Positions 1 through 64,000 of a stretch of DNA of 64,000 nucleotides are shown here, piece after piece (position 1 is the stretch's first letter; each line of letters begins with the position of its first letter). Under the pieces are notes generated by a model. The model worked only from the letters and a program-made list of their open reading frames with translations. It was not told the DNA's origin and searched no databases. The DNA lies in NCBI GenBank assembly GCA_902472225.1, contig CABRNB010000001.1:29315-93314 (forward strand), read 5' to 3'. A program made the translations under genes and the position numbers. The DNA is from an uncultured Anaeromassilibacillus sp. GTDB taxonomy: Bacteria; Bacillota; Clostridia; Oscillospirales; Acutalibacteraceae.

Positions 1-578
1 TCATCAAGCTTTGCCGCATTGATTTCACCGCTCTGCCCGACGAGCAGTTTGATCCGGCGATGGGCGAGTCCACCGGCGCGGCCGTTATCTTCGGTTCGAC
101 CGGCGGCGTTATGGAGGCCGCGCTCAGAACGGCCGCCGACGTCCTGGAGGGCCGCAGCGTGGAGAACATCGAATACCATGAGGTTCGCGGCGGCGCGGGC
201 ATCAAGGAAGCGGTTTACAAGATCGCCGGTATGGATGTTAAGGTCGCCGTTGTCAGCGGCCTGAACAACGCCAACGAGGTTCTCACGAAGGTGAAGAACG
301 GCGAGGCGGATTACCACTTTATTGAGATTATGTGCTGCCCCGGCGGCTGCGTCAACGGCGGCGGCCAGCCGATCCAGCCCTCCTCTGTCCGCAACTTTAC
401 GGATCTGCGCGCTCTGCGCGCCCAGGCGCTTTATACGCAGGACGAAAATATGCCGCTGCGCAAGAGCCATGAAAATCCGCTTATCAAGAAGGCATACGAG
501 GAGTTCCTCGGCGAGCCCGGCAGCCATAAGGCGCACGAGCTCCTGCATACCACTTACGTGGCGCGCAGCAGATATTGA
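1..578 (+). CDS. hydA: [FeFe]-hydrogenase large subunit, C-terminal part (5' end lies outside the window)
   Basis: In-frame translation from position 3 gives ...LPDEQFDPAMGESTGAAVIFGSTGGVMEAALRTA... and the H-cluster signature IEIMCCPGGCVNGGGQP (MxCxGGCxxGGGQP motif of Fe-only hydrogenases). Stop at 576-578. Confidence 0.8.
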   Translation, partial: IKLCRIDFTALPDEQFDPAMGESTGAAVIFGSTGGVMEAALRTAADVLEGRSVENIEYHEVRGGAGIKEAVYKIAGMDVKVAVVSGLNNANEVLTKVKNGEADYHFIEIMCCPGGCVNGGGQPIQPSSVRNFTDLRALRAQALYTQDENMPLRKSHENPLIKKAYEEFLGEPGSHKAHELLHTTYVARSRY

Positions 579-585
579 TTTTTTC

Positions 586-664
586 GGGCGTTCCCTGCAA
601 AGGGAGCGCCCGTTCTGCTTTCTATAGGAAAAGCGGCGCGGACACCAGGGACCGCGCTTTTTTT
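586..664 (+). terminator. Two consecutive stem-loops after the hydrogenase stop; the second is followed by T7
   Basis: GGGCGTTCCCTgcaaAGGGAgCGCCC (586-611), then GCGGCGCGG...CCGCGC TTTTTTT (633-664). Confidence 0.55.
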
Positions 665-884
665 GTGAAACCGTCCGCCGGAAAGAGTTTGTGGTTTCCA
701 GCCTCACCGGCAGGCGGTACTTCCTGTTGGCGTTCGTGTAAATGCGCGCAGGAGCATCGCTTCGCATCACAGAGGCTCGTCCTGTTTCGAACTTTTTTTG
801 CAAAAATTCACACCTGGTTTACGATCCTCTGGTATGCTTTCCACCAGAGAGAATCTGCACCGTTCAGGAAAAGGAGGGGAAGGT

Positions 885-1652
885 GTGAAAACTGTAATCC
901 GTGGAGTCGTGCTGGCGGCCGGTCTTGTTCTTTGCGCCGTTTATCTGCTGCCTGCCGTTTTTTTCGGCGTATGGAGTTTAGGAACGTGGGTAGGGCTTGC
1001 GGCAGGGGCCGTAATGGCAATCGGAGCGAAGCGGTGGCCCGCGATAACGGCATTTTGCCGGAAAAGGAGAATCCGATGGCTCTCCGGAGGAATCCTGACG
1101 GTTTCTGTTGTCCTTGTATTCTATTCGCTGGCCCTGTGCGGCTGTATGGTTTTCGGTGCGCTGCAGGCTCCGCCGGAGGATCCGGAGGGAACGGTGGTGG
1201 TTCTCGGCAGCAAGGTCAACGGTACGACGCCCAGTGCCGATCTGCAGGCCCGCATTGATCGTGCCGCCGATTATCTGCTGGAGAATCCGGAGCTTTCGGT
1301 TGTCGCCTCCGGCGGTCAGGGGGCGGGGGAGGAGATATCGGAAGCCGAGGCAATCCGCGACGGTCTGATCGCGCAGGGCGTGGAGCCTTCCCGTATTTAC
1401 CTTGAGGATCAGTCGTCGGATACGGAGGAAAATATCGCATTCACGCTGCAGGTCATGGAAGAAAACTCCCTGTCGGAGCCGTTGCTGATTGTTACCGACG
1501 AGTACCACGAATTCCGTGCCAATCTGATTGCACAGCACGCCGGCGCGGAGTCGTATGCAGTATCCGGCGCAACGCCGTTTTATCTGCTGCCCGCCTGCGT
1601 TGCGCGGGAGGTGCTGGCTCTGACAAAGCAGCTCTTTTTTGCCTGGCTGTGA
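885..1652 (+). CDS. DUF218 / YdcF-SanA-ElyC family membrane-associated protein
   Basis: N-terminal TM segments, then GTVVVLGSKVNGTTPSADLQARIDRAADYL, typical of the DUF218 fold. GTG at 885 with RBS AAGGAGGGG (871-879). The listed ORF extends upstream to 798 without an RBS. Confidence 0.65.
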   Translation: MKTVIRGVVLAAGLVLCAVYLLPAVFFGVWSLGTWVGLAAGAVMAIGAKRWPAITAFCRKRRIRWLSGGILTVSVVLVFYSLALCGCMVFGALQAPPEDPEGTVVVLGSKVNGTTPSADLQARIDRAADYLLENPELSVVASGGQGAGEEISEAEAIRDGLIAQGVEPSRIYLEDQSSDTEENIAFTLQVMEENSLSEPLLIVTDEYHEFRANLIAQHAGAESYAVSGATPFYLLPACVAREVLALTKQLFFAWL

Positions 1653-1814
1653 AGCTTTTCGCTTTGTATTGTGAGGTGCGTTCTTCCGATCCGGAGCGCA
1701 CTCCAAGCCTTGTCAATCCTGTACGCCTATTGTATAATGAAAGGACAGTCTCCCGGTGCCCGGCTGCGGCTTGGGCCGTGTGGGGAAGCGCCGCATAGGA
1801 AAGGTTGTGAAACA

Positions 1815-3101
1815 GTGAGCAATATTTTACTGAAGAACGTCAAGGTCTATGATCCCGCCTCCAAGCGGGACGGAGCCGTCGCCGATATCCTTTTGGAGGA
1901 GGGCGTGATCCGCGCTGTCGGGCAGCGGATTGAGATGCGCGACTCGGAGGTCATCGACGGTCAGGGCCGCCTGTGCGCCGCCCCCGGACTGGTGGACATG
2001 CACGTCCACCTGCGCGATCCCGGTTTTACCGCCAAGGAGGACATTCTCACCGGCTGCCGTGCCGCTGCCGCGGGCGGTGTGACGAGTCTTTTGTGCATGC
2101 CGAATACAAAGCCCGCCGTTGATACGCCGGAGACAGTCCGCTATATTCTGGAGAAAGCGGAGCATGCCGATGCGCGTGTTTATGTGGCCGCCGCCATTAC
2201 GAAGGGGCTCGGCGACGCGGCAGAGCTTTGTGATCTCGAAGCGCTGCGGGCCGCGGGCGCCTCTGCTTTCAGCAACGACGGCCGTCCTGTGGTCGATTCC
2301 CGCAAGATGGCTGAGACGCTCAAAACGGCTGCCCGTCTCGGCGTGCCGGTCGTCTCCCACTGTGAGGATCTTTTTCTCTCGGCGGGCGGCTTGATGAACG
2401 AGGGAGCCGTCAGCAGGGAGCTCGGGGTTCCGGGGGTTCCGGCGGCAGCCGAGGACTGCGGCACTGCCCGTGAGATTGCGCTGGCCGCTGCTTACGGCGT
2501 CCCGGTGCACATTTGCCACGTCAGTACCAAAACAAGTGTGGCCATGATCCGTGACGCGCGCCGCCGCGGCGTGCAGGTGACCGGCGAGACGGCCCCGCAT
2601 TATTTCGCTCTCACGGACGAGGAACTGCGCGGCCGCGACGCGGACAAGCGGATGAGCCCGCCGCTCCGTACCGAGGAAGATCGCCTCACGGTGATTGAGG
2701 CGCTGCGTGACGGTACGCTGCAAGCCATCGCGACCGATCATGCGCCGCATACCGTCCAGGAAAAGGCCGACTTTGCGAAGGCCCCCAACGGCAGCATCGG
2801 GATGGAGACGTCGCTGGCCGCGGGCATCACGTATCTTGTGAAGCCGGGTCTGCTCACGCTTTCGGAGCTGATCCGCCTGATGAGTACATCCCCGGCCCGG
2901 CTGCTGCATCTGCACGCCGGAACGCTCGCCGAGGGAGCGCCTGCCGACGTCGTTGTTTTCGACCCGGACGAGGTCTGGACGGTGGATCCGAACGCCCTGC
3001 ACGGCAAAAGCCGCAACGCTGTCTTTAAGGGCCGGGAGCTTACGGGCCGCGTGAAGGCGACTGTTTGCCGCGGCCGCTTTGTCTGGCGCGAGAGTGTGTA
3101 A
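1815..3101 (+). CDS. pyrC: dihydroorotase
   Basis: VDMHVHLRDPGFTAKEDILTGCRAAAAGGVT..., metal-binding His/Asp pattern of the amidohydrolase family, DHAPHT motif. GTG start after GGAAAGG; the upstream part of the listed ORF (1671) looks noncoding. Confidence 0.85.
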   Translation: MSNILLKNVKVYDPASKRDGAVADILLEEGVIRAVGQRIEMRDSEVIDGQGRLCAAPGLVDMHVHLRDPGFTAKEDILTGCRAAAAGGVTSLLCMPNTKPAVDTPETVRYILEKAEHADARVYVAAAITKGLGDAAELCDLEALRAAGASAFSNDGRPVVDSRKMAETLKTAARLGVPVVSHCEDLFLSAGGLMNEGAVSRELGVPGVPAAAEDCGTAREIALAAAYGVPVHICHVSTKTSVAMIRDARRRGVQVTGETAPHYFALTDEELRGRDADKRMSPPLRTEEDRLTVIEALRDGTLQAIATDHAPHTVQEKADFAKAPNGSIGMETSLAAGITYLVKPGLLTLSELIRLMSTSPARLLHLHAGTLAEGAPADVVVFDPDEVWTVDPNALHGKSRNAVFKGRELTGRVKATVCRGRFVWRESV

Positions 3102-3205
3102 AACTTGCATCTGTCCCACGATTTCCGCCCGGAAGGGGCGAAACCATAGAACGGAAAACAAAACAGGGACGGCATGCCGTCCCGCCATGATGGAGGGTAT
3201 TTTGT

Positions 3206-4156
3206 ATGTCTCTTGACAAGATGATCGAAAAGATTGCCGCCCTGCAGAACCCCACGGTTGCGGGTCTCGATCCAAAGCTCGACTATATTCCGCAGTACCT
3301 CAGAGAAGAGGCTTATGCCAGGCACGGCCGGACGCTCGAGGGCGCCGCGGCGGCGATCTTCGCCTACAACAAGGGCCTGATCGACGCCCTGTGCGGCATT
3401 GTGCCTGCTGTCAAGCCGCAGGCTGCTTACTACGAGATGTACGGATGGCAGGGTGTTCGTACCCTGTATGAGACGATCCGCTATGCGCACGAGAAGGGCA
3501 TGTACGTGATTCTCGACGGCAAGCGCAACGACATTGGCGCGACGATGGAATCCTACGCCGCGGCCTGGCTTGGTTTGACGGCGGTGGAAAACGAGCTTGC
3601 CGAGCCGTTCGGCGCGGACAGCCTGACGGTGAACGGTTATCTCGGCAGCGACGGCATCAATCCGCTGCTCAAGGTTTGCGGCGAGCAGGGACGCGGCATC
3701 TTTGTCCTTGTCAAGACCTCCAATCCGTCTTCCGGCGAGCTGCAGGATCAGAAGCTGGAGAACGGTGAGACGATTTACCGCACGATGGGCCGTTTCTGCG
3801 AGAATTGGGGCAAGTCTCTTCCCGGCAAGTATGGCTATTCCGGGGTCGGCGCAGTAGTCGGCGCAACCTATCCGGCACAGCTCGGCGAGCTGCGTGCGGC
3901 CATGCCCTCGACCTTCTTCCTCGTGCCCGGTTACGGTGCACAGGGAGGCGGCGCGAAGGACGTTGCTCCCGGCTTTGACAAAAATGGTCTCGGAGCGATT
4001 GTGAACGCCTCGCGTTCCATTCTCTGTGCGTGGAAAAAGACGAACGCCGCGCCCGAGGATTACGCGAAGGCCGCCGCCGCGGAGGCTGTCCGCATGCGCG
4101 ACGATATCATGAGCGAGGTGGGCGAAATCCGCCTGCCGGTGGGAGGCGCGCTGTGA
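3206..4156 (+). CDS. pyrF: orotidine-5'-phosphate decarboxylase, long (type 2) form
   Basis: 315 aa, N-terminal LDPKLDYIPQY..., DGKRNDIGATM motif. Sits in the pyr gene context. Confidence 0.8.
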   Translation: MSLDKMIEKIAALQNPTVAGLDPKLDYIPQYLREEAYARHGRTLEGAAAAIFAYNKGLIDALCGIVPAVKPQAAYYEMYGWQGVRTLYETIRYAHEKGMYVILDGKRNDIGATMESYAAAWLGLTAVENELAEPFGADSLTVNGYLGSDGINPLLKVCGEQGRGIFVLVKTSNPSSGELQDQKLENGETIYRTMGRFCENWGKSLPGKYGYSGVGAVVGATYPAQLGELRAAMPSTFFLVPGYGAQGGGAKDVAPGFDKNGLGAIVNASRSILCAWKKTNAAPEDYAKAAAAEAVRMRDDIMSEVGEIRLPVGGAL

Positions 4157-4911
4157 AGCAGTATGATGTGCGGCAGTGCTGCGTGACAGACTTTACACAG
4201 CTTACGGCGGACATTTACAGCGCCTGGGTCGATGCGGGAGAGCTGGCCCGTATGGCGCGGCCCGGCCAGTTCGCGCAGATCTATGTTCCCGGCAAGACGC
4301 TGCGCCGCCCGATCTCGATCTGCGACGCGGAGGGCGGCAAACTGCGCTTTGTCTTCCAGATCCGCGGGGAAGGGACGGCCGTTCTTTCTCAAACCCGTGT
4401 GGGAGATTCCTGGGATATTCTTGCTCCGCTCGGACATGGCTTTGAACTCGGTAATACGGCGCGGAAGGCGTGCTTTGTCGGCGGCGGTATCGGCGTGCCT
4501 CCGCTTCTTGCGGCCGCGAAGTCCTTCGGAGCGAACGCTGTGGTTGTGACGGGTTTCCGCAGCAAGAGCGCCGTTATTTTACAGGATGACTTTACGAAGA
4601 AGGGCAACCGCGTCATTCTCGCTACGGACGATGGTTCCGCGGGACATCACGGCCTGGTGACCGAATGCCTGCCTGATGACTGCGAGGTCCTTTTTGCCTG
4701 CGGCCCGACCCCGATGCTCCGTGCCCTGACCGCCGAGGCCGAAAAGCGCGGCATCGAGTGCCAGATTTCGCTTGAGCAGCGGATGGCCTGCGGTATCGGT
4801 GCGTGCCTCGGCTGTGCCGTGAAGCTCAAAACGGAGGACGGCGGCTGGCGGCACGGTCATGTGTGCAAGGACGGTCCTGTTTTTGATGCGCGGATCGTCG
4901 CGTTTGACTGA
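4153..4911 (+). CDS. pyrK: dihydroorotate dehydrogenase electron-transfer subunit (FAD/2Fe-2S)
   Basis: GTG start overlapping the pyrF stop (GTGA). C-terminal CGIGACLGCAV 2Fe-2S cysteine motif. The listed ORF start at 4030 overlaps pyrF and is not the real start. Confidence 0.8.
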   Translation: MKQYDVRQCCVTDFTQLTADIYSAWVDAGELARMARPGQFAQIYVPGKTLRRPISICDAEGGKLRFVFQIRGEGTAVLSQTRVGDSWDILAPLGHGFELGNTARKACFVGGGIGVPPLLAAAKSFGANAVVVTGFRSKSAVILQDDFTKKGNRVILATDDGSAGHHGLVTECLPDDCEVLFACGPTPMLRALTAEAEKRGIECQISLEQRMACGIGACLGCAVKLKTEDGGWRHGHVCKDGPVFDARIVAFD

Positions 4912-4925
4912 GAGGAGGAGCGGAA

Positions 4926-5837
4926 ATGGCGGATTTAAAAGTAACGGTTGCCGGCGTTGAGCTGGCCAATCCCCTGATCGCGGCCTCCGGGACGTTTGGA
5001 TTTGGCCGCGAATACGCGGAATTTTATCCTCTGTCCACGCTCGGCGGCATTTCCTGTAAGGGCATCACGCTTCAGGAGCGCCCGGGCAACCCGCCTCCGC
5101 GCATTGCGGAGACGCCTTCCGGCATGCTCAACGCCGTCGGCCTGCAGAACCCCGGCGTCGATCATTTCATCGAGAAGGATCTGCCGTGGCTGCGGCAGCA
5201 GGGCACGGCTGTGATCGCGAATATCGCGGGCAACACGCCGGAGGATTACTGCGCGATGGCGGAGAAGCTTTCGGATTCCGACGTCGATATGATTGAGATG
5301 AACATTTCCTGCCCGAACGTCAAGCAGGGCGGCGTCCAGTTCGGTACCTCCTGCGAGGGCGTCGGTTCCATTACGGCGGCCGTGCGTAAACACTGTAAGA
5401 AGCCGCTGATGGTCAAGCTTTCCCCGAACGTTTCCGATATCGGCGAGATCGCCGCGGCGGCGGAGGCGGCAGGCGCGGATGCGATCTCGCTGATTAACAC
5501 GCTTACGGGCATGCGCATTGATATTCGCACGCGCCGCCCGATCATCCGCAACAACACCGGCGGCCTGAGCGGCCCGGCTGTTTTCCCGGTTGCCGTGCGC
5601 ATGGTGTGGCAGGCGTCCCAGCGGGTGAAGATCCCGGTCGTCGGCCTCGGCGGCATCGCGACCTGGCAGGATGCGGTGGAGATGCTGCTTGCCGGCGCGA
5701 CGGCTCTGCAGATCGGCACCGTTCTGTTTACCGATCCGTACGCGCCGGTCAAGATTCTCGACGGCCTGAACCGCTTCCTCGACGAGGAGGGGCTTTCCTC
5801 CGTCACGGAGCTGACCGGCGGAATCCGGCCCTGGTGA
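4926..5837 (+). CDS. pyrD: dihydroorotate dehydrogenase, class 1B catalytic subunit
   Basis: MADLKVTVAGVELANPLIAASGTFGFG..., NISCPN active-site region, 303 aa. Confidence 0.9.
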   Translation: MADLKVTVAGVELANPLIAASGTFGFGREYAEFYPLSTLGGISCKGITLQERPGNPPPRIAETPSGMLNAVGLQNPGVDHFIEKDLPWLRQQGTAVIANIAGNTPEDYCAMAEKLSDSDVDMIEMNISCPNVKQGGVQFGTSCEGVGSITAAVRKHCKKPLMVKLSPNVSDIGEIAAAAEAAGADAISLINTLTGMRIDIRTRRPIIRNNTGGLSGPAVFPVAVRMVWQASQRVKIPVVGLGGIATWQDAVEMLLAGATALQIGTVLFTDPYAPVKILDGLNRFLDEEGLSSVTELTGGIRPW

Positions 5838-5857
5838 GCGAAGGAGGCCGTACCGTT

Positions 5858-7615
5858 TTGGATTATCACTTTTATCTTCCCGTCCGGCTGCTCTGCGGAC
5901 GGGACGCGGTGCGCCGCGAGTCGGCGCGTTTTGCCGCTCTGGGGGCGCGATGCCTGCTTGTGACAGGCCGTGCCGCCGCCAGAAAAAGCGGCGCTCTCGC
6001 CGACGTGACGGCTGCTCTCGACTCTCAGGGGATCGCCTGGCGCGTGTTTGACGAGATTGGAGCTAACCCGCTCCTCCAAGACTGTGAGCGCGCCGCACAG
6101 GCGTGCGCCGGCTTTGGTGCGGATTTTGTCGTGGGGATCGGCGGAGGTTCGCCGATGGATGCGGCGAAGGCAGTAGCCGTGCTCGCCGCGAACCCCGGAA
6201 TGAGCGGCGCTTCGCTTTACTCCTCCGCCCCGCGCAAGCGCGCTCTGCCGATCGTCCTTGTGGGGACGACAAGCGGGACGGGCAGCGAGGTCAGCGCCGT
6301 TTCCGTGCTTACGGACGAATCGGGCCGCAAACGTTCGATCAAGGGCGACGATCTCTATGCGGCTTTTGCCTTCGGCGATCCGAAATACACCTTCACGATG
6401 AGCCGTGCGGAGACGATCTCCACCGGTCTAGACGCTTTCTGCCACGCGATGGAGGGCTATCTTTCGCCGCACTGTGACCGGATTTCCGCGTCGCTCGCAG
6501 AGGGGTGCCTGCCCTCGCTGTGGCGTGCGCTTTTAGCTCTGCACGAGGGGGAGCCGCTTACTGAGGCGATGCATGAATCGCTCTATGAGGATTCGCTCAC
6601 GGCCGGTCTGGTGCTCAATACCCTCGGAACTGCCTATCCGCACCCGCTCGGCTATGTGCTGACGGAGCGCTTTGGGATTCCGCATGGGCGGGCCTGCGCC
6701 GTTTTTGCCCCGTCGCTGCTCTATCTTGCGCTTGACCGCGGCTGTACGCATGCTCAGCGCCTGCTCGACCTCCTCGGCGTTCCGCTTCAGCGTTTCTCCG
6801 AGGTGTTTTCCGAGCTTGCCGACTGCGCCTCCATCCGAATGACAGATGAGGAGATTGACGCGCTTCGCAGCCGCTTGACCGGCGTTAAAAACTATGCGAA
6901 TGTTCCCGGAGGCTTTGACGAAGAGCAGGCATTGACACTGCTGCGCCGTCTTTTCGGCAGACAAACGCGGATTCTTCTCGCGCGCCACGGCGAGTCCGTC
7001 GGCAACGACATGGGGATCTTTCAGGGCCACATTGACTGCGATGTGAGTGAGAACGGAAAAAAACAGCTGGATCTGCTCAGCATCCGTCTGCGCAACGTTC
7101 CGCTTGACGCGATTGCGACGAGTCCGCTGCTGCGCGCTCGCCGCACGGCGGAGGGAATCAACCGCTTCCATCATCTTCCGATTGAAACATACGACGATCT
7201 CATCGAGATTGATGGCGGCGACTACAACGGGACGCTTTGGAGCGAACTGCCGGTTCGTTTCCCGGAGCAGAATGATAAGTGGTATCACGATCCGGCTAAC
7301 TTCGAAGCGCCGCACGGCGACACCATGCGCGAGGTTTATGAGCGGATCTGGAGAGGGCTGCTCGCCGTGGTGCGGGATCACCGCGGACAGACGGTCTGCG
7401 TTGTCTCGCATGGCAGCGCGATTCGCAACGCAATCTGCCGGATCCTCTATGGAACGATCGACCGGCTTGGCGATACGCCATGGTCGGACAACACAGGCTT
7501 TTCGACGATCGATTTTGCGGACGACGACACGCCACGCATCGTAAAGCTCAACGATGCGTCGCATCTTACGCCTGAGACGTCGTCGATGGCTAAACAGGAC
7601 TGGTGGGACGCATGA
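5858..7615 (+). CDS. Fusion protein: N-terminal iron-containing alcohol dehydrogenase-family domain (about 375 aa) plus C-terminal histidine phosphatase (phosphoglycerate-mutase-like) domain (about 200 aa)
   Basis: Fe-ADH signature GGGSPMDAAKAVA and a Gly-rich NAD fold. C-terminal RILLARHGESVGN (RHGE catalytic motif) and a later SHGSAIR motif, in one continuous frame. TTG 5858 preceded by AAGGAGG (5841-5847). The long upstream extension to 5606 overlaps pyrD. Confidence 0.7.
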   Translation: MDYHFYLPVRLLCGRDAVRRESARFAALGARCLLVTGRAAARKSGALADVTAALDSQGIAWRVFDEIGANPLLQDCERAAQACAGFGADFVVGIGGGSPMDAAKAVAVLAANPGMSGASLYSSAPRKRALPIVLVGTTSGTGSEVSAVSVLTDESGRKRSIKGDDLYAAFAFGDPKYTFTMSRAETISTGLDAFCHAMEGYLSPHCDRISASLAEGCLPSLWRALLALHEGEPLTEAMHESLYEDSLTAGLVLNTLGTAYPHPLGYVLTERFGIPHGRACAVFAPSLLYLALDRGCTHAQRLLDLLGVPLQRFSEVFSELADCASIRMTDEEIDALRSRLTGVKNYANVPGGFDEEQALTLLRRLFGRQTRILLARHGESVGNDMGIFQGHIDCDVSENGKKQLDLLSIRLRNVPLDAIATSPLLRARRTAEGINRFHHLPIETYDDLIEIDGGDYNGTLWSELPVRFPEQNDKWYHDPANFEAPHGDTMREVYERIWRGLLAVVRDHRGQTVCVVSHGSAIRNAICRILYGTIDRLGDTPWSDNTGFSTIDFADDDTPRIVKLNDASHLTPETSSMAKQDWWDA

Positions 7616-8043
7616 AAATACTGGCAGTCGATCTTGGCAAGGCCCGCACCGGTCTTGCCGTCTGCGACGAAGGGGAAATCCTTGCGAGCCCCGTCGCCGT
7701 CATCACACAGTATAACCGTGAGAAGCTCGCGCAGGAGGTGGCTGCAAAGGCCCGCGAGCTTGCTGTCGGCGAGCTTGTCGTCGGTTTGCCGCGGAATATG
7801 GACGGCAGCGAAGGTGAGAGCGCGCAGGGTGCGCGGGAGTTTGCCGCTGTGCTCGGGGAGCTGACAGGTTTGCCGGTCGTCCTGCGCGACGAGCGCCTGA
7901 CCACGGTGACGGCGCACGGCTATCTCAACGACACGAACACGCGCGGCAAAAAGAGAAAGGCGGTTGTGGACGCGGTGGCTGCTGTCGTGATTCTGGAAGA
8001 ATATCTTTCCTTCCGCCGCCGGCAGCGCGCGAGGGAGAGCTGA
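7612..8043 (+). CDS. ruvX: Holliday-junction resolvase-like protein RuvX/YqgF
   Basis: MKILAVDLGKARTGLAVCDE... RNase-H-like YqgF family. ATG overlaps the stop of the upstream gene (ATGA). Confidence 0.8.
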   Translation: MKILAVDLGKARTGLAVCDEGEILASPVAVITQYNREKLAQEVAAKARELAVGELVVGLPRNMDGSEGESAQGAREFAAVLGELTGLPVVLRDERLTTVTAHGYLNDTNTRGKKRKAVVDAVAAVVILEEYLSFRRRQRARES

Positions 8044-8206
8044 CTTTCATTTTCCTCCCCCTTTTTTCTATGGGGGAAACCGTTTCCGAAGCATGGTTTT
8101 CGGAAGTGAAACGGCGGACCGGGAGAAAGACGGGCGGTGAGAGCCCGCTTCTTTCTCTGGAACGCTTGTATATCAATCGCCCGAAAAGGGCGGGAAAAGG
8201 GAAGAG

Positions 8207-9226
8207 ATGACTATGGCAACCGTTTTACTGGGAAGAACAGGCATTGAAGTGGAAAAAAACGGGTTCGGCGCTCTGCCGATTCAGCGTATCGCGCTTGACG
8301 CCGCCGCTTCCCTGCTGCAAAAAGCCTACGAAGGCGGAATCCGCTATTTCGATACAGCCCGCAGCTATACTGACAGCGAGGAAAAGATTGGCGCGGCCTT
8401 CAGGAACGGACTGCGCCAAAAGCTGTACATTGCGACAAAAACGCCGTCTCAGACGGCGGAGGGGTTCTGGAAGGATCTCGAGACGAGCCTGCGTCTGATG
8501 CGCACGGACTATATTGATGTGTATCAGTTTCACAATCCCTCTTTCTGCCCGAAGCCGGGAGACGGCACCGGCCTTTACGAGGCGATGCTCGAGGCAAAAC
8601 GGCAGGGGAAAATCCGGTTCATCGGTCTGACGAATCACCGCCTGCCCGTTGCACGCGAGGCGGTTGAGTCCGGCCTCTACGACGTGCTGCAGTTCCCGTT
8701 CAGCTATCTCGCGGACGCGAAGGATGTGGAGCTTGTGCACTTGTGCGCGGAGAAGAACGTCGGTTTTGTGGCGATGAAGGCGCTCTCAGGCGGCCTTATC
8801 ACGAACTCCGCCGCAGCGTACGCCGCCCTTGCGCAGTATGAGAATGTGCTGCCGATTTGGGGCGTGCAGCGCGAGAGCGAGCTCAGCGAGTTCCTCTCCT
8901 ATATCGAAAATCCCCCGGTCCTGACGCCGGAGCTTGCCGCTGTGATTGAACGCGACAGAAAGGAGCTCGCAGGAGACTTCTGCCGCGGCTGCGGTTATTG
9001 CCTGCCCTGTCCCGCCGGGATCGATATCCCCACCGCGGCGCGCATGGCTCTGCTTCTTCGCCGTTCCCCGACGGAGAATCTCCTGTCGGAGGAGTCGCAG
9101 GAAAAGATGAAGCGGGTGGAAAATTGCATTCACTGCAACCACTGTGCCAATCATTGCCCTTACGGCCTTGATACGCCCCGTCTTCTCGCGGCAAACTATG
9201 AGGATTACAAAACCTTCCTTCGATAA
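8207..9226 (+). CDS. aldo/keto reductase fused to a C-terminal 4Fe-4S ferredoxin-type domain
   Basis: AKR N-terminus (GALPIQR..YEGGIRYFDTARSY). C-terminal CRGCGYCLPCP and CIHCNHCANHCP cysteine clusters. Confidence 0.75.
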   Translation: MTMATVLLGRTGIEVEKNGFGALPIQRIALDAAASLLQKAYEGGIRYFDTARSYTDSEEKIGAAFRNGLRQKLYIATKTPSQTAEGFWKDLETSLRLMRTDYIDVYQFHNPSFCPKPGDGTGLYEAMLEAKRQGKIRFIGLTNHRLPVAREAVESGLYDVLQFPFSYLADAKDVELVHLCAEKNVGFVAMKALSGGLITNSAAAYAALAQYENVLPIWGVQRESELSEFLSYIENPPVLTPELAAVIERDRKELAGDFCRGCGYCLPCPAGIDIPTAARMALLLRRSPTENLLSEESQEKMKRVENCIHCNHCANHCPYGLDTPRLLAANYEDYKTFLR

Positions 9227-9419
9227 GGAAGAAGAGGAGTTTTCGCCTCGCTGAACCGGCGCGGAGGCCCGCTTCAACAGCGCAGCCTGACGGCGCCCCC
9301 GGATTTTTCAGCATCCAGCCGTTTGTTTTTCGCTTCCTCCTGCGCTCTCACAGGCCCTGGCCTACTTTCGGCAGGCTCGCACGGGACTGCAAAACAGCTG
9401 CGCCAAACAAGAATATATT

Positions 9420-9476
9420 AAAAAACCCGGCCTCAAAAGGAAGCAGGAATCGCTCCTCTTGAGACCGGTTTTTTTG
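9420..9476. terminator. bidirectional rho-independent terminator between convergent genes
   Basis: AAAAAA-CCCGGCCTCAA...TTGAGACCGG-TTTTTTT. Confidence 0.6.
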
Positions 9477-9557
9477 TGGACTTCTGTTCTTTTATGCAGC
9501 TTGCTGTGGCATGTTCATGCCGCGGCCATTCCATTTTGCCGGATGAGGGCAAGCGGT

Positions 9558-10670
9558 TTATGCTCTGTACTTGTCTACAACCGCCTTCATATCGTCCCAC
9601 TGCTGTTCCATGTCAGAGACGAGCTTCAACTGGGTACGGCAGCGGTCGAGATTCTGGCCCTCGCGGTGCGTGCGGAAGTAGTGATCGCCCTCAAGATAGT
9701 CGGTCAGGAAGCGGATGCCGCACTCAAGCGTCATGAGCTTCGCGCCCCAGGGCAGATAATCAAGCTCCGCGTCGGTCAGCGCGCCGGCCGCGCCCTCGAG
9801 GTAGCCCCTCGTGTAGACGTCAAAGAGGGAGATGTCGAAGTTGACCTTCGAGAGATCGCGCTCATCCTCCGCGCTGTGGTTTGCGCCGAAACGGATCGAG
9901 TCGCCGAAATCGTTGATCGAAAGCCCCGGCATGACGGTGTCGAGATCAATGACGCAAACCCCCTTGCCGGTGGCGCGATCGATCAGGACATTGTTGAGCT
10001 TCGTATCGTTGTGGGTGACGCGCAGGGGGAGCTTCCCGTCGCGCAGGGCCTGCAGAGCGACGGAGCAGTCAGCCTCGCGGGCGGCGACAAAATCGAGCTC
10101 GGGCTGTACGTCCTTTACGCGGCCCATGGCGTCGGCGGCCACCGCCGCTTTGAGCTTTCTGAGGCGATCCTCCGTGTCATGGAAATGGGGAATCGTCTCA
10201 TACAGCGTGTCGGCGGGATAGTCCTTGAGCATGCGCTGGAAGTTGCCGAAGGCAAAGGCGGAAGCCTCAAAAAGTTCGGGCGTTTCAGCGGCCTGCAGGC
10301 AGACAGTATCCTCAATGAAGGGGTACACACGCCATGCGCCGCCTTCCGCGTCCGAGTAGAAGCTCTTGCCGTCCTTCGTCTGAATGACCTGCATCGTCTC
10401 GCGGGCCGGGTCGCCGCCTGCAGCGGCAATTTCCTTGCTCAGGAAGGAAGTCACGCCCACGATGTTGGCCATGAGCTGATCCGGATGATGAAACGCGCCG
10501 GAGCTGATCCGCTGCAGGATAAAGCGGCGGCAGGGATCCTCGCCGGGCTGGGTATGGACGCAGAAGGTGTCGTTGATGTGGCCCATGCCGTACCGCACGG
10601 CGCCGACAACTTCTCCGCCGAAATCAAACGCGCTGAGCGCGTCCTGGAGATATTGTTCCGCCTGTCCCAT
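9558..10670 (-). CDS. anomeric sugar kinase of the aminoglycoside-phosphotransferase fold (N-acetylhexosamine / N-acetylmuramate 1-kinase, NahK/AmgK-like)
   Basis: 370 aa. APH/ChoK-fold motifs HNDTKLNNVLID (catalytic HxDxxxxN) and DLD (metal binding). RBS GGGAGGA. Lies directly downstream of a sugar-1-P nucleotidyltransferase. Confidence 0.65.
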   Translation of the reverse strand: MGQAEQYLQDALSAFDFGGEVVGAVRYGMGHINDTFCVHTQPGEDPCRRFILQRISSGAFHHPDQLMANIVGVTSFLSKEIAAAGGDPARETMQVIQTKDGKSFYSDAEGGAWRVYPFIEDTVCLQAAETPELFEASAFAFGNFQRMLKDYPADTLYETIPHFHDTEDRLRKLKAAVAADAMGRVKDVQPELDFVAAREADCSVALQALRDGKLPLRVTHNDTKLNNVLIDRATGKGVCVIDLDTVMPGLSINDFGDSIRFGANHSAEDERDLSKVNFDISLFDVYTRGYLEGAAGALTDAELDYLPWGAKLMTLECGIRFLTDYLEGDHYFRTHREGQNLDRCRTQLKLVSDMEQQWDDMKAVVDKYRA

Positions 10671-10676
10671 TTCTTT

Positions 10677-11603
10677 TCAATCCTCCCAAAGATTGTCGGG
10701 GTACAGCCCGCTCGCGGTCATATCGGCGATCGCCTTGACGACGACCGGTTTATCGTCGCGGTACGTTACGCCGTACCATTTGTCCGTGCTGCGCAGCACC
10801 TTGACGCGCGCTTTATTTTCTTCGAGCAGCTGCGTCACGACACTCGGCAGGAAATATTCGCCCTTGAGCGGATTTTCGACAACCGCCTTATCCAGGAAAG
10901 CGGGGAAGCGCTTTTCCGCCTCGTCGATAAAGCTGCGGGTGAAGCCCCACAGGTTCATCGAAACAATGGTGCTGCCGGGAAGCTCCGTCCAGGTTTTGCC
11001 GTCGTCCTCGGTGAAGCGGGCGTTTTCGCCGTCCTTCTCAATGCGGGTGCGCTCGGTGACGCGTACGAGATAGCCGTTTTCGTCCTCCTCGCACACACCG
11101 CGGGCGACGTGGCCGTTCTCCGTGACCGTGTTGCCCAGAAGATAGGCAACCATCGCAAACTCATAGCAATCCGGCTGGTCGGGGTGCTCCTCCAAGTACT
11201 GATAGATGGTGCGGAAAGCATCCGGGCCGTAATAGTCGTCGGCGTTGATGACGGCGAACGGACCGTTGACGACCTTGCGGGCGGCCAGGATGGCATGCGC
11301 CGTGCCCCAGGGCTTTACGCGGCCTTCGGGGATGGAATAGCCTGCCGGAAGGTCAGCGAGCTCCTGATAGGCGTACTCGACATGGATGATCTTCGAGAGT
11401 CTGTCGCCGATGGCGCTCTTGAAGGTTTCCTCGATCTCATGCTTGATGACGAAGACGACTGTCTCGAATCCGGCGCGGCGCGCATCGTAAATCGAGTAGT
11501 CAATGATGAGCTGGTTGTGGTTTCCCACAGGGTCAATCTGCTTCAGTCCTCCGTAGCGGCTTCCCATGCCCGCGGCCATCACAACAAGAACCGGTTTGCT
11601 CAT
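10677..11603 (-). CDS. sugar-1-phosphate nucleotidyltransferase (MurU/UDP-sugar pyrophosphorylase-like)
   Basis: N-terminal VLVVMAAGMGSRYGG-LKQ, the GxGxR nucleotide-binding signature of the NTP_transferase family. Start at MSKP with RBS GGAGAGGA. 6-nt gap to the kinase gene. Confidence 0.65.
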   Translation of the reverse strand: MSKPVLVVMAAGMGSRYGGLKQIDPVGNHNQLIIDYSIYDARRAGFETVVFVIKHEIEETFKSAIGDRLSKIIHVEYAYQELADLPAGYSIPEGRVKPWGTAHAILAARKVVNGPFAVINADDYYGPDAFRTIYQYLEEHPDQPDCYEFAMVAYLLGNTVTENGHVARGVCEEDENGYLVRVTERTRIEKDGENARFTEDDGKTWTELPGSTIVSMNLWGFTRSFIDEAEKRFPAFLDKAVVENPLKGEYFLPSVVTQLLEENKARVKVLRSTDKWYGVTYRDDKPVVVKAIADMTASGLYPDNLWED

Positions 11604-11718
11604 GAAAACCATCCTCTCCAATCAAAATGTTGAACTTGACTCCCCGGAACGCTTTGCCGCGTTCCCTTCTTTCTGCTTTCATTGTAGCCCGAATGCGCCG
11701 GAAAAGAAATAGACAATC

Positions 11719-12627
11719 TTATCCATTGTTTGTACGATCGTCCACAGACGTTCCCGGCAGCTCCGCGAGTATTTTCACACTGTGCGCATATTCGCTTGGC
11801 GTCATACCGGTAATCAGGTGAAAACGCCGGGAAAAATAATGGATGGACTGATAGCCGAGACGAGAGGCAATCTGTGTGAAATTCAGTCTCCCCTCCCGGA
11901 TCAGACGGCGTGCCGCCTGGATTTTCAGACGGCTGAAATATTCCATGACGCCGCCGCCCGTCTGCGCGTGAAAAAGCTTCTGCAGCTGGCTGCGGCCGAT
12001 CAGATTGTCACGGCAGATCTGTTCCATCGTCAGAGTGTTTTCCACATGCTGTTCCAGATAAGCTGTTACCCGCGCGATGGTTTCATCCTGGGAGCCGGTG
12101 GGCAGCGGCTTGACGGCAGGATGATCGCCGTGGCGGATCAGACGAATCAGCAGTTCCTCGAGCGCGGCACAGATCAGCTGTTCGCTGCCGAAGGGCTGTT
12201 CCGTCCTTCGCTCCATCAGGGTCGTATAAGGAGAATTCAGCGGCGTCGAAAAGGCGGCCCGGCTTTCCTCGATGATGCGGGCGAGCAGGGCGCGTTCTTC
12301 CGCTCCCGCGTGTGTGATGAGGTTCCGGAAGAAATCCATGCATGGACTTTGGCACGCAAAGCTCACCACCACGAGATCGGGGGCGACGCCGAGTGCGGAG
12401 AGCGCATGAAACTCACCGGGCTGATGAAAGATCATCTGCCCGGTGGAAAGTTCCCAGGTGCGTTCCCCCGCCGTGACGCGCAGAATTCCTTTGTCTACAT
12501 AGAGAAATTCCCAGAAATCATGGGTTTCGCCCGGAAAAGCGTAGCTGCCGGAATATTCAAAGTAATGCACGGTATAGAGGGCCTCGACGGAAAGAGGCTT
12601 TTGCGGGTGCAGCGGAGTATACGCCAT
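11719..12627 (-). CDS. AraC-family transcriptional regulator (cupin sensor + HTH)
   Basis: C-terminal AraC HTH (IASRLGYQSIHYFSRRFHLITGMTPSEY). Confidence 0.8.
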   Translation of the reverse strand: MAYTPLHPQKPLSVEALYTVHYFEYSGSYAFPGETHDFWEFLYVDKGILRVTAGERTWELSTGQMIFHQPGEFHALSALGVAPDLVVVSFACQSPCMDFFRNLITHAGAEERALLARIIEESRAAFSTPLNSPYTTLMERRTEQPFGSEQLICAALEELLIRLIRHGDHPAVKPLPTGSQDETIARVTAYLEQHVENTLTMEQICRDNLIGRSQLQKLFHAQTGGGVMEYFSRLKIQAARRLIREGRLNFTQIASRLGYQSIHYFSRRFHLITGMTPSEYAHSVKILAELPGTSVDDRTNNG

Positions 12628-12639
12628 GCGGAGCCTCCT

Positions 12640-13500
12640 TTACTTGTCGGACTTTTCCCGCTCGCCGACGCGCCGGAAGCTTTTGCGGTACTCAAGAGGG
12701 CTGATGCCTTCCATGCGCCGGAAGCTCTGCGAAAAGTAGCTCGGAGATGAGAACCCGAGAATTTGCGCGATTTGGGAGAGCGTATGATCGGTGTTGGAGA
12801 GAAGAAAGCGGCTTTCCTGCGTCCGCCGCGCAATGAGGTAGCTGATCGGCGAGACGTTGTATTCTCTCCGGAATGCGTGGACCAGATAGTATTTATTCAT
12901 GTGGGCCACATCCGCAAGCTGATCAAGCGTGAGATTTTCCTTGAAATGGTTATCGATGTACCGCCGTACCAGGCTGCACTCCTTGCTGATTTTGCGCTCC
13001 GGCGTATCCGAGGCAAGGGAAAGGCCGTCCCGGCGCAACAAACGCAGCAGAATCACGTGCAGCAGATGATTGCAGACCGTCTGATATCCAGTCTGCCCGC
13101 CGCGGGCCTCCTGAGTAATCAGGCGCAGGCACCACATGATTTCCTCCCAGCCGGAGTCGAGATGCAGTTTTGCAAAGCCCTCTGTGTCGGCGAGAATTTC
13201 CAGACCGTCCACGCCGAGAACCGTGTATTCCATCGGAGAACCCGCCTGGCTCAGCTCCGTGTGCGGTACCGTCGCGTTTACCACGAGCAAATCGCCGACG
13301 GATACGGGGAAACTTTCTTCCTGCAGCTGAAAGCGCCCTCTTCCGCCGGTTACAAAGAACAGCTCGGCGCAGGAATGGGTGTGGAGTGTGGAGTTCCATT
13401 CCTGACTGAACTGGGCGCAGCTGATATACAGCAGTCTGGCGTTGGATTCTTCGACGGCCGAGCCGTCAGTGGGAGGCATGATGTAGTGGGTGGAATTCAT
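12640..13500 (-). CDS. AraC-family transcriptional regulator (cupin sensor + HTH)
   Basis: C-terminal HTH (IAQILGFSSPSYFSQSFRRMEGISPLEY). Start at MNST with RBS CAGGAGG. Confidence 0.8.
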   Translation of the reverse strand: MNSTHYIMPPTDGSAVEESNARLLYISCAQFSQEWNSTLHTHSCAELFFVTGGRGRFQLQEESFPVSVGDLLVVNATVPHTELSQAGSPMEYTVLGVDGLEILADTEGFAKLHLDSGWEEIMWCLRLITQEARGGQTGYQTVCNHLLHVILLRLLRRDGLSLASDTPERKISKECSLVRRYIDNHFKENLTLDQLADVAHMNKYYLVHAFRREYNVSPISYLIARRTQESRFLLSNTDHTLSQIAQILGFSSPSYFSQSFRRMEGISPLEYRKSFRRVGEREKSDK

Positions 13501-13895
13501 AGATAGACCTCCTGTTGCGTTCGGGGTCTGTACCTTGGCGCACACCTTTCTGTCAAGTATTTTGGACGCAGAACTTCTCTGTGTAATCTACCCAATATTA
13601 TAATGCTTTTTTTGGGATTGTGCAACTTAATTAAAACAATTGTTAGTTATTTTTTCTTTTTTAGGCAAGAAGAAGGGATTTTGTCAAAAGATTTGTACCT
13701 TTACCGTTTTTGAACAAATGTAAAGGAAGGGACACGATGAAAAATGGCTCTGCTAAGCAGGAATGCACAAAAAACCGGCCCCAAAGCGGAATCGTATCCC
13801 TTTTGAGGCAGGTTTTTGCGTTTGACTTTGATTCCTTTGAGCAGATTGCGATCGGATTTTCCTTTTGCGGCAGTCCCTCTTTGGCGCTGTGTCTG

Positions 13896-15230
13896 TCAGC
13901 GAATGGCCTCGAGAGCCGGAATGCGCACAGCCTTGTTGGCCGGGTAGAATCCGGAACCAACGCCGATCAGGACGGAAAACAAGATGGAAAAGCCGTACAG
14001 CCAGAGGGGAATGACGGAAACACGCGAAATGCTTTCTCCGCCCACGATAGCGGGAAGAAGGTTTTCCACAGCGGGAGGCCCGAGAGAGAAAAAGTTAATT
14101 GACGTGGAAACGAGAAAACTGATGAAGCACCCGGACAGCCCTCCGACGAAACCGATGACGGCGGCCTCGAGGAGAAACAGTTTTCGGACGTCGTACACGT
14201 AGCAGCCGAGCGATTTCATGATTCCAATCTCGCGCGTCCGCTCGGAGATGGACGTCATCATCGTATTGGCGATGCCGAGCGCCGCGACGACGAGGGCGAC
14301 GGCGCCAAGTCCCGCGAGCATGAGCTGCTTTTGCCGTGCTTCCTCCTCCATCGGCTTGCGGATGCTCTCCATGGAGTCGGTGGGAAACCCGAGCGTTTTA
14401 ATCTCCTTCTCGGTCGGCGCGACAGCGTCGAGAGCCGCCGTTTTTACCAGGAGAGAGCCGTAGCCCTGCTTTTTGGTTCCCGGCTTTTGTGTTTTGGAAA
14501 GAACGTCCTGCAAATCGGAAAGTGTCATCAGGATGCCTTCCGTCGTTTCGTAGCCTTTGGAGCTGTCCTCCTTCAAAACGCCGACCACCTTGTACGTAAA
14601 AGGAAAGCTTTGGGTTTCTGTCTCCGCAGTCAGGGTGACGGATTGGGAAAGCGGGGAAAAGTACGGATCAGGAGGATTGGAATAGTTTCCGTTTTCATCC
14701 GGTTCTCCGCTCCATCGATCGATGGTGTCGGATCCTTCCGGGCGCAGTGTGTCCCGGAAGGCGTAGGCAAAGTATTCTCCCACGAGAATTTCACCCTTCT
14801 GCTTGGGCCAGCGCCCTTCCTTGAGCCGGTAGCCCATGGCCTCGAGCTGTGCTGTGTCATATCCGGCAACGGTGGCCCAGTCCGTCCGAAAACGCCCGTT
14901 CGCTCCGGTTTGCAGGGAAACGGACACGCCGTCAAGCTCCTGCTTGGGGGTAACGGCCTGTACGCCGCGCATGGATCGGAGCTTTGCAATGAGCGCGTCG
15001 TCGAGCTGCTGTTTCCCGCGTCCCTTCTGCGGCGGCGTGACGGTAATGATGGTCAGATCTCCCATTTGCGACAGCAGACGTTCCTGGGACTCCCGCATTC
15101 CGAAGCCGATAGACGCCATCACGACGATGGAGCAGCAGCCGATGACAACGCCGAGCACAGTCAGCATGGTGCGCGACTTTCGCCGCAGAAGATTCTGCAC
15201 ACAGGTGCGGATCAGATCGTTTCGGTTCAT
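13896..15230 (-). CDS. ABC transporter permease, FtsX/MacB type
   Basis: 444 aa. N-terminal TM, large extracytoplasmic loop, three C-terminal TMs. Characteristic N-terminus ...LRRKSRTMLTVLGVVIG. Confidence 0.8.
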   Translation of the reverse strand: MNRNDLIRTCVQNLLRRKSRTMLTVLGVVIGCCSIVVMASIGFGMRESQERLLSQMGDLTIITVTPPQKGRGKQQLDDALIAKLRSMRGVQAVTPKQELDGVSVSLQTGANGRFRTDWATVAGYDTAQLEAMGYRLKEGRWPKQKGEILVGEYFAYAFRDTLRPEGSDTIDRWSGEPDENGNYSNPPDPYFSPLSQSVTLTAETETQSFPFTYKVVGVLKEDSSKGYETTEGILMTLSDLQDVLSKTQKPGTKKQGYGSLLVKTAALDAVAPTEKEIKTLGFPTDSMESIRKPMEEEARQKQLMLAGLGAVALVVAALGIANTMMTSISERTREIGIMKSLGCYVYDVRKLFLLEAAVIGFVGGLSGCFISFLVSTSINFFSLGPPAVENLLPAIVGGESISRVSVIPLWLYGFSILFSVLIGVGSGFYPANKAVRIPALEAIR

Positions 15231-15233
15231 ACC

Positions 15234-17363
15234 TCATTCCTCCGTCTTCCCGGGATCTTCCGGTTCGGATTCCGGGTCTTCCCATTCGCTCCATGCAGCG
15301 TCCGTTTCCTGCGGTTTGTTCCTTTTGCGGCGGATCAGGATGGCGGCCGCCACCGCGAGAAAGACCGCCGCTCCGGTGCCGCCGAGAACGGGAAGCCACG
15401 GGAAGCCGCTTTCCTCCGGTTCCTCCTGGGGGGAATCGTTGTCAAGCATGGCGTCGATGGAGGGATCCTCCGCGATCAGCTCCACGGGAAATTCCTTTGT
15501 CTGCACTTTTTCGTTTGCGTCCTCGTACGTCACTTTGATGACCAGCGGGAGCACACCCGCCTCCTGCGGCGTAAACACAAAGCCGATGCTGCCGCTCGCG
15601 CCCGCGCCGATGTTGCCCACATATTGCGTTTTGGACGGCGTCTCGACGCCCTCGCCCTCCACCGTAGCTTCCACGTTGGCGATCTCTCCCTTTCCTTTGT
15701 TGACGTACGGGAGCGTCAAAACGGCTTCCTCGCCTACGGACAGGGACTCAGGCGGCTTCGGCTCGCTGATCTCGAGGCGGTCCGGCTGCACAACGGGCAT
15801 GGAAAGCCGGACGTCTTCGCTTGCCGAAGCCCGTTTTCCCGCATCGACGTATTCGTATTTGAAGGAGAGAGAAACGCTCTGCGCGCCGCTTTTTGCGCCC
15901 GGCAGAGCCTGCAGGGGAAGCGTCTGCTCCTGTTTGGCTCCGGCGGCAAGGGAAGTGTAGAAAAAGCTGCTGGTTCCACCGGAGATGGTGAAGTTTTCTC
16001 CGCCGTCGACCGTCATGAGGACGTTCTCGATGGGGAGCTTTCCCGTGTTCTCAAAGCGGAAGCGAAGTTCGAAATCGCTTCCGGCGTCGACGCTCTCCCC
16101 GCCGAAGGAAAAGTCGGAGACGACCACATGCGGCACCGGGGCTTCCGTGCTCTCTTTTCCCGCGGCGGACGAGGCCGCTGCGGCGGGGATCGTCAGACGG
16201 TCGGAGGAGTCGCCCTGCGTCATCGTGCCGGAAGCGTCATAGGAGTACTTGAGCTCCGTCTGGATCGACTGGTTGGCGGAGGAAATTTCCGGGAGCGCCC
16301 GGAGCTTGAGCGTTACGGAGGCACTCTTGCCCGGCTCCAGGTCGGGAAGGAGGGTGCTGCCCGTGCTGCTCTCGATCAGCAGAGACTCGGATGGGGTGAA
16401 CGAGGCCAGCGGGGAGAGAAGTTTGGTGCTTCCCATGTTGAGGAAGGTTACGGTGAGTTCCGCCGTTTCGCCTGCAGCGATTGGCTTTTTGAGCTCGGAG
16501 CGCGACGCAAGCACGACAGGCGGAGCTGTGCTGCCGGATACGGCGGCCGCCACGGGTAACTTTTCTGAGACGCTCGCCTGCGCGTCCGCGACATTGTTGA
16601 AGTAGGTGAATTTGAGATCGGCCTGGAGGGACTGGTTCGGAGACGAGACGGACGCAAGAGCCCGGATTTTGACTTTGACAGAGCCGGTCTGCTTGCCCCT
16701 GATGGCGTCGAGGAGGAAGGAATACGAACCGCCGGGGATGGTCAGGGAATCCGAGGGGGTGAAGGTAACGACCGGGGAACGCAGCTCGAGGTCGCTCAGG
16801 TTGCGGAAGGAGACGGTCAGCTCCGTTTCCCCGCCGGGGGCGAGAGGCTCCTTCTGTTCGCTGCAGGAGATCAGTACCATCGGCTCGGCCGCGGGGGAGT
16901 CGTTGTCCGTCTTCGGCTTGTCCTCGGTTATGCCTGCTTCCGCGATCGTTAATTCGATGAGCTGCGGAACGCCGCTGTCCCTGGGGGTGATCTGAAAGCG
17001 CAGGGCCTGGCCCGTCCCGGAATATTTGAGTTTGGAGAAGCGTACGCGCAGTTCAAGAGGGTCGGAGCCAGTGGATTTTTTCTCCACGGAGACACTGCCG
17101 CCGGAAAAGCTGTCGATCAGTTTGCTGAAATCGTAGTTGGACGGCTGGAACGTGTCCGCGGTGAGGGAGACGTTCTTGACGAAAACGGTGATGTCCGTGG
17201 CCGCGCCGCGTGTGAGACGGCCCTTGGAGATTGTGTAGCCGGTAGCAAAGAAGGAACCCTCTCCCGATTCCGGGGAATCAGCGAAAACGGGGAGGCACAG
17301 GGAGAACAGAAGAGCGGCGGCGAGCACAAGGGCCGCGGCCTTTTTGAAGATGACAGGACGCAT
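15234..17363 (-). CDS. secreted, C-terminally membrane-anchored repeat protein (CARDB/COG1361-like about 95-aa Ig-like repeats) associated with the ABC exporter
   Basis: Signal peptide MRPVIFKKAAALVLAAALLFSLCLPVFA. At least 4 internal repeats (GETAELTVTFxNxGxxxL...SxTLLPDLEPGKSASVTLKLRAL...). C-terminal TM helix plus acidic tail. RBS AAAGGAGGT. Confidence 0.7.
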   Translation of the reverse strand: MRPVIFKKAAALVLAAALLFSLCLPVFADSPESGEGSFFATGYTISKGRLTRGAATDITVFVKNVSLTADTFQPSNYDFSKLIDSFSGGSVSVEKKSTGSDPLELRVRFSKLKYSGTGQALRFQITPRDSGVPQLIELTIAEAGITEDKPKTDNDSPAAEPMVLISCSEQKEPLAPGGETELTVSFRNLSDLELRSPVVTFTPSDSLTIPGGSYSFLLDAIRGKQTGSVKVKIRALASVSSPNQSLQADLKFTYFNNVADAQASVSEKLPVAAAVSGSTAPPVVLASRSELKKPIAAGETAELTVTFLNMGSTKLLSPLASFTPSESLLIESSTGSTLLPDLEPGKSASVTLKLRALPEISSANQSIQTELKYSYDASGTMTQGDSSDRLTIPAAAASSAAGKESTEAPVPHVVVSDFSFGGESVDAGSDFELRFRFENTGKLPIENVLMTVDGGENFTISGGTSSFFYTSLAAGAKQEQTLPLQALPGAKSGAQSVSLSFKYEYVDAGKRASASEDVRLSMPVVQPDRLEISEPKPPESLSVGEEAVLTLPYVNKGKGEIANVEATVEGEGVETPSKTQYVGNIGAGASGSIGFVFTPQEAGVLPLVIKVTYEDANEKVQTKEFPVELIAEDPSIDAMLDNDSPQEEPEESGFPWLPVLGGTGAAVFLAVAAAILIRRKRNKPQETDAAWSEWEDPESEPEDPGKTEE

Positions 17364-17368
17364 CGGCG

Positions 17369-18085
17369 TTACCTCCTTTTCTGAATTTCATCTCCGACAA
17401 TCGCGCCGTCAATCAGGTGAACGACACGGTCGGCGTATGATGCCATCTCGGGGTCGTGTGTGACGAGTACAATGGTCTGGTGATAGGTTCGTGCAAATCC
17501 GCAGATCATTTCCATGATCTCCACGGTCGTTTTGGAGTCGAGATTGCCTGTCGGCTCGTCGGCGAAGACGACGTCGGGGCGTGCGATAAAGGCGCGGGCA
17601 ATGCCGGCGCGCTGCTGTTGGCCGCCGGATGTCTGACCGGGAAAGTGATCGAGGCGGTGGGCGAGACCCACGCGGCACAGAAGCTGCCGGGCCATTTTTT
17701 CCCTTTTGGCCCGCGGTACGCCGCGGAACATCAGCGGCATCGCCACGTTTTCCGTGATGGTCAGGTACGGCAGAAGATTGTATGCCTGAAACACGAAGCC
17801 GAGATGGTTTTGTCGGAAGGCCGCCAGCTCATTCTCGTTCATGCGGGAGACGCACGCGCCTCCGATCCGTACTTCGCCGCGGGTCGGTTTTTCCATGCCG
17901 GCGAGCTGGTTGAGCAGCGTGCTTTTTCCGGAACCGGAGGTGCCGAAGATACAGCAGATCTCCCCGCGCATGATCTGCAGATTGATGTTTCCGAGTGCGA
18001 CAACCGTCTCGCTTCCGAGCGGATACTCCTTGCGCAGATTGCGCACTTCAATGATAGGTCTGTCACGCGGACTGATGGCTCCCAT
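17369..18085 (-). CDS. ABC transporter ATP-binding protein (MacB/LolD-like)
   Basis: Walker [10 protein letters not shown], signature [14 protein letters not shown], Walker [13 protein letters not shown]. Confidence 0.9.
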
Positions 18086-18305
18086 CGCCCCGCCTCCTTT
18101 TCCGAGCGCTGTTTCTGTGATGTTTTTCCGGGCGGGGGAACAGGCTGTCCGTTATTCCCCGTCCTTTGCACCTATCGTACCTCTTTTCTCTTGCGGGGAC
18201 CTTGAGGAAACCTAAAGATTTGTTAAGGTTCGGAAAAAGAAGGAAGGGATTGTCGAAAAAGAAAAAACCAACATCTGTCTGCGCAAAAGAATAGAAGCCA
18301 ACAAG

Positions 18306-18368
18306 AAAAACCGGCCTGAAAAGGGGCGGTTCGCTTCCTTTTCAGGCCGGTTTTTGTGCTTTTTTTAG
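18306..18368 (-). terminator. rho-independent terminator downstream of the histidine kinase gene (perfect stem, T-runs on both sides)
   Basis: AAAAACCGGCCTGAAAAGG-loop-CCTTTTCAGGCCGGTTTTT. Two further hairpins at 18466-18486 and 18489-18510. Confidence 0.7.
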
Positions 18369-18528
18369 TGCGGCTATTTTGCAGCAGCTTTCGAAGAGAA
18401 ACAGTAAAAGAGAGACCGTAAAACAGAAAAATTCCGAAATGAAATTTTCGGTCAAGCCTTTTATAAAAGGCTTGCGGGTTATCCAAAAGGGCAGCGCCCT
18501 TTTGGTTCTTCGCCGCGCGGCTTGCTGT

Positions 18529-20085
18529 TTACCGTGCTGCGGGAAGGGTAATCAAAAATTCCGCGCCGTGGCCGAGAACGGGGTGCGCGGACAGCGCGAT
18601 CGTTCCGCCGTGCAGTTCGACAATGCGCCGGGTAATGGACAGGCCGAGTCCGCTGCCTCCGCCGCCGCGCGCATCGCTGCCGACAACGAAAGGATCGAAG
18701 ATGGTGCGCGCTTTTTCCCTGGGAATTCCCGCCCCATTGTCCGCGATGCGGATAAGGACGCTGTCTCCGTCGCGCCGAACGGAGACAAGCAGCAGGGTGC
18801 CGAGACGGTTGTGGCGCAGCGAGTTCGTGATCAGGTTATCGAGAGCGCGTCCGAGTTGGAACGCGTCGAGGCGGCAGAAGATCGGCTCCTCGGGAATGCG
18901 GACGTCAAGCCCGAAGCCTGCCAGTTCGATTTCACCGTATTTTCCGGCAAGGTATTCGCGCAGATATTCGCACAGATCCCGCTGCTCCGGATGGAGGACA
19001 AACGCGGGGTGCTCAACCTTTCCGTACTCGTGGAAAGCGTCGGCGAGCTGAGCAAGCGACCGGGAGCGTGAGCGGATGACCTCGAGGCAGCGTGCCTGCT
19101 CTTCGGGAGGAATTTTTCCTGACGCGAGCGCGTCGGCGTATCCGGCAATCACCGTGACGGGTGTTTTCAGATCATGCGAGACGTCCGCAATCATCTGCTG
19201 CCGGGCGCGATCGAGGCGGTCACGTTCCTTTTCGCTCTCCTCGAGGCGGGAGGAGAGAACGTCGAAGCTGCGTCCGATCCGCCGGATTTCCCGCACGCCG
19301 GAGCAATCTCCCACCGTAACGGAGCGGCCCTCCGCTCGGGCGGCGATTGCCTCGCCGAGCCGGTCAAGCGGCCTGCGGATGGCCCGGCTGATCCGTACGA
19401 CAAAGAACACCGCCGCCAGCACACAGAGGGGCGGCAGGAGAAGCCAGATACGCAGGGAGGCCTGATATGCACGGTAGGTTTCTTGTTCGTCGGGATAGGC
19501 GGTTTTCATAAGCAGAATCAGGGACCTGCCGCCGCTCTCGAAGGCTGTGAGGCTGAGATCGGCCTTGGCGGGGAGGATGCCGGCGAGCAGTGCGTACTCG
19601 CGCTGGGTATATTGCGTTTTTCCGTCGCTGAGGCCGCCGGAGACGACGCGGTACGAGGAGTCGAGCACCATTTCCTCCGAGGAACCGTCCGACATATACC
19701 GCGTGACGTGGTATTGTGTCTCGCCGTCTGTCCCGCGGACCGGGTAAGCTTCCACGTGAGAGCCGGAGTCGTATTCGCTGACGCAGGCCAGTTCCCCCGC
19801 CGTCATCCCGCCGAGCGAATCGTCGGACGCCCAAAGCGCCTCGCCTTCCGGCGTGAGAACGGCAAACGCATCCTCTCCGCCGAGATAGGAGCGCAGCGTG
19901 TCAAAGCTCCCTCCCGTGAGCGCGGGATCGGAGACAAGCCCGTCCCAGTCCGTGACGTCATAGATTCGATCGACGCTGGCGTTCCACAGCCAGTAAACGC
20001 CGACTGCCACTGCGGCAAGCGTTACGGCGAACAGGAGGAAGGATTCCGTGAGAAGCGCGGACAGGCCGCGCTCCTTACGCTTCAA
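18529..20085 (-). CDS. sensor histidine kinase (2 TM, HAMP, HisKA, HATPase_c)
   Basis: H-box VSHDLKTPVT, G-box GGSGLGLSI. Confidence 0.85.
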   Translation of the reverse strand: MKRKERGLSALLTESFLLFAVTLAAVAVGVYWLWNASVDRIYDVTDWDGLVSDPALTGGSFDTLRSYLGGEDAFAVLTPEGEALWASDDSLGGMTAGELACVSEYDSGSHVEAYPVRGTDGETQYHVTRYMSDGSSEEMVLDSSYRVVSGGLSDGKTQYTQREYALLAGILPAKADLSLTAFESGGRSLILLMKTAYPDEQETYRAYQASLRIWLLLPPLCVLAAVFFVVRISRAIRRPLDRLGEAIAARAEGRSVTVGDCSGVREIRRIGRSFDVLSSRLEESEKERDRLDRARQQMIADVSHDLKTPVTVIAGYADALASGKIPPEEQARCLEVIRSRSRSLAQLADAFHEYGKVEHPAFVLHPEQRDLCEYLREYLAGKYGEIELAGFGLDVRIPEEPIFCRLDAFQLGRALDNLITNSLRHNRLGTLLLVSVRRDGDSVLIRIADNGAGIPREKARTIFDPFVVGSDARGGGGSGLGLSITRRIVELHGGTIALSAHPVLGHGAEFLITLPAAR

Positions 20086-20749
20086 TTTTGTACCCGAGCC
20101 CGCGAATGGTAACGATATGACGCGGGTTTTTCGGGTCCTCCTCGATCTTGTCGCGAAGCCTGGAGATATGGACCATCATGGTGACGTCGCTGCTCTCAAA
20201 ATATTCGCCCGCAATTCCCTCGTAGAGCTGCACCTTTGTGAAAATCCGGCCGGGTGAGCGCATGAGAAGCGCGAGAATTTTGTATTCCATCGGCGTGAGC
20301 GGGACAAGCTGCCCGTTTTTCCGCAGCTCGCAGCGCGCCGTGTCAAGCGTCAGCTCTCCCACCGTGAGCAGGTTTCCCGCGCCGCGTTCCGTCCGCCGCA
20401 GCTGGGCCTTCACGCGCGCGACAATCTCCATGGGATTGAACGGTTTTGCGACGTAGTCGTCCGCGCCGAGATTGAGGCCGAGAATTTTGTCTACGTCCTG
20501 GCTCTTGGCGGAGAGAATCAGGATCGGAATGTCACTCTGCCGCCGCAGCGCTTTGGTGAGCTCAAAACCGTTCATACGCGGCATCATTACGTCAAGAATC
20601 GCGAGCTGGGGCGAACACTCCTCCGCTTTGCGCAGTGCCTCGGCTCCGTCCGCCGCCTCGACAATTTCAAAGCCTTCGCCCTCGAGATAGAGGCGCAGCA
20701 GGCCGCGAATGTCGGCGTCGTCCTCTGCGATCAGAATTTTCGTCCCCAT
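20075..20749 (-). CDS. OmpR-family response regulator
   Basis: Receiver domain (ILIAEDDADIR...DVMMP) plus winged-helix C-terminus (RHIVTIRGLGYKI). Overlaps the kinase gene by 11 nt. Confidence 0.9.
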   Translation of the reverse strand: MGTKILIAEDDADIRGLLRLYLEGEGFEIVEAADGAEALRKAEECSPQLAILDVMMPRMNGFELTKALRRQSDIPILILSAKSQDVDKILGLNLGADDYVAKPFNPMEIVARVKAQLRRTERGAGNLLTVGELTLDTARCELRKNGQLVPLTPMEYKILALLMRSPGRIFTKVQLYEGIAGEYFESSDVTMMVHISRLRDKIEEDPKNPRHIVTIRGLGYKIEA

Positions 20750-20894
20750 TGTTTCGACCTCCCTGTCGTTTATCTGCCCTTATGCTACACTGCGCGGACT
20801 ATTCTTGTCAACCGGGGCGGAGAAAAGTTCCCCGAAGGAGAAGGAACGCCGTGTTTCTGCTCCCTTTGGGGAGAGGACACGGCGTTCAATGGAC

Positions 20895-21857
20895 TCAGCA
20901 GTTGGGCAGAGTTGCGTTCGAGAGGCAGTTGACGGGCGTGCGGCCCGGAATCAGGCGCTCGCCGTCGGAGTAGCCTTCCTCGGAATCTTTGAGCTCCGCA
21001 ATCAGCAGGCGGCGCAGGTACGCGATCCGCTTCTGTTTGTCCGGATCGCCGATTGCGTTGTGCGTCTCGTCCGGATCGTGCTCGAGGTCGAAATACTGCT
21101 CCTCATTTCGCTCGGGCAGCCAGATATATTTGTCCGTCTTCGTGACGATGAACTGGCTCGACCAGCGGTTGAAGGAGAAGCTGTGCTCGCCGTGCAGATA
21201 GTCGCGCTCGACGGGCCGCAGCATACTTTGCCCGTCCAGGTGCTTCGGGATCGGCGCGCCCGCCAGGTCGAGCAGCGTGGGCATCACGTCGCGCAGCTCA
21301 ACGAGAGAATTGTCCACGCGGCCGCGCGGGCCGATGAAACGCTCCGGGCCGCTGATGAACATGGGGATATGGGCGCTGCCGTTGTAGGGCAGCGATTTGC
21401 GGCACCAGCCGTGATCGGAGAGCATCTCGCCGTGATCGGAGGTAAAGAGGATCACCGTATTATCCATCAGCTTATGCTCGATCAGCGCCTGGAGAATGCG
21501 CCCAATCTGATGGTCGACGTGGGTGATGCAAGCGTAGTAGCCGACCTGCTGCTGGCGGATGAGCTCCGGGTCACGGGAACCGGTGCAGGAATTAAAGACT
21601 ATACCGCGTTTTTCGAGCATCGCCTTGTCATCCCAGTCGCCGCGCACGGGCGGGCGAAGGTTTTTGTCCTTGTAAAGGTCAAAGTACGACTCTTTTTCAT
21701 GCAGTGCTGCTCCTCTCTCAAAACTCCGGGCGGGGCGGTCCCGTTCGGCACATCCGGCCCGGAGAGGTGGCTGCGGGGGAGGGCGGCGTCCGGCGCGCGC
21801 CGGACGCTTTCCCGTGATAGTAGAACAGGGAGGCTCTAAGCCTCCCCGTTCCGTCAT
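20895..21857 (-). pseudogene. 5'-truncated sulfatase (only the C-terminal about 280 aa of an arylsulfatase-family enzyme)
   Basis: FTSDHGEMLSDHGWCRK...SAHIPMFISGP is the C-terminal sulfatase motif. The N-terminal about 150 aa, including the C/S-x-P-x-R formylglycine site, are absent. The upstream part of the ORF translates as non-protein-like sequence and begins right after a hairpin. Confidence 0.6.
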
Positions 21858-21890
21858 GCAAGTATGTTTCCGTTCAGCGGAACGCGCGGA

Positions 21891-22694
21891 TTAATACAGC
21901 GCGTCCATAGCCTCCACAAAGCCCTGACCGTCGAGGCTGCCCTCGAAGAGCTTCGCGGCGGGATCCTGGAAGGCGGTGCCGAGGTCAGCGTTGGCGTTCA
22001 TGCCGCAGTTCCAGTCGTAAACGCCGGTCTGGACGTTGAAGGCCTCACGGACACCGGCCAGCATCTCGGGCCACTCCTCATTGCGGATATCGGCCGGAAT
22101 GCCGTTGCTCGCCATAGCCATCTTGGCGTCATACTCACCGGAGGTGATTTTCACGATGAGATCGAAGGCCTCCTGCGGATGCTCGGAGTAGGAGGGGATG
22201 GCGATCAGCTCGCCGGCCCAGTTGCGCACCGCGGCGGGCAGCGCAGCGACGGCGTAATCCTCATAGCCCACAGCCGCTGCCATGTCCTCGAGGCTCAGGC
22301 AGCTTTTGTTGTACTGCGTGGAAACGCGCTGGAAGTCCTCGTCGAAGAGGTCGATGGAAGTTTTGCTGTCCAGAGCGGCCTGGATGGTCTGCTGCTGGGT
22401 GTCACGGCCGTTCCACTGCACGGTGACCTGAATGCCGGTCTCCGCCGTGTAGGCGTCAATGGTCTCCTGAATGGCGATGGCCTGCGGTTCGGTGGAGTTC
22501 CACATGGACCAGTAGGTCAGCGTGACGTCGCTCGTCGCGCCGCCCTCGGCGTCGTCTCCGGCGTCGGCGACGCTCTCGGTGGTATCACCGGCAGACTCGC
22601 CGCCGGCAGTGCTGGAGGCAGGCGCGGTCTGGCAGGCGCTCAGGGCGCCGGCAACGAGGAGCGCGGCCAGGATGGTGCTGAGAAGCTTTTTCAT
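21891..22694 (-). CDS. extracellular solute-binding lipoprotein (ABC sugar SBP family), probably C-terminally truncated
   Basis: Lipoprotein signal MKKLLSTILAALLVAGALSAC. SBP_bac_1-like N-terminal domain. Only 267 aa versus the usual 400-450. No cognate permease genes adjacent. RBS GGGAGGG. Confidence 0.55.
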   Translation of the reverse strand: MKKLLSTILAALLVAGALSACQTAPASSTAGGESAGDTTESVADAGDDAEGGATSDVTLTYWSMWNSTEPQAIAIQETIDAYTAETGIQVTVQWNGRDTQQQTIQAALDSKTSIDLFDEDFQRVSTQYNKSCLSLEDMAAAVGYEDYAVAALPAAVRNWAGELIAIPSYSEHPQEAFDLIVKITSGEYDAKMAMASNGIPADIRNEEWPEMLAGVREAFNVQTGVYDWNCGMNANADLGTAFQDPAAKLFEGSLDGQGFVEAMDALY

Positions 22695-22954
22695 AAAATA
22701 AACCCTCCCTAAATTGAGCAGGCGGCTGAAGATAAAATTTCTGTACAAAATTTCTATAATTCTTAACCTGTTTCTGTACCTTTAGTATACAGGAAACCAA
22801 AAGAAAAGGAACTGGAATCTTGCTCTATCCTTTATATTTGTTGTGAAAGATGCCTGATTTTTCTAAACTTTGAGGGAAAAATGCTGCTTTTCCTCTTTTC
22901 TTCGGGGAGCGTCAAGGCTTTTTTCGACGCTTTTTGCACTGTTTCCACGCCGAC

Positions 22955-22992
22955 AGGCACGCACCAAAAAAAGCCGGGAGCTCAATCGGTGA
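22955..22992 (-). terminator. rho-independent terminator of dcd
   Basis: GCCGGGAGCTCA-atcgg-TGAGCTCCCGGC, followed on the minus strand by T7. Confidence 0.65.
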
Positions 22993-23016
22993 GCTCCCGG
23001 CTTTCGGGTCGGAATT

Positions 23017-23544
23017 TTATTTTCCTTTTTCAAAATCGCGATACATCATGCTGGGCTGGATTCCGGTGTTGTTCTGATATTTTCCGCTGTGGTACGGTTC
23101 ATAGTCTCCGTGGAGATCATGGTAATAAATCTGGCAGATTTCCACGTTCGGGTAAATGACAATAGGCTGCACGCAGAAAATTTCCAGAGTCCAGTAACCT
23201 GCGAAGCCTACGTCGCCGAAGCCTGCGGTCACATGGATAAACAAGCCGAGCCGTCCGGTGGAGGAACGGCCCTCCAGCATGGGAACAAAGCCCTCTGTCT
23301 TCGTATATTCATTGGTGCGCCCCAGATAAAGCCGGTGCGGCTCAAGCCGCAGTCCGCTTTCGGGGATTTCGATACGGCGGCACGGGTTCGGTACCTTCAT
23401 GTCGAGCACCGTGTTTTCGTAGACGAGCAGCTCCGGCGCAAGCGTCAGATTGTAGCTGTTCGGGTTGAGCCGGCTCTTGTCAAACGGCTCAATGATGATA
23501 TTTCCGCCGATCTGGCGTTCAATTTCCTTTCCGGATAAAATCAT
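23017..23544 (-). CDS. dcd: dCTP deaminase
   Basis: 175 aa, MILSGKEI...IIIEPFD...LHPHRLYLGRT typical of Dcd. Confidence 0.85.
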   Translation of the reverse strand: MILSGKEIERQIGGNIIIEPFDKSRLNPNSYNLTLAPELLVYENTVLDMKVPNPCRRIEIPESGLRLEPHRLYLGRTNEYTKTEGFVPMLEGRSSTGRLGLFIHVTAGFGDVGFAGYWTLEIFCVQPIVIYPNVEICQIYYHDLHGDYEPYHSGKYQNNTGIQPSMMYRDFEKGK

Positions 23545-23567
23545 GAAAGCTCCTCCTGACGGCCGGT

Positions 23568-24458
23568 TCAGCCGCGGTTGCCGCTCAGATAAAAAATGGC
23601 GATGCCGCCCGGGCCGGTGTGGGTGCCGAGAATCGGGCCGAGGTCGTTGACGATGATCTCCTTCGGATGGACGCGGCTTTTCGTCTGCTTATACAGATAC
23701 TTTGCATCCTCCTGAGCGTCGCAGTGCACAATGAACACCGTCTGATTTTCCGGCTGCTGGATGCTCTTTTCCATCTGGTTCAGCAGCGCGTCGAGAGACT
23801 GACGGCGGCCGCGCACCTTCATGGCGGGAATGAGATGACCCTCGTCGTCGATGCGGAGCACAGGCTTGATGCCGAGCATGGAGCCGAACAGAGCGGCAGC
23901 AGCGGAGAGACGTCCGCCGCGCTTCAAATGGTTGAGGTCGTCGACGGTGAAATACTGTGAGAGGCTGAAGCGGTGCACGCTCACCCATTCTGCCGCCTCA
24001 TCCAGGGTGGCTCCGGCTTTTTGCTTGAGGGCGGCGTAATATACGAGCAGGCCCTCGCCCATGGAGACTGCCAGGGAGTCGACCGGAACAACCCGGCGGC
24101 CCGGATATTTTTCCTTGAGCTGTTCAATGGCTTCGAGTGCGCGCTGGTATGTGCCGGACAGGGAGGAGGAGAAGCCGATATACAGCACGTCGAGCCCCTC
24201 GCGCAGATACGGCTCAAAGGTTTCGAGAAAGGTGACGGTGTTGATCTGGTTTGTCTTGGACATTTCTCCGGCGCGCAGGCGGCCGTAGAATTCCTTACTC
24301 GACATCTCACGCGCGTCCGGGTAATTGTGGTAAACCTCGTCGCCGAAGATGAACTCCATGGGAATGACTTCGACGTCGAGCTCCTCGACAAGCTTTGGAG
24401 TCAGATCGCTGGTGGAATCCGTGACAATCTTGTACGTGCAGCTGTTTTTGTTTGCCAT
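23568..24458 (-). CDS. DegV-family fatty-acid-binding protein
   Basis: YKIVTDSTSDL... EDD/DegV fold. ATG at 24458 with RBS GAGAGGAG; the listed ORF start is a TTG further upstream. Confidence 0.8.
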   Translation of the reverse strand: MANKNSCTYKIVTDSTSDLTPKLVEELDVEVIPMEFIFGDEVYHNYPDAREMSSKEFYGRLRAGEMSKTNQINTVTFLETFEPYLREGLDVLYIGFSSSLSGTYQRALEAIEQLKEKYPGRRVVPVDSLAVSMGEGLLVYYAALKQKAGATLDEAAEWVSVHRFSLSQYFTVDDLNHLKRGGRLSAAAALFGSMLGIKPVLRIDDEGHLIPAMKVRGRRQSLDALLNQMEKSIQQPENQTVFIVHCDAQEDAKYLYKQTKSRVHPKEIIVNDLGPILGTHTGPGGIAIFYLSGNRG

Positions 24459-24486
24459 TTCAGGCAGCGCTCCTCTCGACAATCAT

Positions 24487-25362
24487 TCAGTCCTTGTTGT
24501 CCGCCATGAAGAACAGGGCGATGGTGCCGGGGCCGGAATGGGCGCCGATCACCGGACCGATCATATTGATATAGATTTTGGTACCGGGGAACTTTTCGCG
24601 GATCTGGGCCGCGACATATTCGGCGTCCTGCTGGGCGTCGCCATGGCTCAGAAAAACGGTTTTGGCATTTTCCAGCTGAGCGGTTTTACCCATATGCTTG
24701 ACAAGGGCGTCAAGGGACTGGCGGCGGCCGCGCACCTTTTCGACCGGGATCAGATGACCCTCGTTGTCAACGTGAAGAACCGGCTTGATGCCGAGCATGG
24801 TGCCGACAAAGGCCGCCGTGCTGCTGACGCGTCCGCCGCGCTTCAGATGGTTGAGGTCATCGACGGTGAACCAGTGTGCGAGGTGGTTGCGGTTGTCAAT
24901 CACCCACTGCTCGAGCTCCTGCATGGAAAGGCCCGCGCGCTTCTGCTGCACGGCATAGTACACCAAAAGGCCCTCGCCCATGGAAGCGGCAAGCGTGTCC
25001 ACCACGATGATGGTGCGTTCCGGGAAGCGGGTGCGCAGCTCTTCGACCGCCATACAGGCGCTGTTGTACGTGCCGGAGAGGCCGGATGAGAACGCCATAT
25101 AGAAAAGATCATGACCGGCGCTGAGGATGGGGGTGAAGACGTCAATGAAAGTTGCCGTATTGATCTGATTGGTGGTGGAGCTTTCGCCGCTGCGGATGCG
25201 GCTGTAAAACTCTTTGGCACTCATATCACGTTCGTCGGGGTAGTTTCGATAGACCTTCTCGCCCATGACAAATTCCATGGGGATCACCTGGATGTCCAGT
25301 TCATCGATCAGGGCTGGGGTAAAGTCGCAGTTGGAATCGGTAATGATTTTGTAGTCGCTCAT
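24487..25362 (-). CDS. DegV-family fatty-acid-binding protein (tandem paralog)
   Basis: MSDYKIITDSNCDF... RBS GAGAGGAG. Confidence 0.8.
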   Translation of the reverse strand: MSDYKIITDSNCDFTPALIDELDIQVIPMEFVMGEKVYRNYPDERDMSAKEFYSRIRSGESSTTNQINTATFIDVFTPILSAGHDLFYMAFSSGLSGTYNSACMAVEELRTRFPERTIIVVDTLAASMGEGLLVYYAVQQKRAGLSMQELEQWVIDNRNHLAHWFTVDDLNHLKRGGRVSSTAAFVGTMLGIKPVLHVDNEGHLIPVEKVRGRRQSLDALVKHMGKTAQLENAKTVFLSHGDAQQDAEYVAAQIREKFPGTKIYINMIGPVIGAHSGPGTIALFFMADNKD

Positions 25363-25429
25363 AAATGGAAGCTCCTCTCATCTTTTATAGTATATCGGAA
25401 AGGGCCGCCTGGCCGAATTGTTTCATTTT

Positions 25430-25458
25430 ATTATACCTTTTTTTTGCGGATGTGTCCA
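25430..25458 (-). promoter_or_regulatory. sigma-70-like promoter for the DegV pair
   Basis: Minus strand: TGGACA-17 nt-TATAAT, about 65 nt upstream of the DegV ATG. Confidence 0.4.
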
Positions 25459-25482
25459 CCGTTTCCAGAGAAAAGCGGCGCG

Positions 25483-25515
25483 AAAAAAGGCTCCCCTCCT
25501 TGTGAGAGGGAAGCC
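25483..25515 (-). terminator. rho-independent terminator about 200 nt downstream of the DUF1292 gene
   Basis: Minus strand: GGCTTCCCTCTC-acaa-GGAGGGGAGCC TTTTTT. Confidence 0.5.
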
Positions 25516-25717
25516 GTTTTCTCAAAGTACCCCGCCTGGCCGTAATGTGTGAGAATAACCTGCCTACGGAAAGCAGGTGGGTGCCCGCCCAACGGTTTCA
25601 CGCTCCCTTCTTCCGGCAAAGCCGGGAGGTCTGCAATCTGCCGCCGGAGCTAAGCTCCCGATTCAAAAGTGTAGGGTTATCATACGCAAGTCCGCGAACC
25701 AGGCAGGAAAAGTCTTT

Positions 25718-26023
25718 TTATTCCTCTTCGGATTCCTCTGCCTCAAACATCTCGTCGAAGCGCTTTTCAAACTCAGCGGCAAGGCGATCGGCGAGCTCGT
25801 CGTCCTCCACCTCGGCCAGCTGCTGCTCGCCGTCCTCTTCGAAGGCCTGGAAAATATAGTAGGAGCCGTCGGCTTCTACCTGATCCTGCGGATCTTCAAA
25901 GGTGGGGAGCAGGGCGTAGAAGCAGCCCTCGTCGTTTTCTATGATATCCAGGATCTCAAACTCATGCTCCTGGCCGTCCTCGTCCACAAGTGTGAGCAGA
26001 TCCGGGCTGAAATCTTCGTTCAT
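25718..26023 (-). CDS. DUF1292-family small acidic protein
   Basis: MNEDFSPDLLTLVDEDGQEHEFEILD... with acidic C-tail. RBS AAAGGAG. The listed ORF start at 26161 is an upstream extension without an RBS. Confidence 0.65.
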   Translation of the reverse strand: MNEDFSPDLLTLVDEDGQEHEFEILDIIENDEGCFYALLPTFEDPQDQVEADGSYYIFQAFEEDGEQQLAEVEDDELADRLAAEFEKRFDEMFEAEESEEE

Positions 26024-26161
26024 ACCAAAGCATACTCCTTTCTGAAGAACTCTTTCGTATGTATTGTACATGCGATTTGCTCCGAAGTCAACCGAAAAAT
26101 CAATGAAAGAAAAAATAAACAGTTTTTTAAAAGTTTGTTTATATTTTTTCATCAAAAACAC

Positions 26162-26190
26162 TTGACAATACCGCGCCGGTGTAGTATAGT
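26162..26190 (+). promoter_or_regulatory. near-consensus sigma-70 promoter reading into the AT-rich noncoding island
   Basis: TTGACA (26162-26167), a 17-nt spacer, TATAGT (26185-26190), then TATAAT three nt later. Confidence 0.6.
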
Positions 26191-26196
26191 ATAATC

Positions 26197-27456
26197 ACAA
26201 CAAAGGAAGAGATACAAAGAAAGCAGACAAAATATCCGCTGAAAGCAAAAGAAGGAATTTTGCATTAACAAAGTTTTTTCAGCAAGGGAAGCGGATAAGA
26301 AGAATGTGGAAGGAATGTCTGCGAATTGTACCACTCACTTTTGTGCAGATTTAGACAGAAAGGGGTGCAGTCCAATGGACACCAAACCGCAGCAGTATCC
26401 GGCAGACGTTGTTCTGTTGGACGGCGTCTGCTGAGATAAAGAAAACGTGTTCTCTACAAGAGCGGTAAAGCTGATGAATACCAGAGGAATGAGAGCAAAG
26501 GCATAGAGGTATGTATTGCGGATCATTCGGAAAAGGGAAAGGCAGCGAAACCGTAAATATCGTGTAGACCAAAAGCTTTGAGCTGAATTGATGGTTAGCT
26601 CGGATTTTATTGAACCATTTGTACAGAAAGGAACGGGAAGTAAATCCAGTGCAGTTTCTGAGCATGGTCTCAATGAATCGAAGGTTTGCAGAATAGCGTG
26701 ATCTATTTTCAAAAACCCGATTGTAGCTTTTGGAAAAGCTTGAAACATTTTCGTTTCACGAAACAAAGAGTGCGGTAATTCTGGAAAATAGCTAAGCACG
26801 CAGTTGAAATTCTGAAAACTTTTTCTTAGGTGAAGCCCAATGTACAGCATTTGACCCTTCTGAAAAGAAGGAAACGGATATTTCCCTTTCGCGTAGACTT
26901 TTAGAAGTTACAGCAACATTCTTTGGAGATTAAGAATGACTGGAAACAAAATGAATCCCATGCAGTGATAAAGTGGAAGCTCCGGAAAAGGAGTGGATTC
27001 CCCTCAGCGGTGATTTTTAAGTGTTACGGCGACGTTCCGTTTATGGAATGACCGGAAACAAATAAAATTCCATGCAGTGATTCTATAGAAGCTTCGAAGG
27101 AGAAGCGTTGTTCCAAGCGGTGAATTTTAGTAGTTACGGCAACGGTTTTCATCAGAAGACAGACCGGAAACAAACGATTTCCAAGCAGTGAACCTATAGA
27201 GCTTCAAAGAAGAAGCGTTGTTCCCAAGCGGTGAATTTTAGCAGCTCCGGCGACGGTTTGCGGATGCAGGCTGACCGGAAGCACAAGACTCCCAGCAGTG
27301 AACAAAGAAGCTTCGAAGGAGAAGCAGTTTATCACCAGCAGAGATTTATGTAGTTACAGCAACATTTCTCCGGTTTGAGAGAATGACTGTAAACCCTTAA
27401 TCCCATGCACAGATAAAAGTATTACGAGAGCCCCGGCCGGTACCGCCGGGGCTCTC
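26197..27456 (+). ncRNA. candidate long noncoding RNA (about 1.26 kb) containing about 4.5 degenerate tandem repeats of about 110 nt; no credible ORF on either strand
   Basis: Strong promoter upstream and a GC-rich 12-bp hairpin at the 3' end. GC about 42 % versus about 62 % in flanks. Only junk ORFs in the six-frame track. Conserved submotifs in every repeat unit. Confidence 0.45.
26895..27420 (+). repeat. tandem direct repeats, about 110-bp period, roughly 4.5 copies, about 65-75 % identical
   Basis: Recurring blocks TTTTAG-(T/C)AGTTACGGCAACG, GACCGGAAACAAA, CATGCAGTGA, GAAGCTTCGAAGGAGAAGCGTTGTTCC, AAGCGGTGA. GTTAC(G/A)GC recurs at 26907, 27023, 27134, 27245 and 27354. Confidence 0.8.
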
Positions 27457-27460
27457 TTGA
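27426..27460. terminator. GC-rich hairpin closing the noncoding island (possibly bidirectional)
   Basis: GAGAGCCCCGGC-cggtacc-GCCGGGGCTCTC. U-rich on the minus-strand side, TTGATCT on the plus side. A second hairpin GTCCGGA...TCCGGAC follows immediately. Confidence 0.55.
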
Positions 27461-27680
27461 TCTGTCCGGACCACGGATCCGGACGGTGGAAACGCATTTG
27501 CCTTTTCTCCTGCTCTTTGGCGGAGCCCCGTTTTGCAGTTGGTTTCCTGTGAAAAGGAAATGTGAATTAATTGTAAACTTTTGGCTGTTGAGTGAGAAAA
27601 TCACTTTTTTCCTGTTCTGTTTTTGCTATACTGAAAACCACAAGCTCCCTTTTTGGGGCAGCAGAAAGGCGGAATTTTAG

Positions 27681-28604
27681 ATGGATCATAAAATTTGGGA
27701 TGTTATCATCGTCGGAGGCGGTCCCGGCGGCTACACGGCGGCTTTGTACTGCGGCCGTGCGGCGCTTTCCGTTCTTGTCCTTGAGAAAATGGCGCCTGGC
27801 GGTCAGATGGGGACGACGGATCAGATTGACAATTATCCCGGCTTCCCGGAGGGAATTAACGGATTTGATCTTGCCATGCAGATGCAGCAGAGCGCTGAAA
27901 GATTTGGTGCGCAGACGCGCCTTGAGGACGTCGTCCGTCTCTCTCTGGAGGGAGAGATCAAAACGGTCGTCACTTCCTCCGGCGAATACAAGGCGCGCAC
28001 CGTGGTTCTGGCTACCGGGGCGGCTCCCCGTGAGCTGGGGCTGCCTCGGGAACGCGAGCTGCGCGGCCGCGGCGTTTCTTATTGCGCGACGTGCGACGGC
28101 ATGTTTTATCGCGGCAAAGAGGTCGTGGTGGTAGGCGGAGGCAACACAGCGGCCGCCGATGCGCTGTATCTCTCAAAGCTCTGCGGAAAGGTGACGATTG
28201 TGCACCGCCGCGATACGCTGCGTGCTTCGAAAGCATATCTCAAGCCTCTTCAGGAGTGCGGCAACGTGGAAATCCTTTGGGACAGCCTGCCGGACGAGAT
28301 TCTCGGAGAGAACGCTGTTTCCGGCTTGCGGGTGAAAAATAAAAAGACAGGCGAGACGCAGGATGTGCCTTGCGCCGGTATTTTCGTTGCAATCGGAAAC
28401 GAGCCGAATACGGCTCTCTTCGCGGACAGTGTTGCTCTCGACGGCGGCTATGTCGCTGCGGATGAAACGACCCGTACCAATCTTCCGGGCGTTTTTGCGG
28501 TGGGCGATGTTCGCCGCAAGCCGCTGCGCCAGGTGGTTACCGCCGTTGCGGACGGCGCGATGGCTTCCCATTTCATTGAGGAATACCTCTCCGAGGTTCA
28601 TTGA
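27681..28604 (+). CDS. trxB: thioredoxin-disulfide reductase
   Basis: GGGPGG FAD motif, redox-active CATC, GGGNTA NADPH motif. 307 aa. Confidence 0.9.
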   Translation: MDHKIWDVIIVGGGPGGYTAALYCGRAALSVLVLEKMAPGGQMGTTDQIDNYPGFPEGINGFDLAMQMQQSAERFGAQTRLEDVVRLSLEGEIKTVVTSSGEYKARTVVLATGAAPRELGLPRERELRGRGVSYCATCDGMFYRGKEVVVVGGGNTAAADALYLSKLCGKVTIVHRRDTLRASKAYLKPLQECGNVEILWDSLPDEILGENAVSGLRVKNKKTGETQDVPCAGIFVAIGNEPNTALFADSVALDGGYVAADETTRTNLPGVFAVGDVRRKPLRQVVTAVADGAMASHFIEEYLSEVH

Positions 28605-28621
28605 CACATCTCTGGATACAG

Positions 28622-28684
28622 AAAGAGCGCCTCTGCTCCCCGACCGGTTTGCCGGTTGAGGAGGCAGGGGCGCTCTTTTGTGTT
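28622..28684. terminator. bidirectional terminator between trxB and the convergent oxidoreductase gene
   Basis: AAAGAGCGCCTCTGCTCC...GGAGGCAGGGGCGCTCTTT TGTGTT. Confidence 0.6.
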
Positions 28685-28710
28685 CCGAAAGGAAAGATGA
28701 AAGGGGAGAC

Positions 28711-29862
28711 TCAGATCTCCGGGATCTCAATCTCAATCTCGCGGCCCAGTTCAGCGGATTTCTGAATACCGGAGATAATGGCCTGATTGTAGAGAATCTG
28801 GCTGGTCGGGACGGGAGCCTCGCCGCCGTTCTTGACTGCGTCGAGGAAGGAACGGATCTTCTTGTAGAAGAGGCCGCCGAAGGAGTCTCCCTCCGGGCAG
28901 AGCGGGATGGTCGTCTGGGTCTGCTCGCCCGCGACGTCGCGGTACAGCGTCATGGGGCCGCCGACGGTGCCGTTCCAGCACTCCGTGGACGGGATGCGCA
29001 GAGCGCCCTTCGTGCCCATGATGATCGTGTCACCGGGAGTGTCAACATGCATCGCCCATGCGATACGGAAATCGAGAATAATATCACCCTCCAGGCGAAC
29101 AAACGCGGCGGCAAAATCGTCCACATCGAAGCGGGCGGCGTCAGCCGGATTGTTGTAAAGAGGATTGGTGCCGAGGAAGTTGGAGGTGTAGCCCGTCACA
29201 GTCAGCGGCTTCGGATAGCCGATGGCGTTGAGCACCATGTCCAGGGAGTAGCAGCCGATATCGCCGAGCGCGCCGATGCCGGCCGTCTTTTTCTCAATGA
29301 AGGTGCTGTTCGGGATGCCGCGGCGGCGTCCGCCGCCGGTCTGGATGTAATAGATCTTGCCCAGCTCGCCGGACTCGACGATCTTCTTGATCATTTTCAT
29401 GTTGTCGTCCATGCGGGGCTGGAAGCCGATCGAGAGAAGCTTGCCGCTCTCCTTTTCCGCCTTGCAGATGGCCGCGGCCTCTTCCATCGTGACGCACATC
29501 GGCTTCTCCAGAAGCACATTGACGCCCTTCTGGAGCGCGTAAATGGTGCACTCCGCATGCGTGACGTTGTAGGTGCAGACACTCACGGCGTCGAGGTTCT
29601 CCGCCTCGGCGTCGAGCATGGACTTGTGGTCGGGATACAGACGGACGCCTTCAACGCCGTAGCGCTTGAAGAACTTCTCCGCCTTGCCGGGGATCAGGTC
29701 GGCGGCGGCGACGATCTCGACGTCGGGCATCTGCTTGTAGCTCTCAATGTGAGCTTCAGCAATCCAGCCGGTGCCGATGATGCCGATCTTCAGCTTGCGG
29801 GAGACGTCAATCTCTTCTTCTTCGGTGGGAGGGGTAAACTGGTTGAGAACAGTATCAGACAT
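28711..29862 (-). CDS. Gfo/Idh/MocA-family NAD(P)-dependent oxidoreductase
   Basis: Rossmann fold IGIIGTGWIAEAHIESY, EKPM motif. 383 aa. Confidence 0.8.
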   Translation of the reverse strand: MSDTVLNQFTPPTEEEEIDVSRKLKIGIIGTGWIAEAHIESYKQMPDVEIVAAADLIPGKAEKFFKRYGVEGVRLYPDHKSMLDAEAENLDAVSVCTYNVTHAECTIYALQKGVNVLLEKPMCVTMEEAAAICKAEKESGKLLSIGFQPRMDDNMKMIKKIVESGELGKIYYIQTGGGRRRGIPNSTFIEKKTAGIGALGDIGCYSLDMVLNAIGYPKPLTVTGYTSNFLGTNPLYNNPADAARFDVDDFAAAFVRLEGDIILDFRIAWAMHVDTPGDTIIMGTKGALRIPSTECWNGTVGGPMTLYRDVAGEQTQTTIPLCPEGDSFGGLFYKKIRSFLDAVKNGGEAPVPTSQILYNQAIISGIQKSAELGREIEIEIPEI

Positions 29863-29923
29863 GGTACGATTCCTCTCTTTTCAAATTATGATGGGGAAAG
29901 TTATGGCGGGGAAAGACAGCTGC

Positions 29924-30745
29924 TTACAGCAGAGTCTTCAGATATGCGATGCTGATTTCAGCGCATTCCATGGGAGTCTTGTCCATGCTCGGGGCGTCCT
30001 GCTCGACGACAACCCATTCCGCGCCTGCATCCTCGGCGGCAGCCAGGATGGCGGGGAAGTCCTGCAGGCCCTTGCCCAGCGGACGGAACTCAAAGGTTTT
30101 CTTCTCTTCCTTCTTCTCAGACTCAATGCCGATCAGCTCATACATCTGCTCCGGCTTTTCTCCGGAGAGGAAGAAATCCTTAAGGTGAACGACGGGAGCA
30201 CGGCCCGTATACTTGCGCACATAGGCAGCCGGATTCTCGCCGCCGACGTTGACCCAGCAGGTGTCGAGCTCGGTCTGCAGCAGCTCGGCAGGCACGGTGT
30301 CATAGAGAACGTCGAGGGCGTATTTGCCGTCGATCTTCGCAAATTCAAAATCGTGATTGTGATAGAGCAGCGTCATGCCGAGCTTCTTCGCCGTCTCGCC
30401 GAGCAGGCGCGCCCCTTCGATGGTCTTCTGGAACCCGTCTGTGCCGGGACGGTACTCCTCGGTCAGATAGGGGATTGCGACAAAGCGGCAGCCGATCGCG
30501 GCGTATTCGCCGAGGACTTTCTCCGGATCCGCCATCATGTCGACGAACGGAACATGAGCGGAGATCGGGACGAGGCTGTACTTTTCACAAAGCGCCTTAA
30601 CCTCAGCAGGGGCTTTGCCGTAGAGACCGGCGAACTCCACGCCGTCATAGCCGAGCTCCTTCACCTTTTTCAGCGTGCCCTCGAAGTCCTTCTCAAGATC
30701 GTCGCGGACCGAGTACAGCTGGAGCGCGATAGGAAACTTTTTCAT
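29924..30745 (-). CDS. sugar phosphate isomerase/epimerase (xylose-isomerase-like TIM barrel)
   Basis: 273 aa, AP-endonuclease-2/XylA-like TIM-barrel pattern (GYDGVEF...HAKD). Confidence 0.7.
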   Translation of the reverse strand: MKKFPIALQLYSVRDDLEKDFEGTLKKVKELGYDGVEFAGLYGKAPAEVKALCEKYSLVPISAHVPFVDMMADPEKVLGEYAAIGCRFVAIPYLTEEYRPGTDGFQKTIEGARLLGETAKKLGMTLLYHNHDFEFAKIDGKYALDVLYDTVPAELLQTELDTCWVNVGGENPAAYVRKYTGRAPVVHLKDFFLSGEKPEQMYELIGIESEKKEEKKTFEFRPLGKGLQDFPAILAAAEDAGAEWVVVEQDAPSMDKTPMECAEISIAYLKTLL

Positions 30746-30893
30746 GGTGCTGACAACTCCTTTTCCAAAAATCTGTCAATTCTAATTTCTTTTGCGGGGG
30801 AACTGGTCCCTGCGGAACGCAGGCGGGAACGCCATTCGAAGGGGGTTCCCTTCCGCAGAGCAATTCGCCTGTCAGACGGTGAACATGCGGCTT

Positions 30894-31943
30894 TTAGATG
30901 TGAAGCGAGATGGAGCAGCCTTTTTCAGCAGACTCAAAGACAGCGTCGATCACCCGCATCACGCGCAGAGCCTGTTCGGGGGTGACGGCCAGCGGTGCCT
31001 TGCCCTCGTCGGCGTCGCGGAAATTGCGGTAATAGTCGCGGGCGTCGCTTTCCAGCTCGGGCAGGGGCAGCTCCTCGAGGCTTTCCTTCGGGCGGGGGGC
31101 CATTGTGCGGGTTGGTCCGGCCACGGTGTAGACGATACCGGCCTCCCAGCGCATTTCCTCCGTCTTCGCGCGCACGACGCGGCCGGTGCAGGAGAAGTCG
31201 TCAACCTGAGCGGTGCCGCTGTCGCCGGATACATGCCAGCGGGGCAGATTGATAAAGGTATAGGTGTCTACCTCCACGAGAGCGGACAGACCGTTCTCAA
31301 AGCGCATCAGGAGCTTGAAGTTGTCGTCAACGCCGGGGAACTTGACGGAAAGCAGGTGCGCGTAAACCTCCGTAACAGGGCTGTCAACGAGATACATGAG
31401 CTGATCAATCAGGTGCACGCCCCAGTCGAGCAGCATGCCGCCGCCCGCTTCCTTTACGCAGCGCCAGTCGCCGGGGATGCCCTTGCTGCCCTGAACGCGG
31501 GACTCGATGTAGAACGGCTTGCCGATGGTGCCGTTCTCGATCAGCGTCTTGACAATGAGGAAATCCTTGTCCCAGCGGCGGTTCTGATGCACGGAGAACT
31601 GACGTCCCGTCTCCTTCGAGACAGCGATGACCTCCTCAAGCTCAGCGGCGTTCATCATGACCGGTTTTTCGCAGATGACGTTTTTGCCCGCGCGCATCGC
31701 CTGAATCGAGAGAGGCTTGTGAAAGTTGTTCGGAACGGCCAGGAGAACGGTGCGGATTTCCGGGTCGGCGAGCAGCTCGTCGAGCGTCTGGTAGCCGTGG
31801 ATGCCGTCCTGTTCCGCGGCGGCGATCCGCTCCGGGTTGATGTCATAAATGCCCGCGAGCCGGAACTCCTCCGGCAGAGACAGAAGCTGCTTGGCATGGT
31901 AGCCGCCCATACCGCCGTAGCCGATGATGGCAATGGTATACAT
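30894..31943 (-). CDS. Gfo/Idh/MocA-family NAD(P)-dependent oxidoreductase
   Basis: IAIIGYGGMGGYHAKQL, EKPV motif. 349 aa. RBS AAAGGAGGAA. Confidence 0.8.
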   Translation of the reverse strand: MYTIAIIGYGGMGGYHAKQLLSLPEEFRLAGIYDINPERIAAAEQDGIHGYQTLDELLADPEIRTVLLAVPNNFHKPLSIQAMRAGKNVICEKPVMMNAAELEEVIAVSKETGRQFSVHQNRRWDKDFLIVKTLIENGTIGKPFYIESRVQGSKGIPGDWRCVKEAGGGMLLDWGVHLIDQLMYLVDSPVTEVYAHLLSVKFPGVDDNFKLLMRFENGLSALVEVDTYTFINLPRWHVSGDSGTAQVDDFSCTGRVVRAKTEEMRWEAGIVYTVAGPTRTMAPRPKESLEELPLPELESDARDYYRNFRDADEGKAPLAVTPEQALRVMRVIDAVFESAEKGCSISLHI

Positions 31944-31978
31944 GGTGGAAGTTTCCTCCTTTATGATTGACCGGCAGC

Positions 31979-32947
31979 TCAGGCCCAGTACATGCCGCCC
32001 TGACGCTCCTCAAAGATAATGGTGCGCTTGAGCACCTCAATCGCCTTTTCAAGGCCCTCACGCGTCGTCATGAGGCCGTCTTCATGCTCGATGGAGATGA
32101 TGCCGTCGTAGCCGACCTTGCGCAGCTCGCTGAAAATTGCGCGCCAGGTATCCTCGCCGTGGCCGTAGCCGATGGTGCGGAAAACCCACGGACGCTCGGT
32201 GATGCGGTCAAAGGGCGTTGTGTCGAGCACGCCGTTGACGGCGCAGTTGTAAGGATCGATGGCCGTGTCCTTCGCGTGGAAGTGGTAAATGGCGCCCTTG
32301 AGCGCACGGATGGCGGCGACGGGATCAATTCCCTGCCAGAACAGGTGGGAGGGATCAAAGTTCGCGCCGATCACCGGGCCGACGGCCTCGCGCAGGCGCA
32401 GCAGGGTGCCGGGGTTATAAACGCAGAAGCCGGGATGCATCTCGAACGCGATCTGATGCACATTGTGCTCCTCGGCGAACTTGGCTTCCTTCTTCCAGTA
32501 GGGGATGAGCTTTTCGTTCCACTGCCATTCCTTGATCTTCTGGAAGTCGTCCGGCCAGGTTGCGACGACCCAGTTCGGATACTGGGAATTCTCGCAGTCG
32601 CCCGGGCAGCCGGAGAAGCCGACAACCGTCTTGACGCCAAGCTTTTCGGCCAGGCAGATGGCGGCCTCGAACTGCTCATGATAGGCGTTCGCGACTTCCT
32701 TGTTCGGGTGCACCGGGTTGCCGTGGCAGGACAGCGCGGCGACGCCAATCCCATACTTGTCGACGGTCTCCTGGAACTGCTCGATGAGCTCGGGATGCTC
32801 CATAAATTTTATGGCGTCCGCGTGGGCAGTGCCGGGGGTGCCGCCGCAGCCGATCTCGACCTCCTGAACGCCGAGGCTCTTGAGATACTTGAGGGTCTCA
32901 TCCAGGGAAAGATCGCCCAGAAGAACCGTCATTACACCTAATTTCAT
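31979..32947 (-). CDS. sugar phosphate isomerase/epimerase (xylose-isomerase-like TIM barrel)
   Basis: About 322 aa, HAKD...IEHED motifs. Start at MKLG with RBS GGAAAGGAG; the listed ORF begins 7 codons upstream, inside the RBS. Confidence 0.7.
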   Translation of the reverse strand: MKLGVMTVLLGDLSLDETLKYLKSLGVQEVEIGCGGTPGTAHADAIKFMEHPELIEQFQETVDKYGIGVAALSCHGNPVHPNKEVANAYHEQFEAAICLAEKLGVKTVVGFSGCPGDCENSQYPNWVVATWPDDFQKIKEWQWNEKLIPYWKKEAKFAEEHNVHQIAFEMHPGFCVYNPGTLLRLREAVGPVIGANFDPSHLFWQGIDPVAAIRALKGAIYHFHAKDTAIDPYNCAVNGVLDTTPFDRITERPWVFRTIGYGHGEDTWRAIFSELRKVGYDGIISIEHEDGLMTTREGLEKAIEVLKRTIIFEERQGGMYWA

Positions 32948-33132
32948 GACAACATTGCTCCTTTCCAATACACATCAGAATCCACAGTTTTTCTCCGTGG
33001 AACAGTTGACTTACCATATACCTGCATTATAATAAAGAGGAGCTCGTTTGTCGTGCCAACGCGGGCCCATTTTGTGACAAAAATTGCTATGACCTCCGGC
33101 ACGGAATCCAGATAAGCGGAAGGGGAAAAAGG

Positions 33133-34044
33133 ATGGACGGCTACTACGAGCATTCTCGGGATGTGGAAAAATATCCCTCCTGCTGGCATTCGGTGGATAA
33201 CACCTGCTTTCCGCATTTTCACAGCTGCGTGGAGATCACGTATGTGACGGAGGGGGAGATCGATTTTGTTCTTAACGGTCACGGAGGAACGGCTGGGGCG
33301 CGTCAGGTGATTGCCGCGCCGAGCTATACGGTGCATTATTTCAGCACGCCGGAAAGCTCACGGTCGATTGTTCTCACCGTGCCGCTTGATTATGTTCCCT
33401 CCTTCCGCAAGCTGATTGCGCGCAGAACGTTCCGCAATCTTATCTGGACCGATCCCGATCCGGAAAGCGAGCTGCTGCATGGTATGGAAAAGCTGACGGA
33501 GCTTTGCACGGTGCACAGCGACGCGCCCCCTGAGCTGCTGACCAAGGGGTACCTTTATACAGTCCTCGGTATTCTGGCGGATCGGCTGGGGCTGACGGAC
33601 AGCCAGGAGGGGACGGACGCCTTTCTCGCCCGCGATATCCTGCAATATCTCGATCAAAATTACCGCTCCGATGTGACGCTGGAAAAGCTTGCCGCCAGAT
33701 TCGGCTACAGCAAGAGCCGATTTTCGCACCTGTTTCACGCCTATTTCGGCTGCGGTATTCCGGAATATGTCAATACGCTGCGCTGCCGCAGCGCTGCGCT
33801 TCTGCTCACGCAGGAGTCCGCTTCCATGACAAGCGCCGCCATGAATTCGGGGTTTGAGAGCATGCGCACCTTTTACCGCTGCTTCAAAAAGTCCTTTGGA
33901 ATTTCTCCGAGCGAATATCTGCGGGAGCGCCGCGGCCAGGAGCCGGACGATCTGCTTTATAATCCGTTTTATCTCTCCGGAGGCGTCCTGCTGCATCGCG
34001 AGGGCGGCGATCCGCAGGAAAGCGGGGAGGAACAGACAGAATAA
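33133..34044 (+). CDS. AraC-family transcriptional regulator, divergent from the oxidoreductase/isomerase cluster
   Basis: Cupin N-domain and C-terminal AraC HTH (LAARFGYSKSRFSHLFHAYFGCGIPEY). Confidence 0.8.
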   Translation: MDGYYEHSRDVEKYPSCWHSVDNTCFPHFHSCVEITYVTEGEIDFVLNGHGGTAGARQVIAAPSYTVHYFSTPESSRSIVLTVPLDYVPSFRKLIARRTFRNLIWTDPDPESELLHGMEKLTELCTVHSDAPPELLTKGYLYTVLGILADRLGLTDSQEGTDAFLARDILQYLDQNYRSDVTLEKLAARFGYSKSRFSHLFHAYFGCGIPEYVNTLRCRSAALLLTQESASMTSAAMNSGFESMRTFYRCFKKSFGISPSEYLRERRGQEPDDLLYNPFYLSGGVLLHREGGDPQESGEEQTE

Positions 34045-34116
34045 AGCCCCCTTCCGGGGCCCGGTTGGGGCCGCGAAAGAGGGCTTGAAAAAGGGCTTTC
34101 GGAATGGGTGCTTGTT

Positions 34117-34959
34117 TTACTCCGTCGTGGAGGAAGCGCTGTTTGATGTGCTGCCCGCAGACGACGCGGCGCTGTCCAGAATGGAATCGATGTTGAACAG
34201 CGACTGGCCGTCCGACACCACGACGGGAAGCTTGCCGTCCCACTTGTCGATGAACTCCATTTTGAGCATCTGGTCGGTAATTTCCTGCGACTTGAGCCGG
34301 TAGCTCTCGGCTTCCGCCTCAGCCTCGGCGATCTTCTGCTCCGCCTCGACCTTCACACGGGCAAGGTCCTGCTCCGCCTTGAGGGCGTTCTGCTGGGCTG
34401 TCTGTTTGGCTTCGATGGCGGCGTTGAACTCCTCAGAGAACTGAAAATCCACAATATTCACGCTCTGCGTGGAAAAACCGTAGGGGGCGAGCTTGGAGGA
34501 GATCTCCTCCTGAATCTCCGCGCCGACGGTCTGACGCATGGTGATGAGCTCCTCGGCGGTGTATTGAGCCATGACGGACTTGACCGCCTCCTGGATGGCG
34601 GGGATGACGACTACGTTTTCATAGTTTACGCCGATATTCTGATAGACGCTGGCGGCGCTCAGGCTTTCAATGCGGTAGTTGAGCGCTACGGTGCTGTTGA
34701 CGGTCTGCAGATCCTTCGAGGCGCTTGCGGAGACTACCTCGGCCTTTGTCACCTGATTGTTCATGTCGACGACGCGCGTTACAAAAGGAATGACAACGTG
34801 CAGGCCTTCGCTCAGGACGGTGTCATCTACCGCTCCGAAGCGCGTCACCACGCCGGTGTGACCGGCGGGAACGGCGTGCAGCGAGCTGGCACCGACAACC
34901 AGCACGGCCAGTGCTATGACAACAGAGATCACGATTTTTTTAATGTTAAATGTTTTCAT
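34117..34959 (-). CDS. SPFH/band-7 (prohibitin/stomatin-like) membrane protein
   Basis: N-terminal TM, then an SPFH domain (VPAGHTGVVTRFG...) and a coiled-coil Ala/Glu-rich region. RBS GAGGAG. Confidence 0.75.
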   Translation of the reverse strand: MKTFNIKKIVISVVIALAVLVVGASSLHAVPAGHTGVVTRFGAVDDTVLSEGLHVVIPFVTRVVDMNNQVTKAEVVSASASKDLQTVNSTVALNYRIESLSAASVYQNIGVNYENVVVIPAIQEAVKSVMAQYTAEELITMRQTVGAEIQEEISSKLAPYGFSTQSVNIVDFQFSEEFNAAIEAKQTAQQNALKAEQDLARVKVEAEQKIAEAEAEAESYRLKSQEITDQMLKMEFIDKWDGKLPVVVSDGQSLFNIDSILDSAASSAGSTSNSASSTTE

Positions 34960-35272
34960 AAAAGCTTCTCCTCTCAAAACCATTGCGGCGGCGTTTGGGC
35001 CGCCGTACCTGTCGAGTCGCCCGCGCGGCGTTCTGCGTAGGATTTGAGAATATTATACAGAACCGCCGGGAGAAGCGCAATGCCGGAATTCGCCCGTTTT
35101 TCCCGGATTCCGGCTGTTTTGCAGTGCGGCGGAACGCTGTCTCTCCCGCAGGTATCAGGGAAAGACAGGGATTCACCGCGCGACAGCGCTTGCGGAAACC
35201 GGAAGCGCCGGCCTCCGGTTCAAAAACCGGGGCCGGCGCTTTTTCGGCAGGATAGGATACGATCCTCTTTGC

Positions 35273-35623
35273 TTATTCCTCGTGGTCGTGATGATGGTGG
35301 GCGCACAGGGCTCCCTTGTCCTTGAGCTCCCCGGCCAGCCATGCTTCGGCGGCAGTACGGGCAGGGCCCTCGGCTCCCGTGACGATCTCGACGCCGCGCT
35401 CACGGAAAATAGAGGCGGCATGAACGCCCATTCCGCCCGCAATGATGACCTTCGCGCCAAAGTCGGCGACAAGGTTCGGCAGAAGGCCGGGCTTGTGTCC
35501 GGGATTCGGAACGGACTCCTCCTTCGTGATGACGCCGTTCTCGGCGGTAAAGAAGGCAAAGCTCTGGCAGTGGCCGAAATGGCCGGTGACGGCGGAGCCG
35601 TCGCAGGCGACAGCAATGATCAT
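35273..35623 (-). CDS. NifX/NifB-family (dinitrogenase FeMo-cofactor-binding fold) small protein
   Basis: 116 aa, MIIAVACDG...VTGHFGHCQSFAFF..., His-rich C-terminus. Confidence 0.65.
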   Translation of the reverse strand: MIIAVACDGSAVTGHFGHCQSFAFFTAENGVITKEESVPNPGHKPGLLPNLVADFGAKVIIAGGMGVHAASIFRERGVEIVTGAEGPARTAAEAWLAGELKDKGALCAHHHHDHEE

Positions 35624-35878
35624 AAAACTCAGATCCTTTCTTTTTTATGTTGCCTGTGAATATAGTCATGTGTGGGGAATGTGTGGGAAACGCCGGGGCT
35701 GACCCGGCTGCGGCGTTCGGATTCTCCGGTTTCATTGTAGCTCTGCAGGAGGGGAAAAGTCAACTGCCGCCGGTTTTGATTGGGACGGGGCGTATTTGTT
35801 GTGTGAGGCACATCAGACGGAGGACAGCGATAGGCGAAACGCAATTGCCGGTATTCAAAAAAGTGATACGATGGTTTC

Positions 35879-35907
35879 TTGTAATCAGACGAAAATCGAC
35901 TTATAAT
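35879..35907 (+). promoter_or_regulatory. sigma-70-like promoter upstream of hemA
   Basis: TTGTAA-17 nt-TATAAT, about 95 nt before the hemA ATG. Confidence 0.45.
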
Positions 35908-36001
35908 GATACACTGGATATTGTTGTGAGACCGTTTCCGTTTTTCTCGAAAATGTAAAGGAACACCCGGGAGCCTCCCGGTGAAAGAAAGGCGAATCAA
36001 C

Positions 36002-37276
36002 ATGCAGTTTTCCGTTTGGGGCGTCAGCTATCAGGAGACGCCGCTGTGTCTGCGGGACAAAGCGTCCTTCAGCGACACGCAGAAGCTTGAGGCGCTGGAA
36101 GCGCTCGGGGCTGCGGGAGTAACGCAGGCTGCGATTCTCTCCACCTGCAACCGCAGCGAGCTTTATTATATCAACCCGCGGGGAGATGTACAGGCCGACG
36201 AGGCGGTGCGCCGCATTTTTCTGGAGAAGGAGCCGCGGCTGGCGGATACCCTGTTCCACCGGCAGGGCCGCGAGGCGGTCGCTTATCTTTTTGAGGTGGC
36301 GGCGGGGCTTGAAAGCCTTGTTCTCGGCGAGGATCAGATCCTCGGTCAGGTGCAGGACGCGCTCGATTTCGCCCGGGGAGCCGGGTCGGCGGGCAAGGAG
36401 CTCACACGTGTTTTCCTTGACGCCGTGACGGCGGCCAAGCAGATGAAGACGGCGCTGCGCATCAGCGAGAATCCTCTGTCCCTTTGCTCGATTGGCGTGC
36501 ACCGGCTTGCGTCGTGCGGGGCGGTGAGCGGGAAGACGGCTCTGGTGATCGGCAGCGGGAAAATGGCCGTGCTTGCCCTGCGGTACCTGACCGGCTGCGG
36601 TGCGGCGCGTCTCCTCAACTGCAACCGGAGTTTGGAGCATGCGCTTGCGCTGCGGGAGGAATTTCCCGGTCTGGAGGTTCTGCCTTTCTCCGAACGGTAC
36701 GATGCGGCGCGGCAGTGCGACGTGATCGTCTCGGCGACGGCCTCTCCGCATCTCGTGCTGCGGGCGGAGCAGTTCCCGGAGCGGGAGACGCCGCTGTTTC
36801 TGCTCGATCTTGCCGTACCGCGGGACATCGATCCCGATCTTGCGTCTCGTGCCAATCTTACGCTCTTTGACGTGGACTCGCTCCGGCAGACGGCAGAGGA
36901 AAGCATGCGCCGCCGCCGGGAGCTCGAGGAGACGGGACGCGCGATGCTGCGCGGCGGCGTTGGGGAGACGATGGATTGGCTCGCGTCAAGCCGGGTCGAT
37001 TCCACGGTGCAAAGCCTGCAGCAGCTCTGCCGCGAGGCGGAGGAGGATACCTGCGCGCTGCTGGAGCGCAGGCTGACGCTCAATGAGCATGAAAAGCGCG
37101 TTCTGCGCAAGTTTGTTCATGCGGGGATGCGCCGTCTCGTGCGCGCGCCCATTCTCACGCTCAAGGGACTGAGGGACGAAGGAGAGCAGGAGCGATACAT
37201 GCAGGCCGTTGAACGCCTGTTTCAGATGAAGGGGGAGAACGGACATGAAAATCAGACTGGGAACGAGAGGCTCTAA
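36002..37276 (+). CDS. hemA: glutamyl-tRNA reductase
   Basis: LSTCNRSELY active-site motif. About 424 aa from ATG 36002. Confidence 0.85.
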   Translation: MQFSVWGVSYQETPLCLRDKASFSDTQKLEALEALGAAGVTQAAILSTCNRSELYYINPRGDVQADEAVRRIFLEKEPRLADTLFHRQGREAVAYLFEVAAGLESLVLGEDQILGQVQDALDFARGAGSAGKELTRVFLDAVTAAKQMKTALRISENPLSLCSIGVHRLASCGAVSGKTALVIGSGKMAVLALRYLTGCGAARLLNCNRSLEHALALREEFPGLEVLPFSERYDAARQCDVIVSATASPHLVLRAEQFPERETPLFLLDLAVPRDIDPDLASRANLTLFDVDSLRQTAEESMRRRRELEETGRAMLRGGVGETMDWLASSRVDSTVQSLQQLCREAEEDTCALLERRLTLNEHEKRVLRKFVHAGMRRLVRAPILTLKGLRDEGEQERYMQAVERLFQMKGENGHENQTGNERL

Positions 37277-38147
37277 GCTGGCGCTCACACAGACGGAGAG
37301 CGTGGCGCAGCGGCTGCGGGACCGGAATCCGGGCCTTGCGTGCGAGCTGACGGTCATTCATACCACGGGCGATAAGGTGCAGGATAAGGCGCTCGATCAG
37401 ATTGGTGGCAAGGGGGTCTTTGTGCGGGAAATCGAGCAGGAACTGCTCGGAGGCGGGATCGATCTTGCCGTCCACAGCATGAAGGATATGCCGTCTGAGC
37501 CGGCTCCCGGTCTGTGCTTCTGCCGCACGCTTCCGCGTGAGGATCCGCGGGATGCGCTGATTCTGCGCGGCGCTTCTTCTCTTTGGGAGCTTCCGCAGGG
37601 GGCTGTGATTGCCACGGGGAGTAAGCGGCGTGCGTATCAGCTTCTGCAGCTGCGGCCCGACCTTCACATCACCGGCATTCGGGGCAATGTCGACACGCGC
37701 CTGCGCAAGCTCGACGAGGGCGCGGCGGATGGCCTTGTGATGGCGACTGCCGGGCTCAAACGCCTTGGATTAGAGCATCGCATCACACGGTTTTTCGATC
37801 CGGAAACCGAGCTGGTGCCCGCCTGCGCGCAGGGCGCGCTGGCTGTCGAGTACCGTGAGGGAGATGGCGTGATCGGTCCCCTTCTTGACGCCCTGTGCGA
37901 TTCCGAGGCGCATCTGCGCACTGTATGCGAGCGTTCCTTCCTCGCTGCGGTCGGCGGAGGCTGCCATACCCCGGCAGGGGCGTACGCGCGTCTTGACGCA
38001 GGGGAGATTGTACTGACGGCCTTCCTTGCCTCGGAGGACGGAAGCGCGTGCGGGCGGCTGACGCTGCGCGGCGCGCAGGACAAGGCGGAAGCGCTTGCAC
38101 GGCAGGCGGCTTTGGAGCTGCGCGGCCGGATTGGGGAAGGAGAGTGA
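37245..38147 (+). CDS. hemC: hydroxymethylbilane synthase (porphobilinogen deaminase)
   Basis: MKIRLGTRGSKLALTQT... canonical HemC N-terminus. Confidence 0.9.
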   Translation: MKIRLGTRGSKLALTQTESVAQRLRDRNPGLACELTVIHTTGDKVQDKALDQIGGKGVFVREIEQELLGGGIDLAVHSMKDMPSEPAPGLCFCRTLPREDPRDALILRGASSLWELPQGAVIATGSKRRAYQLLQLRPDLHITGIRGNVDTRLRKLDEGAADGLVMATAGLKRLGLEHRITRFFDPETELVPACAQGALAVEYREGDGVIGPLLDALCDSEAHLRTVCERSFLAAVGGGCHTPAGAYARLDAGEIVLTAFLASEDGSACGRLTLRGAQDKAEALARQAALELRGRIGEGE

Positions 38148-38152
38148 ACAGC

Positions 38153-39631
38153 ATGCCGGGAACCGTTTATCTTGTCGGGGCAGGACCGGGAGATCCGGGC
38201 CTCATGACGCAGAAAGGACTTGACTGCCTGCGCCGGGCCGACTGCGTTGTGTATGACCATCTCGCGAACGACTCGCTGCTGCTGGAGACGAAGCCGGACT
38301 GTGAAAAAATTTACGTCGGTAAGCAGGCGGGAAACCATACCATGCCCCAGGAGGAAATCAACCGCCTTCTCGCACAAAAGGCCCAAAGCTGCGAAACGGT
38401 GGTGCGGCTCAAGGGCGGCGATGTGTATGTGTTTGGGCGCGGCGGCGAGGAGGGCGCGTGGCTGCGCCGTGAGGGCGTTCCCTTCGTCGTTGTGCCGGGG
38501 GTGACTTCGGCGATCGCCGGCCTTGCCTATGCCGGTATTCCGATTACCCACCGCGGCGTCGCGCGCGGCTTCCGTGTGATGACGGCTCACGACAAGGGAG
38601 GCGGGCTGACCAATCTCGATTTTGACTCCATGGCGCACACGGACGATACGCTTGTTTTTCTGATGGGACTGTCGCTGCTCGGAGAGATCACTTCCCGGTT
38701 GCTGGCTGCGGGAAAGCCGTCCGGAACGCCTGCCGCCGTCATTTCGGAGGCGACGCTCCCGACCCAGCGCGTGGTGACCGCTCCGCTTTCGGAGCTGGAA
38801 GCGCGCGTGCAGGAAAATCCGCTTCCGTCGCCCGCTCTCATTGTTGTCGGCGAGGTAGTGCGCGAGCGGGAGACGCTCCGCTTCTTCGGGGAGGGGCCGC
38901 TCGGCGGCGTGCGCGTCCTGCTGCCCTGTGTCGGGGAGACGCCCTCGCGCCTCGGCGGGATGCTGCGCGGGAGGGGAGCGTTCGTCACGGAGCTGCCGGT
39001 GCGCCGGATCCGCGAGCTGCCGGGCGTGCTCCGGCGGGACGACGTGGAGTGGGCGGAGACGCTTGTTCTGACGAGCCGCCATGCGTGTGCATTTTTCTTC
39101 GGCCAGCTCTTCGCCCTCGGTCTTGACGTTCGTGCGCTTTCGGGCGTGCGGATCGCGGCCGTCGGCCCCGGAACGGCGGAGAAGCTTTCCCGTTTCGGCC
39201 TGCGCGCCGACCTCGTGCCGGAGCCCCACACCGGGGAGGGAATGGAAGCCCTTCTGCGGCGCGAACTGACGCCGGGAACCCACGTGCTGTATCCGAAGGT
39301 CAAGGATCTCGCCCCGGAGCTTGCCGCTGCGCTGGCGTCGTTCTGTGAGCTGCGTGCACCGGAGCTCTATGAAAATCTGCCGGTCGAGGACGCCGTTCTG
39401 TCTGCGGACGCCTCGTTTGACGCCGCCGTTTTTACCTCCGCGTCGGCAGTGCGCGGCGCGATCGGCGCGCTGCGGGAGAGCGGAGTTTCCGTGAGCTCGT
39501 GCGGCCGCCTGATTTCCATCGGGCCGAAAACGGCACGGGAGCTCAGACAAAACGGTTTTGACACGCTGGAGGCGGCGCATGCCGATCTCGGCGGGATACT
39601 GGAAAAAATGGAGGAGCTGTTTCATGAATAA
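38153..39631 (+). CDS. cobA-hemD: bifunctional uroporphyrinogen-III C-methyltransferase / uroporphyrinogen-III synthase
   Basis: N-terminal VYLVGAGPGDPGLMT (SAM-dependent tetrapyrrole methylase), C-terminal HemD-like half. RBS GGGGAAGGAGAG. The listed ORF start at 38048 overlaps hemC. Confidence 0.85.
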   Translation: MPGTVYLVGAGPGDPGLMTQKGLDCLRRADCVVYDHLANDSLLLETKPDCEKIYVGKQAGNHTMPQEEINRLLAQKAQSCETVVRLKGGDVYVFGRGGEEGAWLRREGVPFVVVPGVTSAIAGLAYAGIPITHRGVARGFRVMTAHDKGGGLTNLDFDSMAHTDDTLVFLMGLSLLGEITSRLLAAGKPSGTPAAVISEATLPTQRVVTAPLSELEARVQENPLPSPALIVVGEVVRERETLRFFGEGPLGGVRVLLPCVGETPSRLGGMLRGRGAFVTELPVRRIRELPGVLRRDDVEWAETLVLTSRHACAFFFGQLFALGLDVRALSGVRIAAVGPGTAEKLSRFGLRADLVPEPHTGEGMEALLRRELTPGTHVLYPKVKDLAPELAAALASFCELRAPELYENLPVEDAVLSADASFDAAVFTSASAVRGAIGALRESGVSVSSCGRLISIGPKTARELRQNGFDTLEAAHADLGGILEKMEELFHE

Positions 39632-40241
39632 CCGGGAAAGAATGCACACCGGCCAGCTGTACGATACGCAGGACAGCGCCATTGTGGAGGAGCAGATCAA
39701 ATGTCTTGAGGTGCTCTATGATTTCAACGCGACGCGCCCGTCGCAGGGTGAGCTGCGCCAGTCGCTGATGAAGAAGCTGTTTGCCGAGGTGGGCGAGGGC
39801 TGCTGCATCGAGCCGCCGCTGCATGCGAACTGGGGCAAGTACACACACCTCGGAGACTTCGTTTATGCCAACTTCAACCTCACGCTCGTCGACGACACGC
39901 ACGTATATATCGGAAATCACGTCATGATCGGCCCGAATGTGACGATTGATACCGGCACGCATCCCGTTTGCCCGGAGCTGCGCTGGCACGCGGTGCAGTA
40001 CAATCTGCCGGTCCGCATCGGGGACAATGTGTGGATTGGGGCCGGAGCGATTCTCCTGCCGGGTGTGACGATAGGGGAGAACAGCGTGATCGGAGCGGGC
40101 AGCGTTGTCACACACGATATCCCTGCGAATGTTGTCGCCGTCGGCACGCCGTGCCGCGTTTTGCGCGAGATTACCGACCGGGATCGGGAGACCTATCACA
40201 AGGGCTGGAAAATAGATATGCCCATGAAGGAAAGGGATTGA
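39624..40241 (+). CDS. hexapeptide-repeat (LbH) sugar O-acetyltransferase, maltose/galactoside acetyltransferase-like, embedded in the hem cluster
   Basis: MNNRERMHTGQLYD... Maa N-terminal motif, left-handed beta-helix hexapeptide repeats. RBS GGAGGAG. Confidence 0.75.
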   Translation: MNNRERMHTGQLYDTQDSAIVEEQIKCLEVLYDFNATRPSQGELRQSLMKKLFAEVGEGCCIEPPLHANWGKYTHLGDFVYANFNLTLVDDTHVYIGNHVMIGPNVTIDTGTHPVCPELRWHAVQYNLPVRIGDNVWIGAGAILLPGVTIGENSVIGAGSVVTHDIPANVVAVGTPCRVLREITDRDRETYHKGWKIDMPMKERD

Positions 40242-40245
40242 TTGC

Positions 40246-41220
40246 ATGTTTTATCGTGGAAGAAGGCTGCGGACCACTCCTGTGATCCGCTCTATGATGC
40301 GCGAGACGGAGCTGTCCGCCCGCGATCTGATTCTGCCGATTTTTGTTGTGGAGGGCGAGGGCGTCTGCCGCGAAATTCCGTCGCTCAAAGGGGTCTGCCA
40401 TTATTCCGTCGATATGCTCGACGGTCTTGTGGATGAGATGCGGGAATGCGGCGTGCTCTCCTGCATTCTCTTCGGCATTCCGGATCACAAGGACGCCTGC
40501 GGCAGCGCGGCGAGCGATGAGAACGGCGTTGTCCAGCGGGCTATGCGCCGTCTGCGCGAGCTTTGCCCGGAGATGTACATCATCGGCGACGTGTGCATGT
40601 GCGAATATACCGATCACGGCCATTGCGGCATCCTCGATGAGCACGGCTACGTGAAGAATGATGAGACGCTCCTGCACCTGAACAAAATTGCTGTGAGCTA
40701 CGCCCGCGCCGGGGCTGACATGGTTGCGCCGAGCGATATGATGGACGGTCACGTGGCCTCGCTGCGCGCTGCCCTCGATGCGGAGGGCTTCGTCAATGTG
40801 GCCATCATGGGCTACAGCGCGAAGTTTGCTTCGAGCTTCTACGGCCCGTTCCGCGACGCGGCAGGTTCCGCTCCGTCCTTCGGTGACAGAAAGTCGTATC
40901 AGATGGATTTCGCCAATGGCCAGGAGGCGCTGCGTGAAATTGCCGCTGATCTCGACGAGGGTGCGGATGTGATCATGGTCAAGCCCGCTCTCGCGTATCT
41001 CGATGTGATCCGTGACGCGAGCCGGGAGTTCAACGCCCCTCTTGCCGCCTACAATGTGAGCGGCGAATACGCGATGCTTCGATCTGCCGTCGATAACGGG
41101 ATCCTTGCCGAGTCTGCGATTTATGAGTCGCTCCTCGCCATCAAGCGCGCCGGAGCGAAGCTGATCATTACATATTTCGCCCTTGAAATTGCGAAAAAGC
41201 TGAAGGAGGGAACGGTATGA
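40246..41220 (+). CDS. hemB: porphobilinogen synthase (delta-aminolevulinate dehydratase)
   Basis: Active-site region with Cys-rich zinc site (DVCMCEYTDHGHCG), 324 aa. Confidence 0.9.
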   Translation: MFYRGRRLRTTPVIRSMMRETELSARDLILPIFVVEGEGVCREIPSLKGVCHYSVDMLDGLVDEMRECGVLSCILFGIPDHKDACGSAASDENGVVQRAMRRLRELCPEMYIIGDVCMCEYTDHGHCGILDEHGYVKNDETLLHLNKIAVSYARAGADMVAPSDMMDGHVASLRAALDAEGFVNVAIMGYSAKFASSFYGPFRDAAGSAPSFGDRKSYQMDFANGQEALREIAADLDEGADVIMVKPALAYLDVIRDASREFNAPLAAYNVSGEYAMLRSAVDNGILAESAIYESLLAIKRAGAKLIITYFALEIAKKLKEGTV

Positions 41221-42512
41221 TCCGCGCAGCTTCCAGAGAAGCCTACGCGCGCGCCTGCGCCCTGATGCCGGGCGGCGTCAATTCTCCTGTCCGTGCGTTC
41301 CGTTCCGTCGGCGTGCCGCCTGTCTTTGCCGCGAGGGCGAAGGGGGACCGCGTTTGGGACGAGGACGGCAATGAATACATTGATTTTATCGGCTCCTGGG
41401 GACCGATGCTTCTCGGCCACTCGCCCGAGTTTCTGAAGGACGGCGCGCTCGAGGCCATTGATCGCGGTTTGAGCTACGGCTTGCCGACAAAGCTCGAAAT
41501 TGAGATGGCGGAACAGATTACCTCCGCCTACCCCGCCGCCGAAATGGTGCGTATGGTCAACTCCGGTACGGAAGCCACGATGAGCGCCATCCGCGTTGCG
41601 CGCGGCTACACGGGCCGCGATAAATTCATCAAGTTCGAGGGCTGTTACCACGGCCACAGCGACTGTCTGCTCGTCAAGTCCGGCTCCGGCACGCTGACGT
41701 ACGGTGTGCCGACGAGCCCGGGCGTTCCCGCGGATGTGGTCAAGCACACCCTTGTGTGCCGTTATAACGATCTCGACTCCGTGCGCGAGACGTTTGCCGC
41801 CAACCGTGGGGAGGTTGCCGCCGTTATCGTTGAGCCCGTCGCGGGCAACATGGGCGTGGTGCCGCCTGTTCCCGGTTTTCTCGAGGGTCTGCGCGAGATC
41901 TGCACGCGGGAGGGAGCCGTTCTCATCTTTGACGAGGTCATTACCGGTTTCCGCCTCGCCTACGGCGGCGCTTCCGAGCGCTTCGGCGTGCGTCCCGACA
42001 TGGTCTGCTTCGGCAAGATCATCGGCGCGGGCATGCCCGTCGGGGCGTACGGCGGACGGCGCGAACTGATGGAGTACGTTTCGCCTGTCGGTCCCGTCTA
42101 TCAGGCCGGTACGCTTTCCGGCAACCCGCTCGCGATGTTCATGGGCCTCAAGCAGCTGCGGTATCTCGAAAGCCACCGCGAGGTCTACGAGCAGGTGGAG
42201 CAGTCTGCGGCCTTCCTGGAAGAGGGAATCCGCGCCGCGCTCCGCCGTCTCCAGCTGCCGTATGAGGTCAACCGCGCCGGATCGCTGATGTCCCTGTTCT
42301 TTACGAAGGGACCGATCCACAGCTACGACGACGTGAAGCACAGCGACCTCGACGCGTTTGGCCGCTATTACCGCTCTCTGCTTGAGCGCGGCATTCTTGC
42401 CGCTCCCGCGCAGTTTGAGGCGCTGTTTGTCTCCGCCGCCCACAGCCGCGCCGATCTGGAGCGCGCTCTCAGCGCGATGGAAGCGGCGCTCGCGGATTCG
42501 ATGGAGGGCTGA
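41217..42512 (+). CDS. hemL: glutamate-1-semialdehyde 2,1-aminomutase
   Basis: MPGGVNSPVRAF motif, 431 aa. Confidence 0.9.
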   Translation: MIRAASREAYARACALMPGGVNSPVRAFRSVGVPPVFAARAKGDRVWDEDGNEYIDFIGSWGPMLLGHSPEFLKDGALEAIDRGLSYGLPTKLEIEMAEQITSAYPAAEMVRMVNSGTEATMSAIRVARGYTGRDKFIKFEGCYHGHSDCLLVKSGSGTLTYGVPTSPGVPADVVKHTLVCRYNDLDSVRETFAANRGEVAAVIVEPVAGNMGVVPPVPGFLEGLREICTREGAVLIFDEVITGFRLAYGGASERFGVRPDMVCFGKIIGAGMPVGAYGGRRELMEYVSPVGPVYQAGTLSGNPLAMFMGLKQLRYLESHREVYEQVEQSAAFLEEGIRAALRRLQLPYEVNRAGSLMSLFFTKGPIHSYDDVKHSDLDAFGRYYRSLLERGILAAPAQFEALFVSAAHSRADLERALSAMEAALADSMEG

Positions 42513-42513
42513 G

Positions 42514-43122
42514 ATGAGCCTTTGTGTCGAGCTCTCTCTGGAGGGTGCGCGGGTCCTGGTTGTCGGCGGAGGAAGGCTTGCGCTGCGCCGCAGTGTGCAG
42601 CTGCAGCAGGAGGGAGCCTCCGTTTGTGCTGTCGCGCCGGAATTCCTGCCGGCCTTTGACCGCCTCCACGGAATCGAGCGCCGCATCGCAGAATATGAAG
42701 CTCCCTTCCTGGACGGCTGCATCCTGGCCGCCGCCGCCGCTACGCCCGAGGTCAACCGCCGCTTGGCGGCCGACGCGGAAGCGCGGGGAATCCTGACGCT
42801 TGCCGCCGCTCCGGAGCAGGGCGCGCGCGCCCATGTGCTCAAGAGCGAACGGGAGGACGGAATTCTTTTGGCCTGCTCGACAGGCGGAGCATTTCCGGCG
42901 CTGAGCGCTTCTCTGCTTGATTCGATGCGGAAAGCGGCTTCTCCGTTTGCGGATCGACTGCCTCTGCTGCGCCGTCTGCGCCGTCTCCTGCTCGACCGTG
43001 GGGATGAGGAATCTCTGATTCTTTTGGCTGAACTGCCGGAAAAGTCAAAGGAAGAGCTGGCAGTTCTTCTCCAGAGTTTGGAAAAAATTAAAAAAAGAAG
43101 AATTTTCCCCGAAAACAGATGA
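42514..43122 (+). CDS. sirC: precorrin-2 dehydrogenase / sirohydrochlorin ferrochelatase (siroheme synthase N-terminal domain homolog)
   Basis: VLVVGGGRLALRR Rossmann motif. About 202 aa from the ATG next to the hemL stop. Confidence 0.65.
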   Translation: MSLCVELSLEGARVLVVGGGRLALRRSVQLQQEGASVCAVAPEFLPAFDRLHGIERRIAEYEAPFLDGCILAAAAATPEVNRRLAADAEARGILTLAAAPEQGARAHVLKSEREDGILLACSTGGAFPALSASLLDSMRKAASPFADRLPLLRRLRRLLLDRGDEESLILLAELPEKSKEELAVLLQSLEKIKKRRIFPENR

Positions 43123-43217
43123 AAGACGTTCCAAAATGTGCTATAGTATTCACTATATCCCTGAGCAGGGGAAATCCGGGACGCCTGCGCAAAGCCGGCA
43201 GTCCCGGAAGATGAGGA

Positions 43218-43808
43218 GTGAAGGCTTTGCAGATTCAGGACTTCTTCAGGGAGCATTTTCAGATGGAAAACGAGGAAATGCTCCGGGCCTTGGAAGCCAT
43301 TGCCCGTTTGTCTGCCACAAAACGAGGCGAGCTTTTGATCCGGGAAAATGAACGTCCCCGCGATCTCTTTTTGCTTGTCGACGGCGTGTTCCGCGGGTAC
43401 TTTTATGATGATAACGGCAGGGATATCACGGAGTGCTTCGCTTACCGTCCCGGCACTCCGGTCATGGCCTGCACGGAGCTCGGAATGCCGTCGACCATCA
43501 ACCTTGCGGCGCTGAATGACAGTGTATGCCTGGCTTTGCCGATTGACGAGCTTCGGGTGCTGATGGTGCTGTATCCGGACCTGCTCAAGCTCAGCAACAA
43601 GCTGCTGCTTGACTCGCTTCAATATCATTGGATGGTGAAATCGCTGCTGTACAAATATACGGCCAAACAGCGTTATCAATGGTTTTGTCAGACGCATCCC
43701 GGGCTGACCGAGCTTGCAGGGGCCAAATATGTGGCGTCCTTTCTCAATATGACCCCGGTGACGCTCAGCCGTCTTCGCCGTGAGCTCAAGGAGGGAGAGG
43801 ACGGATAA
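43218..43808 (+). CDS. Crp/Fnr-family transcriptional regulator
   Basis: cNMP-binding beta-roll plus C-terminal HTH (AKYVASFLNMTPVTLSRLRREL). Start uncertain: GTG 43218 has too short an RBS spacing, TTG 43227 is better. Confidence 0.65.
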   Translation: MKALQIQDFFREHFQMENEEMLRALEAIARLSATKRGELLIRENERPRDLFLLVDGVFRGYFYDDNGRDITECFAYRPGTPVMACTELGMPSTINLAALNDSVCLALPIDELRVLMVLYPDLLKLSNKLLLDSLQYHWMVKSLLYKYTAKQRYQWFCQTHPGLTELAGAKYVASFLNMTPVTLSRLRRELKEGEDG

Positions 43809-43933
43809 CGGGATAGGCCGCAGCCGTTAAAGCGGGCGCCGAAGAATGTTCCGCACCAAAGGGATTCAGTAGTGCAGGGTTCACGGCTGTGTGCGGATCA
43901 CGTCCTGCTTGTTCCCGGGGAAAATAATTTGTG

Positions 43934-43996
43934 TTTTTTCTGAAAATGCCTCGAAGCCGCAAGAAATGCTCCTGCGGCTTCGAGGCATTTTCATGA
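43934..43996. terminator. bidirectional terminator: perfect 20-bp inverted repeat with T-runs on both sides
   Basis: GAAAATGCCTCGAAGCCGCA-agaaatgctcc-TGCGGCTTCGAGGCATTTTC (43942-43992). Confidence 0.75.
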
Positions 43997-44164
43997 GAAA
44001 AAATCAGGCTCTTTGATACGGATGGAAAAATTACTGTGCTTTGTCATTTCTGCGCTTCGTTTGTGAAGGCTTTTCACGCGGGGATACTCCGGCGTTTTTC
44101 AAGCACTCCTCCGGAGAAAACGACGGACGGTTTCCGGCGCAAGCGTTACCGTTTTTGCGGTTGA

Positions 44165-44776
44165 TTATTCGAGCGAAGAAGGCTGAACGCCGCATGAGGC
44201 CAAAACGCTGCCGCTCAGTGCGGGAAACGCAATGGGCGCGGCTGGGGAGCCGTCGTGCGGACCAATCCATTTTTCCATCCAGGCCAGATCGTACCACCGC
44301 CCGAATTTGTATCCGCATTTGCGGAATTTTCCGATTTGCCGGAAGCCCATATGCTCATGGAAGAGAATGCTGGCCCGTGTCAGGTATTCGTCTTCCTCGT
44401 CCGCGCAGGCGACGCTTGCGTTGAGGTTCACAAGATGCAGCGCCCTGCATACGGTCTCAAGAGCCCCGTACAGTCTGCGCCCCAGTCCGGCCCTGCGGCA
44501 GTCCCCGCGCAGATAGATCGACGCTTCCGCCGCCCAGTCGCAGGCGGAACGGCCGATAAACGTTCCCGCATACGCATAGCCGAGAATTTCACCGTCCTGT
44601 TCCGCTACCAGGTATGGATACTTTTCGAGCGTGTGCGTGATTCTCCCGCGAAATTCTGTGAGAGACGGCGTGTCGTATTCAAAGGTAATGGCCGTGTGAG
44701 CAATATAGGGGGCATACACGGCGAGAATCTGCTCCGCGTCTTTCTCCTCCGCTACTCTCACGACAGGATTCTGCAT
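44165..44776 (-). CDS. GNAT-family N-acetyltransferase
   Basis: 203 aa, acetyl-CoA-binding motif region (RRAGLGRRLYGAL). Confidence 0.7.
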   Translation of the reverse strand: MQNPVVRVAEEKDAEQILAVYAPYIAHTAITFEYDTPSLTEFRGRITHTLEKYPYLVAEQDGEILGYAYAGTFIGRSACDWAAEASIYLRGDCRRAGLGRRLYGALETVCRALHLVNLNASVACADEEDEYLTRASILFHEHMGFRQIGKFRKCGYKFGRWYDLAWMEKWIGPHDGSPAAPIAFPALSGSVLASCGVQPSSLE

Positions 44777-45089
44777 ACTTTTCCTCCTTCTCCGCCGGTT
44801 GAACTTTCTGACCGGTGAATGGATGTCCTTCTTTGTTTTCCGTATGGCATTCGCAGGATTGCTGCTTTATTCTTTATACAATGCAGTGTGATGTTTGTCA
44901 ATCCCCGCATTCCTGCTTCGGTTGCAGAAGGGAAACGGCAATCATAGGAATGGTCCTGATGAGAAAAAGGGAGCTGATTTTTTGACCGCGGCGGACAGAA
45001 AAAGACCGCCGCACAGATCATACGCTGTGTGACAGTCTTTTGAAACGTACCGGCTGTTTACCGGTGTTTCTTTTGGATTTATTGTGTTT

Positions 45090-46025
45090 TTAACAGCTTG
45101 CGCCGCCGATGGTTTCCTGCTCCAGGATCTCTTCCTTGCGCTTGAGGAGATTGTCGGAAACGAGCATTTTCTCGACCTTCTGAATGCCGAGACGTTCCAC
45201 CGTGGAACCAAAGCGTTCCCCGGTTTCTCCCTTGCTCTTGAAGAGAAGGATAGCCTTCTCAACAATGTCGAGGACCTCTTCACGGGTGAAGAGACGGTTC
45301 AATGGCGTACCCATGCGTATCTGCTTGCCCCAGCGGCCGCCGACGTAAACCTTGTACAGGGTTTCGGTCTCTTCCATGGCGCCGAACGGGCAGGCCTTCA
45401 GGCAGCGGCCGCAGTTATTGCAGACGGAGCTGTCAAATACCGGCTTGCCGCCTTCCGCGGAGACGCACTTCATCGGGCAGCTTGTTTCCACAGAGCATTT
45501 CTTGCAGGAACGGCATTTTTCCGGGTTGAACTTCGGTACGCGCTGGCCGACGATGCCGAGATCGTTGAGGTCGGGCTTCATGCAGTTGTTCGGGCAGCCG
45601 CCGACGGCAATCTTGAACTTGTGCGGCAATGTCACACCGGCATAGCCGACATAGAAGCGCTCGTGGATTTCCTTTGCAAGAGCCTGGGTGTCGTAGAGGC
45701 CGAATACGCAGGTGGTCCCCTTGCAGGCGACGACAGGACGCACGCGGGAACCGGTGCCGCCGGTCACCATGCCTTCTTTTGCGATAAAGGCTTTGAAGTC
45801 CTCAATTTTCTCATACGGAATACCGGGCAGCTCCACCGTCAGGCGGGAGGTGAAGGTCAGCGTGCCGCTGCCGAAGGTTTGGGCAGCCTCGCTCAGGCAG
45901 CGCATCTGCGCGGCGGTGAGCACGCCGTTTTCCGTGATGACGCGGCCGGAAAAATTGTCCGTGCCGCGGTTGAGCAGGAAGCCCTGCCCCTTGACGCGCT
46001 TAATATCGGTAGGGGATACAGCCAT
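45090..46025 (-). CDS. nitrite/sulfite-reductase-like siroheme/4Fe-4S protein with ferredoxin domain (AsrC-like), orphan
   Basis: CPNNC siroheme/Fe-S cysteine motif, plus CRSCKKCSVETSCP and CNNCGRCLKACP ferredoxin clusters. 311 aa. Confidence 0.6.
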   Translation of the reverse strand: MAVSPTDIKRVKGQGFLLNRGTDNFSGRVITENGVLTAAQMRCLSEAAQTFGSGTLTFTSRLTVELPGIPYEKIEDFKAFIAKEGMVTGGTGSRVRPVVACKGTTCVFGLYDTQALAKEIHERFYVGYAGVTLPHKFKIAVGGCPNNCMKPDLNDLGIVGQRVPKFNPEKCRSCKKCSVETSCPMKCVSAEGGKPVFDSSVCNNCGRCLKACPFGAMEETETLYKVYVGGRWGKQIRMGTPLNRLFTREEVLDIVEKAILLFKSKGETGERFGSTVERLGIQKVEKMLVSDNLLKRKEEILEQETIGGASC

Positions 46026-46278
46026 TGTTACATAACCTCCATAATCCGCGGGCGGACGAACGCGGGCACGCCGTCCGCCGCGGGAATAAAATCACGCAAG
46101 GACGCGCCTCTCCGAAAGCGGCGTCTTGAAAATTGAACGAAAGTAGTGTATCGTGAAATCAGCCGGGATGCTTAAACGGAACGCCGCTTTCAGAGGAAGA
46201 ACGCTGTTTCGCCGTCAAACGTTCTTCCGGCTTGTCATGCGGCGGCTTTCAAAATGGAATACAGAGGAGGAACGGCGT

Positions 46279-47166
46279 ATGACGATTCGCCATCTGCAAA
46301 TTTTTATCGCGGTTGCCGAGACGGGCTCCATGAGCGCGGCGGCCAAGCGTCTTTACATTTCGCAGCCGACCGTCAGCCAGGTGATTGCCGAGATGGAAGA
46401 GGAGTACGGTGTGCTCTTCTTTGAACGGCTTGCCAAGCGGCTTTGCATCACGGACGCAGGGAGCCGCCTGCTCGGCTATGCGCGCCACGCCGTCGCTCTC
46501 TTCGATGAGATGGAGGACGCTGTGGGCCGCGCCGCCCGCCGCCGTCAGCTGCGCGTCGGCGCAAGCATTACGGTGGGCGCCTGCTCGCTGACGGAGATTG
46601 TCCGCCGCTTTGAGGAGAAAAATCCGGATTCCGAGGTCACCGTCTTTGTGGATAACACAAGCGTGGTAGAGGCCAAGGTGCTTGACAGCTCTCTGGATCT
46701 CGGTCTGGTGGAGGGACACGTCAGCAGCGACCGCCTTGTGGTGCGGCCCGTCATTCATGATGAGCTGGTATTGGTCTGTACGCCGGATCATCCCTTTGCG
46801 GGGCGCGGCAAGGTGGCTGTGCGCGATTTGGACGGCCAGCCTTTCCTGCTTCGTGAGGCGGGCAGCGGTACGCGCGAGCAGCTCGACAGCATCCTGCGCG
46901 ACCGGAATGTGCACGTCAGGCCGAAATGGATCTGTCACAGCTCCGACGCCATCCTCAGCGCCGCGATTGGCGGTCAGGGTCTGGCTGTGCTCTCCCGCCT
47001 TCTTGTGCGGGAGGCGGAAGCGCAGGGACTGCTGTCCGTCCTCACGCTCGAGGACGCGAAGCTGGACCGCAGCTTTCAGATCATCTATCACCGGAACAAA
47101 TATCTTTCCGTTCAGCTGCAATCGTTTCTGCGGGAGATTGAGCTCTCGGCTCAGACGGGCTCGTAG
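46279..47166 (+). CDS. LysR-family transcriptional regulator
   Basis: MTIRHLQIFIAVAETGSMSAAAKRLYISQPTVSQ HTH. RBS GAGGAGG. The listed ORF start at 46153 is an upstream extension. Confidence 0.8.
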   Translation: MTIRHLQIFIAVAETGSMSAAAKRLYISQPTVSQVIAEMEEEYGVLFFERLAKRLCITDAGSRLLGYARHAVALFDEMEDAVGRAARRRQLRVGASITVGACSLTEIVRRFEEKNPDSEVTVFVDNTSVVEAKVLDSSLDLGLVEGHVSSDRLVVRPVIHDELVLVCTPDHPFAGRGKVAVRDLDGQPFLLREAGSGTREQLDSILRDRNVHVRPKWICHSSDAILSAAIGGQGLAVLSRLLVREAEAQGLLSVLTLEDAKLDRSFQIIYHRNKYLSVQLQSFLREIELSAQTGS

Positions 47167-48827
47167 CAGGGGTGATCAGCGGCCTTCTTCTCGTTGACGA
47201 CGAGGTTGTAGAAGCGCCAGCCGCCCGTCAGATTGTAGCAGTCGAAGCCGTAGCCCGCAAGAATGCGGCAGGCAATATAGCTGCGCAGGCCGCTTTGGCA
47301 GTGGACGTAGATGGGCTTCTTCGGATCCAGCTCGCCGATGTGCTCGCGCAGCTCGTCCACCGGGATGCCGATAAAGCCGTCGATGCAGCCGTTTGCGCGC
47401 TCCGCGGCGGTGCGCACGTCGAGAAGTGTTACACTGCCGTCGCGCGGCAGGGAGGCAACCTCGTCCCAGTGGAAGGTCTTGATCTTGCCGGTCAGCACGT
47501 TCTCAATCGCGTAGCCCGCATAGTTGACCGGATCCTTTGCGGAGCCGAACGGCGGCGCGTAGCACAGCTCCAGCTCGGTCAAATCGGACGCTGTAAGACC
47601 GGCGCGGATCGCCACGGCGAGTACATCGCAGCGCTTGTCCACGCCGTCGTAGCCGACGAGCTGCGCGCCGAGCAGGCGGCCCGTGCCTTTCTCATAGAGC
47701 ACCTTCATTGAAATTCCGTGTCCGCCGGGATAGTAGGAGGCGTGGGACTGGTTATAGGTGTACATTCTGTCGTAATGGAGACCGGCAGCCTTCGCCGTGC
47801 GCTCGTTGACGCCCGTCATCGCGATGGTCATGTCGAAGAGCTTCAGGACGGAGGAGCCCTGCGTCTGCTTGTATTCGCTCGGAATGCCGCAGAGGTTGTC
47901 CGCCGCAATACGGCCCTGCTTGTTGGCCGGGCCCGCCAGCGGGATATAGCCTTTCTGCTTTGTCACAAAGTCGGTGATTTCCACCGCGTCGCCGACAGCG
48001 TAGATATCGGGGTTCGAGGTGAGCATGTGGGCGTCCGTGAGGATCGCGCCGCGCGCGTTGAGCGCGAGCCCGGCGTCCTTCGCAAGTGCCGTGTCAGGCC
48101 GCACGCCGACGGAGAGAATGACCATGTCCGTCTCAAGTTCGCCGTTCGAGAGCTTTACGCAGAGCTTGCCGCCCTTTTCCTCGATGGCCGTCACGCCGTT
48201 GTTCAGAACGAGATTCAGGCCCTGGCTTCTCGCGTATTGATGCACCTCGCATGCCATATCGTAGTCCAGCGGGGCGATGAGATGATCGCTCAGCTCGACA
48301 ATCGTTGTTTCCACGCCGGATTTCTTGAGGTTTTCGGCCATCTCCACGCCGATGTAGCCGCCGCCGATGACGACGGCACTGTCCGGGAATTCCTCCTCGA
48401 CATATTCGCGGATCTTCTCCGTGTCGGGGATGTTGCGCAGGGTGAAGACGCGCTCGTTGTCCACGCCGGGCAGCGGCGGCACGATCGGGGCCGCGCCGGG
48501 AGAGAGAATCAGCTTGTCATAGCTCTCTTCATACTCGCCCTCGGCTGTGCGGACCGTCACGGTCTTTTCCGCCGTATGGATCGCCGTGACCTCACTGTTC
48601 ACGCGCACGTCCACGTTGAAGCGGCTCTTGAAGCTCTGGGGAGTCTGTAAGGTGAGCGCCGATTTCTTCTTGATCTCGCCGCCAATGTAATACGGCAGGC
48701 CGCAGTTTGCGAAGGAAATGTACGGGCCGCGCTCGAGCATGACGATCTCCGCCTTCTCGTCGAGTCTGCGCAGCCTGGCAGCCGCCGACGCGCCGCCGGC
48801 CACTCCACCGACAATGACCACTTTCAT
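47151..48827 (-). CDS. CoA-disulfide reductase / NAD(P)H persulfide reductase with C-terminal rhodanese domain
   Basis: MKVVIVGGVAGG FAD motif, redox Cys in SFANCGLPY, C-terminal rhodanese YVHCQSGLRS. RBS AAAGGAGG. Confidence 0.8.
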   Translation of the reverse strand: MKVVIVGGVAGGASAAARLRRLDEKAEIVMLERGPYISFANCGLPYYIGGEIKKKSALTLQTPQSFKSRFNVDVRVNSEVTAIHTAEKTVTVRTAEGEYEESYDKLILSPGAAPIVPPLPGVDNERVFTLRNIPDTEKIREYVEEEFPDSAVVIGGGYIGVEMAENLKKSGVETTIVELSDHLIAPLDYDMACEVHQYARSQGLNLVLNNGVTAIEEKGGKLCVKLSNGELETDMVILSVGVRPDTALAKDAGLALNARGAILTDAHMLTSNPDIYAVGDAVEITDFVTKQKGYIPLAGPANKQGRIAADNLCGIPSEYKQTQGSSVLKLFDMTIAMTGVNERTAKAAGLHYDRMYTYNQSHASYYPGGHGISMKVLYEKGTGRLLGAQLVGYDGVDKRCDVLAVAIRAGLTASDLTELELCYAPPFGSAKDPVNYAGYAIENVLTGKIKTFHWDEVASLPRDGSVTLLDVRTAAERANGCIDGFIGIPVDELREHIGELDPKKPIYVHCQSGLRSYIACRILAGYGFDCYNLTGGWRFYNLVVNEKKAADHPCYEPV

Positions 48828-49017
48828 GGGAAAGCCTCCTTTTTGAACGGGGCGCAAACGTCCCGTGTTTCCATTTTCTGTCTCTATCAGCGTACCATGA
48901 AACGCAGGATTTGTAAAATATTTTGTTCGGATAAAATTTATAGGGAAAATACAATGAATGACATTGCCGCCGGCGCCGCGAAGCGCGGAATTTTGCCCGG
49001 CGGAGGAAGGAGATCAC

Positions 49018-49992
49018 ATGAATGCTGAGCTGCTGCGCCGCCTGCGGGAAATCACGGACGAAGAGCGCGCCTTGCTTCAAAAAAAGGACGGCATCCGGCG
49101 AGAGCGGTATTCCTCGGACGGAGAATTTCTGGTGGACAGCGGGCGCGTTATCGGGCCGGGACGTTTGATGGACGTTTCCACGCATACCCGTTTTGCTTAT
49201 TTTCCACGCCACCGCCATAATTATGTGGAAATCATGTATGTTTGTGAGGGAAGCATCACGCACATCCTCGAGGGGGAAAAAACAGTCGTCCTTCATGAGG
49301 GGGATCTGCTCTTTCTCAATCAGTCGTGCCGTCATGAGATTCTCCCGGCCGGGGAGGGCGATATCGGCGTGAACATCATTGTGCTGCCTCAGTTTTTTCA
49401 TACGGCTTTTGGAATGCTGGGCGAGGGGAATATCATGAGCGATTTCCTTCTGCACAGCCTCACGCGCGAGTATCCCACCCCTCTTTCGCTGCAATTCCAC
49501 ACCGCCGACCTTGTCCCCGTGCAGAATCTGATTGAAAATCTCATCTGGTCCGCCGTTTACCGCGATGAGCCGGACGGAAGGCTCAACCAGCTTACGATGG
49601 GGCTGCTGCTTCTGCAGCTGCTGCGCCACACGGAGAGCCTTTCCGCCGAGAGCGTCGGCATGGACAAGTGTGTTCTGCGGGCTCTGCGCTATATTGAGGA
49701 GCATTACGCTCTTGCCAGTCTGGAGGAATTTGCGCTGTCCGAAAGCCGGCCGATGGCGGAGATCAGCCGCGCGATTCACCGTGAAACAGGCTCCACCTTC
49801 AAGGAGCTTCTGCAGAAAAAGCGGTTTCAGGAGGCTGTGGCCATGCTGCAAAACACGTCCATTCCCGTGGCGGACGTCGCCTTTGCCGTGGGCTACAGCA
49901 ACACGAGCTATTTTCACCGCCGTTTCCGAGAAATCTACGGAATGAGTCCGCGGGACTGCCGCCTGCACGCGCGGGAGGCCCCCCACAAATAA
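49018..49992 (+). CDS. AraC-family regulator, likely rhamnose operon activator (RhaR/RhaS-like)
   Basis: Cupin domain plus AraC HTH. Directly upstream of rhaB-rhaA-rhaD. RBS GGAGGAAGGAG. Confidence 0.7.
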   Translation: MNAELLRRLREITDEERALLQKKDGIRRERYSSDGEFLVDSGRVIGPGRLMDVSTHTRFAYFPRHRHNYVEIMYVCEGSITHILEGEKTVVLHEGDLLFLNQSCRHEILPAGEGDIGVNIIVLPQFFHTAFGMLGEGNIMSDFLLHSLTREYPTPLSLQFHTADLVPVQNLIENLIWSAVYRDEPDGRLNQLTMGLLLLQLLRHTESLSAESVGMDKCVLRALRYIEEHYALASLEEFALSESRPMAEISRAIHRETGSTFKELLQKKRFQEAVAMLQNTSIPVADVAFAVGYSNTSYFHRRFREIYGMSPRDCRLHAREAPHK

Positions 49993-50136
49993 GGACGCTG
50001 TTTTTCACAAGCAGCGTCCTTTTCTTCTTTTCCGTTTCCGCCTACAATGAAAAGGAAGGGGAGCGGCAAAACGTTCCCGAGCGAAAGCGAACAAGCGGAT
50101 ACGATCCGCCTTCCCGGGCGGAGAAGGGAGAGGAGT

Positions 50137-51540
50137 ATGGAAACATATTATCTGGCCGTTGATATCGGAGCGTCCAGCGGGAAAATGGAGCTTGGCTGGA
50201 TGGAGAACGGCAAGCTTTGCCTGGAAGAGGTCCGGCGCTTCCCCAATGGGGCGAAGAAGAAAAACGGACGTCGCTGCTGGGATACGGACGCGCTGTTTTC
50301 CGAGATCAAGGCAGGACTGCGCCGCTGTGCCGAGATCGGCAAGATTCCGTCGAGTATGGGCGTGGATACCTGGGGCGTCGATTTCGTGCTTTTGGATGAG
50401 GACGGAAACCGCCTCGGTGACGCTGTGGCCTATCGCGATGACCGCACGGCAGGGATGGACGAGCACCTGCGGGAGTTTCTCACCGAAGAGGAGCTCTACG
50501 CGCGCACCGGCATTCAGAAACAGATTTTCAACACCGTTTATCAGCTGCTCGCGGTGAAGGAACAGGAGCCCGAGCTTCTCAGCCGTGCCGCGCATCTGCT
50601 CATGATTCCCGACTATCTGCACTATCTTCTGACGGGAAATATCGCGGCGGAGTATACGAACGCGAGTACCACCCAGCTCCTCGACGCGAGGACGCGGAAT
50701 TGGGATGATGACCTTATCAGCCGTCTCGGCCTGCCGCGTCGTCTTTTCTCCGAGCCGAAGCAGCCCGGATTCTGTCTCGGCACGCTGCGTCCGGAGATCC
50801 GGGATGAGGTCGGTTTTGACTGCCGCGTCGTTCTCCCTCCGACCCACGACACCGGTTCCGCCGTGCTGGCCGTTCCCGCCGAGGAGAAAGATTTTCTCTT
50901 CCTGAGTTCCGGCACCTGGTCGCTTTTCGGCATGGAGCGTCCGGAACCGGACTGCTCCGAGGCGAGCCGCCGGGCGAATCTGACGAATGAGGGCGGCTTC
51001 GGCGGCACGATCCGTTACCTCAAAAACATTATGGGCTTGTGGATGCTCCAGTCCATCCGCTCCGAGCTCGGCGATGCGTACAGCTTTGCCCGTTTGAGCG
51101 ACGAGGCTGAGACTGTCGGACGTTTCCCCGCCGAAATTGATGTGGACGATCCCTCCTTCCTGGCTCCGCAGAGCATGATCGAGGCAGTGCGGGAATATTG
51201 CGGGCGTACCGGTCAGCCTGTCCCCCAGACGCCGGGTGAGCTTGCCTCCTGCGTCTACTACGGTCTTGCCGCCCGTTATCGCGACGCGGTCCGTGAGCTC
51301 GAATCGCTCACCGGCGTGTCCTGCCCGAGGCTGTACATTGTCGGAGGCGGCAGCAAGGATGGCTACCTCAACCGCCTGACCGCGTCGGCCATCGGCAAAG
51401 AGGTCTCAACCGGTCCCTCTGAGGGAACGGCGGTGGGAAATCTTCTCTCCCAAATGATCGCAGACGGCATTTTTGCCGATGCTGCCGAAGCCCGCGCCGC
51501 TGTGCGCCGCTCGTTCCCGATCGGCCTGATTCAGCCGTAA
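50137..51540 (+). CDS. rhaB: rhamnulokinase (FGGY family)
   Basis: YYLAVDIGASSGK FGGY N-terminus, about 467 aa, followed by rhaA and rhaD. Confidence 0.75.
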   Translation: METYYLAVDIGASSGKMELGWMENGKLCLEEVRRFPNGAKKKNGRRCWDTDALFSEIKAGLRRCAEIGKIPSSMGVDTWGVDFVLLDEDGNRLGDAVAYRDDRTAGMDEHLREFLTEEELYARTGIQKQIFNTVYQLLAVKEQEPELLSRAAHLLMIPDYLHYLLTGNIAAEYTNASTTQLLDARTRNWDDDLISRLGLPRRLFSEPKQPGFCLGTLRPEIRDEVGFDCRVVLPPTHDTGSAVLAVPAEEKDFLFLSSGTWSLFGMERPEPDCSEASRRANLTNEGGFGGTIRYLKNIMGLWMLQSIRSELGDAYSFARLSDEAETVGRFPAEIDVDDPSFLAPQSMIEAVREYCGRTGQPVPQTPGELASCVYYGLAARYRDAVRELESLTGVSCPRLYIVGGGSKDGYLNRLTASAIGKEVSTGPSEGTAVGNLLSQMIADGIFADAAEARAAVRRSFPIGLIQP

Positions 51541-51681
51541 AGCGGGGAAGAGCGAATTGAGCAGGAAGAGTAAATTGAGCAAAGAAAGAGCTTCCATTCC
51601 GCACGACGCTTCCTGTCCCAGCGGCAGGCAAGCTCGTACCGGAGAGCGGGGCCTCACAATCAACGACAGGAGGAAACAAAC

Positions 51682-52926
51682 ATGAAATGCTATGACGCAG
51701 CGAAAGAACGATACGCCGCCCTCGGCGTCGACACCGAGGAGGCCCTGCGCCGTCTCGCGGACATCAAAATCTCCATGCACTGCTGGCAGGGCGACGACGT
51801 GAAGGGCTTTCTCTTCCGCGACCGCGAACTCTCCGGCGGCATCCAGGCCACGGGTGATTATCCCGGTGCGGCACGCACGCCGGACGAGCTGCGCGCCGAT
51901 ATGGACGAGGCGTTTTCTCTGATCCCCGGCAAGCACAAGGTCAACCTCCATTCCACCTATGCGGACACCGATGAGAAGATCGACCTGGACGGAATTGAGT
52001 CCCGCCATTACGCCTCCTGGGTACAGTGGGCGAAGGAGCGCGGCCTCGGCCTGGACTTCAACCCCACCTGCTTCTCTCATGAGAAGGCCGAGACGGGCTA
52101 CACGCTCTCGAGCGCGGATGAGGGGATCCGCTCCTTCTGGGTGGAGCACTGCCGCCGCAGCCGCCGCGTCGGCGAGTATTTCGGCAGGGAGCTCGGTCAG
52201 AAGTGCGTGACGAACGTCTGGATTCCCGACGGCAGCAAGGATATTCCCGTGGATCGTTACGCGCCGCGCCTGCGCCTGAAGCAGTCCCTCGACGAGGTTT
52301 TTGCGGAGAAGCTTGACCCCGCCGCCAATCTCGACGCTGTGGAGAGCAAGCTTTTCGGCATCGGCTCGGAGAGCTACGTTGTCGGTTCCCACGAGTTTTA
52401 TATGGGCTACGCCATGAAAAACAACGTGGCCGTCTGCCTTGATGCGGGGCATTTCCATCCGACGGAGGTCATCAGCAACAAGCTCTCGTCCCTGCTGCTT
52501 TTCAGCGACGAGATGCTGCTGCATGTTTCCCGACCCGTTCGCTGGGACAGCGACCATGTCGTCATCCTCGACGACGAGCTGCAGGAGATCGCGAACGAGG
52601 TGATTCGAGGCGGTCTGCTTGACCGTGTGCACATCGGTCTGGACTTTTTCGACGCGAGCATCAACCGCGTCGCGGCCTGGGTGATCGGCATGCGCAGTAT
52701 GCAGAAGGCCCTGCTGCGCGCTCTCCTCGAGCCTACCGCAAAGATGAAGCAGCTCGAGCTCGACGGCGACTACACGGCCCGCCTTGCCTTCCTGGAGGAG
52801 ATGAAGGCGATGCCGTGGCAGGCCGTCTGGGAGGAGTTCTGCGGTCGGGCCAACATGCCCGCCGGTCTGGAATGGCTGACCGAGGTCCGCGCCTACGAAA
52901 AGAAAATTTTGTCTGAGAGGGCCTGA
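51682..52926 (+). CDS. rhaA: L-rhamnose isomerase
   Basis: 414 aa, [12 protein letters not shown]-terminal signature of RhaA. Confidence 0.85.
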
Positions 52927-52943
52927 GAAGGAGGAACCAGAGC

Positions 52944-53759
52944 ATGAACAATATTTTTGAAGCGCCTTTTGTGCGCGAGATGTGCCATATCACCGCCAAC
53001 ATGTACCGCATGGGCTGGGACGAGAGAAACGGCGGCAACATCAGCTGGATTCTCGAGCCGGAGGCCGTTGAACAGTACCTTGACCCCTCCCATGTGCTGC
53101 GCACGCTTCCGCTGAGCTTTGACGCTTCCGCGCTCGCGGGCCGTTATTTCATCGTGACGGGTACGGGCCGGTATTTCCGCAATGTCGAGCGCTGCCCGCA
53201 GGACAACATGGGCGTGATCCGCATCGCGGAGGACGGCAAAAGCTACGATATCCTCTGGGGCTTCGAGAACGGCGGCCGCCCGACAAGCGAACTGCCCGCC
53301 CACTTGATGAACCATATCGCCCGTCTTGCCGTCGACCCGGCGCACCGCGTCGTGATGCACTGCCATCCGGCCAACACGCTGGCTATGACCTATGTCCACG
53401 ACCTCGACGATCGCGCCTTTACGAAAACGCTGTGGCAAATGTGCACCGAATGCATTGTCGTATTCCCGGAGGGTGTTTCCGTGCTTCCGTGGATGGTCTG
53501 CGGCACGAACGCCATCGGAGAGGCGACGGCGGAGAAAATTCGCGATACCCGCGTGGTCCTCTGGGCGGCCCACGGCATCTTCGGCACCGGCCGCGATATG
53601 GACGAGGCCTTTGGTCTTATCGAGACGGTCGAGAAAGCCGCCGAGATCTACATCAAGATCATGAACACCCCCTGGAAGCAGTCCATCACCGACGCCGAGC
53701 TCGCCGCGCTGTGTGAGGAATTTAAACTCACTCCGCGCGAAGGGTATCTTGATCTCTGA
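52944..53759 (+). CDS. rhaD: rhamnulose-1-phosphate aldolase
   Basis: 271 aa class II aldolase. MGWDERNGGNISW motif. Confidence 0.85.
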   Translation: MNNIFEAPFVREMCHITANMYRMGWDERNGGNISWILEPEAVEQYLDPSHVLRTLPLSFDASALAGRYFIVTGTGRYFRNVERCPQDNMGVIRIAEDGKSYDILWGFENGGRPTSELPAHLMNHIARLAVDPAHRVVMHCHPANTLAMTYVHDLDDRAFTKTLWQMCTECIVVFPEGVSVLPWMVCGTNAIGEATAEKIRDTRVVLWAAHGIFGTGRDMDEAFGLIETVEKAAEIYIKIMNTPWKQSITDAELAALCEEFKLTPREGYLDL

Positions 53760-53847
53760 TTTTCATGCTGCCGCGCTGCATTGCGCGGAATATTTTCAAG
53801 GGAAGGGTTTGTTGCAAAATAGCCCCTCCCGAAGTAATACGCAAAAA

Positions 53848-53894
53848 CAGACCTCAAGAGAGCACAAATTCGCTCCTTTTGAGGTCTGTTTTTG
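53848..53894 (+). terminator. rho-independent terminator of the rha operon
   Basis: CAGACCTCAA...TTGAGGTCTG TTTTT. Confidence 0.6.
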
Positions 53895-54051
53895 TTGACA
53901 GGTCTATTTTGGTGCAGGCAGCGGTTGAGCTTTTATCTTGCCCACAGCCTCTTCCTGATCTTGAAGGAGTATGGCGGAGGTTTTTCTTAATTTTTAGGAG
54001 TTTTTTGGGCCAGCTGAGGCGGCTCCCTGTTTTGAGCAGGCTTTTTCAGCC

Positions 54052-55536
54052 TCACAGATTCGTATACCCCATCAGCGATTCGTCGACGGCGCGGGCGGCT
54101 GCTTCACCCTCCGCAATGGCCCACACCACGAGCGACTGACCGCGCCGCATGTCGCCCGCGGCAAAGACGCGCGGAACGTCCGTCAGATAACCGCCGGGAG
54201 CAGTCTGTGCGTTACCCCGGCCGGTGCGGGAGACGCCGAAGGTTTCAGCGGCATAAGGTTCGCAGCCGGTGAAGCCCGCCGCGATAAGCACGAGGTCGGC
54301 GGGGACCTCCTCCTCGCTGCCCTCGACGGGTACCATGCTGAGCCGCCCCGTCTTTTCGTCCTTTTCGGGGCGCAGCGAGATGAGCACGGCGGCGCGCACG
54401 GAGCCGTCCTCGTTCGCGAGGAACTCCTTGACCGTCGTCTGATAGCGGCGCGGGTCGCTGCCGAACACAGCGGCGGCTTCCTCCTGGCCGTAGTCGGTTT
54501 TCTTTACGCGCGGCCATTCGGGCCACGGGTTTGAGGGCAGACGCTCTTCGGGCGGCTCGGGCATCATCTCGAGCTGCAGAACGCTTGCCGCGCCGAGACG
54601 CACCGAGGTGCCGACGCAGTCGTTGCCCGTGTCGCCGCCGCCGATGACAAGGACATGCTTGCCCTGTACTTCATCCTCCGGCGTCTGCAGAAAGTCGCTG
54701 TCAAGAAGGACTTTCGTTACATGACCGAGGAAGTCGACCGCGAAGGAAATGCCCTTCGCCTCGCGGCCGGGAACGTTCAGATCGCGAGGCTGGGATGCGC
54801 CGCACGCGAGGATCACACGGTCGTACTGGCTCAGCAGCGCTTCGCCGGTGACGTCCCGGCCCACGTCCACGCCGCAGACGAACCGCACGCCCGATTGTTC
54901 CATCAGATGGATCCGGCGATCGATGACGCTTTTTTCCAGCTTCATGTTCGGGATGCCGTACCGCAGCAGGCCGCCGGGACGATCGCTGCGCTCGTACACC
55001 GTGACGCTGTGGCCGCGGCGGTTCAGGCAAAGAGCCGCCGCAAGGCCGGCCGGACCGCTGCCGACCACGGCAACGGTCTTTCCTGTGCGGACCGGCGGAG
55101 GATCGCCGGAGACAAGGCCGTTCGCGAACGCATACTCAATCACGCGGCGCTCGTTTTCCTTTGTGGAGACGGGGCCGTCGTGAAGACCGCAGGTGCACGC
55201 CGCCTCACAGAGGGCAGGGCAGACCCGCGAGGTGAATTCCGGCAGGCAGTGCGTTGCGCTCAGGCGGACATATGCCTCCTTCCAGTTGCCGTGATAGACG
55301 AGATCGTTCATCTCCGGGATGAGGTTGTGCAGCGGGCAGCCCGAGGCCATACCCGCAATCATCATCCCTGCCTGGCAGAACGGGACGCCGCAGTCCATGC
55401 ACCGCGCGGCCTGTCTCTGCTGCTCCTCGACCGGGAGGAGGGCGTGGAACTCATGAAAATGTTTGATGCGCTCGAGCGGCGGCGTGACACGTCCCTCTTT
55501 GCGCTGAAATTCCAGAAATCCTGTCGCTTTTCCCAT
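54052..55536 (-). CDS. gltD: glutamate synthase (NADPH) small subunit
   Basis: MGKATGFLEF... N-terminus, Fe-S Cys motifs, FAD/NAD(P) Rossmann folds (VAVVGSGPAGL). RBS GAAGGAGGAG. Confidence 0.9.
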   Translation of the reverse strand: MGKATGFLEFQRKEGRVTPPLERIKHFHEFHALLPVEEQQRQAARCMDCGVPFCQAGMMIAGMASGCPLHNLIPEMNDLVYHGNWKEAYVRLSATHCLPEFTSRVCPALCEAACTCGLHDGPVSTKENERRVIEYAFANGLVSGDPPPVRTGKTVAVVGSGPAGLAAALCLNRRGHSVTVYERSDRPGGLLRYGIPNMKLEKSVIDRRIHLMEQSGVRFVCGVDVGRDVTGEALLSQYDRVILACGASQPRDLNVPGREAKGISFAVDFLGHVTKVLLDSDFLQTPEDEVQGKHVLVIGGGDTGNDCVGTSVRLGAASVLQLEMMPEPPEERLPSNPWPEWPRVKKTDYGQEEAAAVFGSDPRRYQTTVKEFLANEDGSVRAAVLISLRPEKDEKTGRLSMVPVEGSEEEVPADLVLIAAGFTGCEPYAAETFGVSRTGRGNAQTAPGGYLTDVPRVFAAGDMRRGQSLVVWAIAEGEAAARAVDESLMGYTNL

Positions 55537-55552
55537 GGGTGTCTCCTCCTTC

Positions 55553-58500
55553 TCAAGAGCGGATGCTCGCGTAGAACGCTTCGATCTGCGCTTCCTCACG
55601 GCTCATGCCCTGCTCCTCAAACTGGGCGGAGAGCTGCATGAGGCGCTTGTAATCCTCGGGGATGATTTTCTTGAACTTCGGCAGATAGCTTTCGAAGTCC
55701 TCGAGGATGCGCTTTCCCTTTGCGGAGCCGGTATGGCGGACGTGCGCCTCAATCAGGCGGCGTAGCTCCTCGCGGTCGGCCTTCGACTCCACCTTCTCCA
55801 TGCTGACCATGCTCTTGTTCAGATTGCGGTACAGGGCGTTGTGCTCGTCAAGGACGTATGCCACGCCGCCGCTCATGCCCGCGGCGAAGTTCTTGCCCGT
55901 CGGGCCGAGGATGACAGCGCGTCCGCCCGTCATGTATTCGCAGCCGTGCTCGCCGACGCCTTCGACGACGGCGACGGCTCCGGAGTTGCGCACACAGAAG
56001 CGCTCGCCCGCAACGCCGTTGATGTAGGCTTCGCCCGAGGTCGCGCCGTAGAGGGCGACGTTGCCGACGATGATGTTGTCCTCGGGGACGAAGCGCGCCG
56101 CCGGGGAGGGGTGCACAATGAGCTTGCCGCCGGAGAGGCCCTTGCCGAAGTAGTCGTTGCTGTCGCCGCACAGGTCAAGCGTCAGGCCCTTCGGCAGGAA
56201 CGCGCCGAAGCTCTGACCGCCCGCGCCGGTGCAGGCCACGGTGACGGTGTCGTCCTCCATGCCCTCGGGGTGGCGGCGGGTAATTTCCGCGCCGAGCAGC
56301 GTGCCGAAGGTGCGGTCGGTGTTCGTCAAAGCGACGCGGAAGGTGCGCTTTTTGCCGCCCGCGAGCGTGTCGAGAAGGCCCTTGTCGCGCAGCAGGACGG
56401 CTTCGTCCTTCGTCTTTTCCAGCTCGAAATCGTAAGCGTGATCGGGCGAGAAGGTGACGTTCTGCGCGCAGCCGGGGCAGAGGATGCGGCTCAAATCAAG
56501 CCGTGCCGCCGCGCCGGTCAGGTCGGTGCGCTGGCGAAGCAGGTCGGTGCGGCCGACCATCTCGTCCACGGTGCGCACGCCGAGCCGCGCCATGTACTCG
56601 CGCAGCTCCTCGGCAATAAAGCGCATGAAGTTTTCGACGTACTCGGGCTTGCCGCAGAAGCGCTTTCTCAGCTCCGGGTTCTGCGTCGCGATGCCCATGG
56701 GGCAGGTGTCGAGGTTGCACACACGCATCATTACACAGCCGAGCGTCACCAGCGGGGCGGTGGCGAAGCCGAACTCCTCCGCGCCGAGCAGGGCGGCGAT
56801 GGCGACGTCGCGGCCGCTCATCAGCTTGCCGTCCGTCTCAATGACGACACGGTCGCGCAGGCCGTTCTGCAGCAGCGTCTGGTGCGTCTCGGCCAGGCCG
56901 AGCTCCCAGGGAAGGCCGGCGTCGTGGATGGAGCTCAGCGGAGCCGCGCCCGTGCCGCCGTCGTAGCCGGAGATGAGCACGACCTGTGCGCCCGCCTTGG
57001 CCACACCCGCCGCCACAGTGCCGACGCCCGCTTCGGAGACGAGCTTGACGGAAATTCGCGCATTCTTGTTCGCGTTTTTCAAATCGTAAATCAGCTGGGC
57101 GAGATCCTCAATCGAATAAATGTCGTGGTGCGGCGGGGGAGAGATGAGGCTTACGCCGGGGGTGGAGTGGCGCGTTTTCGCGATCCACGGGTAGACCTTG
57201 CGTGCGGGCAGGTGGCCGCCCTCGCCGGGCTTCGCGCCCTGCGCCATCTTGATCTGGATCTCCTTCGCGCTGACAAGGTAACGGCTCGTCACGCCGAAGC
57301 GGCCGCTTGCGACCTGCTTGATGGCCGAGCTGCGGTCATGGTCTGTTCCTGCGGAGGCGAGGCGGTCGTCGCTCTCGCCGCCCTCGCCGCTGTTCGATTT
57401 GCCGTGGAGGTGGTTCATCGCAAGCGCCAGCGCCTCGTGCGCCTCCTGCGAGATGGAGCCGTACGACATCGCGCCCGTCTTGAAGCGGCGCACGATCGAC
57501 TCGACCGGTTCGACCTCCTCGAGCGGTACGCCGTGCTCAGGGTAGGCGAACTCCATCAGGCTGCGCAGGTAGCCGGTTTGCTCCGCGTCGACGAGTTTCG
57601 TGTACTCCTGGAACAGCTCATAGCTGCCTTCGCGGGTGGCCTTCTGCAGCAAATGGATGGTCTGCGGGTTATAGCGGTGCGTTTCACCGCCGCTGCGCAG
57701 CTTGTGGCGGCCGGGGGAGGCGAGCGTCAGGTCGGTCTCGAGGCCGAGCGGGTCAAACGCCTTCGAATGCTGATCATCGGTGCGCTTCGCGATGTCGGCG
57801 AGCGTAATGCCGCCGATGCGGCTGACGGTGCCGGTGAAATATTTGTCCACGACCTCCTGTGAAATGCCGAGCGCCTCGAAAATCTGGCTGCCCTGATACG
57901 ACTGGATGGTTGAGATGCCCATCTTCGACGCGATCTTCACAATGCCCTGCAGAATCGCGTTGTCGTAGTCGTCGACGGCGGCATAGTAGTCCTTGTCAAG
58001 CAGGCCGTCCTCCACGAGAGAGGCGATTGCCGCGTGGGCAAGGTACGGATTGACGGCGCATGCGCCGTAGCCGAGCAGGGCGGCGAAGTGATGCACGTCG
58101 CGCGGCTCGCCGGACTCAAGGATGATCGAGAGGGCGGTGCATTTCTTCGTCTTGACGAGGTGCTTGTGCACGGCGGACACAGCCAGCAGCGAGGGGATCG
58201 CCACGTGGTTTTCGTCCACGCCGCGGTCGGAGAGAATGAGGATATTCGCGCCTTCGCGGTACGCCTTGTCGACGGCGACAAAGAGGGGCTCAAGCACGCG
58301 ATCCATCGGCGTGCTCTTGTAGAACACGATCGGCACGGTCGTTACCTGGAATCCGGGTTTCTGCATTCCCTTGATCTTGAGCAGATCGAGATCGGTCAGA
58401 ATCGGATTGTTGATTTTGAGCACGTGGCAGTTTTCCGGCGACTCCTGCAGCAGGTTGCCGTTCTTGCCCGCGTAGACGGTGGTGGAGGTGACAATTTTCT

Positions 58501-60085
58501 CGCGGATGGCGTCGATTGGCGGGTTGGTCACCTGGGCGAACATCTGCTTGAAGTAGTGGAACAGCGGCTGATACTCGCCGGAGAGAGCCGCGATCGGCGT
58601 GTCAACGCCCATTGCGCCGATTTGCTCGCTGCCGCCGAGCGCCATGGCGCAGATGGCTCCGCGATACTCCTCATAGGTATAGCCAAACGCCTTCTCGAGG
58701 CGGGCGGCCTGCTCGCGGGAGAGAGGCGGGACCTTGCGGTTCGGAATCTTGAGATCGCTGAGAGAAACGAGATTGCTGTCAAGCCACTCGCCGTAAGGCT
58801 CCTTCTTCGCGTACCGTTCCTTGACTTCCTCGTCGGTGAGCACCTTGCCCTGCACGGTGTCGACGAGCAGAAGCTTGCCGGGATGCAGCCGCTCCTTCCG
58901 GAGGATCTGATCCTCGGGCAGGTCGAGAACACCGACCTCCGAAGAAAGAATGAGTCTTCCGTCCGCCATGATATAGTAGCGCGACGGACGCAGGCCGTTG
59001 CGGTCGAGAACCGCGCCCATGAGGTCGCCGTCGGAGAACAGGATCGATGCGGGGCCGTCCCATGGCTCCATCATCGTCGCGTAATACTGATAGAAGTCCC
59101 GCAGCTCCTGCGAGATGGTGTCATTGTGGTTCCAGGGCTCGGGAATCGCGATCATAACGGCGAGCGGCAGCTCCATCCCGCTCATCACGAGGAACTCGAG
59201 CGTGTTGTCGAGCATCGCGGAGTCGGAACCCGACGTGTTGACGACGGGCAGCACCTTCGTGATGTCGTCGGCGCTGAATGCCGGGGCACGCATGGTCTCC
59301 TCACGGGCGAGCATCTTATCGGCGTTGCCGCGGATGGTATTGATTTCGCCGTTGTGGACGATAAAACGGTTCGGGTGGGCGCGTTCCCAGCTCGGGTTGG
59401 TGTTGGTGGAGAAGCGAGAGTGCACAATCGCGATCGCGGAGTCGTAGTCCTCGTCCTGCAGATCGCAGAAGAAGGTGCGCAGCTGGCCGACAAGGAACAT
59501 TCCCTTGTAGACAATGGTACGGCTCGAGAGCGACGGCACGTAGGTGTTGTCGTTGCTCTGCTCAAAGACGCGGCGCGCAATATAGAGGCGGCGATCGAAG
59601 GGGAGGCCCTTCTCCACGTCCTCCGGCTTTTTCACAAAGGCCTGACAGATGACCGGCATACAGGCGAGAGCTTTGTGGCCGAGCACCTCCGGGCAGGTTG
59701 GTACATCGCGCCAGCCGAGAAACTCGAGACCTTCCTTCTGCAGGATGATCTCGAACATCTTCTTTGCCTGACTGCGGCGCAGCTCGTCCTGCGGGAAGAA
59801 GAACATTCCCACGCCGTATTCGCGCTCCCCGCCGATGGCAATGCCCGCCTCGGCACAGACCTTCGCGAAGAAACGGTGGGAGATCTGTGTGAGGATGCCG
59901 ACGCCGTCGCCCGTCTTACCTTCCGCATCTTTACCGGCGCGGTGCTCCAGGTGTTCCACGATTTTAAGGGCGTCTGCCACCACCTGATGGCTTCTGACGC
60001 CTCTGATATTCACGACGGCTCCGATGCCGCAGTTGTCGTGCTCGAGCTCGGGGCAGTAGAGCGTCTGCGGATTGTTTGCGTTCAT
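55553..60085 (-). CDS. gltB: glutamate synthase large subunit
   Basis: 1510 aa. N-terminal Ntn amidotransferase (CGIGAV), FMN/3Fe-4S central domain, C-terminal GXGXG domain. Confidence 0.95.
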   Translation of the reverse strand: MNANNPQTLYCPELEHDNCGIGAVVNIRGVRSHQVVADALKIVEHLEHRAGKDAEGKTGDGVGILTQISHRFFAKVCAEAGIAIGGEREYGVGMFFFPQDELRRSQAKKMFEIILQKEGLEFLGWRDVPTCPEVLGHKALACMPVICQAFVKKPEDVEKGLPFDRRLYIARRVFEQSNDNTYVPSLSSRTIVYKGMFLVGQLRTFFCDLQDEDYDSAIAIVHSRFSTNTNPSWERAHPNRFIVHNGEINTIRGNADKMLAREETMRAPAFSADDITKVLPVVNTSGSDSAMLDNTLEFLVMSGMELPLAVMIAIPEPWNHNDTISQELRDFYQYYATMMEPWDGPASILFSDGDLMGAVLDRNGLRPSRYYIMADGRLILSSEVGVLDLPEDQILRKERLHPGKLLLVDTVQGKVLTDEEVKERYAKKEPYGEWLDSNLVSLSDLKIPNRKVPPLSREQAARLEKAFGYTYEEYRGAICAMALGGSEQIGAMGVDTPIAALSGEYQPLFHYFKQMFAQVTNPPIDAIREKIVTSTTVYAGKNGNLLQESPENCHVLKINNPILTDLDLLKIKGMQKPGFQVTTVPIVFYKSTPMDRVLEPLFVAVDKAYREGANILILSDRGVDENHVAIPSLLAVSAVHKHLVKTKKCTALSIILESGEPRDVHHFAALLGYGACAVNPYLAHAAIASLVEDGLLDKDYYAAVDDYDNAILQGIVKIASKMGISTIQSYQGSQIFEALGISQEVVDKYFTGTVSRIGGITLADIAKRTDDQHSKAFDPLGLETDLTLASPGRHKLRSGGETHRYNPQTIHLLQKATREGSYELFQEYTKLVDAEQTGYLRSLMEFAYPEHGVPLEEVEPVESIVRRFKTGAMSYGSISQEAHEALALAMNHLHGKSNSGEGGESDDRLASAGTDHDRSSAIKQVASGRFGVTSRYLVSAKEIQIKMAQGAKPGEGGHLPARKVYPWIAKTRHSTPGVSLISPPPHHDIYSIEDLAQLIYDLKNANKNARISVKLVSEAGVGTVAAGVAKAGAQVVLISGYDGGTGAAPLSSIHDAGLPWELGLAETHQTLLQNGLRDRVVIETDGKLMSGRDVAIAALLGAEEFGFATAPLVTLGCVMMRVCNLDTCPMGIATQNPELRKRFCGKPEYVENFMRFIAEELREYMARLGVRTVDEMVGRTDLLRQRTDLTGAAARLDLSRILCPGCAQNVTFSPDHAYDFELEKTKDEAVLLRDKGLLDTLAGGKKRTFRVALTNTDRTFGTLLGAEITRRHPEGMEDDTVTVACTGAGGQSFGAFLPKGLTLDLCGDSNDYFGKGLSGGKLIVHPSPAARFVPEDNIIVGNVALYGATSGEAYINGVAGERFCVRNSGAVAVVEGVGEHGCEYMTGGRAVILGPTGKNFAAGMSGGVAYVLDEHNALYRNLNKSMVSMEKVESKADREELRRLIEAHVRHTGSAKGKRILEDFESYLPKFKKIIPEDYKRLMQLSAQFEEQGMSREEAQIEAFYASIRS

Positions 60086-60665
60086 CGTTCATCCTCCTTG
60101 TGCGGTTTTGGGCGGAAAAAAGGCGCCAAAGACCATGCCGCGCACTGCGGCATACGGTCTTTGACGCCTTTGTCAAATCCGAAGCTCAAAATCCTGATTT
60201 CTTTCTCTACCACTATACGCTATTTTCGTCTGTTTTGCAAAGCTTTTTTTGCCTGTTTCCGCCGAATTGTCGTTGTGGGAAAAAATTGTGTGAGAAATGC
60301 TCGTCTTTCCATCAAAATGCAATAAAAACATTCACAAGATTTATATTTTCTTTCTTCCAACTTCTGCAAACAGCCTGAAATTCCGGAATATTCCTGGAAA
60401 AACCTGAAAACGCAAAATTAACAAAGAGATTGATTTTGAAGGAAACTTGTGAGAAACTTTCAAAAAGCTGTTTCCATAAAGAGAAGGGGAAGGACTTGCC
60501 GCTGATCGATTTTCTTTGCTTTTTTCTCTGATCTGGTATATGATAGAAGCAAAATATAGAAGCGGAACAGGCCGAATGGCCTTTGGCGGAAACATTGGCT
60601 TCCCGGCGTCCACGGGAGGCTCGAAAACGATATTTTCAAAAATCGGATAAAAAAGGAGAAGTGAT

Positions 60666-61607
60666 ATGGCAAGAAGAGTTAAATATCTGATTGATACGGA
60701 AAATGTAGGGAGCTCCTGGACGGAGCTGCTTCCTTTCCTTGGCAAGAATGACGAGATTCTGCTTTTTTACACGACCAATTCACCCGGCATCCCTTACCGG
60801 GATTTGCAGATGATTATGGAACATCCGTTCCAGCTTGAAATGATCCCGTGCAACACGGGGAAAAACGGTCTAGACTTTCAGCTTTCAAGCTATCTCGGTT
60901 ATTTGCTCCGCTCCTCCGCGAAGGCGCGGTACGTGATCCTTTCCAAGGATATGGGCTATGATCCGCTTGTCCAGTTCTGGAAGGAGCGCGGGGCGGAGAT
61001 CACACGTGAGAGTGCGCAGGAGGTTGTGAAGGCCGTTCGCGCTGCCGCTGAGCAGAAAACCGTTCAGGAGGAGCAGCAGCTCCCGGCGCAGGCGGAGCTT
61101 ACGGGAAGGAAGCAGCCGGAGCTTGCAGCGCAGGGAGAACCCACAGAAAAGAAGCAGCCGGAGCTTGCAGAAAAAGTGCAGCCCTCCGTAAACAAGCAGC
61201 CGGCTCTCCCGGTATGGGCGGAGTCTGCGGCAAACAAACTGCCGGAGCCGGCAAGAGCGGCCGAGACAGTAAATTTGGCACAGGCAGAGGCAGCAGATAA
61301 AGCTCCGAATGCGGCTGCGGAGCAGCAGGCTCCCGCGAAGAAGGGCCGCGGCCGGAGAAGAAAGGCGAAGCCTGCTCCTGCGCTGGAGCAGAGGGTCGAA
61401 GAGCTTGTTCCCGAGACCTTCCGCAGTCCGGAGAATATCCGCGACGTGGTAAGCATTGTGCGTGAGAATTATCCAAGCGGCCTGCAGGAGGTCAATAAGG
61501 CCCTGACCTCCCGTTTCGGTCAGGAGGGCGGGAATGACCTGTACCGTGCCCTTAAACGTTCCTTCCGCGCCATTTGCGCCGCGGAGCAGGGCAGTGAAAC
61601 AACATAA
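60666..61607 (+). CDS. hypothetical protein: N-terminal PIN/NYN-like domain, central low-complexity Q/A/E/K/P-rich repeats (KQPELA), conserved C-terminal domain
   Basis: N-terminal 110 aa (VKYLIDTENVG...YVILSKDMGYDPLVQ) with acidic residues placed as in NYN/PIN nuclease folds. Tandem peptide repeats GRKQPELAAQGEPTEKKQPELAEKVQPSVNKQPALP. Basic stretch KKGRGRRRKAKPAP. RBS AAAGGAGAAG. Confidence 0.5.
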   Translation: MARRVKYLIDTENVGSSWTELLPFLGKNDEILLFYTTNSPGIPYRDLQMIMEHPFQLEMIPCNTGKNGLDFQLSSYLGYLLRSSAKARYVILSKDMGYDPLVQFWKERGAEITRESAQEVVKAVRAAAEQKTVQEEQQLPAQAELTGRKQPELAAQGEPTEKKQPELAEKVQPSVNKQPALPVWAESAANKLPEPARAAETVNLAQAEAADKAPNAAAEQQAPAKKGRGRRRKAKPAPALEQRVEELVPETFRSPENIRDVVSIVRENYPSGLQEVNKALTSRFGQEGGNDLYRALKRSFRAICAAEQGSETT

Positions 61608-61697
61608 GCAGCGCCCCCGGACATTCCGTTAACAACGGAGTGCCCGGGGGTTTTTCCTTTTCGGCGTTCTGCGGGGTGTGCAAGGTTACCGGCGGGC

Positions 61698-63113
61698 TCA
61701 GTCCGGGAAATGGCGGTGGCAGCTGATGCCGAGGTACTTTGCGGCCTCCTCGAGAATGTCGGCCACATGACCGCGCACAAAGCAGACATGGTGCTCAAAA
61801 CCGTTCTCGCACAGGTAACGCAGAAGCTTCTGTAATCCCGGCACGCGGCAATTCGCGACGCCGCCTTTTGTCGGGATTTTTTCAGCCTCAAACGAGCCCT
61901 CGCCCACGTACATTTTGAGCTCGCCCCGCGCGTCGTCGGTCGAAAAGCGAACAAAAGTCATCGGACCGGGAGCTACCTGTCCCTTGCACGCGCCGAAGGT
62001 GCGCTCGCGGCCAAGTGTGCTGCCGAGTACGTCAAGGCATTCGATCTCGATCTGAGGCGCGGCAAAGAAGCTCTTCGGAAAGTTTGAACAGTGCAGCGAC
62101 ACACAGCAGTCACGGTCGTCGCGGATGTTGTTGTTCCAGTCCATGAGAGCGGGGGCGCTCTGCGCGGCGAGCTGTGCCGCAAGCATGGAGACCGCGCCCG
62201 TCACGTCGCTCTCGCAGGCGCTGGGCAATCCCTTTTCGCCCATCATGCTCATCGCAAGGCAGGCGGCGCAGCCATAGTTGTTCTCAAGGCTGTCCCAGCA
62301 CTGCACGGTGGAGGCGCTGCAGTCGAGCTTCCTCACAAAATCCTCCAACGCGAGGCACAGCCGCGCCTGCCGCGTGATTTTATAGTCCTCGATGGATGCC
62401 GGAATGGAACCGTACGCGCGGATCTCGGCTTCCTTCGCCCGCACGGCTTCCCCGTCCGTCATCGATTCCGCCGCCGCGATCACTTCACTGAGGTCGACCG
62501 TCTGCACGGCAATGCCGTGCTTTTGCAGGATTTTCTCGGAGAAACGAACAGTGTTGAACGCCACGGGGCGTGCGCCGAGCATTGCGATCCGTGCGCCGCG
62601 CAGGCCGTTGACCACGCGGCAGACCCCGGCGAAGCGGAGCAAATCGGCCTCGAACTCCGGACCGTCGATCGGACAGGTGTGCAGCTGCGTAAGGCTGAAC
62701 GGGATGCCGCGCTGGTACAGGTTGTTGCACAGGCTCAGCTTGCCGCAGAACGCGTCGCGGCGGTTCGCCATGTCGAGCTTGTCGAAGTCGTCGTCGCATG
62801 CCTGCACGAGGACGGGGACGTTCAGCCCGGCCAGCGAGATGGCCTCGGCCACGCCCAGCTCTTCGCCGAAGTTCGGCAGGATGCAGAGAATGCCGTCAAT
62901 CTCGTCCGCGTGAGCCCGGAAGAGCTTTGCGCATGTCTTTGCTTCCTCATATGTCAGCACCGCACCGAATTCGGTATCCTCCTCGGAGACCATCACACAG
63001 CCGAAGCCGAGCCGGTTGAGCAGTGCGGTGATTTTTTCACGCGCCGTTTTGACAAGGTGAGACGGGAAAAAGCTTCGCGTGGTCACGATGACGCCGAAGG
63101 TTTGCTTTGTCAT
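61698..63113 (-). CDS. L-fucose/L-arabinose isomerase-family protein
   Basis: 471 aa. Similarity pattern to the FucI/AraA C-terminal and central domains. RBS GGGAGGAAAG. Confidence 0.6.
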   Translation of the reverse strand: MTKQTFGVIVTTRSFFPSHLVKTAREKITALLNRLGFGCVMVSEEDTEFGAVLTYEEAKTCAKLFRAHADEIDGILCILPNFGEELGVAEAISLAGLNVPVLVQACDDDFDKLDMANRRDAFCGKLSLCNNLYQRGIPFSLTQLHTCPIDGPEFEADLLRFAGVCRVVNGLRGARIAMLGARPVAFNTVRFSEKILQKHGIAVQTVDLSEVIAAAESMTDGEAVRAKEAEIRAYGSIPASIEDYKITRQARLCLALEDFVRKLDCSASTVQCWDSLENNYGCAACLAMSMMGEKGLPSACESDVTGAVSMLAAQLAAQSAPALMDWNNNIRDDRDCCVSLHCSNFPKSFFAAPQIEIECLDVLGSTLGRERTFGACKGQVAPGPMTFVRFSTDDARGELKMYVGEGSFEAEKIPTKGGVANCRVPGLQKLLRYLCENGFEHHVCFVRGHVADILEEAAKYLGISCHRHFPD

Positions 63114-63450
63114 TTTTTCTTTCCTCCCAATCGATTTGTTTTGCCGTCAGAAAGCCGCCCATCCGTCTGCGCGTCAGCTGCCGGAAAACGGGATCGCGCG
63201 GCTATCAGGCTGTTATCAGAAAAATATGGTTTCTTACAGTGCGGGCAGTGCAGGATGCTTCCGGTACGTTCTCGGGAGCAGAAGGCTGCGCGCTGCGGAA
63301 CGCAATGCTTCAACGAAGCTCTCGTTCTCGGTGATCCGCACAGTGATCAGCACAGGAAACAGGGGGGCACCGTGAGCTCCTCACAACGAGCCGGATCAGC
63401 CTATTTTCGCTGTTCCGCACAGGAAACAGGGGCTTCAGCAGAGGGCCAAA

Positions 63451-64000
63451 CTACTTTCCGGCCACGGCAGCAACAGCCTCTCGCCAGCCCCGCAGAAGCT
63501 TGCCGCGTTCTGTGTTCTCCATCTCCGGCAGAATTTCGCGCTCGTGCAGACCCGCAAAGATCTGCTCTTCGGAGACAAGTCCCGCGCCGATCGCGGCGCA
63601 GTATGCCGCCCCGGCTCCGGAGAGTTCCTCCGTTTCGCTTACGAGCAGGGGCATGCCGAGCAGACCGGCTTGAAAGCGCATCAGGAAGCGGTCGCGCGTC
63701 GGGCCGCCGTCGGCGCACAGACGGGAGAGCGGTCTTCCCGCCGCTTCCGTTACGCTCTCCACCACATCTCGGATCTGGTAGGCAATGCACTCCTCCGCCG
63801 CGCGCACAAGATGAGCGGGGCGTGTCGAGCGGTCCATCCCAATGATGGCCGCGCGTGCCTTATCGTTGAAATACGGCGCGCCCAGACCGCTGAAAGCCGG
63901 TACAAGATAGACGCCGCCGTTGCCGCTCAGCGAGGCGGCGATGCTTCCCGACAGAGACGGCTTTTCAAGCAGCCCCATCTCCACGAGCCAGGTGATCACT
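63451..64000 (-). CDS. FGGY-family carbohydrate kinase, C-terminal part (5' end outside the window)
   Basis: FGGY_C motifs (YLVPAFSGLGAPYF...GGPTRDRFLMRFQAGLLGMPL). Confidence 0.7.
   Translation of the reverse strand, partial: VITWLVEMGLLEKPSLSGSIAASLSGNGGVYLVPAFSGLGAPYFNDKARAAIIGMDRSTRPAHLVRAAEECIAYQIRDVVESVTEAAGRPLSRLCADGGPTRDRFLMRFQAGLLGMPLLVSETEELSGAGAAYCAAIGAGLVSEEQIFAGLHEREILPEMENTERGKLLRGWREAVAAVAGK

Follow-up and report, generated by a model that had tools for sequence, protein, structure and literature searches.

A four-gene oxidoreductase and TIM-barrel operon with a divergent AraC-type regulator in a gut Oscillospirales genome, predicted to remove sugars from O-glycosides non-hydrolytically

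In a 64 kb stretch of DNA (the window) from the genome of an anaerobic, Gram-positive gut bacterium of the Oscillospirales, four enzyme genes were found on the minus strand between positions 28711 and 32947, encoding in coordinate order a Gfo/Idh/MocA oxidoreductase, a TIM barrel, a second Gfo/Idh/MocA oxidoreductase and a second TIM barrel. The genes and the predicted regulatory features are as follows:

28622..28687, no strand assigned, GC-rich hairpin that separates trxB from the convergent GfoA gene and has T-runs on either strand, identified by inspection of the sequence
28711-29862, minus strand, GfoA gene (383 aa)
29924-30745, minus strand, TIM1 gene (273 aa)
30894-31943, minus strand, GfoB gene (349 aa)
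31979-32947, minus strand, TIM2 gene (322 aa from an ATG, with an AGGAG ribosome-binding site)
33006..33033, plus strand, predicted promoter of the araC-like gene (TTGACT, 16 nt spacer, TATAAT; 11/12 in the consensus scan)
33026..33054, minus strand, predicted sigma-70-type operon promoter (-35 ACGACA, 17 nt spacer, -10 TATAAT; 10/12 in the consensus scan)
33053..33079, minus strand, predicted AraC operator, a direct repeat TGTCAC-N15-TGGCAC in the shared intergenic region
33133-34044, plus strand, AraC gene (303 aa), divergent from the enzyme genes

The open reading frames lie exactly where the preliminary description had placed them, their Pfam domains agree with it, and independent gene calls on eight public contigs return the same five genes. 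A longer TIM2 form from a TTG start (329 aa) was rejected, as gene callers do not use it. The gaps within the four-gene operon are 61, 148 and 35 nt. Both oxidoreductases carry the N- and C-terminal GFO_IDH_MocA domains (E 1e-28), and both barrels belong to the xylose-isomerase-like AP_endonuc_2 family (E 9e-19 and 1e-34). Because GfoA and GfoB share 24% identity and TIM1 and TIM2 have no similarity detectable by BLAST, the genes represent four distinct families and not duplicates. Signal peptides are absent from all four enzymes, and they have no linked transporter, glycosidase or kinase gene. Neither a transporter nor an iol gene occurs within about 10 kb on each side or in the annotated parts of the window; the earlier statement that a transporter and IolB/C/D/J are missing holds within the window.

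The best solved relative of GfoA is DgpA (7xr9, E 1.6e-43; residues 23-371 aligned to 4-361; about 40% identity), followed by DgpA1 (9m3d, E 6e-39). Its EKP motif and D201-x3-Y205 are invariant among 51 family members, with a tyrosine where DgpA, AL3 and P2B11-Oxi1 have the histidine of the D/N-x3-H motif. DgpA-type enzymes oxidize the C3 position of both C- and O-glycosides, with 3-oxo-glucose accepting the hydride (bioRxiv 10.1101/816074; PMC11239390). On sequence grounds, GfoA is predicted to be an NAD-dependent glycoside C3-dehydrogenase of the DgpA class.

TIM1 has AtOGE as its best solved relative (8bvk, E 2e-34; 32-40% identity) and AL1/BT1 as the next (8tcd, 8tcs and 8tct, E 3e-17 to 4e-14). 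AtOGE (PMC10628242) and AL1/BT1 (preprint 10.1101/2024.03.25.586180) are experimentally proven 3-keto-beta-glucoside eliminases. The AtOGE residues H132, H134, D163, H189 and E233 correspond to H129, H131, D161, H187 and E248 of TIM1, which together with H64 and W164 are invariant in 81 homologues, so that the metal ligands and the catalytic histidine are retained throughout. With the AF2 model of TIM1 (pLDDT 91) as the Foldseek query, the top nine PDB matches were all members of the lyase group or uncharacterised Parabacteroides relatives. TIM1 is predicted to be a metal-dependent 3-keto-beta-glycoside 1,2-lyase, that is, an O-glycoside beta-eliminase. In a natural protein of 616 aa, a TIM1-like domain (53% identity) is fused to one of the DgpA class.

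The preliminary description had offered glycoside 3-oxidation, with DgpB-C/Car-type barrels, as one of two possible logics. The oxidation half is borne out by the full-length match of GfoA to DgpA and by the relationship of GfoB to DfgE/DgpA2, while the barrels proved to match other families, namely the O-glycoside beta-eliminases/lyases (AtOGE, AL1, BT1) and the glucal hydratase AtHYD. A DgpABC/DfgABE/CarABC-type C-glycoside deglycosylation, in which the oxidoreductases would form 3-keto-C-glycosides and a barrel would cleave the C-C bond, could draw on the crystal structure of DgpA2 with isoorientin and on the fold and Mn site that AtOGE has in common with the C-deglycosidase alpha subunit (PMC10628242). 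However, neither TIM1 nor TIM2 resembles DgpC, DfgA or CarB in sequence (E>0.06), and these three proteins are outside the top 50 fold matches. Moreover, no open reading frame for a small DgpB/CarC-like beta-subunit is present, the gaps being just 61, 148 and 35 nt, and AtOGE and AL1/BT1 were shown to be unable to cleave 3-keto-C-glycosides. We consider this reading improbable.

A family profile of TIM2 retrieved 2zds (E 2e-24) and AtHYD (8ro4, E 8e-13; 22-26% identity to TIM2) from the PDB, and the Foldseek matches of its AF2 model (pLDDT 82) were 2zds (TM 0.79-0.81) and 8ro4 (TM 0.77-0.78), beyond which the scores clearly fell. The motifs E169-x-H171-P-G (FEMHPG), D198-P-S-H201 and H224-x-K-D227 as well as E287 are invariant in a 29-member alignment; the three motifs align across TIM2, 2zds and 8ro4, and E287 aligns with 2zds only. 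AtHYD is a glucal hydratase encoded beside AtOGE in A. tumefaciens (PMC10628242). TIM2 is accordingly placed with SCO6571 and AtHYD, and is predicted to be a 2-hydroxy-3-keto-glucal hydratase that may act as an eliminase as well. Since a DgpA-class neighbour alone is commoner at TIM2 loci (20/37) than a GfoB-class neighbour (13/37), TIM2 could itself be the eliminase type of enzyme, or be bifunctional like AL2/BT2.

YcjQRS of E. coli convert a glucoside through a 3-keto-glucoside and a 3-keto-guloside to a guloside. A similar route here, in which the barrels would be epimerases and glycosides would be isomerized via 3-keto intermediates without cleavage, finds a precedent in the 3-keto-D-glucoside 4-epimerase YcjR, which has the same fold (ranks 41-43), and in a ycj-reminiscent Blautia locus where a TIM2 homologue is accompanied by genes for a Gfo protein, a Zn-dependent alcohol dehydrogenase and a sugar ABC transporter. 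Yet YcjR is a remote match beside AtOGE/AL1 (for TIM1) and AtHYD (for TIM2) and is absent from the sequence matches at E<0.01, the operon has no YcjQ-like Zn-dependent alcohol dehydrogenase gene, and the eliminase active site is complete in TIM1. The chance that the operon works in this way appears small.

GfoB matches 3e18 (E 9e-94) and 9m37, DgpA2 with isoorientin (E 3e-67), and aligns with DfgE of Eubacterium cellulosolvens in two segments (38% and 29% identity, E 6e-43); its identity to DfgE/DgpA2 is about 30-40%, and it carries the EKP and D-x3-H motifs. It is predicted to be a 3-keto-glucose reductase and/or a second glycoside C3-dehydrogenase. The nearest ligand-bound relative, 9m37, carries a C-glycoside, and GfoB may be a second front-end oxidase instead of a reductase.

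Catabolism of anhydro-sugars or free 3-keto-sugars, for example of levoglucosan via LgdA/B1/B2/C or of 1,5-anhydro-hexoses, would involve no intermolecular glycosidic cleavage. PMC10628242 describes a Bacillus smithii levoglucosan operon with two Gfo and two isomerase-like proteins, and weak matches to levoglucosan dehydrogenase and 1,5-anhydro-D-fructose reductase were obtained. With the levoglucosan dehydrogenase model, however, the scores are 82 and 71 bits (cut-off 650), and for each of the four proteins the closest characterised relatives have glycosides or glycoside-derived glucal as substrates; pyrolysis sugars would also be an unlikely staple for an anaerobic gut host. Such a role is therefore rated as unlikely.

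The other logic proposed earlier was inositol-type chemistry. On such a reading, the oxidoreductases would be IolG/IolW/IolX-type inositol dehydrogenases, the barrels IolE/IolI-type inosose dehydratase or isomerase, and the locus a split part of an iol pathway. Formally, some of the proteins have their best or near-best hits to the NCBIfam IolG and IolE models, GfoB is called 'scyllo-inositol 2-dehydrogenase' by one source, and the barrels have the same fold as IolE and IolI. Nevertheless, all the scores fall far short of the equivalog cut-offs, at 147.5 and 93.5 bits for IolG (cut-off 355) and 55.7 and 37.3 bits for IolE (cut-off 290). In phmmer searches, TIM1 matches AtOGE at 2e-34 versus 1.4e-3 for IolE, a difference of 30 orders of magnitude, and the TIM2 profile did not find IolE in the PDB at E<0.01. 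By fold, IolE/IolI rank 13th to 28th, with IolE itself 13th and 21st, and iolB/C/D/J are absent from the window and from related loci. Inositol or cyclitol catabolism is thus extremely unlikely, and this part of the preliminary description is not upheld.

The linkage of these genes recurs across genomes. A GfoA homologue (62-80% identity) directly adjoins the TIM1 homologue in 56 of 80 TIM1-centred loci, the other 24 having no nearby Gfo partner. A Gfo/Idh/MocA gene lies within 3.5 kb of the TIM2 homologue in 30 of 37 informative TIM2-centred loci, ten of the 37 contain all three partner classes, and GfoB homologues (43-92% identity) adjoin TIM2 homologues in several gene orders. Across Clostridia, the four enzyme classes are found in four or more gene orders, and an AraC homologue often adjoins them. 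The arrangement of oxidoreductases and barrels is beyond chance.

The AraC protein comprises a cupin sensor domain (Cupin_2/EutQ) and two HTH motifs (HTH_18, HTH_AraC). Its homologues, at 33-44% identity (83% in one near relative), are divergent elsewhere too, next to these enzyme classes arranged in other orders. The araC-like promoter and the operon promoter are back to back and overlap, and the proximal half of the operator overlaps the operon -35 element. The operator is the sole match in the 64 kb window, where 0.01 would be expected by chance. Eight distinct promoters, which come from diverged taxa and differ in gene order, keep AGCaaTTTTGTCAC-N15-TgrCAcGAC (common consensus TGTCAC-N15-TGRCAC), and the operon -10 element and its distance from the operator are conserved in them too. 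The protein is predicted to be a dedicated activator of the four-gene operon. At the opposite end, the 28622..28687 hairpin, which a scan missed because its loop is longer than 8 nt, has the arms AAAGAGCGCCTCTGC and GCAGGGGCGCTCTTT around an inner hairpin and is followed by TTTTGTGTT on the plus strand and TTTCTGT on the minus strand; judged from these letters, it is probably a bidirectional terminator at the 3' end of the operon.

Operons built on the same logic, with two oxidoreductases and two isomerase-like proteins, have been characterised in A. tumefaciens, Bacillus smithii (levoglucosan) and fosmid P2B11. The A. tumefaciens glycoside-degradation operon encodes GlycDH, AtOGE, AtHYD and a Gfo reductase (Bitter et al. 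2023, PMC10628242; PDB 8BVK, 8RO4). It resembles the studied operon in its eliminase family (TIM1/AtOGE, E 2e-34, identical active-site residues), its hydratase-type barrel family (TIM2/AtHYD, profile E 8e-13, TM 0.77), its Gfo/Idh/MocA partner and its four steps, which lead from oxidation through elimination and hydration to reduction. Whereas the first oxidant of A. tumefaciens is the FAD-dependent GMC-type GlycDH, here it would be an NAD-dependent DgpA-class Gfo/Idh/MocA enzyme, and the studied operon further differs in lacking signal peptides, in having an AraC regulator and in its Gram-positive gut anaerobe host.

Among the non-Koshland clusters of Nasseri et al. 2024 (Alistipes AL1-5, B. 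thetaiotaomicron BT2156-2160 and the Gram-positive fosmid P2B11; 8TCD, 8TCT, 8TDI), the AL/BT systems share the 3-keto-beta-glucoside 1,2-lyase fold group of AL1/BT1, to which the top Foldseek matches assign TIM1. Unlike the studied operon, they are periplasmic and have a DUF1080 alpha-lyase/hydratase and a DUF6377 regulator, and with the BT_2158 and BT_2159 family models the studied proteins stay far under the cut-offs. P2B11 is likewise Gram-positive, with two oxidoreductases, two 'sugar phosphate isomerases' and no nearby transporter, but it has the order Iso-Oxido-Oxido-Iso and is specific for glucuronides, and GfoB matches its oxidase only distantly (8tdi, E 8e-14).

The DgpA/DfgE/DfgCD systems of Lachnospiraceae (strain PUE, Eubacterium cellulosolvens, Catenibacillus scindens) share the DgpA class of GfoA and the DfgE class of GfoB; their DgpA-type enzymes oxidize O-glycosides, the aglycone then being lost (PMC11239390), and DfgCD is reported to be a two-gene flavonoid O-glucosidase (PMC8398226, PMC11170127). 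In contrast to them, the studied operon has no DgpBC/DfgAB C-deglycosidase, and GfoA has a tyrosine for the histidine of D-x3-H in DgpA. Bacillus smithii LgdA-LgdB1-LgdB2-LgdC is alike in its two Gfo/Idh/MocA and two xylose-isomerase-like proteins and in its four-step chemistry (summarised in PMC10628242), whereas its substrate is an intramolecular glycoside.

We consider it likely that the operon forms a cytoplasmic, redox-neutral cassette that cleaves O-glycosides, possibly also S-glycosides, by oxidation, beta-elimination, hydration and reduction. Points that weigh against this reading are the modest identities to characterised enzymes, the tyrosine that GfoA has in place of the D/N-x3-H histidine, the excess of TIM2 loci with a DgpA-class neighbour alone, the C-glycoside held by the nearest ligand-bound relative of GfoB, the lack of a linked transporter, glycosidase or kinase, and the 24 of 80 TIM1 homologues that have no Gfo partner close by. 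In this scheme, whose catalytic steps we infer, GfoA with bound NAD+ would oxidize the C3 hydroxyl of the glucosyl (or a similar pyranosyl) unit of an O-glycoside or possibly an S-glycoside. TIM1, as a Mn2+/Co2+ enzyme, would bind the 3-keto group through its metal, and a histidine or glutamate base would take H2, so that the aglycone is expelled by beta-elimination to leave 2-hydroxy-3-keto-glucal. TIM2 would add water to the glucal to give 3-keto-glucose, which GfoB and/or the reduced GfoA (ping-pong) would convert to glucose with regeneration of NAD+. The net reaction would be a redox-neutral 'hydrolysis'. The AraC protein would probably sense the glycoside or a pathway product and activate the operon from the direct repeat overlapping the -35 element. 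Aryl or other beta-glucosides are our best guess for the substrate.

The pathway itself is already known, having been described in 2020-2024, and the operon is an uncharacterised, ordinary member of it and not an inositol operon. With its own AraC-type regulator, it most likely serves a gut Clostridium in the non-hydrolytic removal of sugars from glycosides.

ORF calls on the window recovered five genes exactly where the preliminary description had placed them, and Pfam bore out the oxidoreductase/TIM-barrel composition proposed there, assigning two Gfo/Idh/MocA oxidoreductases (GfoA and GfoB), two xylose-isomerase-like TIM barrels (TIM1 and TIM2) and a cupin plus AraC-HTH regulator:

28711-29862 (-), GfoA, 383 aa
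29924-30745 (-), TIM1, 273 aa
30894-31943 (-), GfoB, 349 aa
31979-32947 (-), TIM2, 322 aa
33133-34044 (+), divergent AraC-family gene, 303 aa

Gene calling gave the identical five genes on eight independent public contigs from the source organism, an uncultured gut Oscillospirales member near Anaeromassilibacillus sp. An200 and 'Candidatus Caccousia', and public records go no further than the names 'sugar phosphate isomerase/epimerase', 'xylose isomerase', 'oxidoreductase' or 'scyllo-inositol 2-dehydrogenase'. GfoA and GfoB share only 24% identity, and no BLAST similarity was detectable between TIM1 and TIM2, indicating that the operon encodes four different families rather than two duplicated pairs. 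The operon genes are separated by gaps of 61, 148 and 35 nt; the stability of the folded 148-nt TIM1-GfoB spacer was not unusual (z = -1.2), and an Rfam search of the operon returned no match. Both flanks consist of housekeeping genes, with trxB on one side and an SPFH protein, a small Nitro_FeMo-Co-domain protein and the hem operon on the other. Among the annotated genes of the window, neither a transporter nor an iol gene was found near the operon, as had been described from the sequence. In this high-GC window, + strand ORFs such as those at 28678-29955, 9459-11633 and 14331-16559, which had no Pfam match or no database record, were dismissed as spurious, and the minus-strand genes were read instead.

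Compared with solved structures, GfoA aligned over its full length with DgpA (7xr9, E 1.6e-43), the glycoside C3-oxidoreductase found in the puerarin degrader strain PUE, and with DgpA1 (E 6e-39); after these two, matches were weaker by twenty orders of magnitude. The EKP motif is kept in GfoA and invariant in the family alignment, while the Asp-x3-His of DgpA is replaced by Asp201-x3-Tyr205, whose Tyr is invariant in 51 family members. The best matches of GfoB were an uncharacterised Listeria oxidoreductase (3e18, E 9e-94) and 9m37, 'DgpA2 in complex with isoorientin' (E 3e-67). GfoB was also the only operon protein to match the Mori 2021 set (DgpC, DfgA, CarB and DfgE), its partner being the glycoside oxidoreductase DfgE (38% and 29% identity over two segments, E 6e-43); the sequences of this set came from the supplement as machine-read text with frameshifts and were hence compared by tblastn/BLASTP only. 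By homology, both GfoA and GfoB are candidate glycoside dehydrogenases that would oxidize the C3-OH, and GfoB may serve either as a reductase or as another front-end oxidase that accepts a different set of aglycones.

The best match of TIM1 was AtOGE (8bvk, E 2e-34), an Mn2+-dependent enzyme from Agrobacterium tumefaciens that acts as an O-glycoside beta-eliminase (PMC10628242). The structures 8tcd, 8tcs and 8tct came next (E 3e-17 to 4e-14), and IolE far behind (E 1e-3). Entries 8tcd and 8tct are AL1 and BT1, 3-keto-beta-glucopyranoside 1,2-lyases of an alternative glycan-breakdown pathway (preprint 10.1101/2024.03.25.586180; PDB titles). The metal ligands His132, Asp163, His189 and Glu233 and the catalytic residue His134 of AtOGE (PMC10628242) align with His129, Asp161, His187, Glu248 and His131 of TIM1, respectively, all of which are invariant in 81 homologues (54-77% identity). 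Also invariant in these homologues are His64 and Trp164, the counterparts of substrate-binding residues of AL1/BT1 (preprint 10.1101/2024.03.25.586180). For the AlphaFold model of TIM1 (pLDDT 91), the nine best PDB fold matches were AL1, BT1, AtOGE and uncharacterised Parabacteroides relatives, after which came a gap of two to three orders of magnitude, with IolE ranking 13th. Together, the H-x-H, D-x-x-W, H, E active site and the modelled fold suggest that TIM1 is a metal-dependent 3-keto-glycoside 1,2-lyase.

No operon protein reached the curated cut-off of any NCBIfam equivalog model, which bears on the inositol-type logic considered in the preliminary description. With the IolG model TIGR04380, GfoB and GfoA scored 147.5 and 93.5 bits (cut-off 355); with NF052679, the two Gfo proteins scored 52.6 and 87.9 bits (cut-off 540); and with the IolE model TIGR04379, TIM1 and TIM2 scored 55.7 and 37.3 bits (cut-off 290), all far below the thresholds. 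Moreover, AtOGE for TIM1 and AtHYD, the glucal hydratase of A. tumefaciens, for TIM2 rank above IolE, and no iolB, iolC, iolD or iolJ gene occurs among the genes annotated in the window or the related loci. On the curated cut-offs and the relative ranking, inositol catabolism was thus rejected and is given hardly any credence. The barrels had also been likened to C-glycoside deglycosidases of the DgpB-C/Car type, but this likeness did not hold: TIM1 and TIM2 show no BLAST similarity to the alpha subunits DgpC, DfgA and CarB (E>0.06), and these subunits are absent from the phmmer matches and the top 50 fold matches of both barrels. Nor was an ORF or called gene for the small beta subunit (DgpB/CarC, about 130-160 aa) found in or beside the operon, whose intergenic gaps leave no room for one. 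C-glycoside cleavage was therefore rejected and is judged very unlikely.

TIM2 matched SCO6571 (2zds, E 1e-23) and 8ro4, 'AtHYD 2-hydroxy-3-keto-glucal hydratase' (E 1e-10), and its family profile recovered the same two structures (E 2e-24 and 8e-13, respectively) and no IolE. The TIM2 model (pLDDT 82) gave TM values of 0.79-0.81 with SCO6571 and 0.77-0.78 with AtHYD, then a clear gap, with generic sugar isomerases at 0.57-0.69 and IolE and IolI ranking 21st and 28th. By profile and fold, TIM2 falls in the SCO6571/AtHYD subgroup, at an identity of only 22-26%. It may be a hydratase only, or an eliminase too; the latter role is kept as an alternative because TIM2 homologues often pair with a DgpA-class gene alone. 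A literature search found no source papers for 8RO4/AtHYD, DgpA2, P581a or W974-1. In Blautia marasmi (L089/L090, 2756-8942), a TIM2 homologue (77% identity) is encoded with LacI, a Gfo/Idh/MocA protein, a sugar ABC transporter (binding protein and two permeases) and a Zn-dependent alcohol dehydrogenase, a gene set that recalls the glycoside-epimerisation genes ycjQRS of E. coli, and TIM2 family members may serve more than one 3-keto-sugar pathway. For the operon studied here, epimerisation of the YcjQRS type is nevertheless quite unlikely, as YcjR ranked only 41st among the TIM2 fold matches.

The genes of the cassette lie side by side and are inherited as a set. In 56 of 80 genome loci, the TIM1 homologue is directly adjoined by a GfoA homologue (62-80% identity). 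The 24 unpaired TIM1 homologues lie in housekeeping contexts. The remaining neighbours vary, the only recurrent families at the TIM1 loci being AraC regulators (about 13 loci) and extra Gfo/TIM genes; no recurrent transporter or glycosidase was found near the TIM1-GfoA pairs or the unpaired homologues across the 80 loci. Across 80 metagenomic loci that carry a TIM2 homologue, these four classes are found in at least four gene orders, and simple pairs also occur:

AraC<->TIM2-GfoB-TIM1-GfoA, as in the window
AraC<->(DgpA-like Gfo)-TIM2-GfoB-(OGE-like TIM), common in Lachnospiraceae and Herbinix
TIM1-GfoA-AraC<->GfoB-TIM2, among TIM2-centred loci
GfoA-TIM1-TIM2-GfoB, among TIM2-centred loci
(DgpA-like Gfo)-TIM2, simple pairs among TIM2-centred loci

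A Gfo gene lies within 3.5 kb of the TIM2 homologue in 30 of 37 informative loci; in these 37, a DgpA-class gene was present in 20, a GfoB-class gene in 13, an OGE-class barrel in 17 and all three in 10. Furthermore, the 616-aa protein P0347, encoded outside the window, is a natural fusion of a TIM1-like domain (53% identity to TIM1) and a DgpA-class Gfo/Idh/MocA domain (30-34% identity). The conserved content in shuffled order, together with this fusion, strongly suggests that the proteins function jointly. Dividing them neatly into a GfoA-TIM1 'front half' and a TIM2-GfoB 'back half' was also considered and found weakly supported, since TIM2 homologues pair with DgpA-class genes more often than with GfoB-class genes. 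In another fusion, P0360 (727 aa), the TIM1-like domain is linked to a C-terminal part resembling metallo-beta-lactamases, in which an HxHxDH motif was noted by eye.

By analogy with characterized enzymes, we propose that GfoA would first oxidize the glycosyl C3-OH; the metal of TIM1 would then bind the 3-keto group, H2 would be abstracted and the aglycone expelled to give 2-hydroxy-3-keto-glucal; TIM2 would hydrate the glucal to 3-keto-glucose; and GfoB and/or reduced GfoA would convert the latter to glucose, the net reaction being a redox-neutral 'hydrolysis'. The reductive last step fits the published use of 3-oxo-glucose as a hydride acceptor by DgpA and DfgE, and AL3/BT3 act alike (preprint 10.1101/2024.03.25.586180). 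None of the four N-termini shows a visible signal peptide on direct reading, which points to a cytoplasmic process. The pair-only loci also fit this scheme, because DgpA alone frees aglycones from aryl O-glycosides by spontaneous elimination (PMC11239390) and AL1/BT1 slowly hydrate the glucal (preprint 10.1101/2024.03.25.586180).

The 185-nt TIM2-AraC intergenic region contains two promoter-like sites, overlapping and back to back:

Regulator promoter-like site, TTGACT-16-TATAAT
Operon promoter-like site, ACGACA-17-TATAAT

A strict operator pattern matched only 13 loci and was too narrow, as the motif tolerates variation, so promoters were aligned instead. Across eight distinct promoters, which come from diverged taxa and different gene orders, the shared motif is AGCaaTTTTGTCAC-N15-TgrCAcGAC, with TATAAT about 19 nt further. 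The putative operator is a direct repeat with 21-bp spacing, the proximal half of which overlaps the -35 element, the usual layout for AraC/XylS-type activators. One copy of the repeat is present in the window, at 33053-33079 (-), against 0.01 expected by chance. At the other end, the operon is probably terminated by the following element:

28622-28687, GC-rich hairpin with T-runs on either strand, in the gap between trxB and GfoA, which converge

Several other features of the window were recorded. Just upstream of trxB, 26888-27461 (+) is a non-coding, low-GC stretch (about 0.45) in which a unit of 110-116 nt is repeated in tandem about five times (TRF period 111, 78% matches), followed by a GC-rich hairpin at 27421-27461. 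A candidate hairpin, GUUACGG...CCGGAAAC, recurs in each unit and varies in a compensatory way from copy to copy; the stretch had no Rfam match even at E<=1 and may be an array of structured RNAs or protein-binding repeats. The trxB gene itself (27681-28604 (+), 307 aa) is listed in a 90% cluster in which the representative and the named members are 421-aa Pseudoflavonifractor 'transcriptional regulator / type II restriction enzyme' proteins, which looks like a database inconsistency rather than biology. A full-length 6S RNA (SsrS) gene lies at 25525-25712 (-) (RF00013, 66 bits against a gathering score of 46.4). The tetrapyrrole/siroheme operon at 35981-43122 (+) encodes hemA, hemC, a fused uroporphyrin methylase/HemD, a hexapeptide acetyltransferase, hemB, hemL and a siroheme-synthase-like NAD_binding_7 protein. 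The region 48958-53759 (+), 15 kb from the glycoside cassette, carries an L-rhamnose catabolic operon, likewise without a linked transporter, in which a gene for an AraC-type regulator accompanies those for a rhamnulokinase of the FGGY type, L-rhamnose isomerase (RhaA) and rhamnulose-1-phosphate aldolase, a class II aldolase; rhamnose occurs commonly in flavonoid glycosides. Read by eye, 9558-13545 (-) carries a phosphotransferase-like gene (370 aa) beside a nucleotidyltransferase-like gene (314 aa) and then two tandem AraC-family regulators, and the + strand ORFs over this region (11782-12750 and 12763-13506 in addition to 9459-11633 and 14331-16559) were rejected as spurious. The stretch 13896-18085 (-) encodes a surface system that is uncharacterised: between an FtsX-type ABC permease and an ABC ATPase lies a 709-aa protein that has a signal peptide, repeats and a C-terminal membrane anchor but no domains recognisable by eye.

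The chemistry proposed for the cassette and its design of 'two Gfo plus two isomerase-like proteins' have already been described in A. tumefaciens, and the Alistipes and Bacteroides clusters and the levoglucosan operon of Bacillus smithii have them in common with it. Despite the latter likeness, anhydro-sugar catabolism is a poor candidate, as GfoA and GfoB scored only 81.7 and 71.2 bits with the levoglucosan dehydrogenase model NF052479 (cut-off 650). The Gram-positive fosmid P2B11 shows the same design and likewise lacks a linked transporter; the cassette oxidoreductases are distant from its solved oxidase Oxido1 (8tdi), and none of the matches was identified as a P2B11 isomerase-like protein. 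Different from the FAD enzyme of A. tumefaciens, the front-end oxidase here is predicted to be NAD-dependent and of the DgpA class, and an AtHYD-type barrel takes the place of the DUF1080 protein of the Bacteroidales clusters. No DUF1080 gene is present in the cluster, and the cut-offs of the BT_2158 and BT_2159 glycoside dehydrogenase models, which represent the Bacteroidales BT2156-2160 / AL1-5 cluster, were not reached (NF058561, 68 and 16.8 bits against 750; NF058563, 32 and 41.9 bits against 650). Further differences of this cassette from the described systems are its predicted cytoplasmic location, the AraC regulator with a conserved operator and the Tyr in the catalytic motif of GfoA. 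In Lachnospiraceae, a two-gene flavonoid O-glucosidase, DfgCD, is known (PMC8398226, PMC11170127; AKC35075/AKC35076, EIM58371/EIM58370).

We tentatively raise the possibility, which we consider somewhat doubtful as it stands, that the TIM1-GfoA pair and the AraC-controlled cassette are the main cytoplasmic, broad-specificity 'oxidative glycosidase' of gut Oscillospirales/Lachnospiraceae, using two front-end oxidase classes (DgpA-type with the unusual Tyr, and DfgE-type) on dietary or xenobiotic O-/S-glycosides that ordinary glycosidases handle poorly. Its substrates would include flavonoid glucosides, glucosinolates and drug glycosides, and the TGTCAC-N15-TGRCAC regulon might reach unlinked transporters. 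The operator and the AraC sensor offer a direct handle on the inducer, and therefore on the substrate. Since the biochemistry is established elsewhere, the gain lies in annotation and distribution rather than in a new principle. TIM1 and TIM2 each have at least 8000 close protein clusters, and TIM1 has 632 clusters at 50% identity (E<=1e-30), so that an oxidation-elimination-hydration-reduction label gives very large families a testable function in abundant, poorly studied gut Clostridia. As such a route cleaves glycosides resistant to classical glycosidases, it bears on flavonoid aglycone release, glucosinolate activation and drug-glycoside metabolism; if the proposal is true, thousands of 'sugar phosphate isomerase' and 'oxidoreductase' genes would belong to a route of major importance, so far unrecognised, by which Firmicutes metabolise glycosides and drugs.
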